Origin: Phoronis australis
Lineage: Eukaryota; Animalia; Phoronida
Reading direction: 5' to 3'
Assembly (NCBI GenBank): GCA_002633005.1
Contig: NMRA01000487.1
Span: 186,001-250,000 of the forward strand
Length of the DNA: 64,000 bases
The notes under the pieces are model-generated. The model was not told the DNA's origin. It ran no database searches and saw nothing but the letters and a program-made list of their open reading frames with translations. Shown one piece after another: positions 1 to 64,000 of the stretch. Every line of letters starts with the position of its first letter. The first letter of the stretch is position 1. A program made the translations under genes and the position numbers.

Positions 1-1674
1 TCATTCCAATTATAAATACTACAGTATACGTTAATGGCATCTTATGGTTCAGAACTTGCTGTGTTCGTGGGATCTTTGTAAAACTTGCTGCTAATATGGC
101 TGTACAATTTGAAGTGACTACACTTACTAAAGGAATTTGTCGCATTACGAAATGCTGTGCTCTGGGGTGCGTTCCGTAATGCAAGTTACTTAGGAGAAAA
201 GCAAGATTACACAACTCCATGCAAAATGACATGTACGCAAGACTGTTGATTCATGAGTCTACTCAAGTGCTTAGTAGCGTAAACTAGCAAAATGGCTGCC
301 ACTGTAGTGGGCAGTGAGTCTGGAATGTTGAATTATGAATGAGAATTCATGGAATGTCTTGCGCTACGGAATCCAGCCCTAAACTTCAAGTCGGCCACAT
401 TCTGCTTCTGTGGTTTCTTGTCTGCAATGATTGCTGCGGTTAATGAGATTTTCAGTTTAATCAACTTGTCTTCTAGATGTTGTAAAAAATGAAGGTGACA
501 GCCAGAGTGAGTTACTATTACCTTACTCTTCACACTACTGCATTTCTTCTGAGTTCAAGCGTTTCTGTCCTATTTTCTAAAACTACTGTTATCACACTTA
601 ACTGTAACATTGTCCTTTTGTTTGCCTTAAGTATTTAGTACTACACTTTGTTGCAACGTAAAAGTGTTGTCTCGGTAGTTTTCGTCTTTGCTTTCATGAG
701 TCTTAAATTGCCTCTTTCCGCAACGTGTGATTGGCTTTGCTTTTCACTTCACTTTGGCGATACTACGCCTGTTAGCCTCTTCTAGAAACGTACCTAATTG
801 CGAATGATATTGAGATAGTGTATAGATTAAGTGTATAGATTAAGTGTATGGCAATAGTAACAGTTTATTTAAAGGTACATTGCGTGTGAACTATCCAAGG
901 TGTCTAGTAGGACTGTTACGTTAGGCCACATATAAGTGATTTAATTGGGAGTGTTTAAGAAACAATACAAGATCTGGGACTCCCAAGGCATCGGTCTGGA
1001 CCTGTTCAACTGCCCCAGCCTTTGAACAAGCAGTTATGACATTCATCAAAATGCTTTTACAAAGTGAAAGAATAAAATCATCGTAGTTTAAAGTTTGCAA
1101 ATTTCTGCCTACAAAAACTGAGCCTTTGAAACTATTTTAGTGTGTCTTGATTTTATTTATAGTACTTTTTATGAATTTATATTTAATTCTTTTGATGCAT
1201 TGCTTTCAAACAATGTAACAGTTGTGGTGGCAGAACGTGGTCATAGTTAAGTGGCAGAACCAAAATATTTAAAATGTATCTGCAACTTATTCAATTGTTA
1301 TTTTTTGTTAATTTTAGTGATCTAAAACCTGTGTCTGATTGTTGTTTTCAGCTCTCTAAATTTTCTAAAGAACGATGTTTATAACTTAAGGGGTTAGGCT
1401 AAGGTGTAACCTATTATAGAGGGATAAGACAGAATGTTTTCGTGTCATTTGTGATGCCATTACGCAGTGTCATTCCACATATAAATGAGTCTGTACAAAT
1501 CAGGCCTTCAAAAGTGCATTGTTCACAAGACCAGCAACGATATGGACAGAAACTCTTGAACTTGCTGTTGTGGAAGTTTTCACTGCATAATTCTGGTTGA
1601 CCCAATGTTGTTGTTAAAGTGTTAGTGTTCACTTATGTTGTCACTGTTTGCTTAGATCATCACTGGGCACAGGA

Positions 1675-1900
1675 TGGGGACACATCAGTAAATGATTCTT
1701 GACCACTCAGTACTCTATGTAGACATGTCAGCAATGACTATTAATGGTCAGTCAGTGGAGACATGTCAGCAATGACTATAAATGGTCAGTCAGCTGGGAC
1801 ACGTCAGGGTTGGCTATTGATCTTCATTCAATGCTCACGTAGACATGTCAGCAGTGACTCTAGGTCATCACTCAATTCACTTTAGGGGACGTGGTCAAAT
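1675..1900 (+). repeat. Degenerate ~38-42-bp minisatellite (core AGACATGTCAGCAATGACTA) in an NCX intron
   Basis: Core at 1721, 1759 and 1841, with variants at ~1679, 1797 and 1886. Confidence 0.7.
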
Positions 1901-3981
1901 AGCAATCACTTGGCACACTGCATGAGAAATGCATAGAAACGCCTGTTCAAGCATTTTCAGTTGGACGTCTTGTCGCTAAGTAAGGAAAGTCTTGCAAGGT
2001 TGCACTCAACCACCAAGAGATGTTGTACCCCTGAGTTATGAATGACCATTAACACAACTGGTTTAGTAGTCATGCGTGTACCCAGGGTAGACTCGGGGGG
2101 GCTTGAATGAGCACTCCCCTCCCTCCCCCCACTTGGTAAAGTGGGCAAAAACATCTGTCTCAGAGAAACAAAAACTCCGAAAAAAGTAGAAAATGAGACA
2201 AAAGTCCACTAAAAAGGCAAGAACTATCAGAATTTGGTAAATGCACAATTCATAGCTCTGAATGTACCCTGTGAATCTTTACGTAAAAGGCCCACATTCT
2301 CAAAATTTGAGCCCCCCATTTTTGTGAGTTGTGTGCGCACATACAAGTGTGTACCTCAATGAATATTCCAAACCTTAGTCAAAAAATATGTACAGCATTA
2401 GAATAGCAAGTTGAGGAACTAGTGCTAGTTATTACCTTTCCACTTCAGTAGCTGAAGATCTACATCAATACAAAGGGCGTGCTGATTAAGCATCATAAAA
2501 GTTGTTTGGGGCTAAGAAAGTCTGAGCAGTGACCAGTGTAAGCGAGAAATTCTGCACATGTAGAACCCAAACTCAGGCCACAACATGATTAAGCCTTATA
2601 CTGTATCTATAAGTGTTTTACCTAAAACCCTCCTTCAGTGATTTTGGGTACAAAATCAATACCTTCGATTGTTAAACCTTTGGTTTCATGTGAATAATTG
2701 TATTTTTACTGTGTATGACGTAAGGTAGCACGAAAATTTGATTTTTTAAAGTATTTTTCTCAGTGGGTTTTGGTTTTTTAGAGTCTGGGTTAATTTTTTT
2801 TTCGTAACATTTTGTTAGAATTCAGTTGTGATGTTGTTAGAATCTCATCCTCAGATATGTGAAAGAATTTTCTGTAGCGTTTAGTTCACAGTGAAATTAT
2901 CATTCTTTCTTTATGTTGACAGTGTAAAGAAGTCAATATACTTTTCTAGTAGTGGTTGTTGCAACACCACATCTGCACGTGTGATTAATTGTGATATGTT
3001 GTGATATTGTATCTGATACTATATCATGATATTGTACAGCTGAGATTTCATATTAAGATATAGTATCATGATATACCATAATTATACTGTTGTGGTATAG
3101 TATTTTAGAAATGTACATATTGTTTGCAGCCACTGATCCAGGATTTTGTCCGTGGGGGGCTCTAAACGGGCCAGACATAGGGGTGCTTGAGACTTCTTTA
3201 TTGCCGGCAGTTGTAAGTGCCAGTGCAGACAGGGTTATTTAATATAAGCTGAGCTGTCTTTCATTTAAGGGGCCAGCTGAGCTCATAACTGTCTGTCTGC
3301 ACTGGCCCTAAAATAACCAACAGGAGGTCCACACCCATTAGACCTGCCTGGACACCCAGTCCAGACCCCCCAGTCTGGACCCCCGTCTGGACATGTGCCT
3401 GGTTGGAGTATAACTGATAGTTGGTCTTGTGTAGAATTCTTGTGTATTCAGTACACATTGATTTGTGTCACGGTAGTCTGTTGTGTTATGTTTTTGATTC
3501 ACTGCGGAGAGACATCATGTTTTTTAATGCTATCTATCAATATTTGTGTAAAATAAACTTATCAGTAGCAGTGATTTTCAAACTACATTTACTGCTTGTT
3601 TTTGCACAATGTGTTTTGAAAACAGCATCATCTTGTTATTACAAGGTTGACAGCTTGAAAAATTTACACTTTTTAACAAACGTGATTGCCACTGAAAATT
3701 AGCTTCGAATTCAGAACCGAATTTCATTGAGAAAATCTGTGGTATTTTGAAAAAGGCAATTTCCAGTGTATATTGGTTAATTCTTTTATGTTTTTTTAAT
3801 CAAAGTGACTTTAATAATAGAAGTTGATCCTGGAATTCAGTACAAAATTTCGCTGACGACATGCACTATCTCACAACGTACGGTGCATTCAAGGGGAACA
3901 TAATTTCAAGATGGAGGAAGTTGATTGCTTTACCATCCTTATTTGGCCGGTTTGTTCATTTCTTCTTCGCTCCTATTTCAG

Positions 3982-6451
3982 GAGATGACGATGGCGGTGA
4001 AGACGAGGAGGGTGAAGAGAGGCTGCCCTCCTGTACCGATTACATTATGCATTTCCTCACCATATTCTGGAAGGTTCTCTTCGCCATTGTACCCCCCACT
4101 GGTATGTCATAATCTCTTTATGAGATTGGACATATACATAATTATACATTCACGCACGCGCACACATATACATATGGCCATTGACCCAAAGAAGAACAAA
4201 CACAGGATAGTAAATTGTCAAAATAATACGCAACAAACTAGACAATAAATTGTGATGTTTGAGAGCATAGTGGATGAATTTTGGAAGTGAAATATCGCGA
4301 GTTCTCATGAGAAATTCAAATTTAAATAATGTGGGAGACTGCCAAAAGTATCACTTTAGTATTGTACCCAAAAATCTTGGTACGCTCTGCACACTAACAC
4401 AAAGTGATATTCATCTTCCACACAACCCAAATTACATAACTTTTAAAGTATCTATTTTTATGAGGATTATTTGTGTGGTACCTCTTTCCACTTATGTGGC
4501 ATTAAACGCACGCTTTCCTTGTTTTGATTTAAGCCACTCAGTTTTGAAGCTTAGGTAGGCCCAAAATTAAGGTTTAAATTAATTATATTGTCCAACATTG
4601 AATAGGGTTGTCTACTGTTAATCTTGATAAATTTTGCCAGCAAGAATTATTCAAGCTTTATGAAGTGTAGTGTTGCAGTCATAACTCTACTAAACAGTAA
4701 TTCGACTCTCACACGTGTGCTTTTGCGTTGAAAATATAACTTTTATTTAGACCCGTTTCGGGTATGAAATTGGTCTTGATTTGCGCCTTACTCAGATGGG
4801 TAATAGTTGTGGGCTCGTTTAGAACTAAAAGTTGAGTTGGGCTTGACACCATGCACGCGGCATGAAATGACACGCCATGATTAGTTACCATATCAGGTCT
4901 GATTTCAAGCAATAACAAACTATGGGTTCTTCTTGAGCCCAGGAATCGTTTCTATTCCAAGTTAAGACCAGGGGCCCGTTTCAAGAAACTGACTTCAGTT
5001 CATTTTTGACTTAAGTCTAAGATTTGTCTCGGCATCCAAACTTTGAAACCTCCACATCCGGTAAGTTAGTCAAAATCAAGACGAAAATTAAGTAAAAAAT
5101 TAAGTCATACTCAAAATATCTCTTACTTGAAATGGATTTGGGTTTACATACAATTGGTTGAAATTTGTGATTTGTCTTAGCTTAGTCAGTTTTCTTGGAA
5201 AGGGTCACTAGTTTACAGTGCTAAGTATTCTAGATCAACGGAAGATTTATATTTATCGCCACTGAATTGTCTGTGAAGATCTTACTCAAATTCTTGGAAG
5301 TTGATTTATTTTTTCTGAACAGTCATTCCATGATAATTATATTCTGAACTCTCTCTTCCAGAATACTGGGGTGGGTGGGCGTGCTTCACTGTGTCAATCA
5401 TCCTGATTGGAGTGCTTACTGCCTTTATTCAAGACATAGCCTCGTCATTCGGTTGTACAGTTGGCCTGCAAGATTCTGTTACTGCTATCTCATTTGTTGC
5501 CTTGGGCACAAGTGTACCAGGTAGGTGAAGTAGATGTAATTTTAACATTTTTCTTGCATTTTTGCGATCGCACCATTATTTGTATGTTATTTTTAACAGT
5601 GCTACAAATACATGAGATATTTATGGTTAGTTTGGACCATAGAAAAATGTCCAAACTTCGGAACACCGTGTCTCAAAAATGGTTGATCAGAATTTTTAGA
5701 TACCACGCTTTATGTACTGTTTTCTAAAAGACTATTACGAGTTGTTTTTAAAATAATCCACTTTTGTAAGTGTTGAATTTTAGGCCAAGAAGCAAAGTTG
5801 ATTCTGGTTTTTAACCCGGTTCATTTTGAGACCTGAACTCACCGACTATAAAAAAAACGTCCGCCCGCATCAGTTTCAGAAAAGGTTTCATGTTTTTTGT
5901 TTGAAAATCAACACAAAGGCACATAAACAAGGGTAAGCAAGATTTGAAACTCCATTATTTGCTAAGCGGCAAGTAAAAACCAAAAATCCTACGATTTTCT
6001 TTTTGTAAACTAAGCAAATAAAAAAAATGTCCATCCTTATTATTTTACAATAATTAAGTGTCTGCATCTTTCAGATACCTTTGCTAGCAAAGTGGCAGCC
6101 ATTGGCGACAAGTACGCTGATTCATCCATCGGCAACGTGACGGGAAGTAATGCCGTTAACGTTTTCTTGGGCATTGGCATCGCGTGGACGGTGGCCTCAA
6201 TATACCACGCTGCCAACGGCACCGAATTTAAGGTAGAAGCAGGCTCATTGGGTTTCTCATTGACATTATTCTGCGCATTTGCCTTCCTCTGTATCGCCAC
6301 GCTACTCATACGACGTCGTCCGTTTGTCGGCGGAGAGCTAGGTGGCCCGGCGAAGTACAAGTATCCGACCTCCATTTTCTTTTGTACACTCTGGATTACT
6401 TATGTAATTGTGTCAGCTCTTGTTAGTTACTGTCACATCAAGGGATTCTAA
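3982..6451 (+). CDS. NCX: Sodium/calcium exchanger (SLC8/NCX family), last three coding exons: 3982-4101, 5362-5520, 6075-6451; upstream exons lie outside the window
   Basis: Phase-consistent AG/GT exons give GDDDGGEDEEGEERLPSCTDYIMHFLTIFWKVLFAIVPPT, YWGGWACFTVSI...FVALGTSVP, DTFASK...SIGNVTGSNAVNVFLGIG...GGELGGP...YCHIKGF*. This includes the alpha-2 repeat (GTSVPD; GSNAVNVFLG) and the C-terminus typical of NCX1-3/CALX. Confidence 0.97.
4971..5208. mobile_element. MITE GGGGCCCGTTTCAAGAAACTGACT...AGTTTTCTTGGAAAGGGTC; second copy at ~57715-57951
   Basis: Imperfect TIRs and a colinear second copy in NOP53 intron 7. Confidence 0.7.
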
Positions 6452-9400
6452 ACCAGATGGCGCTCGTGTGCATGTAGTTTTAGTGCATTTCGTTTTTCAT
6501 TTTTATGATTTCATGTGTGTACTGACTGTAGATTTTGCCAGTTAGTTTAAATGTTTTTTGTTTTATTATTTATTGAAGTAATTGTCTGCTGTGTGACACA
6601 GTTGGAGCTCCTCATTTAACTTTTCGGACCTTTTTGTGCTATACAACATCAAAATCATGGTTTATTTGTGGTGAAAATTTGTACAAGTTAAACCAGTTTA
6701 AAACCAACCTATAGCATGTCATCAGTGAGCAAAGCTCAATCAGTTGAACTTGGCATAAAAGGTTTCGATCTTTCTCTTTTCTATGTTTTGCAAAAAGAGA
6801 ATTTTGTTGCTTTCTTGTCCAAGCTCTGGTAAAAAAAGTCCTATTTGAGTCGCATTTTGTTGCAGAAAAGTTGAATTTTATTTTGTCAGGCGTCTCAACA
6901 CAAAACATTAAGAAATGCATGTTTCATTGTCAGCACGATATGTATGTCACCGAACTTTTCATAAAACATGGAGCATTTGCAAAAAAGTTATATAAAAAAT
7001 TAGTAATAACTTTTTGTCCGAAATTGATCAGTCTTTGCGGTAACATCTTTTGATGCTTTTATGTTACTATAATAACTGGAGGACTGAATTCTCGCTGAAT
7101 ATTTCTATTAGTTTGTACTGAGCTTGTCATAATACTACAGAGAAAATTCCCCAGTTTGGAACAGTGACAAATTAATTATTTTGCTCAAGGTCAAGGCTTA
7201 TACCAAATTTTAGAAATAGTCAGTGTTCACTATCCCAAATTCAAGAATTTCAATCAGTGACAAACCATTATTGTCCTCCGCGTTACACGCTACGAGGACA
7301 CACGAAAATGTTGCATCGGCAGCTATTTCTGATCATTTTATTAACTGTCAAGTTGATTTTCAGAATCTGTTGATGCAAAATGCAGTGTTCCATATTTGAG
7401 AAATGTGACAACACCAAGTTCTTCAGAATCGAGAAACCCCATTATTTCTGCTTGAATTTAGGTTCTCAATTTTTAGAGACTGTCCCAAAATGGAGAATTT
7501 TTACCCTTATGTCTTATTTACAAGTCATTCTGTACCCCTGTCTTATTTACAAGTCATTCTGTACCCATGTCACCTCTGCAGCTGTGATTTTTCACCTATT
7601 TAGCACACAAAAGTGGAATTTTATTTGACTATAATCATGAACTAAAATAAAGAGTAAATGTAAAAACAGTTGTGCAACATTTAAGCGTCATTTCTATTAC
7701 GAAGTCATTTTAAAGTGAACATTTTGGACATTTCCAGTTCAATTTTATGCCAAAGATGGCCATTTACGGGAATGAGCACAGTATTTTTGTGTAAAATTAT
7801 GAAGAATTACTGTTAAATGCATAGTGACAAAGGGAAGATGCTTGTTGTATTTGTCTATCTCAAGATCTGAAGATCTAAAATACAGTAAAACCCCCATAAG
7901 TCAGACCAAGAGATTTTATCCGAGTACGGTGAAATCTGACTTTTCTGAAGGCCTGAGTGTATGAGCTAGAACAACTGCACCGGTGAACTTTGTGTCTGAG
8001 TTAAGTAAAAAAGTGTCTTGTGCATAACCAACTTTTTGTGAGTTTTTGTTGCATTCATGGTCTGATCAGTATAACTAGTTTTTGGATGAATCTGTTGGAT
8101 ATCTTGAGTAACGATGATTAGGAAAAGTTGTAATAAATTTGCATCTTTTACTGAAAAGATATTGTGTAAAAAGTATCATTTCATGAATATGTATAGCTGT
8201 TACAGGGTTGTTTTGTGTGTGTGAGTATAATTGGGTATAGTAATTTGATAATTTTCTGTCCTTGTTATACTGTTTTACCAAGGTTTACCTATGTCCTGTT
8301 TTTCCCTCTGTCAATGACCGTTGCTAAGGACATGATCTGGTGTTTTATTCTGCCTGACTGTGATTGTAAGCCAAGATTATTTATATATAATTGTGATACG
8401 AGTTAACATGTAATGGGTCAGTCTACAGCAACTGGACCCAGTGGCAATTAACAATTAAGCTATGTTCAGAAGGCTAGTTCCACCTGTGCAAATTTCACCT
8501 GTGGCCCATGCGTCCCAGGAAGGAAATACCGTGTGAACTGATAGTTAATTTCTCCTTGACACCACTTGTGTCTGCGTGGGCTGTTACGATGATTGAGCAC
8601 TATTTGCTTCATCTCAAAAGGTGAGGTATATTATCACATACCAGGTGGATTTCATTTATTTTTGTCTACATGGACACTTGCACCCAATCATCTTGTTGCT
8701 GTGGTACCAAAACCTTGGGAAATTGCTGCTCTGTTCTTAAAAACAATTTGGTTATAAATAATGAATCTATTAATTGGGTTAACATGTTAATGAGGTTAAC
8801 ATATAAGTTAAACAAAGATGAGTAGTGGTGCACTTAATGAACACTTAAATCTGGGCAATGTTAAAAATGTCAAGTGAGTCATTAAATTTTAGTTGGTGGT
8901 TCTAAGCATCATTGCTGTAATTGTAGATAATCACATGAGTGCAATAGTTATATTATCTAACTGCAACAATCCAACTGGTATTGTTACCTTGATTAGTCAA
9001 GTACAGTTTATTGTGGAAATGGTAACTTTCTTTGCATAAGGTTGGCAAATAACTTATAGTCTGTGGTATGGTCTTTAGTGCAATACGCTTGGAGTTTACT
9101 GTTTCACTTTTTAAGTTTGATCAGTAACAGTAAAATCTCTTTTGTTAGCTATATTTCAAAACTTTTGTTGGTGTGTGCTATATCAGTGAGACTGGTTCAC
9201 CCTTTGTACATTGTATTCCTTTTTACGTGAAATCTTATATAAGTTGCTGGATTCTGTTTTGTTTTCCAGCTATTTTCACTTTCTTAATGTTGACTTAAGT
9301 CGTCAGCCATTACTCCTGTAGACAGTTGAAATTTAGATTTCTTGTGCAAACTTGGATGATTCACTTTTTAGCATGGTAATAGATGGCTGTATTTTAGAAG

Positions 9401-10330
9401 CAGTGATTGCAGTAAGACCATATTTTGCCTTACACAAGTCTTCATTGCAGGACAATTCTTAAAGGATAGGGTGCCGAACATCATTACAGGAATCTCATTG
9501 TACATTTGCAGTAATCTATATAATCACACTTAGCACTGTCAGTATTCAGGCGCATTTTTATTGAGCCGTTTAAGTGCGCATATTTTATATTGTTGCTAAC
9601 GGGTTGGTCTTTTACCATTCAGGAAGTGATCAAGCTTAATGCGCTGATGTGTTAGAGGTTTTTTAACATTTGTAGCTGCACGTACATCAACTGTAGGCTG
9701 CAAGACAAATTTTTGGTATAACAGCATGTGTGTGCAGAACTGGCGAGTACTAAATCGTAGAGTTAGGGGAGGTAGTGTTGAAACTAAATTTACAGCTTGT
9801 TGGGCGAGTCCATTACGACACCAGGGTGTGGTTAAATTCTCAGGCACGACTGATGGTGTCCATGTACTTAGATTTAACATTGTATAAACATTTTTGTTGT
9901 TCTGAATTTTTTCCCACATCCCCAATTCAGAATGGACTTGTCCGACAATGCCACACTATTAATCAGCGTGTTGTGTTGAAAACCAGAGATCTGTTGATTG
10001 CGTAGTAGTTTAACCCCTGTCACATACGTCGTACGATTTTTTTGTCATGTGATGCCAATAATATAGGGGCAATGACCATAGCTGCATATCTGCGGTCACA
10101 TTTGCCATATGGCTACCATACTTTCCATCGCAGATATATTGTATGCCAGTCATACAACCTATGTGGCATGGGGTTTAGGGCAATCAGTGATTCAGTGGTC
10201 TCTGGTTGCACTTGGTCCCCCTCCCTTCCACAAGCTCGTCTGTGTGAACGAGTATTGACCTTTTGGGGATTGTTTATTGTGTACAGATGCACATAACCTG
10301 AGGATTGAATAAAATGATTTATAAACAAAC
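6452..10330 (+). other. Probable long (~3.9 kb) NCX 3' UTR, candidate poly(A) signal AATAAA at 10308-10313
   Basis: T-rich, largely repeat-poor non-coding stretch after the stop, ending in AATAAA followed by GT/T-rich sequence. Earlier AATAAA hexamers also exist, so the end is uncertain. Confidence 0.4.
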
Positions 10331-11429
10331 CGTTGCTTGTTTCATTCTTGCCCAGCAGACACTGATGACCCCATATAATTAATGTTGATATACTCTATGA
10401 ATGCTGTAAAGATGCAGGTTAACTGATTATGTATTAAAAAATCTGAGTGACATTCGAGCCAGTGAAACGTTGCACCTTGCTGAGTAAATACTGACTGCAC
10501 CAATAAATATCCAGCATTATCAAGATATTGAAATATTTTTTTATTAAAAATGTCATGACAGAAAACATACAGGAAGTGACTTTACTATGTAAATATTATG
10601 ATTCTAATAATTGAGCCTTTAATTTGTGCGATCTGGAAACCGAAAAACACAAGCACCTTTGAAAATCAAGATCAGCTTTGAATGAAAATGATTAAACACA
10701 ATTTTGCAACAGATGGATCTCTAACATCTGTACTTTCAAACTGTCATGTTTGAAAAATAATTGTATCGTACCGAAAAGTAAAGTGAAAACCTCTGTAATA
10801 TTTGAAGTTAAACATTTTGAGAAGCCATAAATCTCCTCTGACACTAATCTTACTTAGCAAGCATACAAAGGCCTTGGTGACCTTAATGCGCGTATCAAAA
10901 AGCCTAATGACATCCATAGCCGCCTTTTTTATAAATGCGTCATGCTCCAACCATGACACTACAACTCTGGCTAAATCGATTCTTTTAATTTGCTTCATGT
11001 TCTCGTTTCATGGATTTGATAAATTGTCTTCCCAAGATACTTCATCTAATCTCACTCCATCTTGAAGACCATCACAATTTACGGCTATATTGAGCGCAGC
11101 TTTGGCGGGTAAAAATGACCAACTTCAAAGCAAGAGAAAATCGGTGTTAACTTCGTTGATTTCACAACTCCCATTTTTTGTGAAGCGTCGTAAAATCAAA
11201 TCAACACAATCAACACAAACCATTTGGTAAAACGAGAAGTCCCACGGTAATAGTCATATTATCATAGAAACGCTCAATATAGCTTCAAAAGAAATCTTGG
11301 ACAGAGAAGTAGAAAGACACTAAACCCTATCAAACCATGGTTGGATCTTGATTTTTAAACTCATCTAGTCTCAAAAGTTTGGAAGAAGTTTGCTTGCAAA
11401 CGCAAACACCGTGACAACTCTTCTGCCGC

Positions 11430-14400
11430 CTAGTGCACAATACTTAGTAACTGTCTGTATGATGAGAAACCCAAGACAGGAACAAATGCAATACTTGGCA
11501 TGTCAAGGTTGTGAACTTGGAAGTAGGCTTTAACAGCTGAAAACAAAGACATTTGTAAATGAAAACATTGCGTTCTTTGAACTACAAAAGCTGCATCAGA
11601 ACCTAGTACATAGGTTTGATGTTGAAGGAAAATCAAAATGGAATATATGACTTCAAATTCTCTCGGAATAGCTCATGGGTTTAAATAGAACTCTGGATGT
11701 AAATAGAATTGGATCTGGTTACATGAAAATATAAAACCCAAACTAGATGAGAGTGGATAATCTGATAATTTGCCTCTAGTTATAAAATTTACAACTAGCT
11801 ACATTTCCTTTTTCTTAATGAGACCCCCTCTACATTATACCACACTATCTAAAAACCCAAGAAACAAAGTCAAATTCATATTGGCTATTACAATCGAATC
11901 CAATGACAAAATCTCCAAAAACAGTTCTCAGCATATCAAGACAAAACTTGATATAGCAGAATGTGGCATTTTCTTTTAACTTAAATTTTGACTTGAGATG
12001 AGTAGTACAAAAAATGTGTGTGAGTGTCGAATAGGAATTTGAGCTGAGAAATGAAACACTGCCTGTGAATCAAAGAAATGACTGACCTTCGTGCAACTTA
12101 GATATCTGCACCAGTTTCTGATTGTAATACACCGTAAGATACGTAATGAAACTGTAGGTGGCAGGATCGTCCAGGATGCTGACAACTTGGTCCAGTGTCT
12201 CCTCCACCATTATCTCTAACCGACTACTGTAGTTTTCTGTATCTAAAATCCCTAGAAATATAGATTTGCTCAGATAAAAATTTTCACGGTAACAGGGCCT
12301 TCAAACTTATTGGGTGCTACCAAATGAAAAACTAAAATCAACAGCGTCTACTTTGCTATCAAACCAAAGCAAATAAGCTGTTTTCGTAATCAACAACATG
12401 GTGAAACCTCACCAACTTAGGACCCAATATGGTGGCAAGTGAATTTTTTTATTCTATTTATAAAAGTTACATAGCGTCAAAATAATGCTTTACATTGTTC
12501 AAGTTCTGTACCATAGCAACCTACGGAAAATATTTTGAAAACTGCGGGCTTTGACAACAATGTAAGAAGACCTTGAAAAAACAGGAAAAGGTGCAATTTT
12601 GGCGATTATTCTTGTCCAGAATTAATGAGATTTTACCGTACAATTAGACAAGTTCCAAGTAGGAACAAGCCAACTGCAAACTTCTGGTAAGTTGACAACT
12701 GGATTACATGATGAACAAACTGCGTTTCACGTATTCTCAACAATCGTTAAAACATGAAAGTGAACATCAATAGGTTAGTTTTCAAAGCAAATTTCTAAAT
12801 AAGGAACTGAATATGGTCAGAAAACTGACTGTATTTCAGATTATCAGCCACAGTACATTTAAACAGTTGTTGAGGTCCACCACAATGCTAATTAGGTCAA
12901 AGTGAAGCAGCAAACTCGAACAAATCCAACGCAAGTAGTTGACGAATTCCGTTCAGTTCATTGTGTCATCATGTTTAATTAGTTCCCCGTATTTAAGTAT
13001 CGAACATGGAGGTTCCACCGCAAAACATGAATCAAAGCAACGGCTCACAGATGCGGCCTATAAACTCAAAATACTTCAAGCTCCTGTAGAAGACAACAAC
13101 TGAATAAAGTACTTGGGTCCCTTATGTGACATTCGCACCAAATTACATGCACATGACTTTATTAACTACAAGGCAAATCACTCTCAAATAACCAACCAAT
13201 TCCTCTAAGAGAAGCAAGATCATGCAAAAGACCATGGAGAATCAATAAGCGTTCAACAAGTATACTCGAAACACATTACTAGTGATACCTAGTATAATGG
13301 CGCCCACTGAAGAAATTGGTCAGTGAGGTTGGAGTGATGAATTATGGGATAGAATTGATGTCATGAGATAGAATTTACTCTTTTCATTCTATAAGCAAAG
13401 ATTTCTCATGCAGGTGCAAGCTAATGTATACAAAACACAGCCCATGACATTGTTATAAAAAATACAGCAATTATGATAATTATCGAAAACTTTTTACACA
13501 GCATCCCTTTCTGCTACCAATGAATACCGTTGTGTCCGTACAACCAGTGAAAGACGATTGGGTGAGGGTGACAAATTAGACAAAAGTAAAGTCGACGCAA
13601 CACAAGTGTGACAGTTTAATTTACCTCTGAAGGTAATGCTTCTTGCATCCGACCAGCATTCCCTTGCGCCAGCTCATGTGGACACAAGTGTATTAAGGTG
13701 GACGTAAACATCAGCTATACACCTGTACAGCTTTGTTTGTGAAAACACTTTCCTTGTGCTAAACATGCATAGAACAATGTCTCATTACTTCTACCCTGAA
13801 CACATATTGCAGGTATCCTGCCTGGAAGCACTGCTGGTCGGAAACTCAAGCCCAAACTTCAATGGCTATTAGTAGATGATTAAGGTTACAACACAAATTT
13901 GAAACCAGAACAAAGTCTTTATGTTGATGGATAAATGAGTAATCAAACGGAAACATAAATTAAGACTGGATAAATACTAGCATGATAGCCTTACCTAAAC
14001 TAACTTTGAAGACTAGATCGAAATGCTGCCCGTTTTTAACAAGACACACCACTTTGTCAATCTTGTATGTGTCTGTCACCTGTTTAGAATGGGTTTCTGA
14101 AACAAGAGACAATACTCAAAAACCTACGCACACAGAAAGACAGGAACAGGCCAAAATCAAAGTGAAGGAAACAATTCCACGGCCACGCCTCAAACATGAA
14201 ATTCCAGCTACGGGAAATCTGTAAACTTATTTTTTACTAAAATACCTGCCGAAATGGTTATTTTTATATTTTCATGGCTGATTACCTTTTGGGAATCATG
14301 AAAACTTTTGTTTTATGACATCTACGCAATGCAAACCAAGCTTGAATGTTCTAAATATTCACCTTTGTGGAGAAATTTAACAAAATAGGATTTCACTTGT

Positions 14401-17400
14401 CGGCCATATTGTGTGTTAAATAAGAGTAACGTGCGATCCCTAAATTCCAGTCCCGGACCAGCAAACCCCAAAACCCCAAATTCCATACCCGCACCCCGGC
14501 GACCAAACTTCACACCCGCAGACCGATTCCTCACCTGCACCCATAGTCTGGGCATACAGTTTGGTACTTGGGTTTAGTGTTTTTGCAAATGGGTGATGTT
14601 TAGGATCCCAGGTCTGGTGTGTCGTAACTCCAGGGGGCATTGCAGATTGAAGTTTGTGCATTTAGCCACAAATATAACGAACTGCAGACTTTGCATTTTC
14701 AAATAATACACTCTTACTGAGTTAAAATTCGGTAAAAGTGTATTATCTGGAAGTACCGTCTGTAGAATTTGATTTTTTTACTTTTTAACAATTTGTCTTT
14801 AATTGGGTCACGAGATCATGTCTTTTAGCAAAATTTAGCAAAAAAGAAATGTACATTCCTGGAAAAACAGTGATATCAGTAACATCACCAAATTTTATTT
14901 GATATTATGTAATGTTGTTGATGAAATCTCAAAAATGCTGTTACAGTTTTCTAAACTATCAGTTCATTTCCATTTCATGTAACTTTTTAGTCTATTCATG
15001 AAAATCAAAAATGTTTTATTTTTTGATGGCCTTTCTGCAAAAATGGAGCATTTTAAAAACAATTCCTAAAACTGTTTAAGAGACCAGTGCATGGAGCATA
15101 GTATCTGTAAGTTTCATGTGAATCCGATCGGCCATTTCTGAGATATGATGTTACGAAGTTTGCAAAATTTGGACATTTTCCTAGGGTCCTACATAACCAT
15201 AACCACACGCTAGGTAAAGCAGTGTTCAGTAGGTAATTTTCCGGTCACACCTATGTACAAACACTCCATAAGTAAATAGTTAGTCATGGCAGAAGAGCCC
15301 CAGTGTGGTTGAAAAGGTTAAGAATGATGTTGAAGTTAGTCACTGATATATCATCAATGACATCAGTAACAAAATACAAGTATTCTTCTCTGTAGTCTCA
15401 TCCGTGCAGTGTGTAATTCCACATTTAAATGAAGCTAACTTTATGAAAACAGGCAGATAGGACAGCTGATCAGCAGGCAAATCACACTTAAACACAAAAG
15501 CATCCAATCTGTCGTCTTGCAAGTGACATTAACGTTTGTCTTTACTCAAGTAAAACGGAAATTCAATTTCTGGACAGTGATGTTGTCTATTGCATTTATT
15601 TATATTCACAATATTAAATAAAAATTACTAATTAAACTTGGCAACAACTGGCCACAGCTCAATGAAACTTAATAAATGCTTGGTGGGTATCAAGGCAGGT
15701 AAACACGCAATACAGAGAACGTTAGCTGCAGCTTGCGTTCACACACTTCCAACACATCTGGGTTTTCAATTGTGGAGAACATTGAATAGACATAACATAA
15801 CTAAGTGTGCAAAATGGTAACATTCTGGACAATCATGTATGATCACCATGGGTGGAAAGAGTCCAACCCAACCCACGTCATTGGAATATTGGCTTCTCAC
15901 AGTACTACAGCAGATCTGCCGTATGATTTGGAGTTAGACGATAAGAAGGCAGGTCAGAGGATTGACAAGCAGTTAGCATTCAGGAGATTTTTTTAGATGG
16001 CGGATCAGCTGTCCAATCAAAAGACAGATTGGAAGGCATGTGAACACAATATAAGCTAAATAGCTGAGGATTTTATTCAACAACAAGTGAAAAGAGTCCT
16101 ACTAAAGAATTACCACGATATCAAAAACACGGACGTAATCTGCAGTTATTCCCATAGTTGGAAGAGTCTGCGTTGTCACATCTGCAGTATCCCTGTTCAC
16201 CGCTATACATATGATGAAGTACTTACTGTTGAATGACTTCCTTGGGGTGAAGCAGACTGTCTGCCATTCTATGAGTGCCCCGCGGGGTAAGGCGGGTACA
16301 ACTACACATTCCATGATACCTTTATGACATGACTGTTGATGGCACATTCCGTGCTTGTTCTAAAAAAAATTTGACGACTGAAAATGTACACTATCATCAT
16401 GGGGCACAGCTCGGTACATTTATATTTACAGGTTCATGCAGTGACATCTTTAAAAATATTGTATGCTTCATGTTTTAGAGTGGAACCCTTTGTTCATGTT
16501 TTAGAGTTGAACCCTTTGTTTGGGCTCTTTGATAAAGAGAGTTAACACTTCCTGATTACACATTATAACACCATGGACCGAATGAAGTTCATCGATTTGA
16601 AGTTAGGGGTCCCCACTTTTGAAGCTCGAAATTGAATTTCTTGCCTATCTCATTTTAATAAGAATATTATAAGTCATTTAAAGTAAGATACACCAGGCAA
16701 TAGGCTGGGCATACCTCGTCAGTATAGAACATTTTCTCCCACTCCTCTTGTGCCAGATGTATGAAAGCAGTGTCAGTGACGTAGCAAACCACTAGAACAA
16801 TGTCCTGTAGAGTAGACTGAGGACTCATCGCGTCCAGAACATTGTGGACATGCCTTATTGACAAGCGAGCTTGTGGAATAATTCCTCCAATGACTACCTT
16901 CATGCTGGCTGGACACAGCGGGATTTGACCGGCAATGAAGATGGTTTCGTTTGTCTGAAAACAAAATACATGCACTAGATGATGGATATAATCATAAGTC
17001 ATCCAAGGAAAGTCAGGAGAAATGTTTCAATGAATTCCTAAGAGTTTTGATTTAATGATTTATGCATTGAAATACATGCATCGTTGTTATGTAGGATACT
17101 AGAAAAATTCCGAACTTGGCTAACTACAGAACATCATATCTCAGATATTCACATGAAACTTTCAGACACATCCAACATTTGTGTCAAATGAAATTTGGTT
17201 ATGTCAAAGATGCTGCTGTTTTGTTGCGAATGTAACATTCTTTTTTGCTAAAATTATAAAGATTTTCTACTTTCAGAAAATATGCACTTTTCTTGAGCTA
17301 ATTTCTTTATTTTCTAGGTACTTGACTAAATACGCGAACTTGTCGAGAAGGCCAAAAAAGCATAGTTGGTTCTAGTCTATGTTTTTTGCAAATGGAGTCA

Positions 17401-20400
17401 ATGCAGGACAGTGTATCTTTTAATCACCACTCGGCAAATAATGGCGTATGAAACCTTGCCTATCCATGTATGTATATCTTTGTGGAGATTTTCAGAAAAA
17501 AGCCAAGACCTTGGCTGAAATTGATACGGCGGGCGTTTGTTTTTTTTTNTGATTTGAAGTTAGGGGTCCCCACTTTTGAAGCTCAAAATTGAATTTCTTG
17601 CCTATCTCATTTTAATGAGAATAAGTCATTTAAAATAAGATACACCGGGCAATAGGCTGGGCATACCTCGTCAGTATAGAACATTTTCTCCCACTCTTCT
17701 TGTGCCAGATGTATGAAAGCAGTGTCAGTGACGTAGCAAACCACTAGAACAATGTCCTGTAGAGTAGACTGAGGACTCATCGCGTCCAGAACATTGTGGA
17801 CATGCCTAATGGACAAGCGAGCTTGTGGAATGATTCCTCCAATGACTACCTTCATGCTGGCTGGACACAGCGGGATTTGACCGGCAATGAAGATGGTTTC
17901 ATTTGTCTGAAAACAAAATACATGCACTAGATGACGGATATAATCATAAGTCATCCAAGGAAAGTCAGGAGAAATGTTTCAATGAATTCCTAAGAGTTTT
18001 GATTTAATGATTTATGCATTGAAATACATGCATCATTGTTATGTAGGATACTAGAAAAATTCCGAACTTGGCTAACTACAGAACATCATATCTCAGATAT
18101 TCACATGAAACTTTCAGACACATTGAACATTTGTGTCAAATGAAATTTGGTTATGTCAAAGATGCTGCTGTTTTGTTGCGAATGTAACATTCTTTTTTGC
18201 TAAAATTATAAAGATTTTCTACTTTCAGAAAATATGCACTTTTCTTGAGCTAATTTCTTTATTTTCTAGGTACTTGACTAAATACGCGAACTTGTCGAGA
18301 AGACCAAAAAAGCATAGTTGGTTCTAGTCTATGTTTTTTGCAAATGGAGTCAATGCAGGACAGTGTATCTTTTAATCACCACTCGGCAAATAATGGCGTA
18401 TGAAACCTTGCCTATCCATGTATGTATATCTTTGTGGAGATTTTCAGAAAAAAGCCAAGACCTTGGCTGAAATTGATACGGCGGGCGTTTGTTTTTTTTT
18501 AGCGGGCACAAAATGAGTCATGATAAACATCAGAACTAACTGTTTTTGCCTAACCTACATTCAATGTTTACAAATTTAAGGCGAAAATTTCCTGACTGTA
18601 GATGACAGTCAAGGAGAATCGGAAGCACGGCAGGATACCAGTGAGGCATGAAGAGAGGACCAAATATGAAACCATCTTAATGTGCTGTGCCACCAAAGAA
18701 AAGACCATGAAATCGAGAATATGAAAAAATTCTTAAGATATGATTGTCTAAATGAGTTAAGGCGAATCTAACCAAAACGCCACCATACTAAAAACATTAA
18801 AACACCGAACAGAGATGACGACAATATGCAACGACACTATACATAAAATGCTGGTATATACTAATAATAACAAAGATTTTGATAATCATTATCAATCTAA
18901 TTTCTACCTTTACAGCCTGACTATAAGGTCCTATGTTGGCCGGAGCCCAGTGTGACAGTCCCTGTACATGCATGGTCTCCCGGCAGCACGTATCATTGTT
19001 CCTTCGTAGATAGCAATCAATCTGCAAGGCAACATCGCCAGGCAGGTCCACTTGAACGCATACTCTAACCAGAAGACAATATATGAATCATAAAACAAAG
19101 GTCACCACAACCACGATACAGCTTTCACAACTTTGTTTTTATGAGATGGCATACACTATGTCTTAATCAAGATGCCTACAAAGAGCATTTACAAAGGAGT
19201 CCAAACATAACCTTAGAATTGACTTAAGAAGTATTGGATGAACTATTTCAGTCATGCACAGAATGTTAAGAAATAAAACTAATCACATAATGGTCAAGTG
19301 TGACCTGCGACTAACTACAAAAGTGGCAGACGACTGCGAGAATTGGTGATTTGTAATTGAATGACAAAAAACAACGGATTTTGTTGTTTTAAGCTCTGGT
19401 CATAGCTATTAACTCCAAGGAGTTTTTCTCATCCAACAATAATGCCAAAAATGCATTTATCGGCCATAAAAGCGATGTCACTGATAGCAAAATGACAAAT
19501 TTGATCTCCAGCCATCTAAAACCAGCCATTTATTATTGTTACTTAAATAAAATAAAATAAAGTAGATAACCAATCTATTCCATTTACAGGAGAGTGAACT
19601 ACAGTTCAAAGGTTGAAAGAAAAAACAAACTACCCTGAAAAAAAGGAAAATATATTCCACGTTTAGAGTAAGACAGGTCGTTCTCCAAGATTTTGGGATG
19701 GTGAAACTTGTCAGTTGTCAACTCCATTATGAGCAGCAGATGTCAACTCTCATCACGACAAAGGTCACAGTATAGTAGGATGTATATTATGCAATAAAAA
19801 CATTAGTAATGGATCACAATGTGATACCACTAATTACGAATATTTCAGCCAGATGTGCCTCGTTAAAACTTAACATTGCGGGATCCGCAGAAAGGAACAG
19901 TTGTCATCTCCACAACATAAAGTTTTAACAAGGTATGTCTGGCAGGATATTCATAGTCCTAATCATGGACCTGGATCTATAGTAAATTAGACGACACATT
20001 GTTTTTTCGGAAAATTATAGGTGTTCAACAAATTCTTTCAAAAAAAATTATCTGTTTTTAACTAGACGAGCACACATTAATTTTTTGCTCAAACAATTAT
20101 TGTCTCACCTGGCAGGTGGATTAATACTGAAGTAGGTTGCATAGACTGCATTGATGTCGGCGAATTCCTGCATACTTCTAACATAAATATGCACAACTAC
20201 CAGCTCAGACATGCTGAAATTGTGTTTAATTACCAAGTCTAAAAATAAACAAATCAAATATGTACGTATGTGGAGAAAAGAACATCTGTCAGTTAAAGCG
20301 GTAAGAACCCCGCCTTTGGCATTAAAAGAAAGCAAGACCTAGTAGAGTGATGTCAAGTTAATCAGATGATGAATAATTTCTGGGCCATGGAGGAACTGAA

Positions 20401-23400
20401 CGATTGGAAGAACTCGAGAGCATGATTGGTGCATTAAATGAAATGAAACACTATAAGTCAGAGCTTGGAATGACCAATGACAAAAAAGAGGAAAATTTTC
20501 CAGGTGATGTAGTATTCCACAAACAGGCTTGTGTGATAGAGATATTTTTTGTGTTGTAAAATTTAACTGAAATAAATGTTTTTGCATGAGTAAAGTCAAA
20601 ATAATGCTAACAAAGAGGCGAAAAAAGAGACAAGGGGAACTCAAATGTGGAAATCTAAATCAAAAAAGGAAATTATGTTAAAAGAGGAAAACTCCAAGCC
20701 ATGACAAGTCAAACCGATGAGCCCGATCTCAACCAAATAACAAATTACAAAGTCTGTGTTCTCCCCAAGCCCGACAATCACCTCTAACCCGAGTAAAGAA
20801 CAAAATATTAAGAGTAGTTTTGTAATGGTAAGTTTGCCAAGTCAAGTTATTTTTTGATGGAAGGCATGTTTGTAATCACTTTAAACTAAGCATGACCATA
20901 CAGTTAGGTTAAGGACATGCCCCCTCTTTACCAATCAGTTGTGAGGTGCAGGATTTTTACAGGTAATATGCAGCTTCCCTTTATTCCAATACCAGACTCC
21001 AGGATGCAAACTGCATCTTCACTAAGTCCCATATATTTCATCTCGTTAACTTGGCATTTATATTTTTTATCTTACATTAAATTCAATGCACAAAACTTGT
21101 ACGACATTACAAGTGAATGGTTCCAATCAAAAAGAAATTGGATGTAATAAAACCATCATAACATTATCTTTCATTTTAATCAAAAGCTTCATTCTACTAG
21201 AGTACAAGCTTTGGGTCTTTCAATAAAGTGACATTGAGAGGTTATAAGGAAACAATGACAAATAGCCCCCCCGGGCTGAACACGAAGGTATTATCTTTCT
21301 ACTTTGCAGGACATAAATCAACTGAAACACAATGAAATGTATTCTGTGTTCTATATGGAATTTGAACCACTACGTCAACCTGAGGGCCACAAGAACAGTC
21401 AATCTCATGTGACCTGGAGTGTATTCTTACTAGACACAAAACACTCTCAAAGACAAATCTTATGGACCAGAAAGAGTGAATTCTATCCCATAATGCAACA
21501 TTTTGACCTCACCAACCAATCACTTTAGTGGCCGCCATTTTGTAAAGTACAATAGTATACTTGCGAAACACTCGCCTTTCACTATTGTCACGGTGGTTTT
21601 GTATGGTCTCGTATGATCTTAATGTTATGAAAGTTTCTTGTTTCTACCGAACGTACCCCAGTACAGTTCACAAAATTATTCAATTGTCACTATGCACAGA
21701 ATGGAAAATTTTCTACAATGATAACGAAATGTGGGTACTGTACACACATTGTTATTCTAGGCAAGGATAAGTGAAACTTTAAAAACGGCCCGTTCTAACC
21801 TTTCAAGCTCTCCATGGCTGCTTGCGTGGCCTCTCTGATGGACCCCCCGTCCCTGACAACAGCGTGTACACCTGACACCCACAGCTTCTCGCTGGTCACC
21901 TGGGCCAGTACAGGTGGAGCGAACGACTCCAGTCTGTGCTCAAAGTCCGCCTTTATATGATGGTCCACACTGAAACTTCTGTCCAGAGCGTGGGGAGGAG
22001 GTTGGCAGACAGATGCAGAGAAAAGGTCTCGGAACAAGTCGGTGCTCCGTTTCATAGGAAGATGTTTGACACGGTCGAGTAGAGACTTGGATGTATCCTA
22101 GGCAAGGAATGGTATTACAGTTTGTCTAAATTGTAAAGCCTAGTTTAAAATTTTTTAATGATTTCACCCAAAACTGAGTCTGGTACATGCCATGGTATAA
22201 TTAGAACTTTCAATGACAGATGGAAACATTATTCAGCTAAAACACTTACATTCTTCATTGCGATGCAAAGTAGAGTGTGTCGTTGAAACCGAACATTTTT
22301 CCAAACTTTCTTTCATCAATGAATTTTCAAACGTGTTTCAAATATTCGAGGAGAGTTACAGAGCACTGTACTTGTCTGGGTTAGCCCCAGGGTGCCTAAA
22401 TTGACATGTCAGGGGTGGGCATTAACCTGAATTTCTGATTTGGGTTAACTTCAGAGCAACTAAAAATACCATACTACTGAGTCACTCAAAAACAGACCAG
22501 AACCAACTATGTATTCTTGGCCTAATCCAAATATTACTGACTTCGAAGTTTTTCTCAGCTTTATAGAAAACATCAAGTGAAAGAAATGGATGAACAACTA
22601 CACGTATTTTGAATCAACAACACATCCCAACTAATGTAATTTACACTGAAGTGAATGCACTACTGAGATACCTTTGAGATACCTACAATTTCCTTGTCCT
22701 CTAAATGCATCTCTTCGACCTTCAGATATCCTACGGCAGCAAAGTCACTCCCAGAATCAGCGATGACTTGCTGTGTGTCACTGTGAGCAAGCAGATGAAG
22801 TATGAAATTAAATCCTGAATGACCAACCAAATGTAAAATGACCCTAACACATCCAAACAAAAGCATACAGTAGATGCAAAATTATCTGCAAAAGTCAAGA
22901 AGCATAATTATAGAAAATGCACAATAGGCAGAATATCACCGACACTAATTATGTTTTTTCACCAAGTGGGAGTTTAATAAGCAAAACAAGAGCTGACACA
23001 TCAGCACTACAGATGAACTAAAAGTGTAAAATTCTTATAACACACTATATTAAGGAGCTTAAACCACATTACGTGGGTGCACATTTGTTGTTTGAGCAGA
23101 CAGGAACAGCCACACAAACCATGCCATCAATGCCAGGATTATAACTTAAAGCATAACCACTCGAAGACCTCAAGCTTTCTCCGACTCATTCCAGTCAGCA
23201 CTACTTCAAGTCGTAACTCAATTACATTCAAGTATATTATGTAATTTTGCAAAAGCTTTCTAATGTTTTTACAAAACATTTTTCATGAAAATTGGATTTT
23301 TGACAACAAAGTACGCCAGAGGAGTGAAACCTTACATGACAATTTTTTTGTTAAACAGAGGACAGTCGAGGGTGACCGTTTCATACTCCCCTCCTTCACC

Positions 23401-26400
23401 GCACACATTAAGACCAAAGCGGGATTTCTGAAAGAACAAAATTCCTGATTTAATTATTTACAACAAAGATTCCATTGTGTAAGATGAACAGCGGTGTATA
23501 TATTTCAAGGATGTGGGTAACATAAACCTTCTCCGTAATGTAGAGAACCTGATCTGCATTTCAGTTTTTATAATCTCCGGTCAAAAATATAAACATGGTG
23601 CCATCTAATTTTGCTTTCTGCAAATTTCCAGAAACACCTGCCGTTACCACTTTCATCAACTGTGCAAGTCATTATCATTTAGCAACAAAAGAATAAAAAA
23701 TAAGAATCACTAAGCAAATTTCTTGTAAAGCAGAAAATTCTCGAGCATATCAAATTAAACATGGTTTAATACCAAAGTTGAATACGTATATGGAGAACAC
23801 TGTTAAATTTTGCCAAATTTGGTGAAGGTTTTTTTAAACTATAAAGCAGAATTCTGGTCATCTTTGCTAAGTAAGTGCACTGCCTTGTTTCATTTTTGGC
23901 ACAGTAAACAAACGAAGGCTTTACCATTGCCAACATATGGGGTTGTATTTCTTTCAGTGATAAGCCTAAATGCTTGTCAGGGCGTAGACCTAAAATTGAC
24001 AATTAGAAATTAAAGTACGACTCAAGCAAAATTGAACTTATTATTCTGAAGTTTAAAAAATAAAATTAAAATCAAATATAAAAGCAATAAATGAAGTCTA
24101 ATGGTTATGAAAAATTTACCAAAGGAATAGGATTCAAAAAATGTATTCACGACAAACGATCTTTGTAAAATTGAAGGTATGTCCCCTCTTTGCCTTTGGA
24201 AAGAAAGTTTTTCTGACACACGGTCTATGTTCGTCAAGGGACATATGTCGAACATAAACAATCTTTGTGTTGCATGGACACCCATCATATAAAATGAGAA
24301 AATGTAACAACAGAAAAAGAAATAATGATAAAATGATGTAGCTTGCTTAATTTCCCTTCCCCACAGCCTATTACTCATTGCTTAATTTCCCTTCCCCACA
24401 GACCATTACCCATTGCAGCAACTTTAATCAGCACTGCATTCACTTGGCATGCTATCATTTCACCGAGGAGTTCCTCTTGATCCCGTCTCCATAGATATGC
24501 TAAAGACGTCAGTCCAAGTCTCGCACACCTAGACCAATAAAGATTTTTAGATATTGCAAATGCAAAACTTACGGAAAATTGTATTTAAAAGTACTGCACA
24601 ATTTAAAGTAAGTTATTGCTGTAACTACAATCTTTAGTTATCCAGACACTGAAAAAATAAAAAATGCCTATTGGGTACAGACCACAGATGCAGCGAAACC
24701 TGTGCTAATAATGGACCACTCCAAGTCTCCATTTTATCAAAAGTTGTATGCCCAGTGGTAGTCAAGACCAACCTATGGTATATTTTACCGACAGTTCATT
24801 AAAAAGGTTAAAGAGAAATCCAGAGTGAACATGAATACAATATGTGGTCGAATTTACGATAGTTGCAGTGGTTCATTTCTATTAAAGCACAGCATCATCT
24901 TCGCGATCACATGCCTACGGATGTCTTGGCTACAACCAAGTGCGTGACCTTTGATGAAATGGGTCCTTAGAGCATAGCATTGGATTTGGGCTGTCAGCAG
25001 CATGTCTGGATCAGTAAAACTCAGGTAATACGCTGACAACAGATGGCAGTCTAATGCACATCAGATCAGTCCTGTAAGTGGCTTGTAATAAGTAAAATAC
25101 TATAAATGCGAAATAGGTTTTTTCTTCCAATCCCTAAAACGAAATAACAATGACTAGAATTTTCATTGTACCATATTCGCCGTAATAACCGCCCATGCCC
25201 CTATAAGCGCCCCCCACACGATTTCAGACTTTGCTGAAATAAGCGCCCAGTCCATGAACGTGTACATGCGAACAATGACGTACCTACAGTCCTAAAACTC
25301 GGCTACAGTAACGTCTTCAATTTATCAAAAAATTTTTGCACGGGTCTTCTAGACCACCAGCGGCACTGCTACGTTTGTATTTATCCGTGACTTTACACTT
25401 CAAAGTAACGTAGCGCTTCAAAAAGAACGCAACAGCGTTGCTACGNAGACCAAAGCGGGATTTCTGAAAGAACAAAATTCCTGATTTAATTATTTACAAC
25501 AAAGATTCCATTGTGTAAGATGAAAAAGCTGTGTATATATTTAAAGGATGTGGATAACATAAACCTTCTCCGTAATGTAGAGAACCTGATCTGCATTTCA
25601 GTTTTTAAAATCTCAGGTCAAAAATATAAACATGGTGCCATCTAATTTTGCTTTCTGCGAATTTCCAGAAACACCTGCCGTTACCACTTTCATCTACTGT
25701 GCAAGTCATTATCATTTAACAAAAGAAAAAAAATAAGAATCACTAGGCAAATTTCTTGTAAAGCAGAAAATTCTCAAGCATATCAAATCAAACATGGTTT
25801 AATGCCAATGTTGAATACATATATGGAGAACAATGTTAAATTTTGCCAAAACATTACAGCTAGAGAAAATTTAGTGAATGTGTTTTTAAACTATAGAGCA
25901 GAATTCTGGTCTTCTTTGCTAAGTAAGTGCACTGTCTTGTTTCATTTTTGGCACAGTACACAAACGAAGGCCTTACCATTGCCAACATATGGGGTTGTAT
26001 TTCTTTTAGTGATAAGCCTAAATGCTTGTCAGGGCGTAGACCTAAAATTGACAATTAGAAATTAAAGTATGACTCAAGCAAAATTGAACTTAATTCTGAA
26101 GTTTAAAAAATAAAATTTAAATCAAATAGAAAAGCAATAAATATAGTCTAATGGTTACGAAAAATTTACCAAAGGAATAGGATTCAAAAAATGGATTCAC
26201 GACAAACGATCTTTGTAAAATTGAAGGTATGTCCCCTCGTTACCTTTGGAAAGAAAGTTTTTATGACACACGGTCTATGTTCGTTAAGGAACATATGTCG
26301 AACATAAACAATCTTTGTGTTGCATGGACATCCATCATATAAAATGAGAAAATGTAACAACAGAAAAAAAAATAATTTCCCTTCCCTACAGCCCATTACC

Positions 26401-29400
26401 CATTGCAGCAACTTTAATCAGCACAGCATTCACTTGGCATGCTATCATTTCACCGAGGAGTTCCTCTTGATCCCGTCTCCAGAGATATGCTAAAGACGTC
26501 AGTCCAAGTCTCGCACACCTAGACCAATAAAGATTTTTAGATATTGCAAATGCAAAACGTACGAAAAATTGTATTTAAAAGTACTGCACAATTTAAAGTA
26601 AGTTATTGCTGTAACTACAATCTTTAGTTAGTTATCCAGACAAAAATAAAAAATGCCTATTGGGTACAGACCACGGTTGCAGCGAAACCTGTGCTAGTAA
26701 TGGACCACTCCAACTCTCCATTTTATCAAAAGTTGTATGCCCAGTGGTAGTCAAGACAAACTTATGGTATATTTTATCAACTGACAGTTCATTAAAAACG
26801 GTTAAAGAGAAAGCCAGTGAACACGAATACAGTATGTGGTCGAATTTACGATAGTTGCATGCTTGCAGTGTTTCATTACTATTAAAGCACAGCATCATCT
26901 TCGCGATCACATGCCTACGGATGTCTTAGCTACAACCACGTGCGTGACCTTTGATGAAATGGCTCCTTAGAGCATAGCATTGGATTTGGGCTGTCAGCAG
27001 CATGTCTGGATCAGTAAAACTCATGTAATATGGCAGTCTAATGCACATCAGATCAGTCCTGTAAGTGGCTTTTAATAAGTAAAATACTATACATGCAAAA
27101 CAGGTTTTTTATTCCAGTCCCTAAAACAAAATAACAATGACTAGAATTTTCATTATATATGATGGAAATGTTTTTGAAACATTACATATTTCCAAAGACG
27201 CAGACTATTCATGAGGGAACTCGCAAATGCTATCAGGTACGCTTCTTGCAAAGCGGACATTTACACACTGAGTTTTCTGTAAGACTGTCCTAAACGTAAG
27301 ACAAGATTATGAAAGAACTAAAATTTTCCAGATCAGCACACAACCAGCTAATAACCTTGTAATGATCGCTTACACTGACTCTACTCTGACTCGCTGGTAG
27401 TTAGATAAAATAGCTCCACACGACACTGCTTCAATGTTCAGCTCATCCTGTAAAAGAGCGTAATATTGAACAAAGTGTAATATTGAACAAAGTGTAACAT
27501 TGAACAAAGTGTAATATTGAACAAAGTGTAATATTGAACAAAGTGTAATCTCTAAAGCCTCAAGTGTCTGAGAGATTGCATGCCGACACATATAAATGTT
27601 GAGAACCACCGAGATAAACATCACATCCTGAAATCAGTCAGTTCAGGCAAACTTGAGTATATTGTGAAGGAAAATAGCACATACATGCATAGTATAGTAA
27701 AAGTTTTCCAACTTCGAACAAAAATAATCGTTACATAAAATTGTCATTTCCCCATTTTTCACAGGACAAAACTATATCCCTGTAGACACTGATCATACAA
27801 CCTTTGATGACAAGTGAATAGCACAAAATTAGTAAACAGAAACAATAAACCTGAAGAAAATTTCGAAGAAACAAAGTTTTGACTTAGATGGCTTACTGGT
27901 TTTAAATTGTTCCTTACTAGTATTCAGATAAAAAGAGATTTTTGGTTTTGCAAAGAATTAACCGTTTGTTATTCCTCGAGACCATACTAAGTGATATTGA
28001 AGGGCACACCATGATAATTTAACTTGTAGGGCTTTGCCTCACACAGTGAAGAACCTTCAGTTCTGTCCAAGCCGAGAAATCCCAATTTCATAACACTAAG
28101 TAGTATGAATCAAAACTTGGTTTTTGAGACAAAAGGGCAGGTTTATAGTCAAATTAAGTAAAACTTTCTCAAAATTATTGGCAACCGAAAAAAGTGACAG
28201 TATTCCACTTTTCTGTCATATTGTGGCCTCAACTGGAGAACTTTCACTATAAAATATTCTATTTCTAATATTATTCACGTATGTTTAGTCATTTAACAGT
28301 AATTAGCAATGGAAGGTTTTCATCATAGACACACGCCGGTTGAAAACACAACTAACCTTTATTTGTTTTAGAAGTTCAAACAAGTCCTCCACTTCGTCTT
28401 GACCATTTGGCAAGTACTCTTTTCCTATTTCCACAGACGATCCCTGGATAGTACGACGGTACAGAGGGAGATTCATAGCCTCAGCGTACAGGTCAATACA
28501 CTCATGGCCGACTGTCTGGTACATGTAGCTGTCAAGTTCATCTAAGGGTGAAAGGTCAATACTCCATAGGTCAAGCGGCTAAATTCCAAGATTCCTGGAT
28601 AATGATGGTATGGGGTACTTTCGAATGTTATTGTCACAAGACTCAAATTACGGATTTTGTCGAATATTACTTGATGCTCCATAAATAAACTGACCCAACA
28701 AGGGCAATAATGACTGCAAACTAAAACATTGCAGCGCCTCTTTCATTCTTATGTGAACACAAAAGCAAAACAAAGAAATACAATACCAAATACAATACCA
28801 AATACAATTATCAAATCGCCCTTTTGCCAGAAAAAAAAACTTTTAGTGTTTAAAACCGATTTATGAAATCATTCTCATGGTTCCTTACTCAAATTAGAAG
28901 GGGTCTTAAAAAGCACAGTCATTTCGTTTTTGAGACAAGACACAACAAGATAGCTTGTCACAGCGTGTCAATCAATGTGACAAGGGTGGTCTAAGTACTA
29001 ACCAATAGGATCGTATTGGACAGAAATCTCGTCATGGAAGTAGGAAAACGCCTTGTTTATATTGGCCTCGTTTTGGAAATGTGCAGCTGGTTCTAGGAAT
29101 CATGGCAGGAAATATAGCATCCTCAAGTTTATCCAGCTTTCTGACGTCAGAGTTGCAACCCACAGCACACCAGTAAAGCTCCGTTGGCATTGGAATGTCG
29201 AGTGCAGTTAGTGCAGTCGAGAAAAACGAGGCAAAAGAAATGCACCAACAAATAACATGAAAAACTCCGAAAAGTGCAAACAAGTCTAGAAAGCTGCTTG
29301 ACAGATATTGAGCATTGTGGGTAAATACTGCGAGATTCAAGTGTTGCTGTGTAATTAAAGACAGTCCTATTGTCAGTTCATAGTTCATAGTTCATAGTTC

Positions 29401-32400
29401 ATAGTTCATAGTTCAGTATAGGCCATGGAACCACTTCTCATCTAAGTTAGGAAGAAATCCAAAGAGGTAATTTATAGTCAAATTCCCAAGTCTATGATTT
29501 TGACATTGAAAATTACTCATACAGCCAAAAAATATTACTTGGTTCTGGTCTGCACTAAAAACAAAAAAAATCCCCTAACATCCATTTCAGACAAGGTCTA
29601 GTGTTTCTTTTGGAAAACTACACAAAAGCATGTAAGCAAGAGTTTGAAACATCATGATTTGCCAAGCGATGCATAAAAATCCCACTAACAGTTTTGCATG
29701 TTTCAAGTGACCCAACTAAAAATACTGCTCCACCAAATCAATTTTCAATATACAACAAAGACCAAAACTAACTAGTAAGCTATTTTGACCTAACACCGAT
29801 TTTGTGTCTTTAACCAGGAAGTGTGCATATGTGGCGATAAAAATGTGATGTATTCTGACCTTTGTCCTTAGGTTGAAGGTTAGCCAGAGCTACAAGTTCA
29901 TGACCTTCAGCCACACACTGCATCATGTTGAAGCAGCTATCCTTGCCACCACTGAAACAGTAATTTCCTCCATTAAATATTTCAGTTACACTTGGAACAT
30001 GTGCCAAGAAAACATGCAAACCACATTATCCTTCAAAAATATTAAACACCCATTACCCAGTAAGCTGATACTTCTTAGGACTGGCTCACGATCTCACAAC
30101 ACTAGCTAAAAATAATCCTCTACATGCAAGTCTAGTGTTTTTAAACAAATAAGATGAAGCTAGATACCACAAATAAACAATAAATTAGTAGATTTAAAAA
30201 TCTATTCAAGTTACACAGAGTTACAATGCCACTGATACAATAAAAAGAAATGAGTTATCTCCCCATTTGCCTTACTTTTAAGTAGGTCAACAGCTGATCG
30301 CACCTCTCAGCTGGGAACGGTAAAAAGAATCAACGTTTCAGCAATAATTAGTTGATTACACAATGTAAGTTCTGTTGACATTGCAAGCCAATGTTAAAAT
30401 AACTAACATGGTCAAAACAGGTACAGGTTATATTGGCAGAAAACACGTTTTCAGAGAATAATTAACAGATGACCTTAAGATTTTCACTCATCCCTATTCA
30501 ATTGGCTTTTTCCCAAGTATGGCAAATACACTTAATTTGAACTTAGGAACATGAATTCTCGAAACAGCTTAATAGATTTCACTGAAACTTTTCAAACTTA
30601 ATAATTATTTATTCACCAATCTCAAAAACACTGATTGGGTTTGTGATTTAAAGGCTAGTTTTTGCGTAATGTAACAAAGACAAAAACGATGGCTAATTTT
30701 TACAAAAACAACTTATGTTTTGCAAGTTGATTTGTCATAAAAAACAAACAAGACTAATCGAAAATTCCTAACAGCCTTTTTGCGGTAACTGGTGAAGTTT
30801 TCATTTAAAAGAAGGTTTCATTAAAATCAACCGAAAGGTTATTTTGCGATGAATATGCCTTTTAAGAAAGTTTGACTACATATTATAATAATACATCAAT
30901 ATGACACATACTGTTACACTTCCTGGTCTCTTTTCTTTCAGAAAATATTTACTTTTACTAGTTAACAAAGCAAGTTAGAATGGAGGCCACTAAATAAGGT
31001 TGGAGATAACCTTAAAAAATGGCTTCAAGGCTTGAAAAGAAATAGGTGTTCATTGTTGCCTGATACCACAAGCTACGGATAAGAGAGAGTAGTAGAGATG
31101 GTGGCACTGTCTATTATAACCAGCCAGTTAGCAGTGTGAAAACAATCTTCCAAATACGGCTGGGTAACACTGTGTTTTCAGAGCCGACAGACCTCGAAAT
31201 TGCACACAACCCAGGTAGTTCTGCTCGTCACCTCGCCGTGAAACTTGTATCAAGATGTAGAGCTAAAGACTGGTACAGGAGCATGCAAAATCTGGGGGGT
31301 CAAATGCTCGTCACCACCGATTAAGTGAAAAACAACCTAATAAACATCATTTTATTGCATAATTCTCCGCCTTTTGTAACAATGTAAAGTATGTGGTCGT
31401 TTCACAAACAGTATGCTCATGAAATGTGCCATTTCCTAATTTTTTACAACATCTCTCGGGAGATGATGACAGTTTCTCAGCAGCGAAATTTGTTCTGAAA
31501 ATCAGTTTGCTGGTAAAAACTTACAATGCAGTCAAACCAGTTCCAAACATTTGTTGTGATGTGTACGTAACCTCGTAAAAGAACAACAGTTGATTGAAGA
31601 ACGGGAAAAAAGAAATTGGTCAAAAAGTGACACAAAAGATTGCTTCACAATTTTAGCAGCAAATTAACAGTAGAATGCCAACTTTTCCAAAACCGGTAAA
31701 AAGTATAGTTTACTCAAGGAAGAGTGTAGTTTTTAATGACACCAATTCTGTACGTTTGGTATATATGTAGCTTTGCGCCAAGACTATGTCTACTATCGCT
31801 AGTTTCATTTTTCGCCGATTCTTCAATCAACTTTTACTCTACTTGATTTAAATTTTATGAGGCGACGACCAGAATTACCCCGCTGGTGCGATGTGAAATT
31901 TCAAGGACTCTATTGGAGCTTGGGCTTGTTAAAGTATAGACCGTGACCACTGTCTCTTGTTAAACTACAGACGATGGAGCTCCTCTAGGTACTTCATATG
32001 CCGGAAGCTTTTTGGCGAATTATGCTCATACTGACTAAAAAATCAAAGTCACGTTGCAGGGCGGATCCAGGATTTTGAGTTAGGGGGGCCACGGCAGAAT
32101 ATTAGCCATGATTTTGCCCGTCAGACATTCGCACGGTGTAAAAATGACGAGTTATTGATTTTGGGAACTGAACGGGGACTGCACGAAGGAAAAGTTTGAT
32201 AACGCCAGATAACGGTAGTATTTTTTGGAGTTGGAAGGAATTAAAAGCATCTACGCCCTCCTAAGGTGTCCCTCTACGTGCAAAAGGTATTTATAACAAC
32301 GTGAATTTGATGTTTTAGTCTGTATGAAGCATAATTCGCCGAAAAGCTTCCGGCGTATGAAGCACCAACAGTGGAGCTCCACCGTCTGTATTAACTGGCG

Positions 32401-32593
32401 TCGGAGGAGACGGTGTCACTGTCTTAGTCGGGCCAACTAGAGGCGATGGTCATGTCAACACTTAGCTAGCTATGATCCCGGCCACTGTTCACCTGTGACC
32501 GAGACTGGCAACAAAATCGCATTAGTTCATAAATTAATAGTTGAACAAATAGTCATATGAGACGAATCACCTGATCAGAGCAACAAATTTCAT
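11430..32593 (-). CDS. DPH6: Diphthine--ammonia ligase, long form (691 aa) with C-terminal RidA/YjgF/UK114 domains. Exons: 32571-32593, 29860-29951, 28357-28541, 27374-27447, 26400-26518, 25977-26041, 23336-23427, 22687-22780, 21800-22097, 20109-20238, 18908-19064, 17667-17906, 16227-16359, 13995-14096, 12087-12251, 11430-11536
   Basis: MKFVALIS|GGKDSCFNMMQC, DELDSYMYQTVGH, DEVEDL, GAILSNYQRVRVESV, AYLWRRDQEEL, IKVAAMG, NVCGEGGEYETVTLDCPLF. RidA-like: VHIYVRSMQEFADINAVYATYF..PPARVCV, MHVQGLSHWAPANIGPYSQA, IFIAGQI, VVPALPRGALIEW. All introns are GT-AG, phases match, and the total of 2076 nt is divisible by 3. The last three exons are less conserved and less certain. Confidence 0.93.
16594..18500. 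repeat. Tandem near-identical duplication (16594-17548 vs 17551-18500) around an N at 17549; duplicates DPH6 exon 12 (16715-16954 and 17667-17906)
   Basis: Both copies read through almost identically, the exon differences are synonymous, and the junction is a single N. Confidence 0.9.
23411..27155. repeat. Tandem near-identical duplication (23411-25168 vs 25447-27155) around an N at 25446; duplicates DPH6 exon 5 (24410-24528), exon 6 (23925-23989) and part of exon 7
   Basis: Colinear copies with scattered SNPs and indels, synonymous exon differences, and a second copy that begins mid-exon 7 at the N. Confidence 0.9.
25171..25445. mobile_element. End of a TIR element (same family as 60730-60862), inserted at TA and truncated by the N gap
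   Basis: TA|CCATATTCGCCGTAATAACCGCCCATGCCCCTATAAGCGCCCCCC is near the reverse complement of 60817-60862, and it is absent from the sister copy at ~27150. Confidence 0.8.
27460..27548 (+). repeat. 17-bp tandem repeat (GTAATATTGAACAAAGT) x~5 just upstream of the DPH6 exon 4 acceptor
   Basis: Directly visible. Confidence 0.9.
29035..29190 (-). mobile_element. Possible THAP-like remnant in DPH6 intron 2
   Basis: MPTELYWCAVGCNSD...FPK resembles the THAP N-terminus (M-P-x-x-C-x-V-x-G-C). Confidence 0.35.
29375..29415 (+). repeat. (AGTTCAT)n microsatellite
   Basis: About six 7-bp units. Confidence 0.9.
31935..32425. mobile_element. Foldback MITE with ~120-bp inverted arms (31935-32056 / 32297-32425) enclosing a CAGGGCGGATCCAGGATTTT-family fragment
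   Basis: GGAGCTCC..CTTCATATGCCGGAAGCTTTTTGGCGAATTATGC is mirrored by GCATAATTCGCCGAAAAGCTTCCGGCGTATGAAG..GGAGCTCC. A relative of the inner repeat occurs at ~3127-3401. Confidence 0.75.
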
Positions 32594-32710
32594 GCTGGCA
32601 GATGAACAACTCGAATCAAAACACCCAATATCGTGGACAACATGCCGGACTAGAATGACCTATTTTGTTGAGAATGGGGCGACATCTATTATGAAAATAT
32701 GTAAACGGAA
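32594..32710. promoter_or_regulatory. Compact bidirectional promoter/leader region between the DPH6 and NOP53 start codons
   Basis: DPH6 ATG at 32593 (-) and NOP53 ATG at 32711 (+) are divergent and 117 bp apart. Confidence 0.8.
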
Positions 32711-35700
32711 ATGGACACCACGCGTAAGAAACGTGTGAGCAAAAACAAGAAGAAATCATGGAGAAAAAACACAAATATCAACGATGTAGAAGAACATCTT
32801 GATGACGTACGACTTCAAGAACGGACAGGGTAAGTGTTACTGTAATAAAACTGGTTAGAACTTGCCATTGTTTATGCACTGTCGTAATAGCATAATTGGT
32901 AAATTGGGTGTTCGAATCTCACCACGGGCATGGCACTTACTCGGCTTCAAGCCTTCATTGACACACAAGCGTCCTCAGCTTCTGATCGTCCCCAATACAC
33001 TATATAATACTACAAGGTATCACACTCCGGACTAGAAATACCATGTGTGCTTCACCTTCAGCCTTCCATAACAAACATAAAATTCAATAAATTTACACAA
33101 AACAGGTTCAACAAACCATGGCATCATGTTTGTTATGCCTGTTATGAAGGCTGAAGCCTGAACGTAAAGCACCCGTGGAATTTCTAGTCCGGAGTGTCAT
33201 ACCGTGTAGTGTTATATAGTGTGTTGGGAACGATCAGAAGCTGAGGACGCCTGGGCATTGACATTGTCATTGTGGTAGGGTGAGTGTCAAAAGTTGACTG
33301 CGTTTGTTTAAAAGGTACTCTGGAGTTCCGAATAGTAGTAGAGACAGCAATAATAGTATAGACTGGAAAATTTCGTGATTTTTAATAATAGTAGAGACTC
33401 TAATAATAGTATAGACCCAACATTTTTGCCACTAGAAAAGTAGAATAATAGTATAGACCGGAAATTTGTCGGAAAAAATTAATAATAGTATAGAATGGAA
33501 TAATGGTATAGACGGCAAATTTGTAGAAATTTAAACATAGTATAGACTATAACAATAATATTGATTACAAATTTAGGTAAAACCTAATAATGATATAGAA
33601 GGGAATAATAATGCAAAACAGCAAATTCTAGGGAATAATGGTATAGAAATTTGTGGAAAATTAAAAATAGTTTTGACTGGAATAACATTGATTACAAATT
33701 TGCGTAAAATCAAGTAACGGCAGATGGAAATAATAGGAAGTGCAAAATCTAATGTTATAGATAGGAATAATTGTGCAAAGAAGCAAATTCTGTCTGACTT
33801 ACCACCGGTTTAAGTAATTGTTTCAAAGAAAAAAATTTAAACTGAACATTAGCATAGTTTAATTGCTGCAGTGGTGTATCCACCCATGCCATAACATAGT
33901 ACAGTGAAGTGGAATAATGGCGTCATTGCTAAAACAAAGACCATTCGTTTATTCAATAACTTTAAATGGAAGTCTAAATAGACGTGTTTCAAACAGTAAG
34001 CGGTATCATTTTACTCAAAACGAATGTGACATTCATACTAGAGATGACAAAGTCCAAAAACTAACTAGGAGGTAAAGATTTCAGACGGAACGTCCAGTCT
34101 TCCACGAAGCCGACATTCTGAATAAAGACAATGAAGAAAGTGTCTTGGTAAAACGAGTCCCATTTTTATCATAAATGTTCCTGATATTCGAGCCTTTGTT
34201 TTTTCTCAATCTCATGTCTTGCACAGTCAATACCCTCGTAATGTTAGTCAGAATTCGACGTCAAAAAGTCTGTAGGCTACATCCAAAATTTTACACAGCC
34301 AGAAATTGAGATTTCTCGCAGAATTGCCCAACAATCGAGTCCACGACCACGACTACGTCAACCATCTTGAATATCTAATTAGGTATACCATCTTGAATGT
34401 CTAATTAGGTATAATAAACAAACCGATTCATGTGCGTTTTTCCATTTATTTGGACGGGAGAGCAAGTAGAAATCAATTTCAATATATATCGACTGGATTG
34501 TCGAACGTTAGAAACTATGTCATTTTCAAGATTGTCACAAGTCCATTCTTCCTGTTCACAAAAACAATCTATTCTCAAGTTTGAAGCGAATTGTAAAAAT
34601 GCCGATGTCCGATGACGTCGGCAACTTGTTGGTACTTTGTTGATTGAAAGGTTCGACACCGTTCATTAATTGCACGGGTATTTGCGCTTCGTTGACTGGC
34701 CGCGTTATAACCACGTTACGTATCTGTAGCTGGATTATTTGTCGTCTACTAGCATCTGAATCAATGTCAGTTTCTGGAACATCTCTCGTTTTGTAAAATA
34801 ATCCTCGAATTCTTTAGGCCTTTGCGCGGCAGACGACATGATTAAGTATGTAGAATGCGCGTGTCAATAATGACGGAAACCGCAGATGACACTGGCTGTG
34901 CAAAATCCCGGAATTACTCCCCCCGGAAACGCAAACTTTGGGAATAGACACAGTGAAGAGGTGTAACGGCTTGCCAGTTTTTCACAGGGTGCAATCACAA
35001 ATATTGGATCAGCCAAAGAAACTCGTCGAAAGCGTTTTTATCGATACGTATGTTGAGCTGCCGGTAACACCGATCTGTGTCACGGAGCGCGCGGAATATT
35101 GAAAAATGCACTTTTTGTGTATTCAATTTCTCATTTCTGTAATTTCTGATCGTCTATTTCTTTGAGCGACTGCCGACCAGCCGTTAATATTGAGAAAGTG
35201 GTCATCATTTCAAGCTATTTTAAATTTTGCCGACACAGATCCCGTCGAACCCGTCCAAAATAACATTCTGGCCGTCCAACAGACGGTCGCTGCGTAAACC
35301 CTTGCTTGGGAGTCCGATTATTTTACGCTTTGAAACATACAGTTGTATATTTTAAGGAATAAATTTTTTAATATGTATGACATGTGACTTCCGTGTAGAA
35401 CGCGGAGTCGTATATATAGCTCTTCTAAATTACAAGCTCTGAACAGAGTGTCTCGTGGTCAAGAGGTTTAGAGCGAAGTAACTTCGTTTTATAATCAAGG
35501 TACGATACCCTGTGTCAGCAGCGAAGTTTATGTGCACCAAACTTGTATTGAATGAAACAAAAATTTGAACTTGCTGAATTAAATAATCGTGGAGAGTGGA
35601 AAAAGGTTAGAAAATTAATAAACGTAGAGACCCGAATAAGCGCCGTATAGACCGGAAAACGAGTCTGAAAAAAATAATCGTATAGATACGACTATTTGGA

Positions 35701-38700
35701 ACTCGAGAGTAGTATTGTAATTCACTGCAGGTTCTCATGCAGCTTACCTTTACTCACTGGTGTCGACACACTTTCAAGAACACAATGAAGAAACATCTTG
35801 CCTGTAGCAGGACTGTTGTAATACTGACAGGTTCCTAGTTAGGGACTCAAGAATACTTACTATTTAAAAGGCTGAGTCAAGTCCCGATTGGCGCACAAAC
35901 AAGTTGCAGTCTTCGCAGACGACATTTGTTTGCAATGAACGCTAAGACTCACGGTGCCAACTCCTTATTGCACATACGGGGAATGCACAAAAACAAACCA
36001 ATCACAAAGGCACCACAGAAAAAACTAAGGTCCAGTGATGTTGCCGATTACAACATTCCCCTCCTCCCTAAAAAGCGTGGGACCCACCCGGGAAACAATA
36101 TCATTGCCGATTTATAAAAAAAAACAAAAAGTTTAACCACCCCCCTTCCCAAAAAGAAGAAACTTCATAGTGTTGTAATACTGACAGGTTCCTATTTAGG
36201 GACTCAAGAATACTTGCTATTTAAAAGGCTGAGTCAAGTCCGATTGGCGCACAAACAAGTTGCAATCTTCGCAGACGACATATGTTCGCAATGAACCTGA
36301 AGACTGACGGCACCAAATCCTTATATATTGCACATAGGGGGAACACACAAAAACAAACCAATCACTAGATGCCACAGAAAAAACAAAGGGCTAATGATGT
36401 TGCCAATTACAACAGGACGAAACGTGAGACAGACGAACACTCCCATCATGCCCCAGTCTACTACACTAATGCGACATCCTGTCACTAACAAAAACTAACA
36501 GATAATCATGACAAGACAACACGAAAGGCGAGACAACAAAAAACTGCATTCACAACATTCCTCCTCTCCTTAAATAGAATTAGAAGTAATCAAAGACAAG
36601 AATGATAAAAACATTAATGAAAAAGTAATTTTACCTAATCTTCACTCCCCCCTTAATTAAAGAAAAACTAACCAATGCCTAGCATAACTTCTTCTTTTTC
36701 CTTTTTGTATTATCGTCTGCCGAGACAGGTTCGCGCTATTTCAGTGTCGGAGTTATTTTACATGGTACTCACATCATCTACATAAATGACGGCGGTGAAC
36801 TTCAGAAGGCCCAGACGATCTTGTCAGGTGGTCTTTACATGTGACCGGTCACGTGGTGTCAGTGTGACCTCTGCTGGACTTTTCTGGCGTTAGGGATCGC
36901 ACCAGGCCGCCAAGTCCAACGGACAACACAACATAGTGACGTCACAGCCGAGACTGACATCGACATTTACTACATTATTCTGTAACAGGAATCAGTGGAG
37001 CGACCAGCACCGATCTACTTAGTATCTAAAAGTGACTGTTAGTAGCCGATAGTATTGTGTACTTTTTTACTCATTCGAATCGCATGCGAGAGAACCATGG
37101 AGACAACTTATAGAGAGTAAAACAGAGAAGTAGGTAAATATACAGAGTTTATTATGCACTAAATATCTACAAACTTACAACTCATCTCTAACTTCTGTCG
37201 ACATCTTAGCTTTGACTTGTAACTCAAAGAATTTATAAGCAAGAAAAATACGCCGCAAAACATTAAAGTCCAAAGCAAAAAGGCCCAAACAGTTAGTTTG
37301 TTTTTTGAAAATGAACTCAGATTCCCAGCGGTTATAAAAGACCCGATGTCCCGGGACCGATATAACCCAGATATGACGTTTTCCTGTTCCGGTGTTTCCC
37401 GAGGTCGATGTTCTGTAAACCATGTATTGTATGCCCGTAGCCAGCTATTGCAACTAAACTGGCACTAGATGCGAAATTGTGGTTCCAGTTAGCAAAATTT
37501 TCATTCTTCTCTTTATACACAAAGGTATACATATAGTGTTGACTGCCTCTAACATACTTTAATGGGCTTGATGTTGGTTAATCAGGTCCTGCTTTAGTGT
37601 TGAGGGCTGAAATACCAAGCCAGGCTAAAAGTTCAAACCTGACGCAGCACTTTTCAAACTCGACGCGCATTTTCCAAACTCGACGCGGCAAAATGCAAAC
37701 TCGTTACAGCGTCGAGTTAAAACGGGTCGTGGACAACACTGAACTTTTCTTACCATTGCAGCGTTTTAATATCTTATTACCGCAAACACTGAGGTTAACG
37801 ACTATGCTCACACACAAGCCCATTCCCTAACTTTAAAGTGTTTCTTAATAAGCGCTCACTGATCTATTAAAAGTCCCCCCCTTAAATTTTGAGAATTTCT
37901 AATTAAGCGCCCACAATTCAAGCTAGCGCCCATCATAGCGCACTACAAACGACCGCGTGTGGTTTAAAATTGACACGCAGCTTATATGGCGCGTCACTTT
38001 CATTTTACACAACTTCAGTTTTCAAAAACGTCTTCACAATATGTAAAAACGAAACCCCGGCTTTGTTTTATACCTCGGAAAGAAAGTTAACACTGGTGAC
38101 ATGCGTGTCGTTTTGTGACTGACCTATTTTTCCCGTATTTGGAAGGTATTGAGGAGCAAACTCGCCATTACCCGACTAGTTTGAATTGTTAACGACTTAG
38201 ATGACAGCCAGTAGCAGGCCAGATCTAACAAAATCCCGGATACTTTTTCAACGGGCATTTTCTCCCTTTTCACATCGCAAATTTAGCTACTTGAATGCAC
38301 AAGTCAGTTAGAGAGCACTGATTCAACTTTCACATCGGCAACTTGCCTTGCGCTTTAGAGTCTTTCAATGGTGGTTGTGAAGAACAGTAAGGCTGTACCT
38401 GCATGAATGAAGTCAATTTTGAGATCCGAAATTTGTGAGTATTTAATGCTGCAGGTAAGAGCATAATCTAAACATTTTCTCGATCTATAAAATCTATTTT
38501 GGCGCCTAAAAATGGCGGGAAAATTTTGCGACCTGGCATTTACGAATGCAAGCTGGATTTTGAAAATGCGACCTGGGATTTTGGCTAGGTCGCAAAATGC
38601 GACCTGGCGATTTTAATAGCGTCGAGCCCTGCATGTTAAACATAAAAACCAGTCAAAATGCAAATTGAAAATTTCGTCATCGGCAGTACCAAATAAGGGA

Positions 38701-41700
38701 ACTGACCAACATGCACCCCTTTAAAATATAATTGGACGCTCTTACTTCTGGAATTAAACATAGTCTTGTCTGACGACTCAACTTAACTCACGACTCCATC
38801 AATAGACAGCGCTCCCGTCACACCTCCCCTTAAGAAAAGGAATGGAGCCCTTATAGTAAATGGCAAACGTCAATCACAACGTGTAAACATAAACCCCTTT
38901 TACTAACATGTTTACATATAACATAAACCAAAAACCCTTTAATAAATAAGATGTAGTGTGACATCAAGAATAAAAATACTTTTCTAATTAAATTTGACTA
39001 CAACTATTCCCCCTCCAAAAAAGAACAAATAACTAAAGAGACTCACAATCATAGCATATATCCACACGAGTAGTCCAACGTGTCTAAAAACAAAAATATG
39101 CCCCACTGGTACAAGTATCAGGGAGCAATGAAATACTGGACTAAGCTGTGATAACACTCTAATTGTTGGTGATGACCTGGGGAGAGTATATATACATTTT
39201 TTCAGGTATCATTTATAAACAAGTACAAAAATACAAACAAACAAATAAGTACATCCATTCTTTCGTGCATGCACACCTCAGGAGAGACCATTCTCGTATC
39301 TCGTATAAAGTAAACAACTTCTACATGGAGTTAACGTAAACAATAAAATTTTCCCATTTCGCAGAGAAGCTGTCATATACAAAGTTTATATATGTAAATA
39401 ATTTTTCAATGTTATAGTAATCATAGGTAAATGTAACAAACTTGTGAAAATTAGGTGTATTATTGTGACATCTCTCCTTGTAAATTTACTATTTGGCTAG
39501 TAGAAGCAAAATCTTAAGTAGAAAAATGCGCGTCTCATAAAGTCCAAGAATAACACATTTGTAAGAGATACAGTTGAGAAGCTGAATGAGACACTTTTGA
39601 AGGAGCTTTCCGAATTCCTTACATTTGTTTATAAAGACTATGAAAAAACTGAACTATTAAAACATACTGGCCATAAAATGAGTATTGATAATACTTCAGT
39701 GGTGATACAATAAGTGGGTACCAGCTTCGAAACCCATAAGTTATAATAATGATGTAGTCTTTGGTAACATCCGTATACTATATGAAAGCACCATAACTTA
39801 TATATAATTTTAGCAAATAAGCACCACTATAGAAAAATAATTGGCCAGTTTACTACTTAACTACTTATCTAACTTCAGGGACATTACATTTCTCCTAGTA
39901 CCAAGGGCAAGGCATAAACCCAGAGACCGTAATCAGCCTCTGAATTTACAATAAGTGGCAATTACCCAAGGGACTAGGAGAAAACCTTGGGCATAAATTA
40001 TGATCCCGGTACACCTGGATGCTACACTGCATCTAACAACTTGTTAGAGTTGGTAAAGCTGCGTGGTCTTCCTGGTGGAAGCAGCCAGCACCCCATGGAG
40101 TGAACGACAAGAACGCTACGCCACCTCCATGGCCACCTCCCCCAGGTATTGGGGCGCCATTTGGGCTTGCCGAATGGTGAGGTGTGGGGAATCAGACTCA
40201 AGTACCAGTCAATTCAGCGGTACCCCATAAGCCCTTATTCTGGAACTTCAGAAACCGTTTTGCCTGACCGGCAAAGCCAAAGTAACAGTTTCTGAAGTAT
40301 CCAGACCACTATCGCACATCCTCGAGTACACCTCCAAAACAATAGAGATGCAAATGCAAGTCTGAGCCACAGTGACGCTTCAGGAGGTCAAACACAAAGT
40401 CCTGGCCTTCCTGGAAACGGGGGTTATCGGGGGAACCGTGTAGGTGGATAACCACGACTTTATGTTTTAGGGTGGAGGAACTGGCAGGCACCTTCGCAAA
40501 GATACGTACCAGCTTCTTCAAAGCCTCCTTTTGGGTGGGCAAGTCCTCCCGGTCCTTCAGATTGACCTCACCTAAACCAGCTACAAAGGGCTCCTTCAAT
40601 AGCTGAGGGAGTTGGTCTAGAACACCTAGATGTATTGGCCCAAACCTTTTGGGGTGGATACCCACTACAGCTTTCCAGCCATGTAGAAAATGAGCAGCCT
40701 CAGTGTACTTCCAGTTTTCCACATCGTAGAAAACTGCAACCCCGCCGACCAACTGTACCTGTTTCATAGAAGCCCGTGGCAGGTGGGCGGCAAGCATTTG
40801 CTTGGTCGTCTGCATCCTAGTCCCATAGAGTTGTCGCTGAGCCAAACATGCTGACAAGCGATCCAAATGGAAATGGTTATCGATAGCCAAATCTGGGATT
40901 GGCCCTGGTTTATCTTAGGATGTGGTCGGCGAAGCCTCAGATGATCGTCGACACTTAAAGGGCTGGCCAGGTGGGTTGCGAGCTTTTGCCGCATGCCACA
41001 TCTGAAGGTACGGCGAACCAGCATCCCTCAGCCCTTGTTGTGCCAATTGTTGTATTATCGTCTGCCGAGATAGGTTCGCACTATTTCAGTGTCAGAGTTA
41101 TCCCAGAGGGTACTCATATCACGTCCGTATACGACGACAAAAGGTCCAGACAATCTTTTCACGTGGTCTTCACATGTGACCGGTCATATAGCGTCATTGT
41201 GACCTCTGCTGGGCTCTTTTGGCGTTAGGGGTCGCACTAGGCCAAGACCAATGTTGCATCAACAAAAGGACATCACAACATAAATGCTACAGCCGAGACT
41301 GACGCCTGCATTTACTACGTTCCATAATTCAACAAAGGATCGAAATGCCGATCCTTACATGTTGGCACATGGTTGGTAATAACTGAACTGTGCATAACTG
41401 TGAAAATAACAATAAAACAAGTGCGGGTTAGTGCCAGGATAAAACAAGTTTGATTATTTACTGAGCAAGGTTGGTGTTCTAGATGCGACCTGTGTATGTC
41501 TCTTTTGTTTCTGATGAGATTCCATGTTGTGGCAGACTATTCCAAAGTATAATGGTGGATGGGAAGAAAGAGTTTGCATAGTGTGTAGTGCACATGTATG
41601 GTCTCTTGAAGGTGTGAGAGTAGGAATTACATGATCTAGAGATATGTAGGGGTGGGAGGTATGTGTCTTATGGATGGCAACCAGGTTGTGTACGGTCTTG

Positions 41701-44700
41701 CACATAAGGGACAGTTTATTTTGCGCTCGTCTTTCTTGAAGAGTGGGCCATTTGAGAGTGGTAAGCGCAACTGAAACAGATGAGTGTCTGGGTGAACATG
41801 GCTGCTCTACATTGTATTCTTTCTATCTTGTCTGTTGAAGCTAGTAGAGGGATGCCAGATGGAGGATGAGTATTCAAGTTTTGGTCTAACTAGTTTACTA
41901 AAGATACTAAGTAACTAAAACCTATGAGGCCAGATTTTCAATTAAAAAAGAACTAAATTCTTCACAAAAGTACGTGACTGGGATACTAGAGAAAAAAATG
42001 TTTTCAAATTACATATGGTACAAAAAACAAGTGAAATTTATCTGTTTGACTAAAAAAATATGTTTTAAAGTTTACTAGAAAATATGTTTTAAAGTTTACT
42101 AGAAAAATATACTACCATACAGTATGTAGATAAAAATAAAGTATACCATATGAAAAAGTAACAAACACAGAACATTAAAGAACTAACAACAATTAACATC
42201 AAGGTAGCATAGTGGGTCTTTCAATTTTTTATAAGCATAGAGCAGAAGCTGAACAGACCTACCCGCAAATGAGCATCCCTGGAACAGTCTTCAATTTTGA
42301 CTGAAAACGAAGTAAGAGTTCAACTTAATACACTACTATGCTTCTACTCTCCGATATAAAGTCTATAGAAACGCTGAGTGTTCCGAGTGGTCTGCTGGAG
42401 GATCTGAGCCACCGTAATGTCACGATGTTTGGCGATAACTTCAGCCACTTCACCGATAAACTGGGGATAATTAGGTCGCTCGTGCAAGGAAAGGTGAGCC
42501 GAATCGGCCTCCAAGAGAAGACGGTCTTTGGGCACCTTCCGTAATTCTTGGACTTCCCAGAGTGTAAAGGTGTTGCAACTACCAGAGAACCCGTAGTAGC
42601 AGTTCGGGAACTCACGGTGGAAGTTACTCACTGCCACGGAGTCGCCTGTGAATGTATGAAGATGGATCCACTGGGATGTAGACAGCTGCTCTCGAAGAAT
42701 GTCGGAGGCAGTGTGGAAGCCCCACTCAGAATTAGCGCCTGGTGATGCTGCCCTGATGTGAAGGACAACCACCATGTCGTGACAATGTCCAAGGCTGGTG
42801 AACTCCAAAATCAGGCCTTCCACAAAACGGCGTTGATGTTTCTCTTTTCCTAAGGCTTGTTTGAATGCGATCTCCCCTAGACAGGCAACTTCAGGTTCCC
42901 GCAAGAGACGGAACAAGGTAATCCTAGCCTTTCCTGAAAAGTTGGACTCCTGTTTCAGGTGGACACCAGTGAGTGCCTTGAACCCCCGGGAAGACCTTTT
43001 AGGTACTCCTTAAGTGGATGACGGAAGTACTCCGTTGGGTTCCAGAATACAAGCTACAAGCACACCACCCATCAGCTTGATTGGGTCGGATGATATTCTG
43101 TGGTGCTTGGTCGCCAGAAGGTCAGAGACGGACAGCAGTCAAGCCCTGCAGACGTTAGACTGACAAGCCAATGTTAGGCGGTCCATATGGAAGTGAGAAT
43201 CCACAGCACCTTCCAAGACGGGGGTGACAATGTAGTAGATGCTGACAATGGCACAGGCTGCCAACTATGCCAAATATTGTAGTCACTGCAGGTTCTCGTG
43301 CATTTTACCTTTACTCATTGGCATCTACTTCTTCACATACCTTCAAGAACACCGTGAAGAAACGTCTTACCTGTAGCAGGACGAAACGTGAGACAGAAAG
43401 CACTTTCTATCATGCCCCAGTCACGTGACTATGCTAATACAACTTCCTCCCACTAACAAAAACTAACAGACGTTCATGATGAGACAACATGAAAGACGTG
43501 ACAACATAAAACTACATTCACAACATTAGTATGCTTTGAAATTGTGCATGGATGGGGAGAGATTGATTAAATCCAGTAATTTATTATTGATAATCACTAA
43601 TTAAAACAAGCGAAACCTGTTGTTAATTAAGTAGACTAACATTAACAACAAAAAAGAGTAACTGTTAGCGCCTTTTGTAAGGATTACTTCAATCAATTAA
43701 CTATAAATAATCAAACGTTTTACCTGCTGTCCAAGCTGTAGGACTCAACACACGTTGGATGACAGTCCTGTTGGTGAATCTTTCATACTGTGCTGCGATA
43801 GTGTACTTGTTGGTCACAGTCCTTTCGTGATGCAACACTTGCAGGCAGTACCTCTACCCAGGGTTCCTCTTGCTGGTCACAGTACTTAGTGACGCAACAC
43901 TCCCGGCAGTATCATTTTTAGAAGGTCTGTAAAGAGTTGTGTACACGCGACTTATTAATATACAAGAGCTCACGTACAGAATGGAATAAATTGCATTCAA
44001 AGTTTTTCCCTTGATCAGATAAAATCTGATAGGATGTCCTAAACAAGCAAAGAATTCATTGACTACAACTGTGGCTGTAACTTCTGTGGTCTGAGAAGGT
44101 AGGGGAATGCATTCCACCCACTTACTAAACTGATCAACTACCATCAACACATACTGGTTGTTACTTGAAGATTAGGGTAGCGGACCATGGAAGTCGATGT
44201 GTACACGTTCCATCGGTGCTCCAGCATGAAAACGAATCGTGGGAGACTGACCATGCCTTGTTCCCTGCTTATTCTGGTTACATGCTGGGCAGTAGCAATG
44301 AAAAACTGCACATCATTTGTCAGTTGACACATCTAAGTCTTTGCACCTACCCTCAAGATTTTCTAAACGGGACTCTAAAGAGCCATGAGGAATAAACTTA
44401 AGAGCTGGCTTCTTGGTCACCTGGTGAACAGCAAATTTACCTTCTTCCACACTCAGTTCTCTACAAAAAGACACTCAATTTGGTGAATTGGAAGTAGCCA
44501 TTAAGTCTTTGGTTGTTGAAAACCACCTAGCGGCATTCAAAGCATCCATGACTATTTGATAGACTGTTAATAGCCAACTGAGCAATCTGTCTCGCAGACC
44601 TAAACAGAACGGAAGAATCTTCTGAGCTTTGTCAGTCCCTCGCCTCTGGAAAGGCCAACAAGAATAATCTTGTAAGACGGTCAGCCCATTGTTCTAAACA

Positions 44701-47700
44701 CTCGTCAGAAGTCTACTTGGCTGACTGAAACCTAAGTTAGTGCATTTCGTTGCACTTGACATCTGCCCCAGAGCGACAATTCATGTTATCCACAATTTGG
44801 TTGAAACTTGAGTGTGGATGAGCTTTGGTATGGTTGGAAAATCAACGAGAGGCATCACTTTCTAAACACATGCCCAGCTTGGTCCTACATTTTTGACTAG
44901 ACCAAAAATTGTCTTGGTCAACATTACAGAATTTCCATAAAAAATTTTCTCATGTACCTAACTTGCCATTAAAGGTTATGTTGTATTAGTTGTGTGACAA
45001 GTAATGAGTGTCAGAGACAGAGCTAGAACTTGAGGGCTTAGGTGACATGCTAGTATACGAAGAAAAATGAGTTTTTGCATAAGCACTGCCACTACCAGTC
45101 TTCGACGATGTGGTCAGTTTTTGAAGCCAACTTGGGAAAAGCAGTCAGGGCTAGGGGTAAGTTTTGATGGAGTTTTCGTACCATATATATCACAAACCTT
45201 GACCAGTTTCTCCAAATAGTCTGGAATGTATCTTACACACGTTCTTCGGAGTAAAAGGTGACATTTCTCTGAAGTCAATAATATGAGCAGCAATATCAGT
45301 GATTATACCCAGTATGTCCAACAAAGCAACCATTCCACAGGCAATAATTGGGCAAGTCTTAAAATCAGCATTTCATTAAGTGTACTTTCTTAAGATACCA
45401 GTTTAGTTACCACAATACCATCAAGGATGTACCTTGCGTAAACCATCGTACACTCTTACACTGACGTCAGTGTCGCATTTCACCAAAATACCAATGCATT
45501 TGCTATTCCTAAACTTGCACAGTATTTCGTCTGTCAGAACATCTGTTATGGTCACTGCAATTCCAGCACATCTCTTGCCGTTGTAGGAAGCTGATATTTA
45601 CTCGCTATTTTTTTAAAGCACTTACGAAGTGTTCATGTTCGTGAATGGCATTTCTGTTTAGCTATGCAATAAGCAATGTTAAACGTGGCACATGGATCTT
45701 TTTTCGTTTGTTCATCCATGTGAGATGTCATCTTCTGGAAACTTTCTATGATGGCTGACGTTTACGTTTTCCTTTTTTGTCCATTGATGTTTGGAGGCAA
45801 GTTATGTGGGATGCAGACATTTCATGTGCTGATAACGTCTCTTCTTTGTGGGCTTGCATCCAGTCAACAACTGGGCTTGGCTCTTAGTAGGTGGCTCCAA
45901 CATATACAGCAAAATATTAGCGCGGTGTCATTATAAACTTGCAACCAAAAATACAAAACATGGTGAACCAATGTTTTTCTTTTGATCAGCAGAAAGTTCA
46001 TTTTGGTTCTGCGCTTTGGGATCTATTTGTCTGAACATTTGTAGATTCTGGTGCTGTAGGTTTATGATCCACACCTTCTTTTGTGATTTTTGGAAAATTA
46101 AACATTGGTTCCTTGCTTTGATATGTCTTTGCTTGGAAGTTTGTGGATTCTGTTCCTTTGCATTTATGAGTCGTGTCTTCTGGACAAAGTGACAATGGAA
46201 CAAAGGGGTTGGGCTGGAGCACGGAATTTGGTGCCAAATCCAAACTCCTATCACGCATGCACATAATATAAGAGAGGTGGTTTGTTACAAGATGTTGATG
46301 TGCATGGTTCCACTTGACTGTGAAGCAGGATAAACAGAGAATACAGGTCGGTCCAAGACGAATGACAAAGTTATGATGTGGACAAAACTGCTCCAGTTCT
46401 TGTCTTACAGTAAGGCTTGCCTCGTTCTTTATTTTATCCTTGGGTGCCTCCCCCCGATACATTTTTAGAAATCAACATGTTTAGGAATGTTAATTCGCTG
46501 AAAGAATTTAGGAGACATGCAGCAGACTATTCTACTGTGATTAGCATGGAACACCAGGTGTTCGTATAATTCGGCCGACGTTAGAGAACGTTACGTCTTA
46601 GAAAGCTTGTAGTCTTGTCCATTGGCCATAGGAACTGCATTATACAAACAGTAATACTGTGCCACTACTGTGCCGATAGAACCTGTTAATTTTGGAGAGA
46701 AGTTCAGCCTGCGGGTATATGAATAACAAAATATCCGTAAAAACAATTTCTGGAGGCTGCTACTAGGGCTACTGCTGGGTTCCAGCAGGTGCCTAGACAA
46801 AGGCAGCCAGATGAGTGAAACTCCGGAGTCATAATCAGATAGGCCTACACTATAGCCACCAAAACTGAAAAGTATGTATCTTGGAACAAATATATTTATG
46901 TTTAACCTTTGAGTAATCAAGCAATATTGCCAAGTTCATCTGCTCGTGTGGCCGTCCACAAAGTTTGATCTAGTATCGTTTACACCTTTCAACATCACTT
47001 TTCGGCTTAAGAATGCCCAAAAAGTGTTGATATATTCTTCTCTATTTGCATAACTGTTGTTGGAGTTACATATGCCGTAACAGCACCGTTTCACCATTGT
47101 TATCACACAGTTTCTTGAGGTATAGAATAAAATAAACTTTACCCGACAAGTATTGTTTTTCAGGTAAAATGGCGACTTAGAAATGCTGAGGAAGGTGTGT
47201 CAAGAATACTGCGTTCTGATTGGTCATTTAAGTCGTCAAAATCCTAGGTCAATTGCTGGTGAGAAATTCAGTTCTGGGTGATATCTCCAAAATGTCCATA
47301 TGCCCATTCAGGGCCACCTTGGCTGTCTTGTGCTGTTCAGACTGGAAAGGGCTTGATGTGATAGTACCACTCCAAAGAGTCAGTGAAACATTTAAGTACA
47401 TTTCATACCTGACTGTAGCTGATTTTACATAAAGATGTTTCAATTTTTGAGAGATCGATAAATCTATTATTGTATCTACAGAATAAAGTTTTGCATAGAA
47501 GATTTGTGGAATCTGCTGAAAACTACAAATTAAAGAAGATTTACAATCATAAGATTAAATATACAGAACTAGAACATTTACTTAAATCTTTCAAACTGAT
47601 AACTTGCCATCAAGTCCAATGTCCGAAAGAAACTTAATTCCTTTTAAAATTCCAGCATTGCCATGCTCTGCATACTATTACGAGAACATGGAAACTAAAC

Positions 47701-50700
47701 TTGGAATTAAATATGATATAGAGTACAAACAAATCTTATCCCTGGCTTACTCGGTTTGGTGGTGACATAAATTGTAAGTGGCTAGAGATCGTATGAATCT
47801 CACCTTTAAGACGCGATCCAATGTCATAGCAACTGTAACTGCTCTTTCCGACAAGGGTGGATATAATTCCTTATTTTGTCCCTGGTGTACTGCGTCTCAG
47901 AATTCTGCCACCGTTTCGTTCTATATATCCGTATTGCATGTCATAATCAATTTTAGCTCAACAATGTGCTGTACCAAAGTGTTCTTGAGCAATTTTATGA
48001 GCTCTAGTTATTCTTTCCATCAGTTCATGTGCATACCCCCTGGGGCTTTAGCAGCCGTCTTTTGGATGGTCAGAATTTTATTTTGGACAAGTTTGTTGGG
48101 ACAGCCTGTCAAGTTTGTTTAGTGGCGCACAATTTCTCAATAAACAACAAAAGATTGAAGTTAATTATATAAATGATATGTTATCCCATACACACAACAC
48201 ACATAGAACTCATATTAATGATTGCTGACTATCACACGGAAAGTTGTCAAAGTTCGTATGTGCCTCTTGGGGCCTTGCATAGTGCCACAACTCATTAGCT
48301 TGTCAGCTTCACCAATTGTTCACTGCTTTGGCGTGACTGTCATGCATTCTCCAGCCTTGCTTGAGCTTGACCAGTCGCCAAGCTCACAGTTCAGTTGCGT
48401 CATGACAAAACGAGGGTCACCTGGAAATTGCACAAGTTCAATAATGAAGTATTAAGTCAAATGATACTCCATAACAAACCACAGCATAAATACACTTTCA
48501 CAACCAGAAGGAACCTAGAGGCCGCCTGCGCATAACACTCAGGTTAATTAACAAACAGACTGACATGTCGTATTAAAAGTACCTGTTATATAAGTCGTAC
48601 TTGTTTCAACACATTTTAACTGACATGAGCACCATGTGCTGCAAACATGAGATACAGAGCGTAGCAGAACTCAGCTGCATTACACCCAACCACTGTTGGA
48701 CTGCACCAAGCAATGCGTGTGTAACAGCAATAGTGTGACTGACTACCGGCCCATTAGCATAAGTATACAAGGGGTTGGCTCAGTATTAACCAAGTAATAA
48801 TAACCATGTAATTGATAACCAAATCACATGCAGTCGGCCCAAATTGTGACACAGCCAGAATTAAAAAAGACTTCTAAAATTATTAAAAGTTCCTTAGAAT
48901 GACGGCCACTTTCTTAATATTATTGGCTGATTGGTCGTCACTCAAATAGATTGGCCATGAGCCATTACAGAAGTAAGAAATTTTCTGCACAAAAAGTTCT
49001 TCCTTAGCGTATTTTTCAAAGTATTCTGTGCACCCCGCAACATCGTTGGGACTTACCAGCAACAGTGTTAGAAATATCAATAAACCTTTGAATGGAAATC
49101 CTTTTGATGACTTACTGGGTGGTCTGCTCTGGAAACTATCCCACAGTTTGTTTCCAGAACAAAACACCCAATTATTTCCATTTTCATCAGTGTATTGCAC
49201 GAAGTTACTGCCACTGCACTGCAGCCGTCAGCTGTTTTGAAAATGTTTTTCTTCAGAGTGATACAGGTGTTTCACCTGTCTGTCACATTGGCGATGTGCC
49301 AGAGTGATGAAAGTGAAAAATATCTTGTTTCTTACCACCTTTTACATGTTAGCTAGTTTTACTTGTGTTATGAAAATATTGAAACATTGATAATACTCAA
49401 GAATTTTATAAATTATTGCCCATGTTTTTGAGTACAGATGTTTGAAGGCTTGGTGGGATTTGAGCACCTGTGGCGGTACAAGGCTATGATAAATCTTTGA
49501 CTTACTTTGCATGCATATTTCTCAAACTTGTCACTTCACTTTTCAAATTCCTAATTAACTACCCTATTTCTAATTGCTACCTTGCTTAACTCGTTGCGCA
49601 CAACTTGTGAATCCTTCATTTCCCATTTTATGCCCACAGCATCGCTTCTAAAATCTACTGGTCTATTTACAGAAATTTTGGCCAGCCATTTCTCGGGATA
49701 TCTTCATGTGTTACAGCATTCTAAGAACAAGCACGGGTATCTTGTGTACCCGTGGTGTTCAAAACATGATGAGCATGTTGGATTCTAGGTACATGGTGGA
49801 ATTTGAACTTTTGACCCTTAGTTATCAGTCCAGTATTCTAAACATTAGACCGCTAAGTCTTTAAAAATGATGTTACTACATCACCATCTGAAAGTTGTTT
49901 TAAAAGCATACATACCGATACGTGTGCATAAATTATCATTCTAAGACATCGCCTTGATCATGGTTCCAAAGAGTACAAGTTGAGCAAAGTAACATGACAA
50001 TAGGGCAGGCTTTGGCAAGTTTTGTTTTAGGGTAACTGTAGTCACATTTACCACCAGGGAATATTTTTGAAATATTGTGAGCATTTACAATTATAGAGTG
50101 CTTCAAAGATGAAAAAGATAGTAATTTTTGCAATGATATTTCACGGAAATTTGTGCATTTTTAACTAAATATTTGTCTGCCGTTTGTATGCTAAATAGGT
50201 GAAATTGTCGTTCTGGTTTTTATGTGCATTGTCTGTCTGTTGACTACAAATCAAGACTTTGATTGTATGATAAATATGTTAATATCTGGGTTGCAAACCC
50301 ATTCAGTAAATAGTGTCGCTTTGCCACTAACATCACAACTCCCCGTTGTGAGGGTGTTGTCTAGAGGACAAGCATAAATCCCAGACTTAAACTCTCATCA
50401 CAGGTCCTCTAAATATGGATTAAACTAGTTTAAAAATCCCCAGGAGTGGTAAGGGCTAAATCCAACCCTGGAGGAGTAATCGTTAAAGGTGGCAACATGC
50501 AACACATATTCAGTGGAGTGCACCGTGTGTTGTTTATTGCAAAGCAGTAGCCATAACTCCTAAGTCGCATACTAGAGAGGAGTTTGTGGGAACTGTAAGG
50601 GAGTTGCAATGAAACGACAGAGTTTTTTCAGTGGGAAAGCGACACATTTGTACAACTCTCGCGCATGGAGATATCTTTACTTGTGCACCAAAATTGGTGT

Positions 50701-53700
50701 TTACTAATTACTGCTGTAATTCACTACTCAAAACATTTCATCCTATTTTGCTTGTGAGTTTGCTTACTTGTTCTGCAGTCTTGCTTCTCATCTATGCCAT
50801 TTTATCTATTCTTGCCAGCTGAAGAGATACTTGTTCTAATTACCTTCTGGTGTTTGACTATACTTTAGGTAAAATCTCACCAACTTAGGATACAATATGG
50901 CCGACGAGTGCAACCGAATAGATTCCACATCTTTATGTGCAGTAGCACAGTTGCCATAGTTTTGACTAATTGTGAGCACTGGCTACCATGTCAAAAGCCT
51001 TTGAAAAATGAAAAATTGTCAGTTTCAGCAATTATTTTGTTCCGAAGTTGGTGAGAGTTCATCTTATACCTTAAAGCCTTCGTGTGAAGGAAGGAAGTCA
51101 GTGTTTGCAAGTTTGGAAGCTTTGGAGTGCGGAATATACAAGTATTCACAGAAGGAGGCCCACAAGCCATGAAGAGGAGTGTATGATATTGAACTTTGTT
51201 GCCAGATAGAAGAGTTCGTGTAACAAGTTGCATGGAACTGTTGTCTAGACTGATTATTGAAGCACCATACCGTCCTGCTTTCAATCACTTTCAAAATACA
51301 GCCATGCGGGAGCCATGTTGCCTTAGTTGTGTCAACATGCCAGGTGCCAAGCTGTCGTGGAATACAGCCCAAGATTGTCTTTGTCGAAAGGAGGCCCAAG
51401 TTTATGCCCATGTGTCAACTAGTCTGGGCTGAGGCAGCTATTGACATCGACACTGGAATGCATCTTCAAAACTGGCCAGGATTGCGAGAGAGTTCATTTA
51501 GTGGCATGTCTTGGCATGATGTGTCTGAGGTCACAAAGTGACTGACAGACAGAAATTGACTGTCGTCTACATGGTGTGCTTCGGAGGATCTTGCAGTGTC
51601 AACACAAAACTTTTTGTTAGGCAATTTGCAGTGCATTGTAGAAGACCAGCAGTGCTTATGAAACATCATTGTATGGTTCTCTGACTTGGTTGATGTAGTG
51701 TTGGGAAGTAGAACTGCAAACAATCGACTGAAGGGATGTCAATTCACCGTTTGACAGTCACAATGTCTTGCAAATTGCATCAAGTGGATCTCTTCAGAAG
51801 TAAAGCAATATTTGTGTTTGAAAGTCAGCCAGGACTCTTGAGATTTATGTAATTATCTGGGAACTCTTCAAGATCAAGACTGAGCATCGCAAACTCAACG
51901 CCATCAAGACCGATTTTATATGATGATCTTGTTAAATATTGACTGACGACCAATTTAGTTATTGTGAAACTGTGTTATTTAATTAATTGGTTGTCACTTT
52001 CTTCTGTTACAGGGGCCTTGTGTCTGAGAAGCCTGACACTAGTTTGTTCTTTGTTGAAACCAAAGTGACAGCAGTTCCAGTGGACCCTGGTATGTAGTGA
52101 AGCATTTAAAAAAACAAAGTGTCCTACACCAAACATTCCATCTGTTGCAATAGCCATCTTCTGATGTAGACCTCTCGCCACTATGAAATTAGTTTCAAAA
52201 TTTTCCTTGGTTAAATTATCTGTGGTCGTTGGGTAGAGAGAGAACCTGTAGTTGTTGTTGCTGACTTTGTATAATTGTGGTGTGTGGTTTTATGCGCCAT
52301 GCATGTTCTCTTTGGAATAAGGAATTGGTTGAGAACAATTTTATTGTAGTAAGTGGTACAAATCAAAAGTTTTTTTGACAAAAAATGAATTTATAATGGC
52401 TTTAATATGTGGTCAAATTAGCATTTTTGATTGGATTTCTCCATATCTCCTTGACAACCAAATATTGTTTAGTTGTCTCTAGTACAAGTACCAGGATGAT
52501 GATGAAAGAGCTGGCAAATTATAAATTCTAAATTTCTCCTAATCAGTGATATTGCGTCCAAAATAAAAGAAACTTTATTGTAACCTATATTTGCTTAATA
52601 GTTTATACAATTGTTCGTGTAGGAGTATTGCTGACATCTTTGTCTTTTGTAGTTCCAGCCACTGGTAGCCGGAAAAAACCCAAGCCCCTCAAATGTCACG
52701 CAAACTTGCTGCCCGACCCACGGATAAAGCCTGCTTCCTTGTGAGATTTTGCTCGACTTGAAGATCTAGTGTTTGACATTTTTACGTTTTAAAAGTGGTT
52801 GCATGAAGATCATCACTTTTTTCTCTTTAGCCTATTTTATTTTTTGACCATTCTGGGTTGTGTTTAGTCTGGTTTAGAGTTACTGTAAATCTTTTGTGGA
52901 TTGCTAAACTCAACTAGTGAGCTCTTTGAACGGTTTGTCTTGGTCCTTTAATACAGCGAGTTAACGTTCGTGATAACGCATAACACCATGCACTGAATGA
53001 AGTTCATTAGTTGCTTCAGTGACCGGACTCATTGCCATTGACATGATTTATTCAATTGTGCAATTAGCTGTGACTTTATTAGCTTTTTGTGGCAATTAAA
53101 ACAGTTATAAACTACCTTTCATTAAAAACTGCTTTTATTTTATGTTATTGTTATGTAGCATTAAAAATCTACTCTTTTTAACTTGTTCTTTACTCAGGTT
53201 TGAAGTGATTCGTGGGCTTATGAAGATCTGAGGATTCATGATGGCTTGAGATCAGGCTCAAAATGCCACAGATGGTCATTTTGTGTACGGAGCATGGTCA
53301 CAACCAAATTCTCATTTTTTTTGCTTCAGCGCCCGACCAGGTCCTTCGAGAAAGGTTTCTGCACGAGTCAAGGCATTACAGGAGTCTGGCTTTGTGTCGA
53401 AAAAACAGAAAATGGCGGATGAAAACAGAAAAATGGCAAAACAGATAAACATCAAGCGCAGGAGGAATCGCAATCCAAAGAAGGTCGCTGAATATGATTT
53501 GTGGGGTGAAAAAGGTGTATATTTTTTGCTAAAGTGAAAAGAAAATGTTTTATCGTCTTTATCAAGGATTGAATTTCTTAAGTAACTAATGAAGTATTAA
53601 TAGTACGCCCATAAAACTTTATTGTTAAAATCCTTGATGATCACAGAATCATATTCATTTATGGTCGTTAACGTAATGCCCAGAAGTTCGTAGTCTTGGA

Positions 53701-56700
53701 ACTTTTTTTTCAAAAAAATTGATTTTTCACAGAGACCACCATAATGACTGCAAACATATTTTTTTCTTTTAAAACTTGCAAGTAGTTTATTCTTTTAACT
53801 CGAGAAATCTGCTTTTGTAGCCAATAGAATAAAGAAACAGAATTTGCAAGTTTCCTATAAACACTTCTTGTTTGTGGCGAAAATATGTCCATCTTCCTTT
53901 TGAGAAAAAAGATTATTTGTGTGTTGTTTATACTTAAAAAATTATTAAAATTCGATCCTTGGTAACGATGGTGGCCTATTACATTAACTAGTAACTAGAA
54001 CAGGGCTTGGATTTTTCTTCTTTTAAGAGGATTTCCTCAATTTTAGTTTTGTTTTCCTCTTATTTTATTTCCAGTTTCCTCTTTTTTCGTCTCTTTTTTA
54101 CCATTATTTTGACTTCATTCATGTAAAAATGTTTATTTCATTTAAATTTTGTAACACAAAAAATTTTATATCACACAAACCTATTTATTTGTGGAACAAA
54201 ACGACACCTGGAAAATTTTCCTCTTTTTTGTCATTGGTCATTCCAAGCCCTGCTAGAAATTGTAAACTCATTAAAGTGTATTTTCTAGAAACCAGGATTC
54301 GAAGTGAATTAGTTTGTGTCATTTACATTACTGCCATTGTCATGGTCATCTTCAGGTGGTTCTCAAACAACGTTGTGTTTATTGCAAAATAGCATGAAAC
54401 CACATACTTATTAGGTATGTTTGTGACTTCCTCACAGCATAGCAATGCCTGTAAATGTTTAGACCATGACTCATTCAATTAATAGCATGCTCATTTGATA
54501 TGAAGTTCATCTATTTCCCTGTGATGTTACCGTGTACATTACAACATGTCGTAATATCAACTTTTGCACCGTATTTGGCAGGCTTACCATATTTTGGAAT
54601 AAATTGAAATACTTCATTTATCCCGTCAAGCTCTGAACCTTAGTGTAGCATTTCACTTTGGCGACTAGCCGAAGAGAAACTTCGCCGTGACTTTTTGTGC
54701 AGTGAAATCAGGAAGCCGTGAAAATGTTCAGTCGTTCTGACTTTTAAGGTAAGATTGATACGATTGGATAAAAAGCGTGTTGCTTGAAGACGGGTTTCCT
54801 CCAAGTTTAAAGATGTGGTAAGAAGCTTTAGTATGTCTAAAAACTTTTAAAATTTGCCGATTGATAGTTTGAGTACGGTGTGCAATGAAGTTAGTGGTGA
54901 ATGGTCACTGTGGAGAAAAGAAATTTGATCTTCCTGTATGGTTTAAGCTAGTGAAAAACAGTTTCAGCTCCTTAAAATTCTGTTCGAGAAGAGAAAGATC
55001 CCATTTGGCACCACTTATATATACATTGTAATGTCGTACAGGAAATGACGAACATTGTATCGAATGAGCATGATCAACAGGATGTATAGTTGACAAACAA
55101 TTGGGCTTTGCATTTTGGGTAAAACTGGTGGCATATTTGACTTTACTGAAAAGTTGCTTGTAAACAAACCAGGCAACACCTTTTCAAAAAGGGGAGTTTT
55201 GCAGAAAACAGATAACTGTATGAAATTGAATTCATTTGAAATTGCGTTTGTTTTTAAATGTAATTTGTGAAATTGGATTGCACATAACGTCAACTAGTTC
55301 TTCCATTGACTGCTTAAATTTGAAATCTAGAAATGTGCTTTCAAATGGGTCTTAAAATTTTTCTTAAAATTTTTCTTGTGGCTATGCCAATGGTTTAAAC
55401 TTGCAATTGCAGTAACCTGCGACTTAGGAATTGTTGGCTATTGTTTTTAGGAATGATTGTTATCTTGCAGACATAAACAGTGTTGATCCTAGCGAAGATG
55501 CGCACTACGCCGATGTGACAAAGCTTAAACGAATACAGGTAGGTAGGACCTCTCACCTGGATAACAAAACTGGGTTAGAACTGGAGTCCTGGAGGTCCCT
55601 GTTGCTCGTTATTCTTGTGCCTGTGCTCGATTTGAAGCAGTCTGAAACACGGATTATGGAAAATAAGCCATTCGGGATAAAATTAAATTCAAAATAAGTG
55701 AAAATAGTTTTCCCTGGTGTCGGCGATTGGAAGCTTTGTTTTGCGAGCTGATGTGAACTTTTGTAGCACATTTGCAGTGCTCACTTTAACTTCCTGTTTT
55801 GAATGGAGGAGTGAGCGCTTGCTGGTAGCCATTGTTTTTTCAACAGTCAAAGCTGAAGTACAATTCTAACAAATATACTTGGGTGATCCCCGATGATTAC
55901 CTTTTTCTCACACTTAAAGCAATTCTATTAGCTATCAAAATTTCATTTTCGCTTCAATTTCCTCTTATTTCCAGTTTGCTTTTTTGGTCTCTTTTTAGCA
56001 TTATTTTGACTTTATTCATGCAAAAACGTTTATTTGATTTGAATTTTACAATCCGAAAAATATGTTTACCACACAAGCCTACTTATTTGCGGATTGATAC
56101 ATCCCGTAGAAAATTTTCCTATGTTTTTGTCATTGGTCATTCCAAGCACTGGATAATAACAAAATGTCAGTTACTCTCAAACCCAGAAATCATTTCTTAT
56201 CTGAGTAATGAACAATATGATAGTACCAGTTTTATAATTGTAAGTAGCCTGAATCATAATCATGAAACGTTTAAGCTTTATGTAGATTTTCAATTAATTC
56301 TGATCATCGTTAATGCAGAGGAAGGCTCGGTTACTGGAGAAGCCTTCTGCTGTTCCTGCAGTCGAGATTGTTCGGCCCGGAGCCTCGTATAATCCTGCCT
56401 ATGATGACCATCAAGAGTTAATGAATGACGCTCTTCAAGTAGAAGCAAAAAAACTAAAGGCAGAGAAAAAGCTGGATAATCAGTTCAAGCACTTCCCCAC
56501 AGCCGCCGAAGCTCCCACTGAAGTAAGGGTTCACAAATTTAGTGAAAAAATGATAAAGGATGACACAGTTGTCTTTAAATAGAACATTAAAAGTAAATGA
56601 GATTAAGGAGATTATTACATTGTATGTTCAATTTATACGATGAACCGTATGTACAAATTTAAGCCCATGCACCTGAAGGTGAAATCAAATGCATTTGCAT

Positions 56701-59700
56701 GTATGTGAAGTACTGGGGTGTACATTTCTGAAATTCTGTGCGAGTGAAATCTGACTTCTCCATTACGCAGTGGTAGGTGATGTTGTGTATTATAAAATGA
56801 AAAGTTAACTATGTTTAAAAAGTGCCTGAAGAACAAGACCTAGTTTAAGACTTGCTCATAGGCATGAGATAGCCGTCTGCACCTATAAGTGGGGCACATA
56901 ACCCCTTATGCAAATGCTTGACTATAAAATTTTCTTTGTAGAATGTATTATTTCAGATGCAGTTACATGAGCCTGAATACACCCTCATACTATTGGGTGT
57001 GGTGTGTATACGTGTATGCTTAATGTGTACGTTAATGTTTAGAAAGAAATTAATTAATCCGATCACTAATTATGTTTTTATTCCTAAATAGGATATTTGG
57101 TTATAAAGAAATGTAAATTAATGATTACTTTTGGTATCAAAAGTTGTGAATCTTACTGATTTTCAGAAACCTTTTGGTGTTCAAAATTGGAGGAATCGTT
57201 TTTGTTCTCTAGGCAACATGGCTACAGGAGATGTCAGCAGGTTTATTTGACGAAGAGGTTGAAGGTTATGACCCGTCAATACCTTTGTCTGTCAATCCAC
57301 CTGTGCGGCGAGAGGATAAAAAGACTGTTCAGCAAAGGCGGAAAGACAAAGACCGCAAATTAGAAGTACGATTGGGGTTTCCATTATTTCTGTTGCAGTG
57401 TATTTCTGCTACTTGTTGGTTATTTTCGTGGTTGCATTAGGTGTAGTAATTGTTTTATCTTCTTCTCGTTCGAGTGTTACAGATCTATCTTTGTCTTTTG
57501 GTTGTCTCGTTGATCGATACTAAGGTTTCTTTGAAGAATACGTGTAGATTTTTTGTGAACAATTCCTTCCCATTACTACCTTAAAATCTCGCTAATTTTG
57601 GACAAGAATAATAATTGTCAAAATTGCACTTTTTTCATTTTTCAAGGGATTCTGTAGTTGTTGTGAACGTCCATGTAACTTTTCAAAGTATTGTCTGTTG
57701 TTAGCTGCAGTGTAGGGGCTCGTTCTAAGAAACTGACTTAAGTTCATTTTTGACTTGTTTCAGCGTCCAAAGTTTGAAATTTCCATGTCCAGGAAGTTAG
57801 TCAAATTTAAGACAAAACTTAAGTCAAAACCCAAATCAAATTTAAGGCCACTTTCTTGGAATGGACTTAAGACACACATTGAAGTTTTATCTTAAAATTG
57901 GCTTAAATTTAAGTTTTGTCTTAGCTAAGTTAGTTTTCTTGGAATGGACCTTAGAGCTCGAATGGGGCTAAGTATTATTTTGTTGATATTTGTCAAAGTG
58001 AAATTCATCGTCAAGGTAGGTGGCCATGAATGATAACAAATTAATTGGAATGTCGGCATAGTGGAAGTGCTGTTTCTATGAAAAGGATTTTGCCGCAGTG
58101 TGTTTGCTGTTGGGGAAATTATACATCATTACAGGGAAATGGTATGATGTGGTGTTGATTCTGACATTCGTTGTAAGGTAATTTGAAATCTGGTTTTTGC
58201 AGGAAAGAAGGAAAATTCAGGAAAAGGAAAAGAAATTAAAAGATAATGAATTCTTTAGGTATGTCTACAATATAGAGCATAGTTTATTGTCACTGAAATG
58301 TCCTACTGACCAGGCTCAAAAGACTTATCACTGTAATATCATTCATCTCTGGGCTCTTTCAAGAGGATTAATTTTTCTCTATTTTTTTGGTTTTGGTTTC
58401 TATTGTCCTCTTTTTTGTCTCTTTTTTATCATTATGTTGACTTAATCGGTGCAAAAGCGTTTCTTGCAGTTAAATTTTTCAATACAAAAAAAAAATTTCT
58501 ATCATGTAAGCCTATTTGTTGAACGATACATCACCTGAAATTTTCTCTTTTTTGTCATGGGTCATTCCAAGCCCTGTCTTCAATATTCTGAAGTTTAGGA
58601 CACCAAGAAATTCTTGAATTGAAATATTAACATAAAAGCTGCCATTATAGTAAACTTCTGCAGTTGTTTTGAAACTGTAATTTATGAGCAATAACACGAG
58701 AAACGCAGTCAAATATAGTCATTGTAATTTACAATATGTTCAGTTATGTAATTGTAAGTAATGAAAGTTTGACACTGTCTGGAGCTAGACATATCGGGAG
58801 CATGCTGATGTATGTGCTAATATATGTGACTGTAAAACTGACGTCAAAGGTATTCAAACTGAGGAATTAGTTTTTCATGTTTTGCTGTTCAAACTTCCGG
58901 ACTTTGCTAGAAAAATGTTGTCTGTTGGTGTTTGGTACTTTATAGCTCTGACTAAAACTGCTTCAGACAAATGTGTACAGTTCTTGGAAATATATTCATC
59001 AGGCTAAAATCGATGAAAAAAGAAATTGCGGAACAGGAAAAGAAGTTCGAGAAGAGAGCCCTGAGGAAAAGGAAACTTAAGGAACAAGAGCCATTCAGAA
59101 CCAAAAAGTTGGGTGCCCTCAAGTATCCTTTGTGTGTGTGTGTGTGTGCGTGTTTGCGTGTGGGTGCCTGTGGTTGTGTTGTAAACATTGGGAATAACAC
59201 TAGTGCTCTTGTGAGTGCGCATCCCCAACATTTAACAAAAATCCGTTGGAGTTGCTTTTGCTTGGCGAAGCACTCCCCCCAACTTAGCAAGAATTGCTTG
59301 AAGCACCTGCTGTTCAAGCTGCTGCCCACCCCTTTTTGTCTTCTCAGAAATGGTATTGGCATGCTTTCAAAGGCAGAATTGATTTCGTGTCACATTTGCT
59401 TTTGCATTCGAACTGGGGACATCGCACCATGTAAGTGGCTTCTGCAATACATCAGAAATGCCGTATTCGCCCAGGGTTTCAAGGGGGCAGTTGAAACCCG
59501 GTTTCCAAAACGGGTGAAATCGGAAGCTAAGAGTCATCATATCATATTTATGCTCTGTGACATATCTGAAACCTATGACAGACTTTCTACAAAATTGTGG
59601 TGCATTGCTGTCAAACTTTGCTGTTAAATTACAATCATTTTACAGAAAATTTTGCATACGTAAATCCCAGGGCATAATCTTGCCGATTGACTGCCTCGCA

Positions 59701-62700
59701 ATCGTCGGTATGGCAACGTGAATGCTTGAATAAAAATACTGTTTCAACAAGCAAATTGCTGATAGCATCCATAAGATTTTTAAGTTCCCGTAGAGTCGGG
59801 ATTAACGGCAGGTTAAGTCCAAATCTGTGCTAGATCGTGCCGTCCATGATCATATGCCTACCCTGTAACACGAGAAAAAACTCTGGACATGTTGTTGTCA
59901 CGTGACGTTTGTTTTGAAGTTTGTGTGCGTGTATGGTTAAGCGAGAGCGTACGTATCACCAGAGTTCATTTGCCACAGTAAACGCAATCTAACGAGACAC
60001 ATGTGCGTTGTACACAATCAGAAAGCAGAACGTGTTTCATTCAGCACTTGCCGGTCTCATCTGCAAAAAAACGTTCGACAATTGTCTCGGTAAGGCCCAT
60101 GTTAGTTGCCGTGTGGCTGATGAGTAGGTGACTATCTGACAGTCATTTTTCAGTGTAAGGGTGTGTAAGCATTCACTGTCAGTAGTCATTTTATCGGATA
60201 TTTGGCTTTAAAAACACCAATTATGATTTATCAAACAATCCCTCTTAAATATAAGGCAAAATTTTTTATGGTATTAGGAACTGTCGCAAATTAGTGCCAA
60301 TATTCATTTCTTGCCGATGCTATGCTACCCGTTTCATGAATGGATAGTTCCCAACTAATGTCTTTGATTACAGGTTCATGTGTGTAGCGCGCGCTTCCTG
60401 GCCATGTGCTTTTAACACTGGTTGAGTTTTTTTATTAGTCTTTGATTCACAATTTTCACTTGTACGAAGAAATTTGGATTCCTGTTGAGGGCGGGAAATA
60501 TCTACAAAGCAATCCTGTAGACAAGTATGCTGCGTCTGTTCTTAAAGGCCAGACCATAGTACGACACATTCCTGGCAAGATCATCAAAACTTGCGTTCTT
60601 CTTGAGGCACGACCGAAGTTTGATGTGTATAGTCACGGCTTAATACCAACGTGGCAGCGAGCTCGTGGTCTACAAATTCCGCACACAATGATTTTTTTTC
60701 AGGTCTCGGATATTATTGATAAATGGAATGTAGAATTTTAGGACTGTAGGTAAGGCATTTTTCGCACGTACACGTTCATGGACTGGGCGCTTATTTTAGC
60801 AAAGTCTTAAAACGCGTGGGGGGTGCTTATAGGGGCATGGGCAGTTATTAGGGTGAATACGGTAGTTTGTTTTTGTTTTGGAAGTATGTTTGGCTTTTTA
60901 GGCTGGTTTAGATGCATATTTTGCACCTTAACTGCATTGTTCAGATTCGAAGATATTGACATGCCTGTCAAGTTAAGTGAAGAGCTCCAGGGTTCTCTTC
61001 GGCTTTTGAAGGTAGGAATGTGCTGTACAGTAATATGACACGCGCAGCGCCAAGCTCATCAAGTTGAAATCAAATCTTCAAACTGGAAGTTAGCAGTAGC
61101 ATGTCTTCTCTTTTAATCAATCAAAGAACTCCATTCGGTTCGTTTTTTATCCTCTACAACTGAGAATGTTAACTCGTCCAAAACGGTTCCACTGCAACAC
61201 ATGGTCCAAAACATTGGTTTTCAAAACTGATTATGCTGGTGGTTTTAAAGGCCGCTTGCAGCATCATCTGAAAACTCTAGAACTCTGTACATGACTGTGG
61301 AGATGTTCAGTAAGGTGAATTAATGTTGCTACAATGACATGATTACAGTGTGAACATATGGGTATTTTTTGTTGTATTTGTGGCTAGTGTTTTCCCCAGG
61401 AAGTACATTTATTCCATTTTGAAGTTAGGCATAGTTTGACTTTGACCTGAATGGGTTTAGTTAATTTGCTTGCTTGTTTTCAGTTCTACAGTTGTTACGT
61501 CTGATCCAGTTGAAGTCTGGGATTATGAATGTCAATATTATAATCATAGTAATAAAAATGTATCGGGCACTTCCAATAAAGCACCCTGGGAACATTTTGT
61601 TTGCCCAATTATGTATATAGTTATGTGGTCGAATATTGTCATCATCCTTTCCGGTTGTCGGATCGATATCTAAAAGCCCGTGGTCAAATCTTAATGAAAC
61701 TTGGCACGAGGATTTAGGGACGTCACTAGGATGGTCCATGCCTCTAGTTCAACTGCCAACCCCCATGAGTGTTTTATGTTTTTCAATTAAGTAATTATAT
61801 TTCTTACTGAGCACTGTCCAATCATTGACTAGTATGAAAATTTTTAAAAAACAACCTGGTGTAAATTGCCTTAACAATTAAATTATTGTTCATCGTTTGC
61901 TGAACACAGTCCACTCGTCGACTATAAAAATCTATCTGACTCCCATCCCTAATAATAAGTCTTTCTCCATTTTATTGTCAGCCTGAAGGTAACCTTGTGG
62001 AAGACAGATTTAAGAGCCTCCAGAAGAGAAATATTATTGAGCCTCGGATGCGAGCTAAGTAAGTGAATATATTGCAACTTAAAAAAAATTATTTTATTCG
62101 CAGATTAGACATATGTAGTACACTTGGGTCACTTGAATCGAAAGCATCATTTAAAAAAACAAACTTAGTGTGTCTTGCCTTCATTTTGTAAATGTGTACA
62201 AATACTGCTCGTAAAATTTTGGCTTCATTGTGGCTATTTGGGCTGTGTTTGTATTAGCAGGGATGTTTGTAAGGCTGTTGTTACTATTGGAGATGTCATT
62301 TGTTGCACATCATTACAGAATTTGTTAATTTCTTGTGTTAAGCCTCCACCTTAAGCTATGTTTTCATTGCATTGAAAGTAAGATGAATGGCTGTTATTTT
62401 TGCAGAGTTGTAAGGAAATATAAACCGAAGACATTTGAGAAAAAAACTCACAGAGAAGTCACGTAAGTCAATATGCTATGGTTCAGCAATGGTGAGAAGA
62501 TGATTTTTTAAGTGTGAAAATTGTGTGTTAGTTTACCCATTGTACAGCAAAATAAGACCATTTTATCAAGTACAGTCTTTCATGTGTAAGCATTTTTATT
62601 GGCAATTGATAAAATGCAGAGTTCAATCCCATTCAACGATGGCAGCCATTTTGTTGGTTCATCACCAGAAAGTCAAAAATTATTTTGAATATTCCATATT

Positions 62701-63282
62701 TAATGCTGGTTATTTTGAAAACATTTAATTTTGGGTTAAAAGGGTTTCATAGATTGCTTTGTAGTTAAATTCCTATTATGAAGCTTATCTTTAAATGCTT
62801 TAAGTTGTTTGTGTAATTATTTTGGTGTGGTGTGGTGTAATCAAATGTGATAAAACACCCCATGACATTTAACAATAACTGTTTCTAATGTTCAAGCCGA
62901 TAACCAGCTTTCAGCCATATTGCATGTGGTACATTAATGTGGTTACCCGAGCTGGACAACCTTTTGAGTTCAGTCCTTTGTAATGGTGAAGTCCACACCT
63001 CCTTTCAATCTTGGTTAGGAACAGGTTGAACCCAATTATAATTGAGTATTCCCGAACTTTAAAACTATCGCGTAAGTAAACAAGACATATTGATCTGACG
63101 TTTCGGTTTATTCACTGTAAACCATTCTCAAGGCAAAAGTTCACATTATTCCATCAGGTGACACAGGTGGAGAACAGACTGTACAGGTGCACTTCAAAAT
63201 GCTCGAATTGTTTTGATTACTGGTGTCTCCCCTCACAATGCATTTTGACTTAACTTGGTATGTTTTTATTTTTAGATTGTAA
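32711..63282 (+). CDS. NOP53: Ribosome biogenesis protein NOP53 (GLTSCR2/PICT1), 425 aa. Exons: 32711-32829, 52013-52089, 52653-52740, 53330-53514, 55471-55538, 56319-56522, 57213-57365, 58203-58258, 59003-59122, 60945-61011, 61982-62058, 62406-62462, 63276-63282
   Basis: [40 protein letters not shown]|[110 protein letters not shown]. Phases are consistent; total 1278 nt. Confidence 0.95.
32881..32960 (+). mobile_element. tRNA-derived SINE head remnant
   Basis: A-box TAGCATAATTGG and B-box GTTCGAATC, with the anticodon arm missing. Confidence 0.45.
32968..33250. mobile_element. Foldback MITE (~110-bp inverted arms)
   Basis: GCGTCCTCAGCTTCTGATCGT...CACTCCGGACTAGAAAT is mirrored by ATTTCTAGTCCGGAGTG...ACGATCAGAAGCTGAGGACGC. 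Confidence 0.8.
33318..35709. mobile_element. TA-flanked TIR DNA transposon (Tc1/mariner/pogo-like, non-autonomous) with subterminal AATAATAGTATAGAC repeat array
   Basis: Left TA|CTCTGGAGTTCCGAATAGT and right ACTATTTGGAACTCGAGAG|TA are inverted. Degenerate ~30-40-bp repeats occur at 33330-33790 and 35610-35690. Confidence 0.75.
35814..36414 (-). mobile_element. TRIM-like/deleted LTR element B: LTRs 35814-36055 and 36171-36414, 115-bp interior, nested in the 3' LTR of element A
   Basis: Both LTRs read TGTTGTAATACTGACAGG...ATTACAACA. Perfect 4-bp TSD GGAC (35810-13 and 36415-18). PPT AGGGAGGAGGGGAA on the - strand next to 36055. Removing it restores LTR A colinearity with 43275-43525. Confidence 0.9.
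36703..36987 (-). mobile_element. Second copy of LTR family C (3' LTR of C or a solo LTR)
   Basis: Aligns with 41048-41334 (TGTATTATCGTCTGCCGAGA...GTGACCGGTCA...CAGCCGAGACTGAC...AACA). No clear PPT or TSD. Confidence 0.7.
40044..40890 (-). pseudogene. Second, divergent TatD-family ORF downstream of LTR C; stops and a frameshift in the C-terminal third
   Basis: [51 protein letters not shown], then [36 protein letters not shown]. Confidence 0.88.
41048..41334 (-). mobile_element. LTR of family C (5' LTR, followed on the - strand by PBS-like TGGCACAACAAG and a TatD ORF)
   Basis: TGTTGTATTATCG...TCAACA termini; homologous copy at 36703-36987; TGG 2 nt inside the LTR edge. Confidence 0.75.
42344..43210 (-). 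pseudogene. TatD-family (amidohydrolase-fold) nuclease ORF in LTR element A; disrupted near the N-terminus, C-terminal 190 aa open
   Basis: [10 protein letters not shown] ... GVHLK ... LGEIAF ... VVLHIR ... IHLHTFTG ... YYGFSG ... [15 protein letters not shown] ... [12 protein letters not shown] ... TTRNTQRFY. The TatD H-x-H, E, H, H and D metal-ligand positions are all present. Confidence 0.88.
43950..44400 (-). mobile_element. Gypsy integrase remnant (Zn-binding/rve core)
   Basis: [61 protein letters not shown], with frameshifts. Confidence 0.85.
44600..44980 (-). mobile_element. Gypsy gag (capsid) remnant, joined to integrase with PR/RT/RH missing
   Basis: [16 protein letters not shown]...[13 protein letters not shown]...[28 protein letters not shown] matches the retrotransposon gag pattern (F-Q-x-A-x-Q...E-x-L-x-x-W-A-D-R). 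Confidence 0.75.
45330..45720 (-). mobile_element. hAT (ZNF862/ZBED-like) transposase remnant
   Basis: MDEQTKK...[11 protein letters not shown] and [19 protein letters not shown] resemble hAT motifs FNTAYxIAK and SKYFSILVDESTDVS. Heavily decayed. Confidence 0.55.
46880..47097 (-). mobile_element. THAP zinc-finger remnant (DNA-transposon type)
   Basis: [12 protein letters not shown]...(frameshift)...[13 protein letters not shown]...HKYICSK fits the C2CH THAP signature. Confidence 0.7.
47800..48090 (-). mobile_element. Gypsy integrase C-terminal remnant
   Basis: [34 protein letters not shown]...GQNKELYPP resembles the region preceding the GPY/F motif. Confidence 0.55.
54001..54252. mobile_element. 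MITE CAGGGCTTGG...CCAAGCCCTG; related copies at ~20460-20703 (inverted), ~55950-56151 and ~58350-58575
   Basis: Perfect 10-bp TIR, flanking duplication CTAGAA, and shared internal sequence among four copies in the window. Confidence 0.8.
59123..60944 (+). other. U12-type (minor spliceosome) GT-AG intron of NOP53
   Basis: 5' site GTATCCTTT at 59123; branch site CCTTAAC at 60926-60932, 12 nt before the terminal AG (60944); weak pyrimidine tract. Splicing restores the reading ...GALK|FEDID. Confidence 0.9.
59461..60862. mobile_element. TIR element (CCGTATTCGCCC...GGGTGAATACGG) carrying a HIRAN-domain remnant (60442-60741, +), inside the U12 intron
   Basis: Inverted 12-bp ends, TA on the right. 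[18 protein letters not shown]...[24 protein letters not shown] matches the HIRAN pattern GYHVYK.IW.P..GE...N..D..AV.V......VGH.P. The right end is homologous to 25171-25300. Confidence 0.65.
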
Positions 63283-64000
63283 AGTTCTCTTGCTGTGGGG
63301 AAACAACTGTTGTGGAATGGCTAGGTTATACCAGTGACTTTGAGTGTTTTAGCAAAACAGACTGTAGTCTTTGGATAACAAAATGGCTGGAAGTTGAGGA
63401 GTTCAAGTGAACTTCATGTTAAGTGTCACACTGGAGTTTTCTGCAGACAAGCCTTGGGCATATATTCGGAATATATCAGTTTAAAGGTGAAAAGTTAAAT
63501 CCAAATATAGGCCCTGGCGGAGGAGACTACCCTACGTAATTCTGTAGCTGGCAAGCAAATTGAAACCAAGATGGTAAATACACAGGCAGTGTCCCTATAA
63601 GATTGTTCCAACAAGGAGGAGTTAACTGCTGAAATTTTCATTGGTTCTGGTTTTGGTGTCTATTACCTGTGAAATTGGAAGAATGTTTTAGGATTCATGC
63701 AGTATTATTTTCCCCAAAAAACTTTGTTATGGAAGTCCCCTGGGCCTATCTAAACGTGGGCCAAACTGCAGAAAGCTGTGGAGCTGGGGTTGTTGCAATA
63801 TGACCTCTAATACATTTCCTAAAGCATTTTGTATTTGTTTATCTTGGTGCTAGCAAGCAGATTGGTTCTTTATTGTTTTAAAATATTTCTTACACAGATA
63901 AAAGTTGACTGGTCAAAAACCTGGACATCAAAGTAATGTAATTAAAGGAGAATGCCACCCAAAAAACAACCTATTTTGTATCAATTTAGATCCAGTACTT

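Follow-up and report, generated by a model that had tools for sequence, protein, structure and literature searches.

Short units consisting of LTR, primer-binding site (PBS), internal region, polypurine tract (PPT) and LTR without gag and pol, known as TRIM- or LARD-type elements, are mobilised in trans and have been described as non-coding. Enzymatic accessory genes are known from other LTR retrotransposons. According to the main text of Rodriguez et al. (2017, PMC5408684), Juno and Vesta of bdelloid rotifers carry a DEDDy 3'-5' exonuclease as ORF3, which has intact catalytic residues and is said to be expressed from spliced messages, while TelKA2n is a non-autonomous family that retains an env-like ORF3. 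As it is described there, this exonuclease ORF3 is the closest published case to the elements presented here. As far as the respective sources describe them, the Group II (HxH) TatD nucleases comprise YcfH, YjjV, TATDN2 and TATDN3 (PMC10085689), of which TATDN2 degrades the RNA strand of R-loops (PMC10085689, PMC10711561). No description of TatD-bearing LTR retrotransposons was found in the literature, Repbase, Dfam and GyDB lying outside this search, and the main texts of PMC6238403, PMC8556966 and PMC5408684, whose supplements may list such elements, contain the word TatD 0 times. The TatD form without gag and pol is new here.

The 64-kb window, which is the whole stretch of Phoronis australis DNA that was analysed, contains two such units, element A (35713-43525) and, nested in it, element C (36703-41319), which lie on the minus strand, as do all features below unless stated, and which each possess paired LTRs, a PBS and a PPT, with near-perfect candidate target duplications at their flanks. 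With later insertions subtracted, A measures ~2.1 kb and C 2.4-2.8 kb. The LTR pairs of both are direct with TG..CA-type ends, the terminal motif being mutated in some copies. The 5' LTR of A (43275..43525, 251 bp), which bears a splice-donor-like site near its 3' end, is paired with a 3' LTR (35713..36557) interrupted by a third element, B, at 201 identical of 237 aligned bases (85%), and the 5' LTR of C (41048..41319, 272 bp) is paired with a 3' LTR at 36703..36974 (214 of 260 identical, 82%). The preliminary description had located LTR A correctly, and LTR C correctly at its start, while its proposed end at 41334 has to be moved to 41319. The candidate duplications are gtag/ttag for A (three of four bases matching) and ttcct/ttcca for C (four of five).

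In element A, the PBS (43255..43272), which we take to be of the tRNA-Ser type, begins 2 nt past the LTR and is very similar to that of the complete related element L061; no tRNA gene matching the PBS was found in the 64-kb window. The entire TatD domain of A (42344..43204) is broken by two internal stops and a short out-of-frame stretch, and this copy has neither an ATG between PBS and domain nor a clear splice acceptor. The PPT of A lies at 36558..36571, and a high-copy repeat with approximate ends 41400..41900, presumably a LINE-like C-terminal fragment, is inserted in the element. In element C, a PBS-like motif (41028..41045) is followed by a pyrimidine tract with a CAG acceptor-like site (41002-41003) and an ATG (41001), together spanning 40999..41020, and this ATG is in frame with TatD C, 40 codons upstream of DNHFH. 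The entire TatD domain of C (40044..40887) contains three internal stops and one frameshift near 40225, with one further stop ahead of it. The rest of the PPT of C (38823..38831) is separated from the 3' LTR by 1846 bp of later insertion(s) (36977..38822, no strand assigned) containing a very high-copy repeat; the joint 36976>38823 occurs in DNA contigs and RNA reads, and a loose end lies at 41323. No Pfam match of useful score was obtained in the C 3' region, the LINE-like piece or the neighbouring gag relic described below.

No tblastn match to five gag and four pol proteins of related elements was found within 35713-43525, so that the reported lack of gag and pol between the LTRs of A is confirmed and extends to C, and each element holds one broken sense-strand TatD between its paired LTRs, PBS and PPT. 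That TatD is the only visible cargo holds in so far as neither element has gag or pol, but A also contains C, B and the LINE-like piece. Element B (35814..36414), whose two ~243-bp LTRs are 90% identical and enclose 115 bp with a PPT, has no coding cargo and a 4-bp target duplication (ggac/ggac, 4/4), and fits the TRIM/LARD type outright. Elements A and C resemble that type as short LTR-PBS-internal-PPT-LTR units without gag-pol, but unlike it they contain a complete enzyme domain that stems from the accessory gene of the parent.

Beside A, outside both A and C, is a distinct relic (43914..44982) with gag and integrase of the same Gypsy clade; its integrase is 52% identical to the pol of the complete related element L003, and a search for its PBS and 5' LTR gave no clear candidate. 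The possibility that TatD A is the ORF3 of this relic, with a stray LTR between them, was rejected because the PBS directly follows the LTR and because A itself possesses a PPT and a second LTR.

Both TatD frames are sense to their elements and match Pfam PF01026 (A, E=1.2e-20; C, 3.6e-8, plus 0.001 in a second frame), the motifs quoted previously are present in both, and DxHFH lies 53 nt (A) and 146 nt (C) past the PBS, the TatD ORFs having been placed earlier at ~55 and ~150 nt. All nine active-site positions are kept in A and eight of nine in C, where a Tyr stands at one His position; each position is kept in 179-195 of 199 relatives. Judged by sequence, the N-terminal HxH and the metal-binding E, H, H and D of A and C are those that characterise Group II TatD nucleases, and the model of the relative P0009 has the same fold, a TatD TIM barrel. 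The prediction for the encoded enzyme is a 3'-5' exonuclease of the two-metal, HxH type. With internal stops in both, a frameshift in C and an out-of-frame stretch in A, the two local copies are dead; the preliminary description had called them decayed. Unlike the known Group II enzymes, the present family is retrotransposon-borne and multi-copy, has an insertion after DxHFH and, in full ORF3s, a Cys/His-helical domain upstream; in the window pair, known here by sequence, GE-x-(A/N)-x-K replaces GE-x-G-x-D.

The Lys of this motif stands in both A and C where 222 of 222 relatives have Asp, although the two domains are only 28-35% identical to each other. Moreover, each of the six LTR copies that belong to A, B and C has GAACCT, a hexamer present 23 times in 128 kb, at most 30 nt from its end, and LTR alignments between the three families reach z of 1.9-5.3 over shuffles. 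The LTRs of A and C had been called unrelated, which is contradicted by the common terminal motif and by alignments above shuffles, and their assignment to two independent families was overstated. With LTR motifs and a unique TatD substitution held in common, A and C do not stem from independent captures. In the tree, they are grouped as sisters (93/60), a grouping not starred and on long branches.

The relatives of the window TatDs form the C-terminal domain of a long ORF3 borne by complete Gypsy elements with gag and pol. There TatD makes up only the last ~270 aa of ORF3, downstream of pol, with 130-820 aa ahead of it, and the integrase is PHD-tipped. By Pfam, the arrangement of gag, PR-RT-RH-INT-PHD and ORF3-TatD is full in L003, L006 and L024 and partial in L009 and L016, the pol order PR-RT-RH-INT in the first three being that of Ty3/Gypsy. 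Of the 20 metagenome loci that extend 2.5 kb or more upstream, 18 have pol ahead of TatD in the same orientation (23 of 53 when all loci are counted), and same-strand pol matches occur in 10 of 12 further loci. The LTRs of the relatives are ~250-350 bp long, with PPT and PBS like those of A and C. The ORF3 region upstream of TatD yielded no recurring Pfam family besides TatD among 54 long proteins and no Atlas match at >=0.9, its single-sequence model having a pLDDT of 39, and among viral contigs 0 of 44 pattern matches were confirmed as TatD relatives. The TatD of the relatives is under purifying selection, with dN/dS of 0.028/0.24 and 0.003/0.026 in two close pairs, dS being saturated for most pairs. 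INT and TatD distances are correlated (Spearman 0.47, p=0.0002, 10 loci). The proposal that a Gypsy lineage captured TatD long ago stands in that TatD is a long-standing cargo of gag-pol relatives, and needs amending in that TatD is merely the end of ORF3.

These relatives also bear on whether A and C might be LTR-mediated retrocopies of a host TATDN gene. Some of them are annotated as 'putative deoxyribonuclease TATDN2', the family belongs to the HxH group as do TATDN2 and TATDN3 (so grouped in PMC10085689), and host TATDN2 is absent from the tree in which the window TatDs join the element clade against bacterial TatD with support of 100/99. Nevertheless, the closest relatives sit in gag-pol elements; those that mollusc and echinoderm annotations treat as host genes include one Mya arenaria cluster of 13 gene models at >=90% identity, three NCBI models join a TatD of this family to protease, RT or RNase H, and profile E-values favour bacterial YcfH (9e-35) far over human TATDN3 (2e-14) and TATDN1 (6e-12). 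We consider a host retrocopy very improbable, and the window TatD is no recent capture from the host; the ultimate donor could still be an early TATDN2-like or a bacterial gene.

Taking the locus and its relatives together, A and C are LTR-bounded TatD-only units, likely non-autonomous deletion derivatives of the Ty3/Gypsy clade with a TatD-ending ORF3, for which full-length relatives probably supplied the gag-pol that copied them in trans. The deletion would have removed gag, pol and the ORF3 front between PBS and TatD; splicing from the donor in the LTR to an acceptor-ATG that follows the PBS, evident in C alone, might then give a TatD message without PBS, while the unspliced RNA would be the genome that is copied with gag-pol supplied by the relatives. 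In A, B and C, as in relatives, donor-like sites are found within the LTR, ahead of the PBS. On the other side of the balance, an acceptor lies at most 11 nt from the first ATG, picked mechanically, in only 7 of 17 and 2 of 12 relatives. The depth of same-species RNA reads over both TatDs is low, with both strands represented, and the joints listed from these reads include no splice joint.

The same sites weigh on the idea that A and C arose by re-integration of spliced ORF3 messages from full-length elements with a short ORF3. Such a copy would be expected to have the LTR-PBS-ORF3-PPT-LTR layout, and the main text of PMC5408684 has rotifer ORF3s coming from spliced messages. Since the donor-like sites are upstream of the PBS, however, a spliced message would be without PBS; C retains the pyrimidine tract and AG that splicing would take out, and the ORF3s of relatives have 130-820 aa ahead of TatD. 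We regard this origin as unlikely.

Recurrence may point the same way as deletion derivatives for C at least. The leader of C is covered by four other contigs with a summed depth of 718, against 43 here, and one other contig spans from the PBS of C into the TatD start, as read from the distance-to-end column; for A, depth from PBS to TatD is ~65, near single-copy, contig depth not being copy number in either case. C is likely a multi-copy TatD-only family because an acceptor-like site and an in-frame ATG are kept after the PBS and another contig bridges PBS and TatD. The claim that LTR-PBS-TatD derivatives recur is accordingly likely to hold for C, the junction of A being seen at near single-copy depth; the layout was seen in 0 of 65 related loci, most of them short.

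Whether these units did more than carry TatD is a closer matter. A and C may be passive remnants that each lost gag-pol and the ORF3 front, with TatD left through its nearness to the 3' copying signals (UTR, PPT) and selection acting in full-length parents only, a reading to which we give somewhat less than an even chance. In its favour, no coding sequence separates TatD from the 3' UTR in any complete relative, both copies are broken and A is without ATG, the adjoining gag-integrase relic shows large internal deletions common in the clade, and the common Lys was possibly inherited from related full-length parents. Against it, neither cut is more than 150 nt away from the domain start and the domain remains whole in both elements, the acceptor-like site of C immediately precedes an in-frame ATG (eight acceptor-like sites directly before an ATG occur in 128 kb), and the C leader is common to several contigs. 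That the gag-pol-less form itself kept TatD working is, in our estimate, nearly an even matter, falling just short of it. More tentatively, a single loss of gag-pol and the ORF3 front may have founded an old nuclease-only mini-retrotransposon lineage of the form LTR-PBS-acceptor-ATG-TatD-PPT-LTR, which would have diverged under selection until ~30% protein identity was left and acquired an altered loop by the catalytic glutamate, its TatD helping, or competing with, the full-length Gypsy elements that copy it. The roles put forward in the preliminary description, which were the trimming of cDNA or hybrids, the avoidance of sensing and the restriction of rival elements, are guesses. Our best guess at the job of TatD, offered with similar reserve, is that it might act on the RNA:DNA and single-stranded cDNA by-products of the element itself, trimming or clearing them.

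As far as the main-text account of Juno and Vesta goes, the TatD clade is like them in having a non-env enzymatic ORF3 downstream of pol, and unlike them in its fold, a TatD TIM barrel rather than DEDDy, in its much wider host range, and in that A and C are without all gag and pol. Among the accessory genes of LTR retrotransposons, the TatD clade, found across molluscs and echinoderms, adds a second 3'-5' nuclease fold, unrelated to the first, so that the carriage of a nuclease looks like a recurrent trait and not one peculiar to rotifers. Retrotransposon ORF3s probably underlie many annotations as 'TATDN2-like', 'YcfH-like' or, in MAGs, 'bacterial TatD', with consequences for gene-family counts. 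Should the TatD-only elements have been under selection, they would represent a rare kind of non-autonomous LTR element that encodes protein, and a clean system in which to study the contribution of an accessory nuclease to a retrotransposon.

Three LTR elements are nested in one region of the window, every one of them on the minus strand. Element A (35713-43525) has 251-bp LTRs that are 85% identical, a PBS starting 2 nt past the 5' LTR, a PPT at 36558-36571 and the flanks gtag/ttag. Within A lies element C (36703-41319), whose 272-bp LTRs share 82% identity and whose flanks are ttcct/ttcca; the preliminary description had placed its LTR end at 41334, which is 15 nt too far. Element B (35814-36414) is a 601-bp TRIM-like unit splitting A's 3' LTR, with two ~243-bp LTRs around 115 bp, a PPT and a GGAC duplication, while no clear PBS was found in it. 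In other copies of C, the PPT at 38823 is directly joined to the LTR, and this joint (36976>38823) has a contig depth of 1273 versus ~45 for single-copy pieces, depth being no copy number, and is present in RNA reads too. The stretch 36977-38822 is an insertion in C's PPT that carries a very high-copy repeat (~37304-38631), the end of which resembles repeats at 20455, 54212, 56111 and 58536. Minus later insertions, arithmetic from the coordinates gives ~2.1 kb for A and ~2.4-2.8 kb for C.

As first described, both A and C contain TatD nuclease frames, and no gag or pol is recognisable between A's LTRs. Both frames match Pfam and both are broken; gag and pol of related elements found no match between A's LTRs. 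Beside A, at 43914-44982, the same Gypsy clade has left an internally deleted relic with gag and integrase, and same-clade elements cluster around A. The window also holds tandem duplications at 23411-27157 (~2.0 kb, 92-100% in pieces) and 16594-17920 (0.95 kb, 97-98%), as well as a 17-bp minisatellite at 27435-27565.

Among protein representatives, the search for relatives of the TatD gave 977 matches at E<=0.001 (236 at 1e-10), with named relatives from bivalves, gastropods, one sea urchin and one starfish. Most of the best matches were long proteins whose C-terminal part is TatD; TatD was found in all 54 long proteins scanned, and RT or integrase in none of them. Fusion to protease, RT or RNase H occurred in 3 of the 120 gene models listed, and a single Mya arenaria cluster comprised 13 gene models, seven of them of 824 aa. 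In addition, one relative (P0161) is fused to CCHC zinc knuckles and another (P0068) to a sulfatase, the latter likely a gene-model artefact.

Genomic context settles what these relatives are, namely the ORF3 of gag-pol Gypsy elements. Pol lies upstream on the same strand in 23/53 metagenome loci, and in 18 of the 20 having at least 2.5 kb upstream; same-strand pol matches were also present at 10 of 12 further loci on contigs filed in symbiont MAGs. Three loci (L003, L006 and L024) show the order gag, PR-RT-RH-INT-PHD and ORF3 with TatD at its end. The contigs filed in Sedimenticola MAGs (L054-L065) carry animal-type Gypsy elements with TatDs annotated as bacterial, and are likely host contamination. 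The parent-clade integrase ends in a PHD finger (L003:1733-6103, L006:1656-6266, L024:3754-8292 and L009:2-4228; Pfam E ~1e-8), and gag starts with a helix-hairpin-helix motif in L003 and L006. Judged from these motifs, chromatin-reading targeting is possible; a literature search on this returned nothing.

According to the alignment, a conserved Cys/His-helical domain precedes TatD in ORF3 (P0009 residues 1-140; L010:408-884) and is confidently modelled within the full protein; it has no Pfam or Atlas match, and the window lacks it. One locus (L028:3687-4367) has a short ORF3, with <200 aa ahead of TatD, directly after pol, so ORF3 is not of one length across the clade. Two loci (L031:3338-4171 and L040) carry a clade TatD with an intron-like acceptor ahead and without pol, possibly by exonisation or as a truncated copy; the L031 TatD shares 85% identity with the TatD that L029 carries in its element.

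As for the enzyme, the family shares the HxH motif of Group II TatD as outlined in PMC10085689. The nine active-site positions are each conserved in 179-195 of 199 near-full relatives; A retains 9/9 and C 8/9. The structure model of relative P0009 (pLDDT 91) best matches YcfH/TatD, and against the profile YcfH scores far better than human TATDN3 and TATDN1. TATDN2 has been described in PMC10711561 as degrading the RNA strand of R-loops. Of the 14 closest among 300 pairs, the two nearest show purifying selection on TatD (dN/dS 0.028/0.24 and 0.003/0.026). In a third pair the values were 0.097/0.188, and 10 of the remaining 11 had saturated dS. Integrase distance correlates with TatD distance (Spearman 0.47, p=0.0002, 10 loci), which fits vertical inheritance of TatD with the element. 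The early proposal of TatD as cargo of a Gypsy lineage is supported by the upstream pol and the purifying selection.

TatD A and TatD C are only 28% identical by BLAST (35% over trimmed columns), and this divergence would far exceed the decay expected after insertion, because the LTR pairs are still 82-85% alike. They are sisters in FastTree (support 0.94, 236 rows) and in IQ-TREE (93/60, not starred, long branches, 37 chosen rows). Both carry Lys four residues past the catalytic glutamate, where 222/222 relatives have Asp, and both lack the preceding Gly, present in 219/222. In the account of PMC10085689, TATDN1 has a DNA-contacting arginine seven residues past the same glutamate, so by analogy the change in A and C may alter substrate binding. 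Each of the six LTRs in A, B and C also has GAACCT near its end. The 'two independent LTR families' first proposed should therefore read, on these sequence characters, as two diverged families of one lineage.

Recurrence of LTR-PBS-TatD derivatives is likely for C, where the leader depth and a bridging contig support TatD-only derivatives. Four contigs besides that of this copy cover window positions 40953-41006 in C (summed depth 718 versus 43 for this copy), and one of them, at single-copy depth, extends from the PBS (41043) into the DNHFH motif (at least as far as 40863), as deduced from the distance-to-end column in 40 of 202 difference rows. For A, depth was 484 at the LTR end and PBS, 527 in the 3' region and 109-299 over the TatD body, but only ~65 over the 200 bp that lead from the PBS to that body, so no shared junction is seen for A; again, depth does not equal copy number. 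The LTR-PBS-TatD layout was seen in none of 65 loci from other organisms, mostly short contigs. The main rival explanation is that A and C just retained TatD as a passenger next to the 3' signals. A selected lineage of TatD-only elements seems less likely than not.

C carries, 24 nt past the PBS, an ATG in the TatD frame that directly follows a pyrimidine tract and CAG; the pattern, spotted post hoc, occurs eight times in 128 kb. In complete relatives, such an acceptor lies <=11 nt from the first ORF3 ATG at 7/17 and 2/12 loci. Donor-like sites, placed ahead of the PBS, are present within the LTR of A, B, C and relatives; in A no clear acceptor and no ATG accompany it. RNA reads were few and on both strands, and no LTR-donor splice joint was found among the 15 of 198 joints listed. 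These motifs suggest that ORF3 may be made from a spliced message without the PBS, and that C would have retained the donor and acceptor signals when gag, pol and the front of ORF3 were lost. Re-integration of a spliced message as the origin of C is argued against by the acceptor retained in C. We would tentatively guess that TatD trims or clears hybrids and cDNA by-products of the element itself.

Full-text searches of open-access journal literature turned up no paper that puts TatD in an LTR element, and a term search found no 'TatD' in the main text of the mollusc and annelid LTR-element surveys PMC6238403 and PMC8556966. In a squid genome figure (PMC6962438), a TATDN2 model appears with transposon-like genes inside a Hox cluster. 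Among published cases, the DEDDy ORF3 of rotifer elements, as presented in PMC5408684, comes closest. The finding is real and belongs to a known kind, the enzymatic non-env ORF3, to which TatD-only derivatives, supported for C and possible for A, add a twist.
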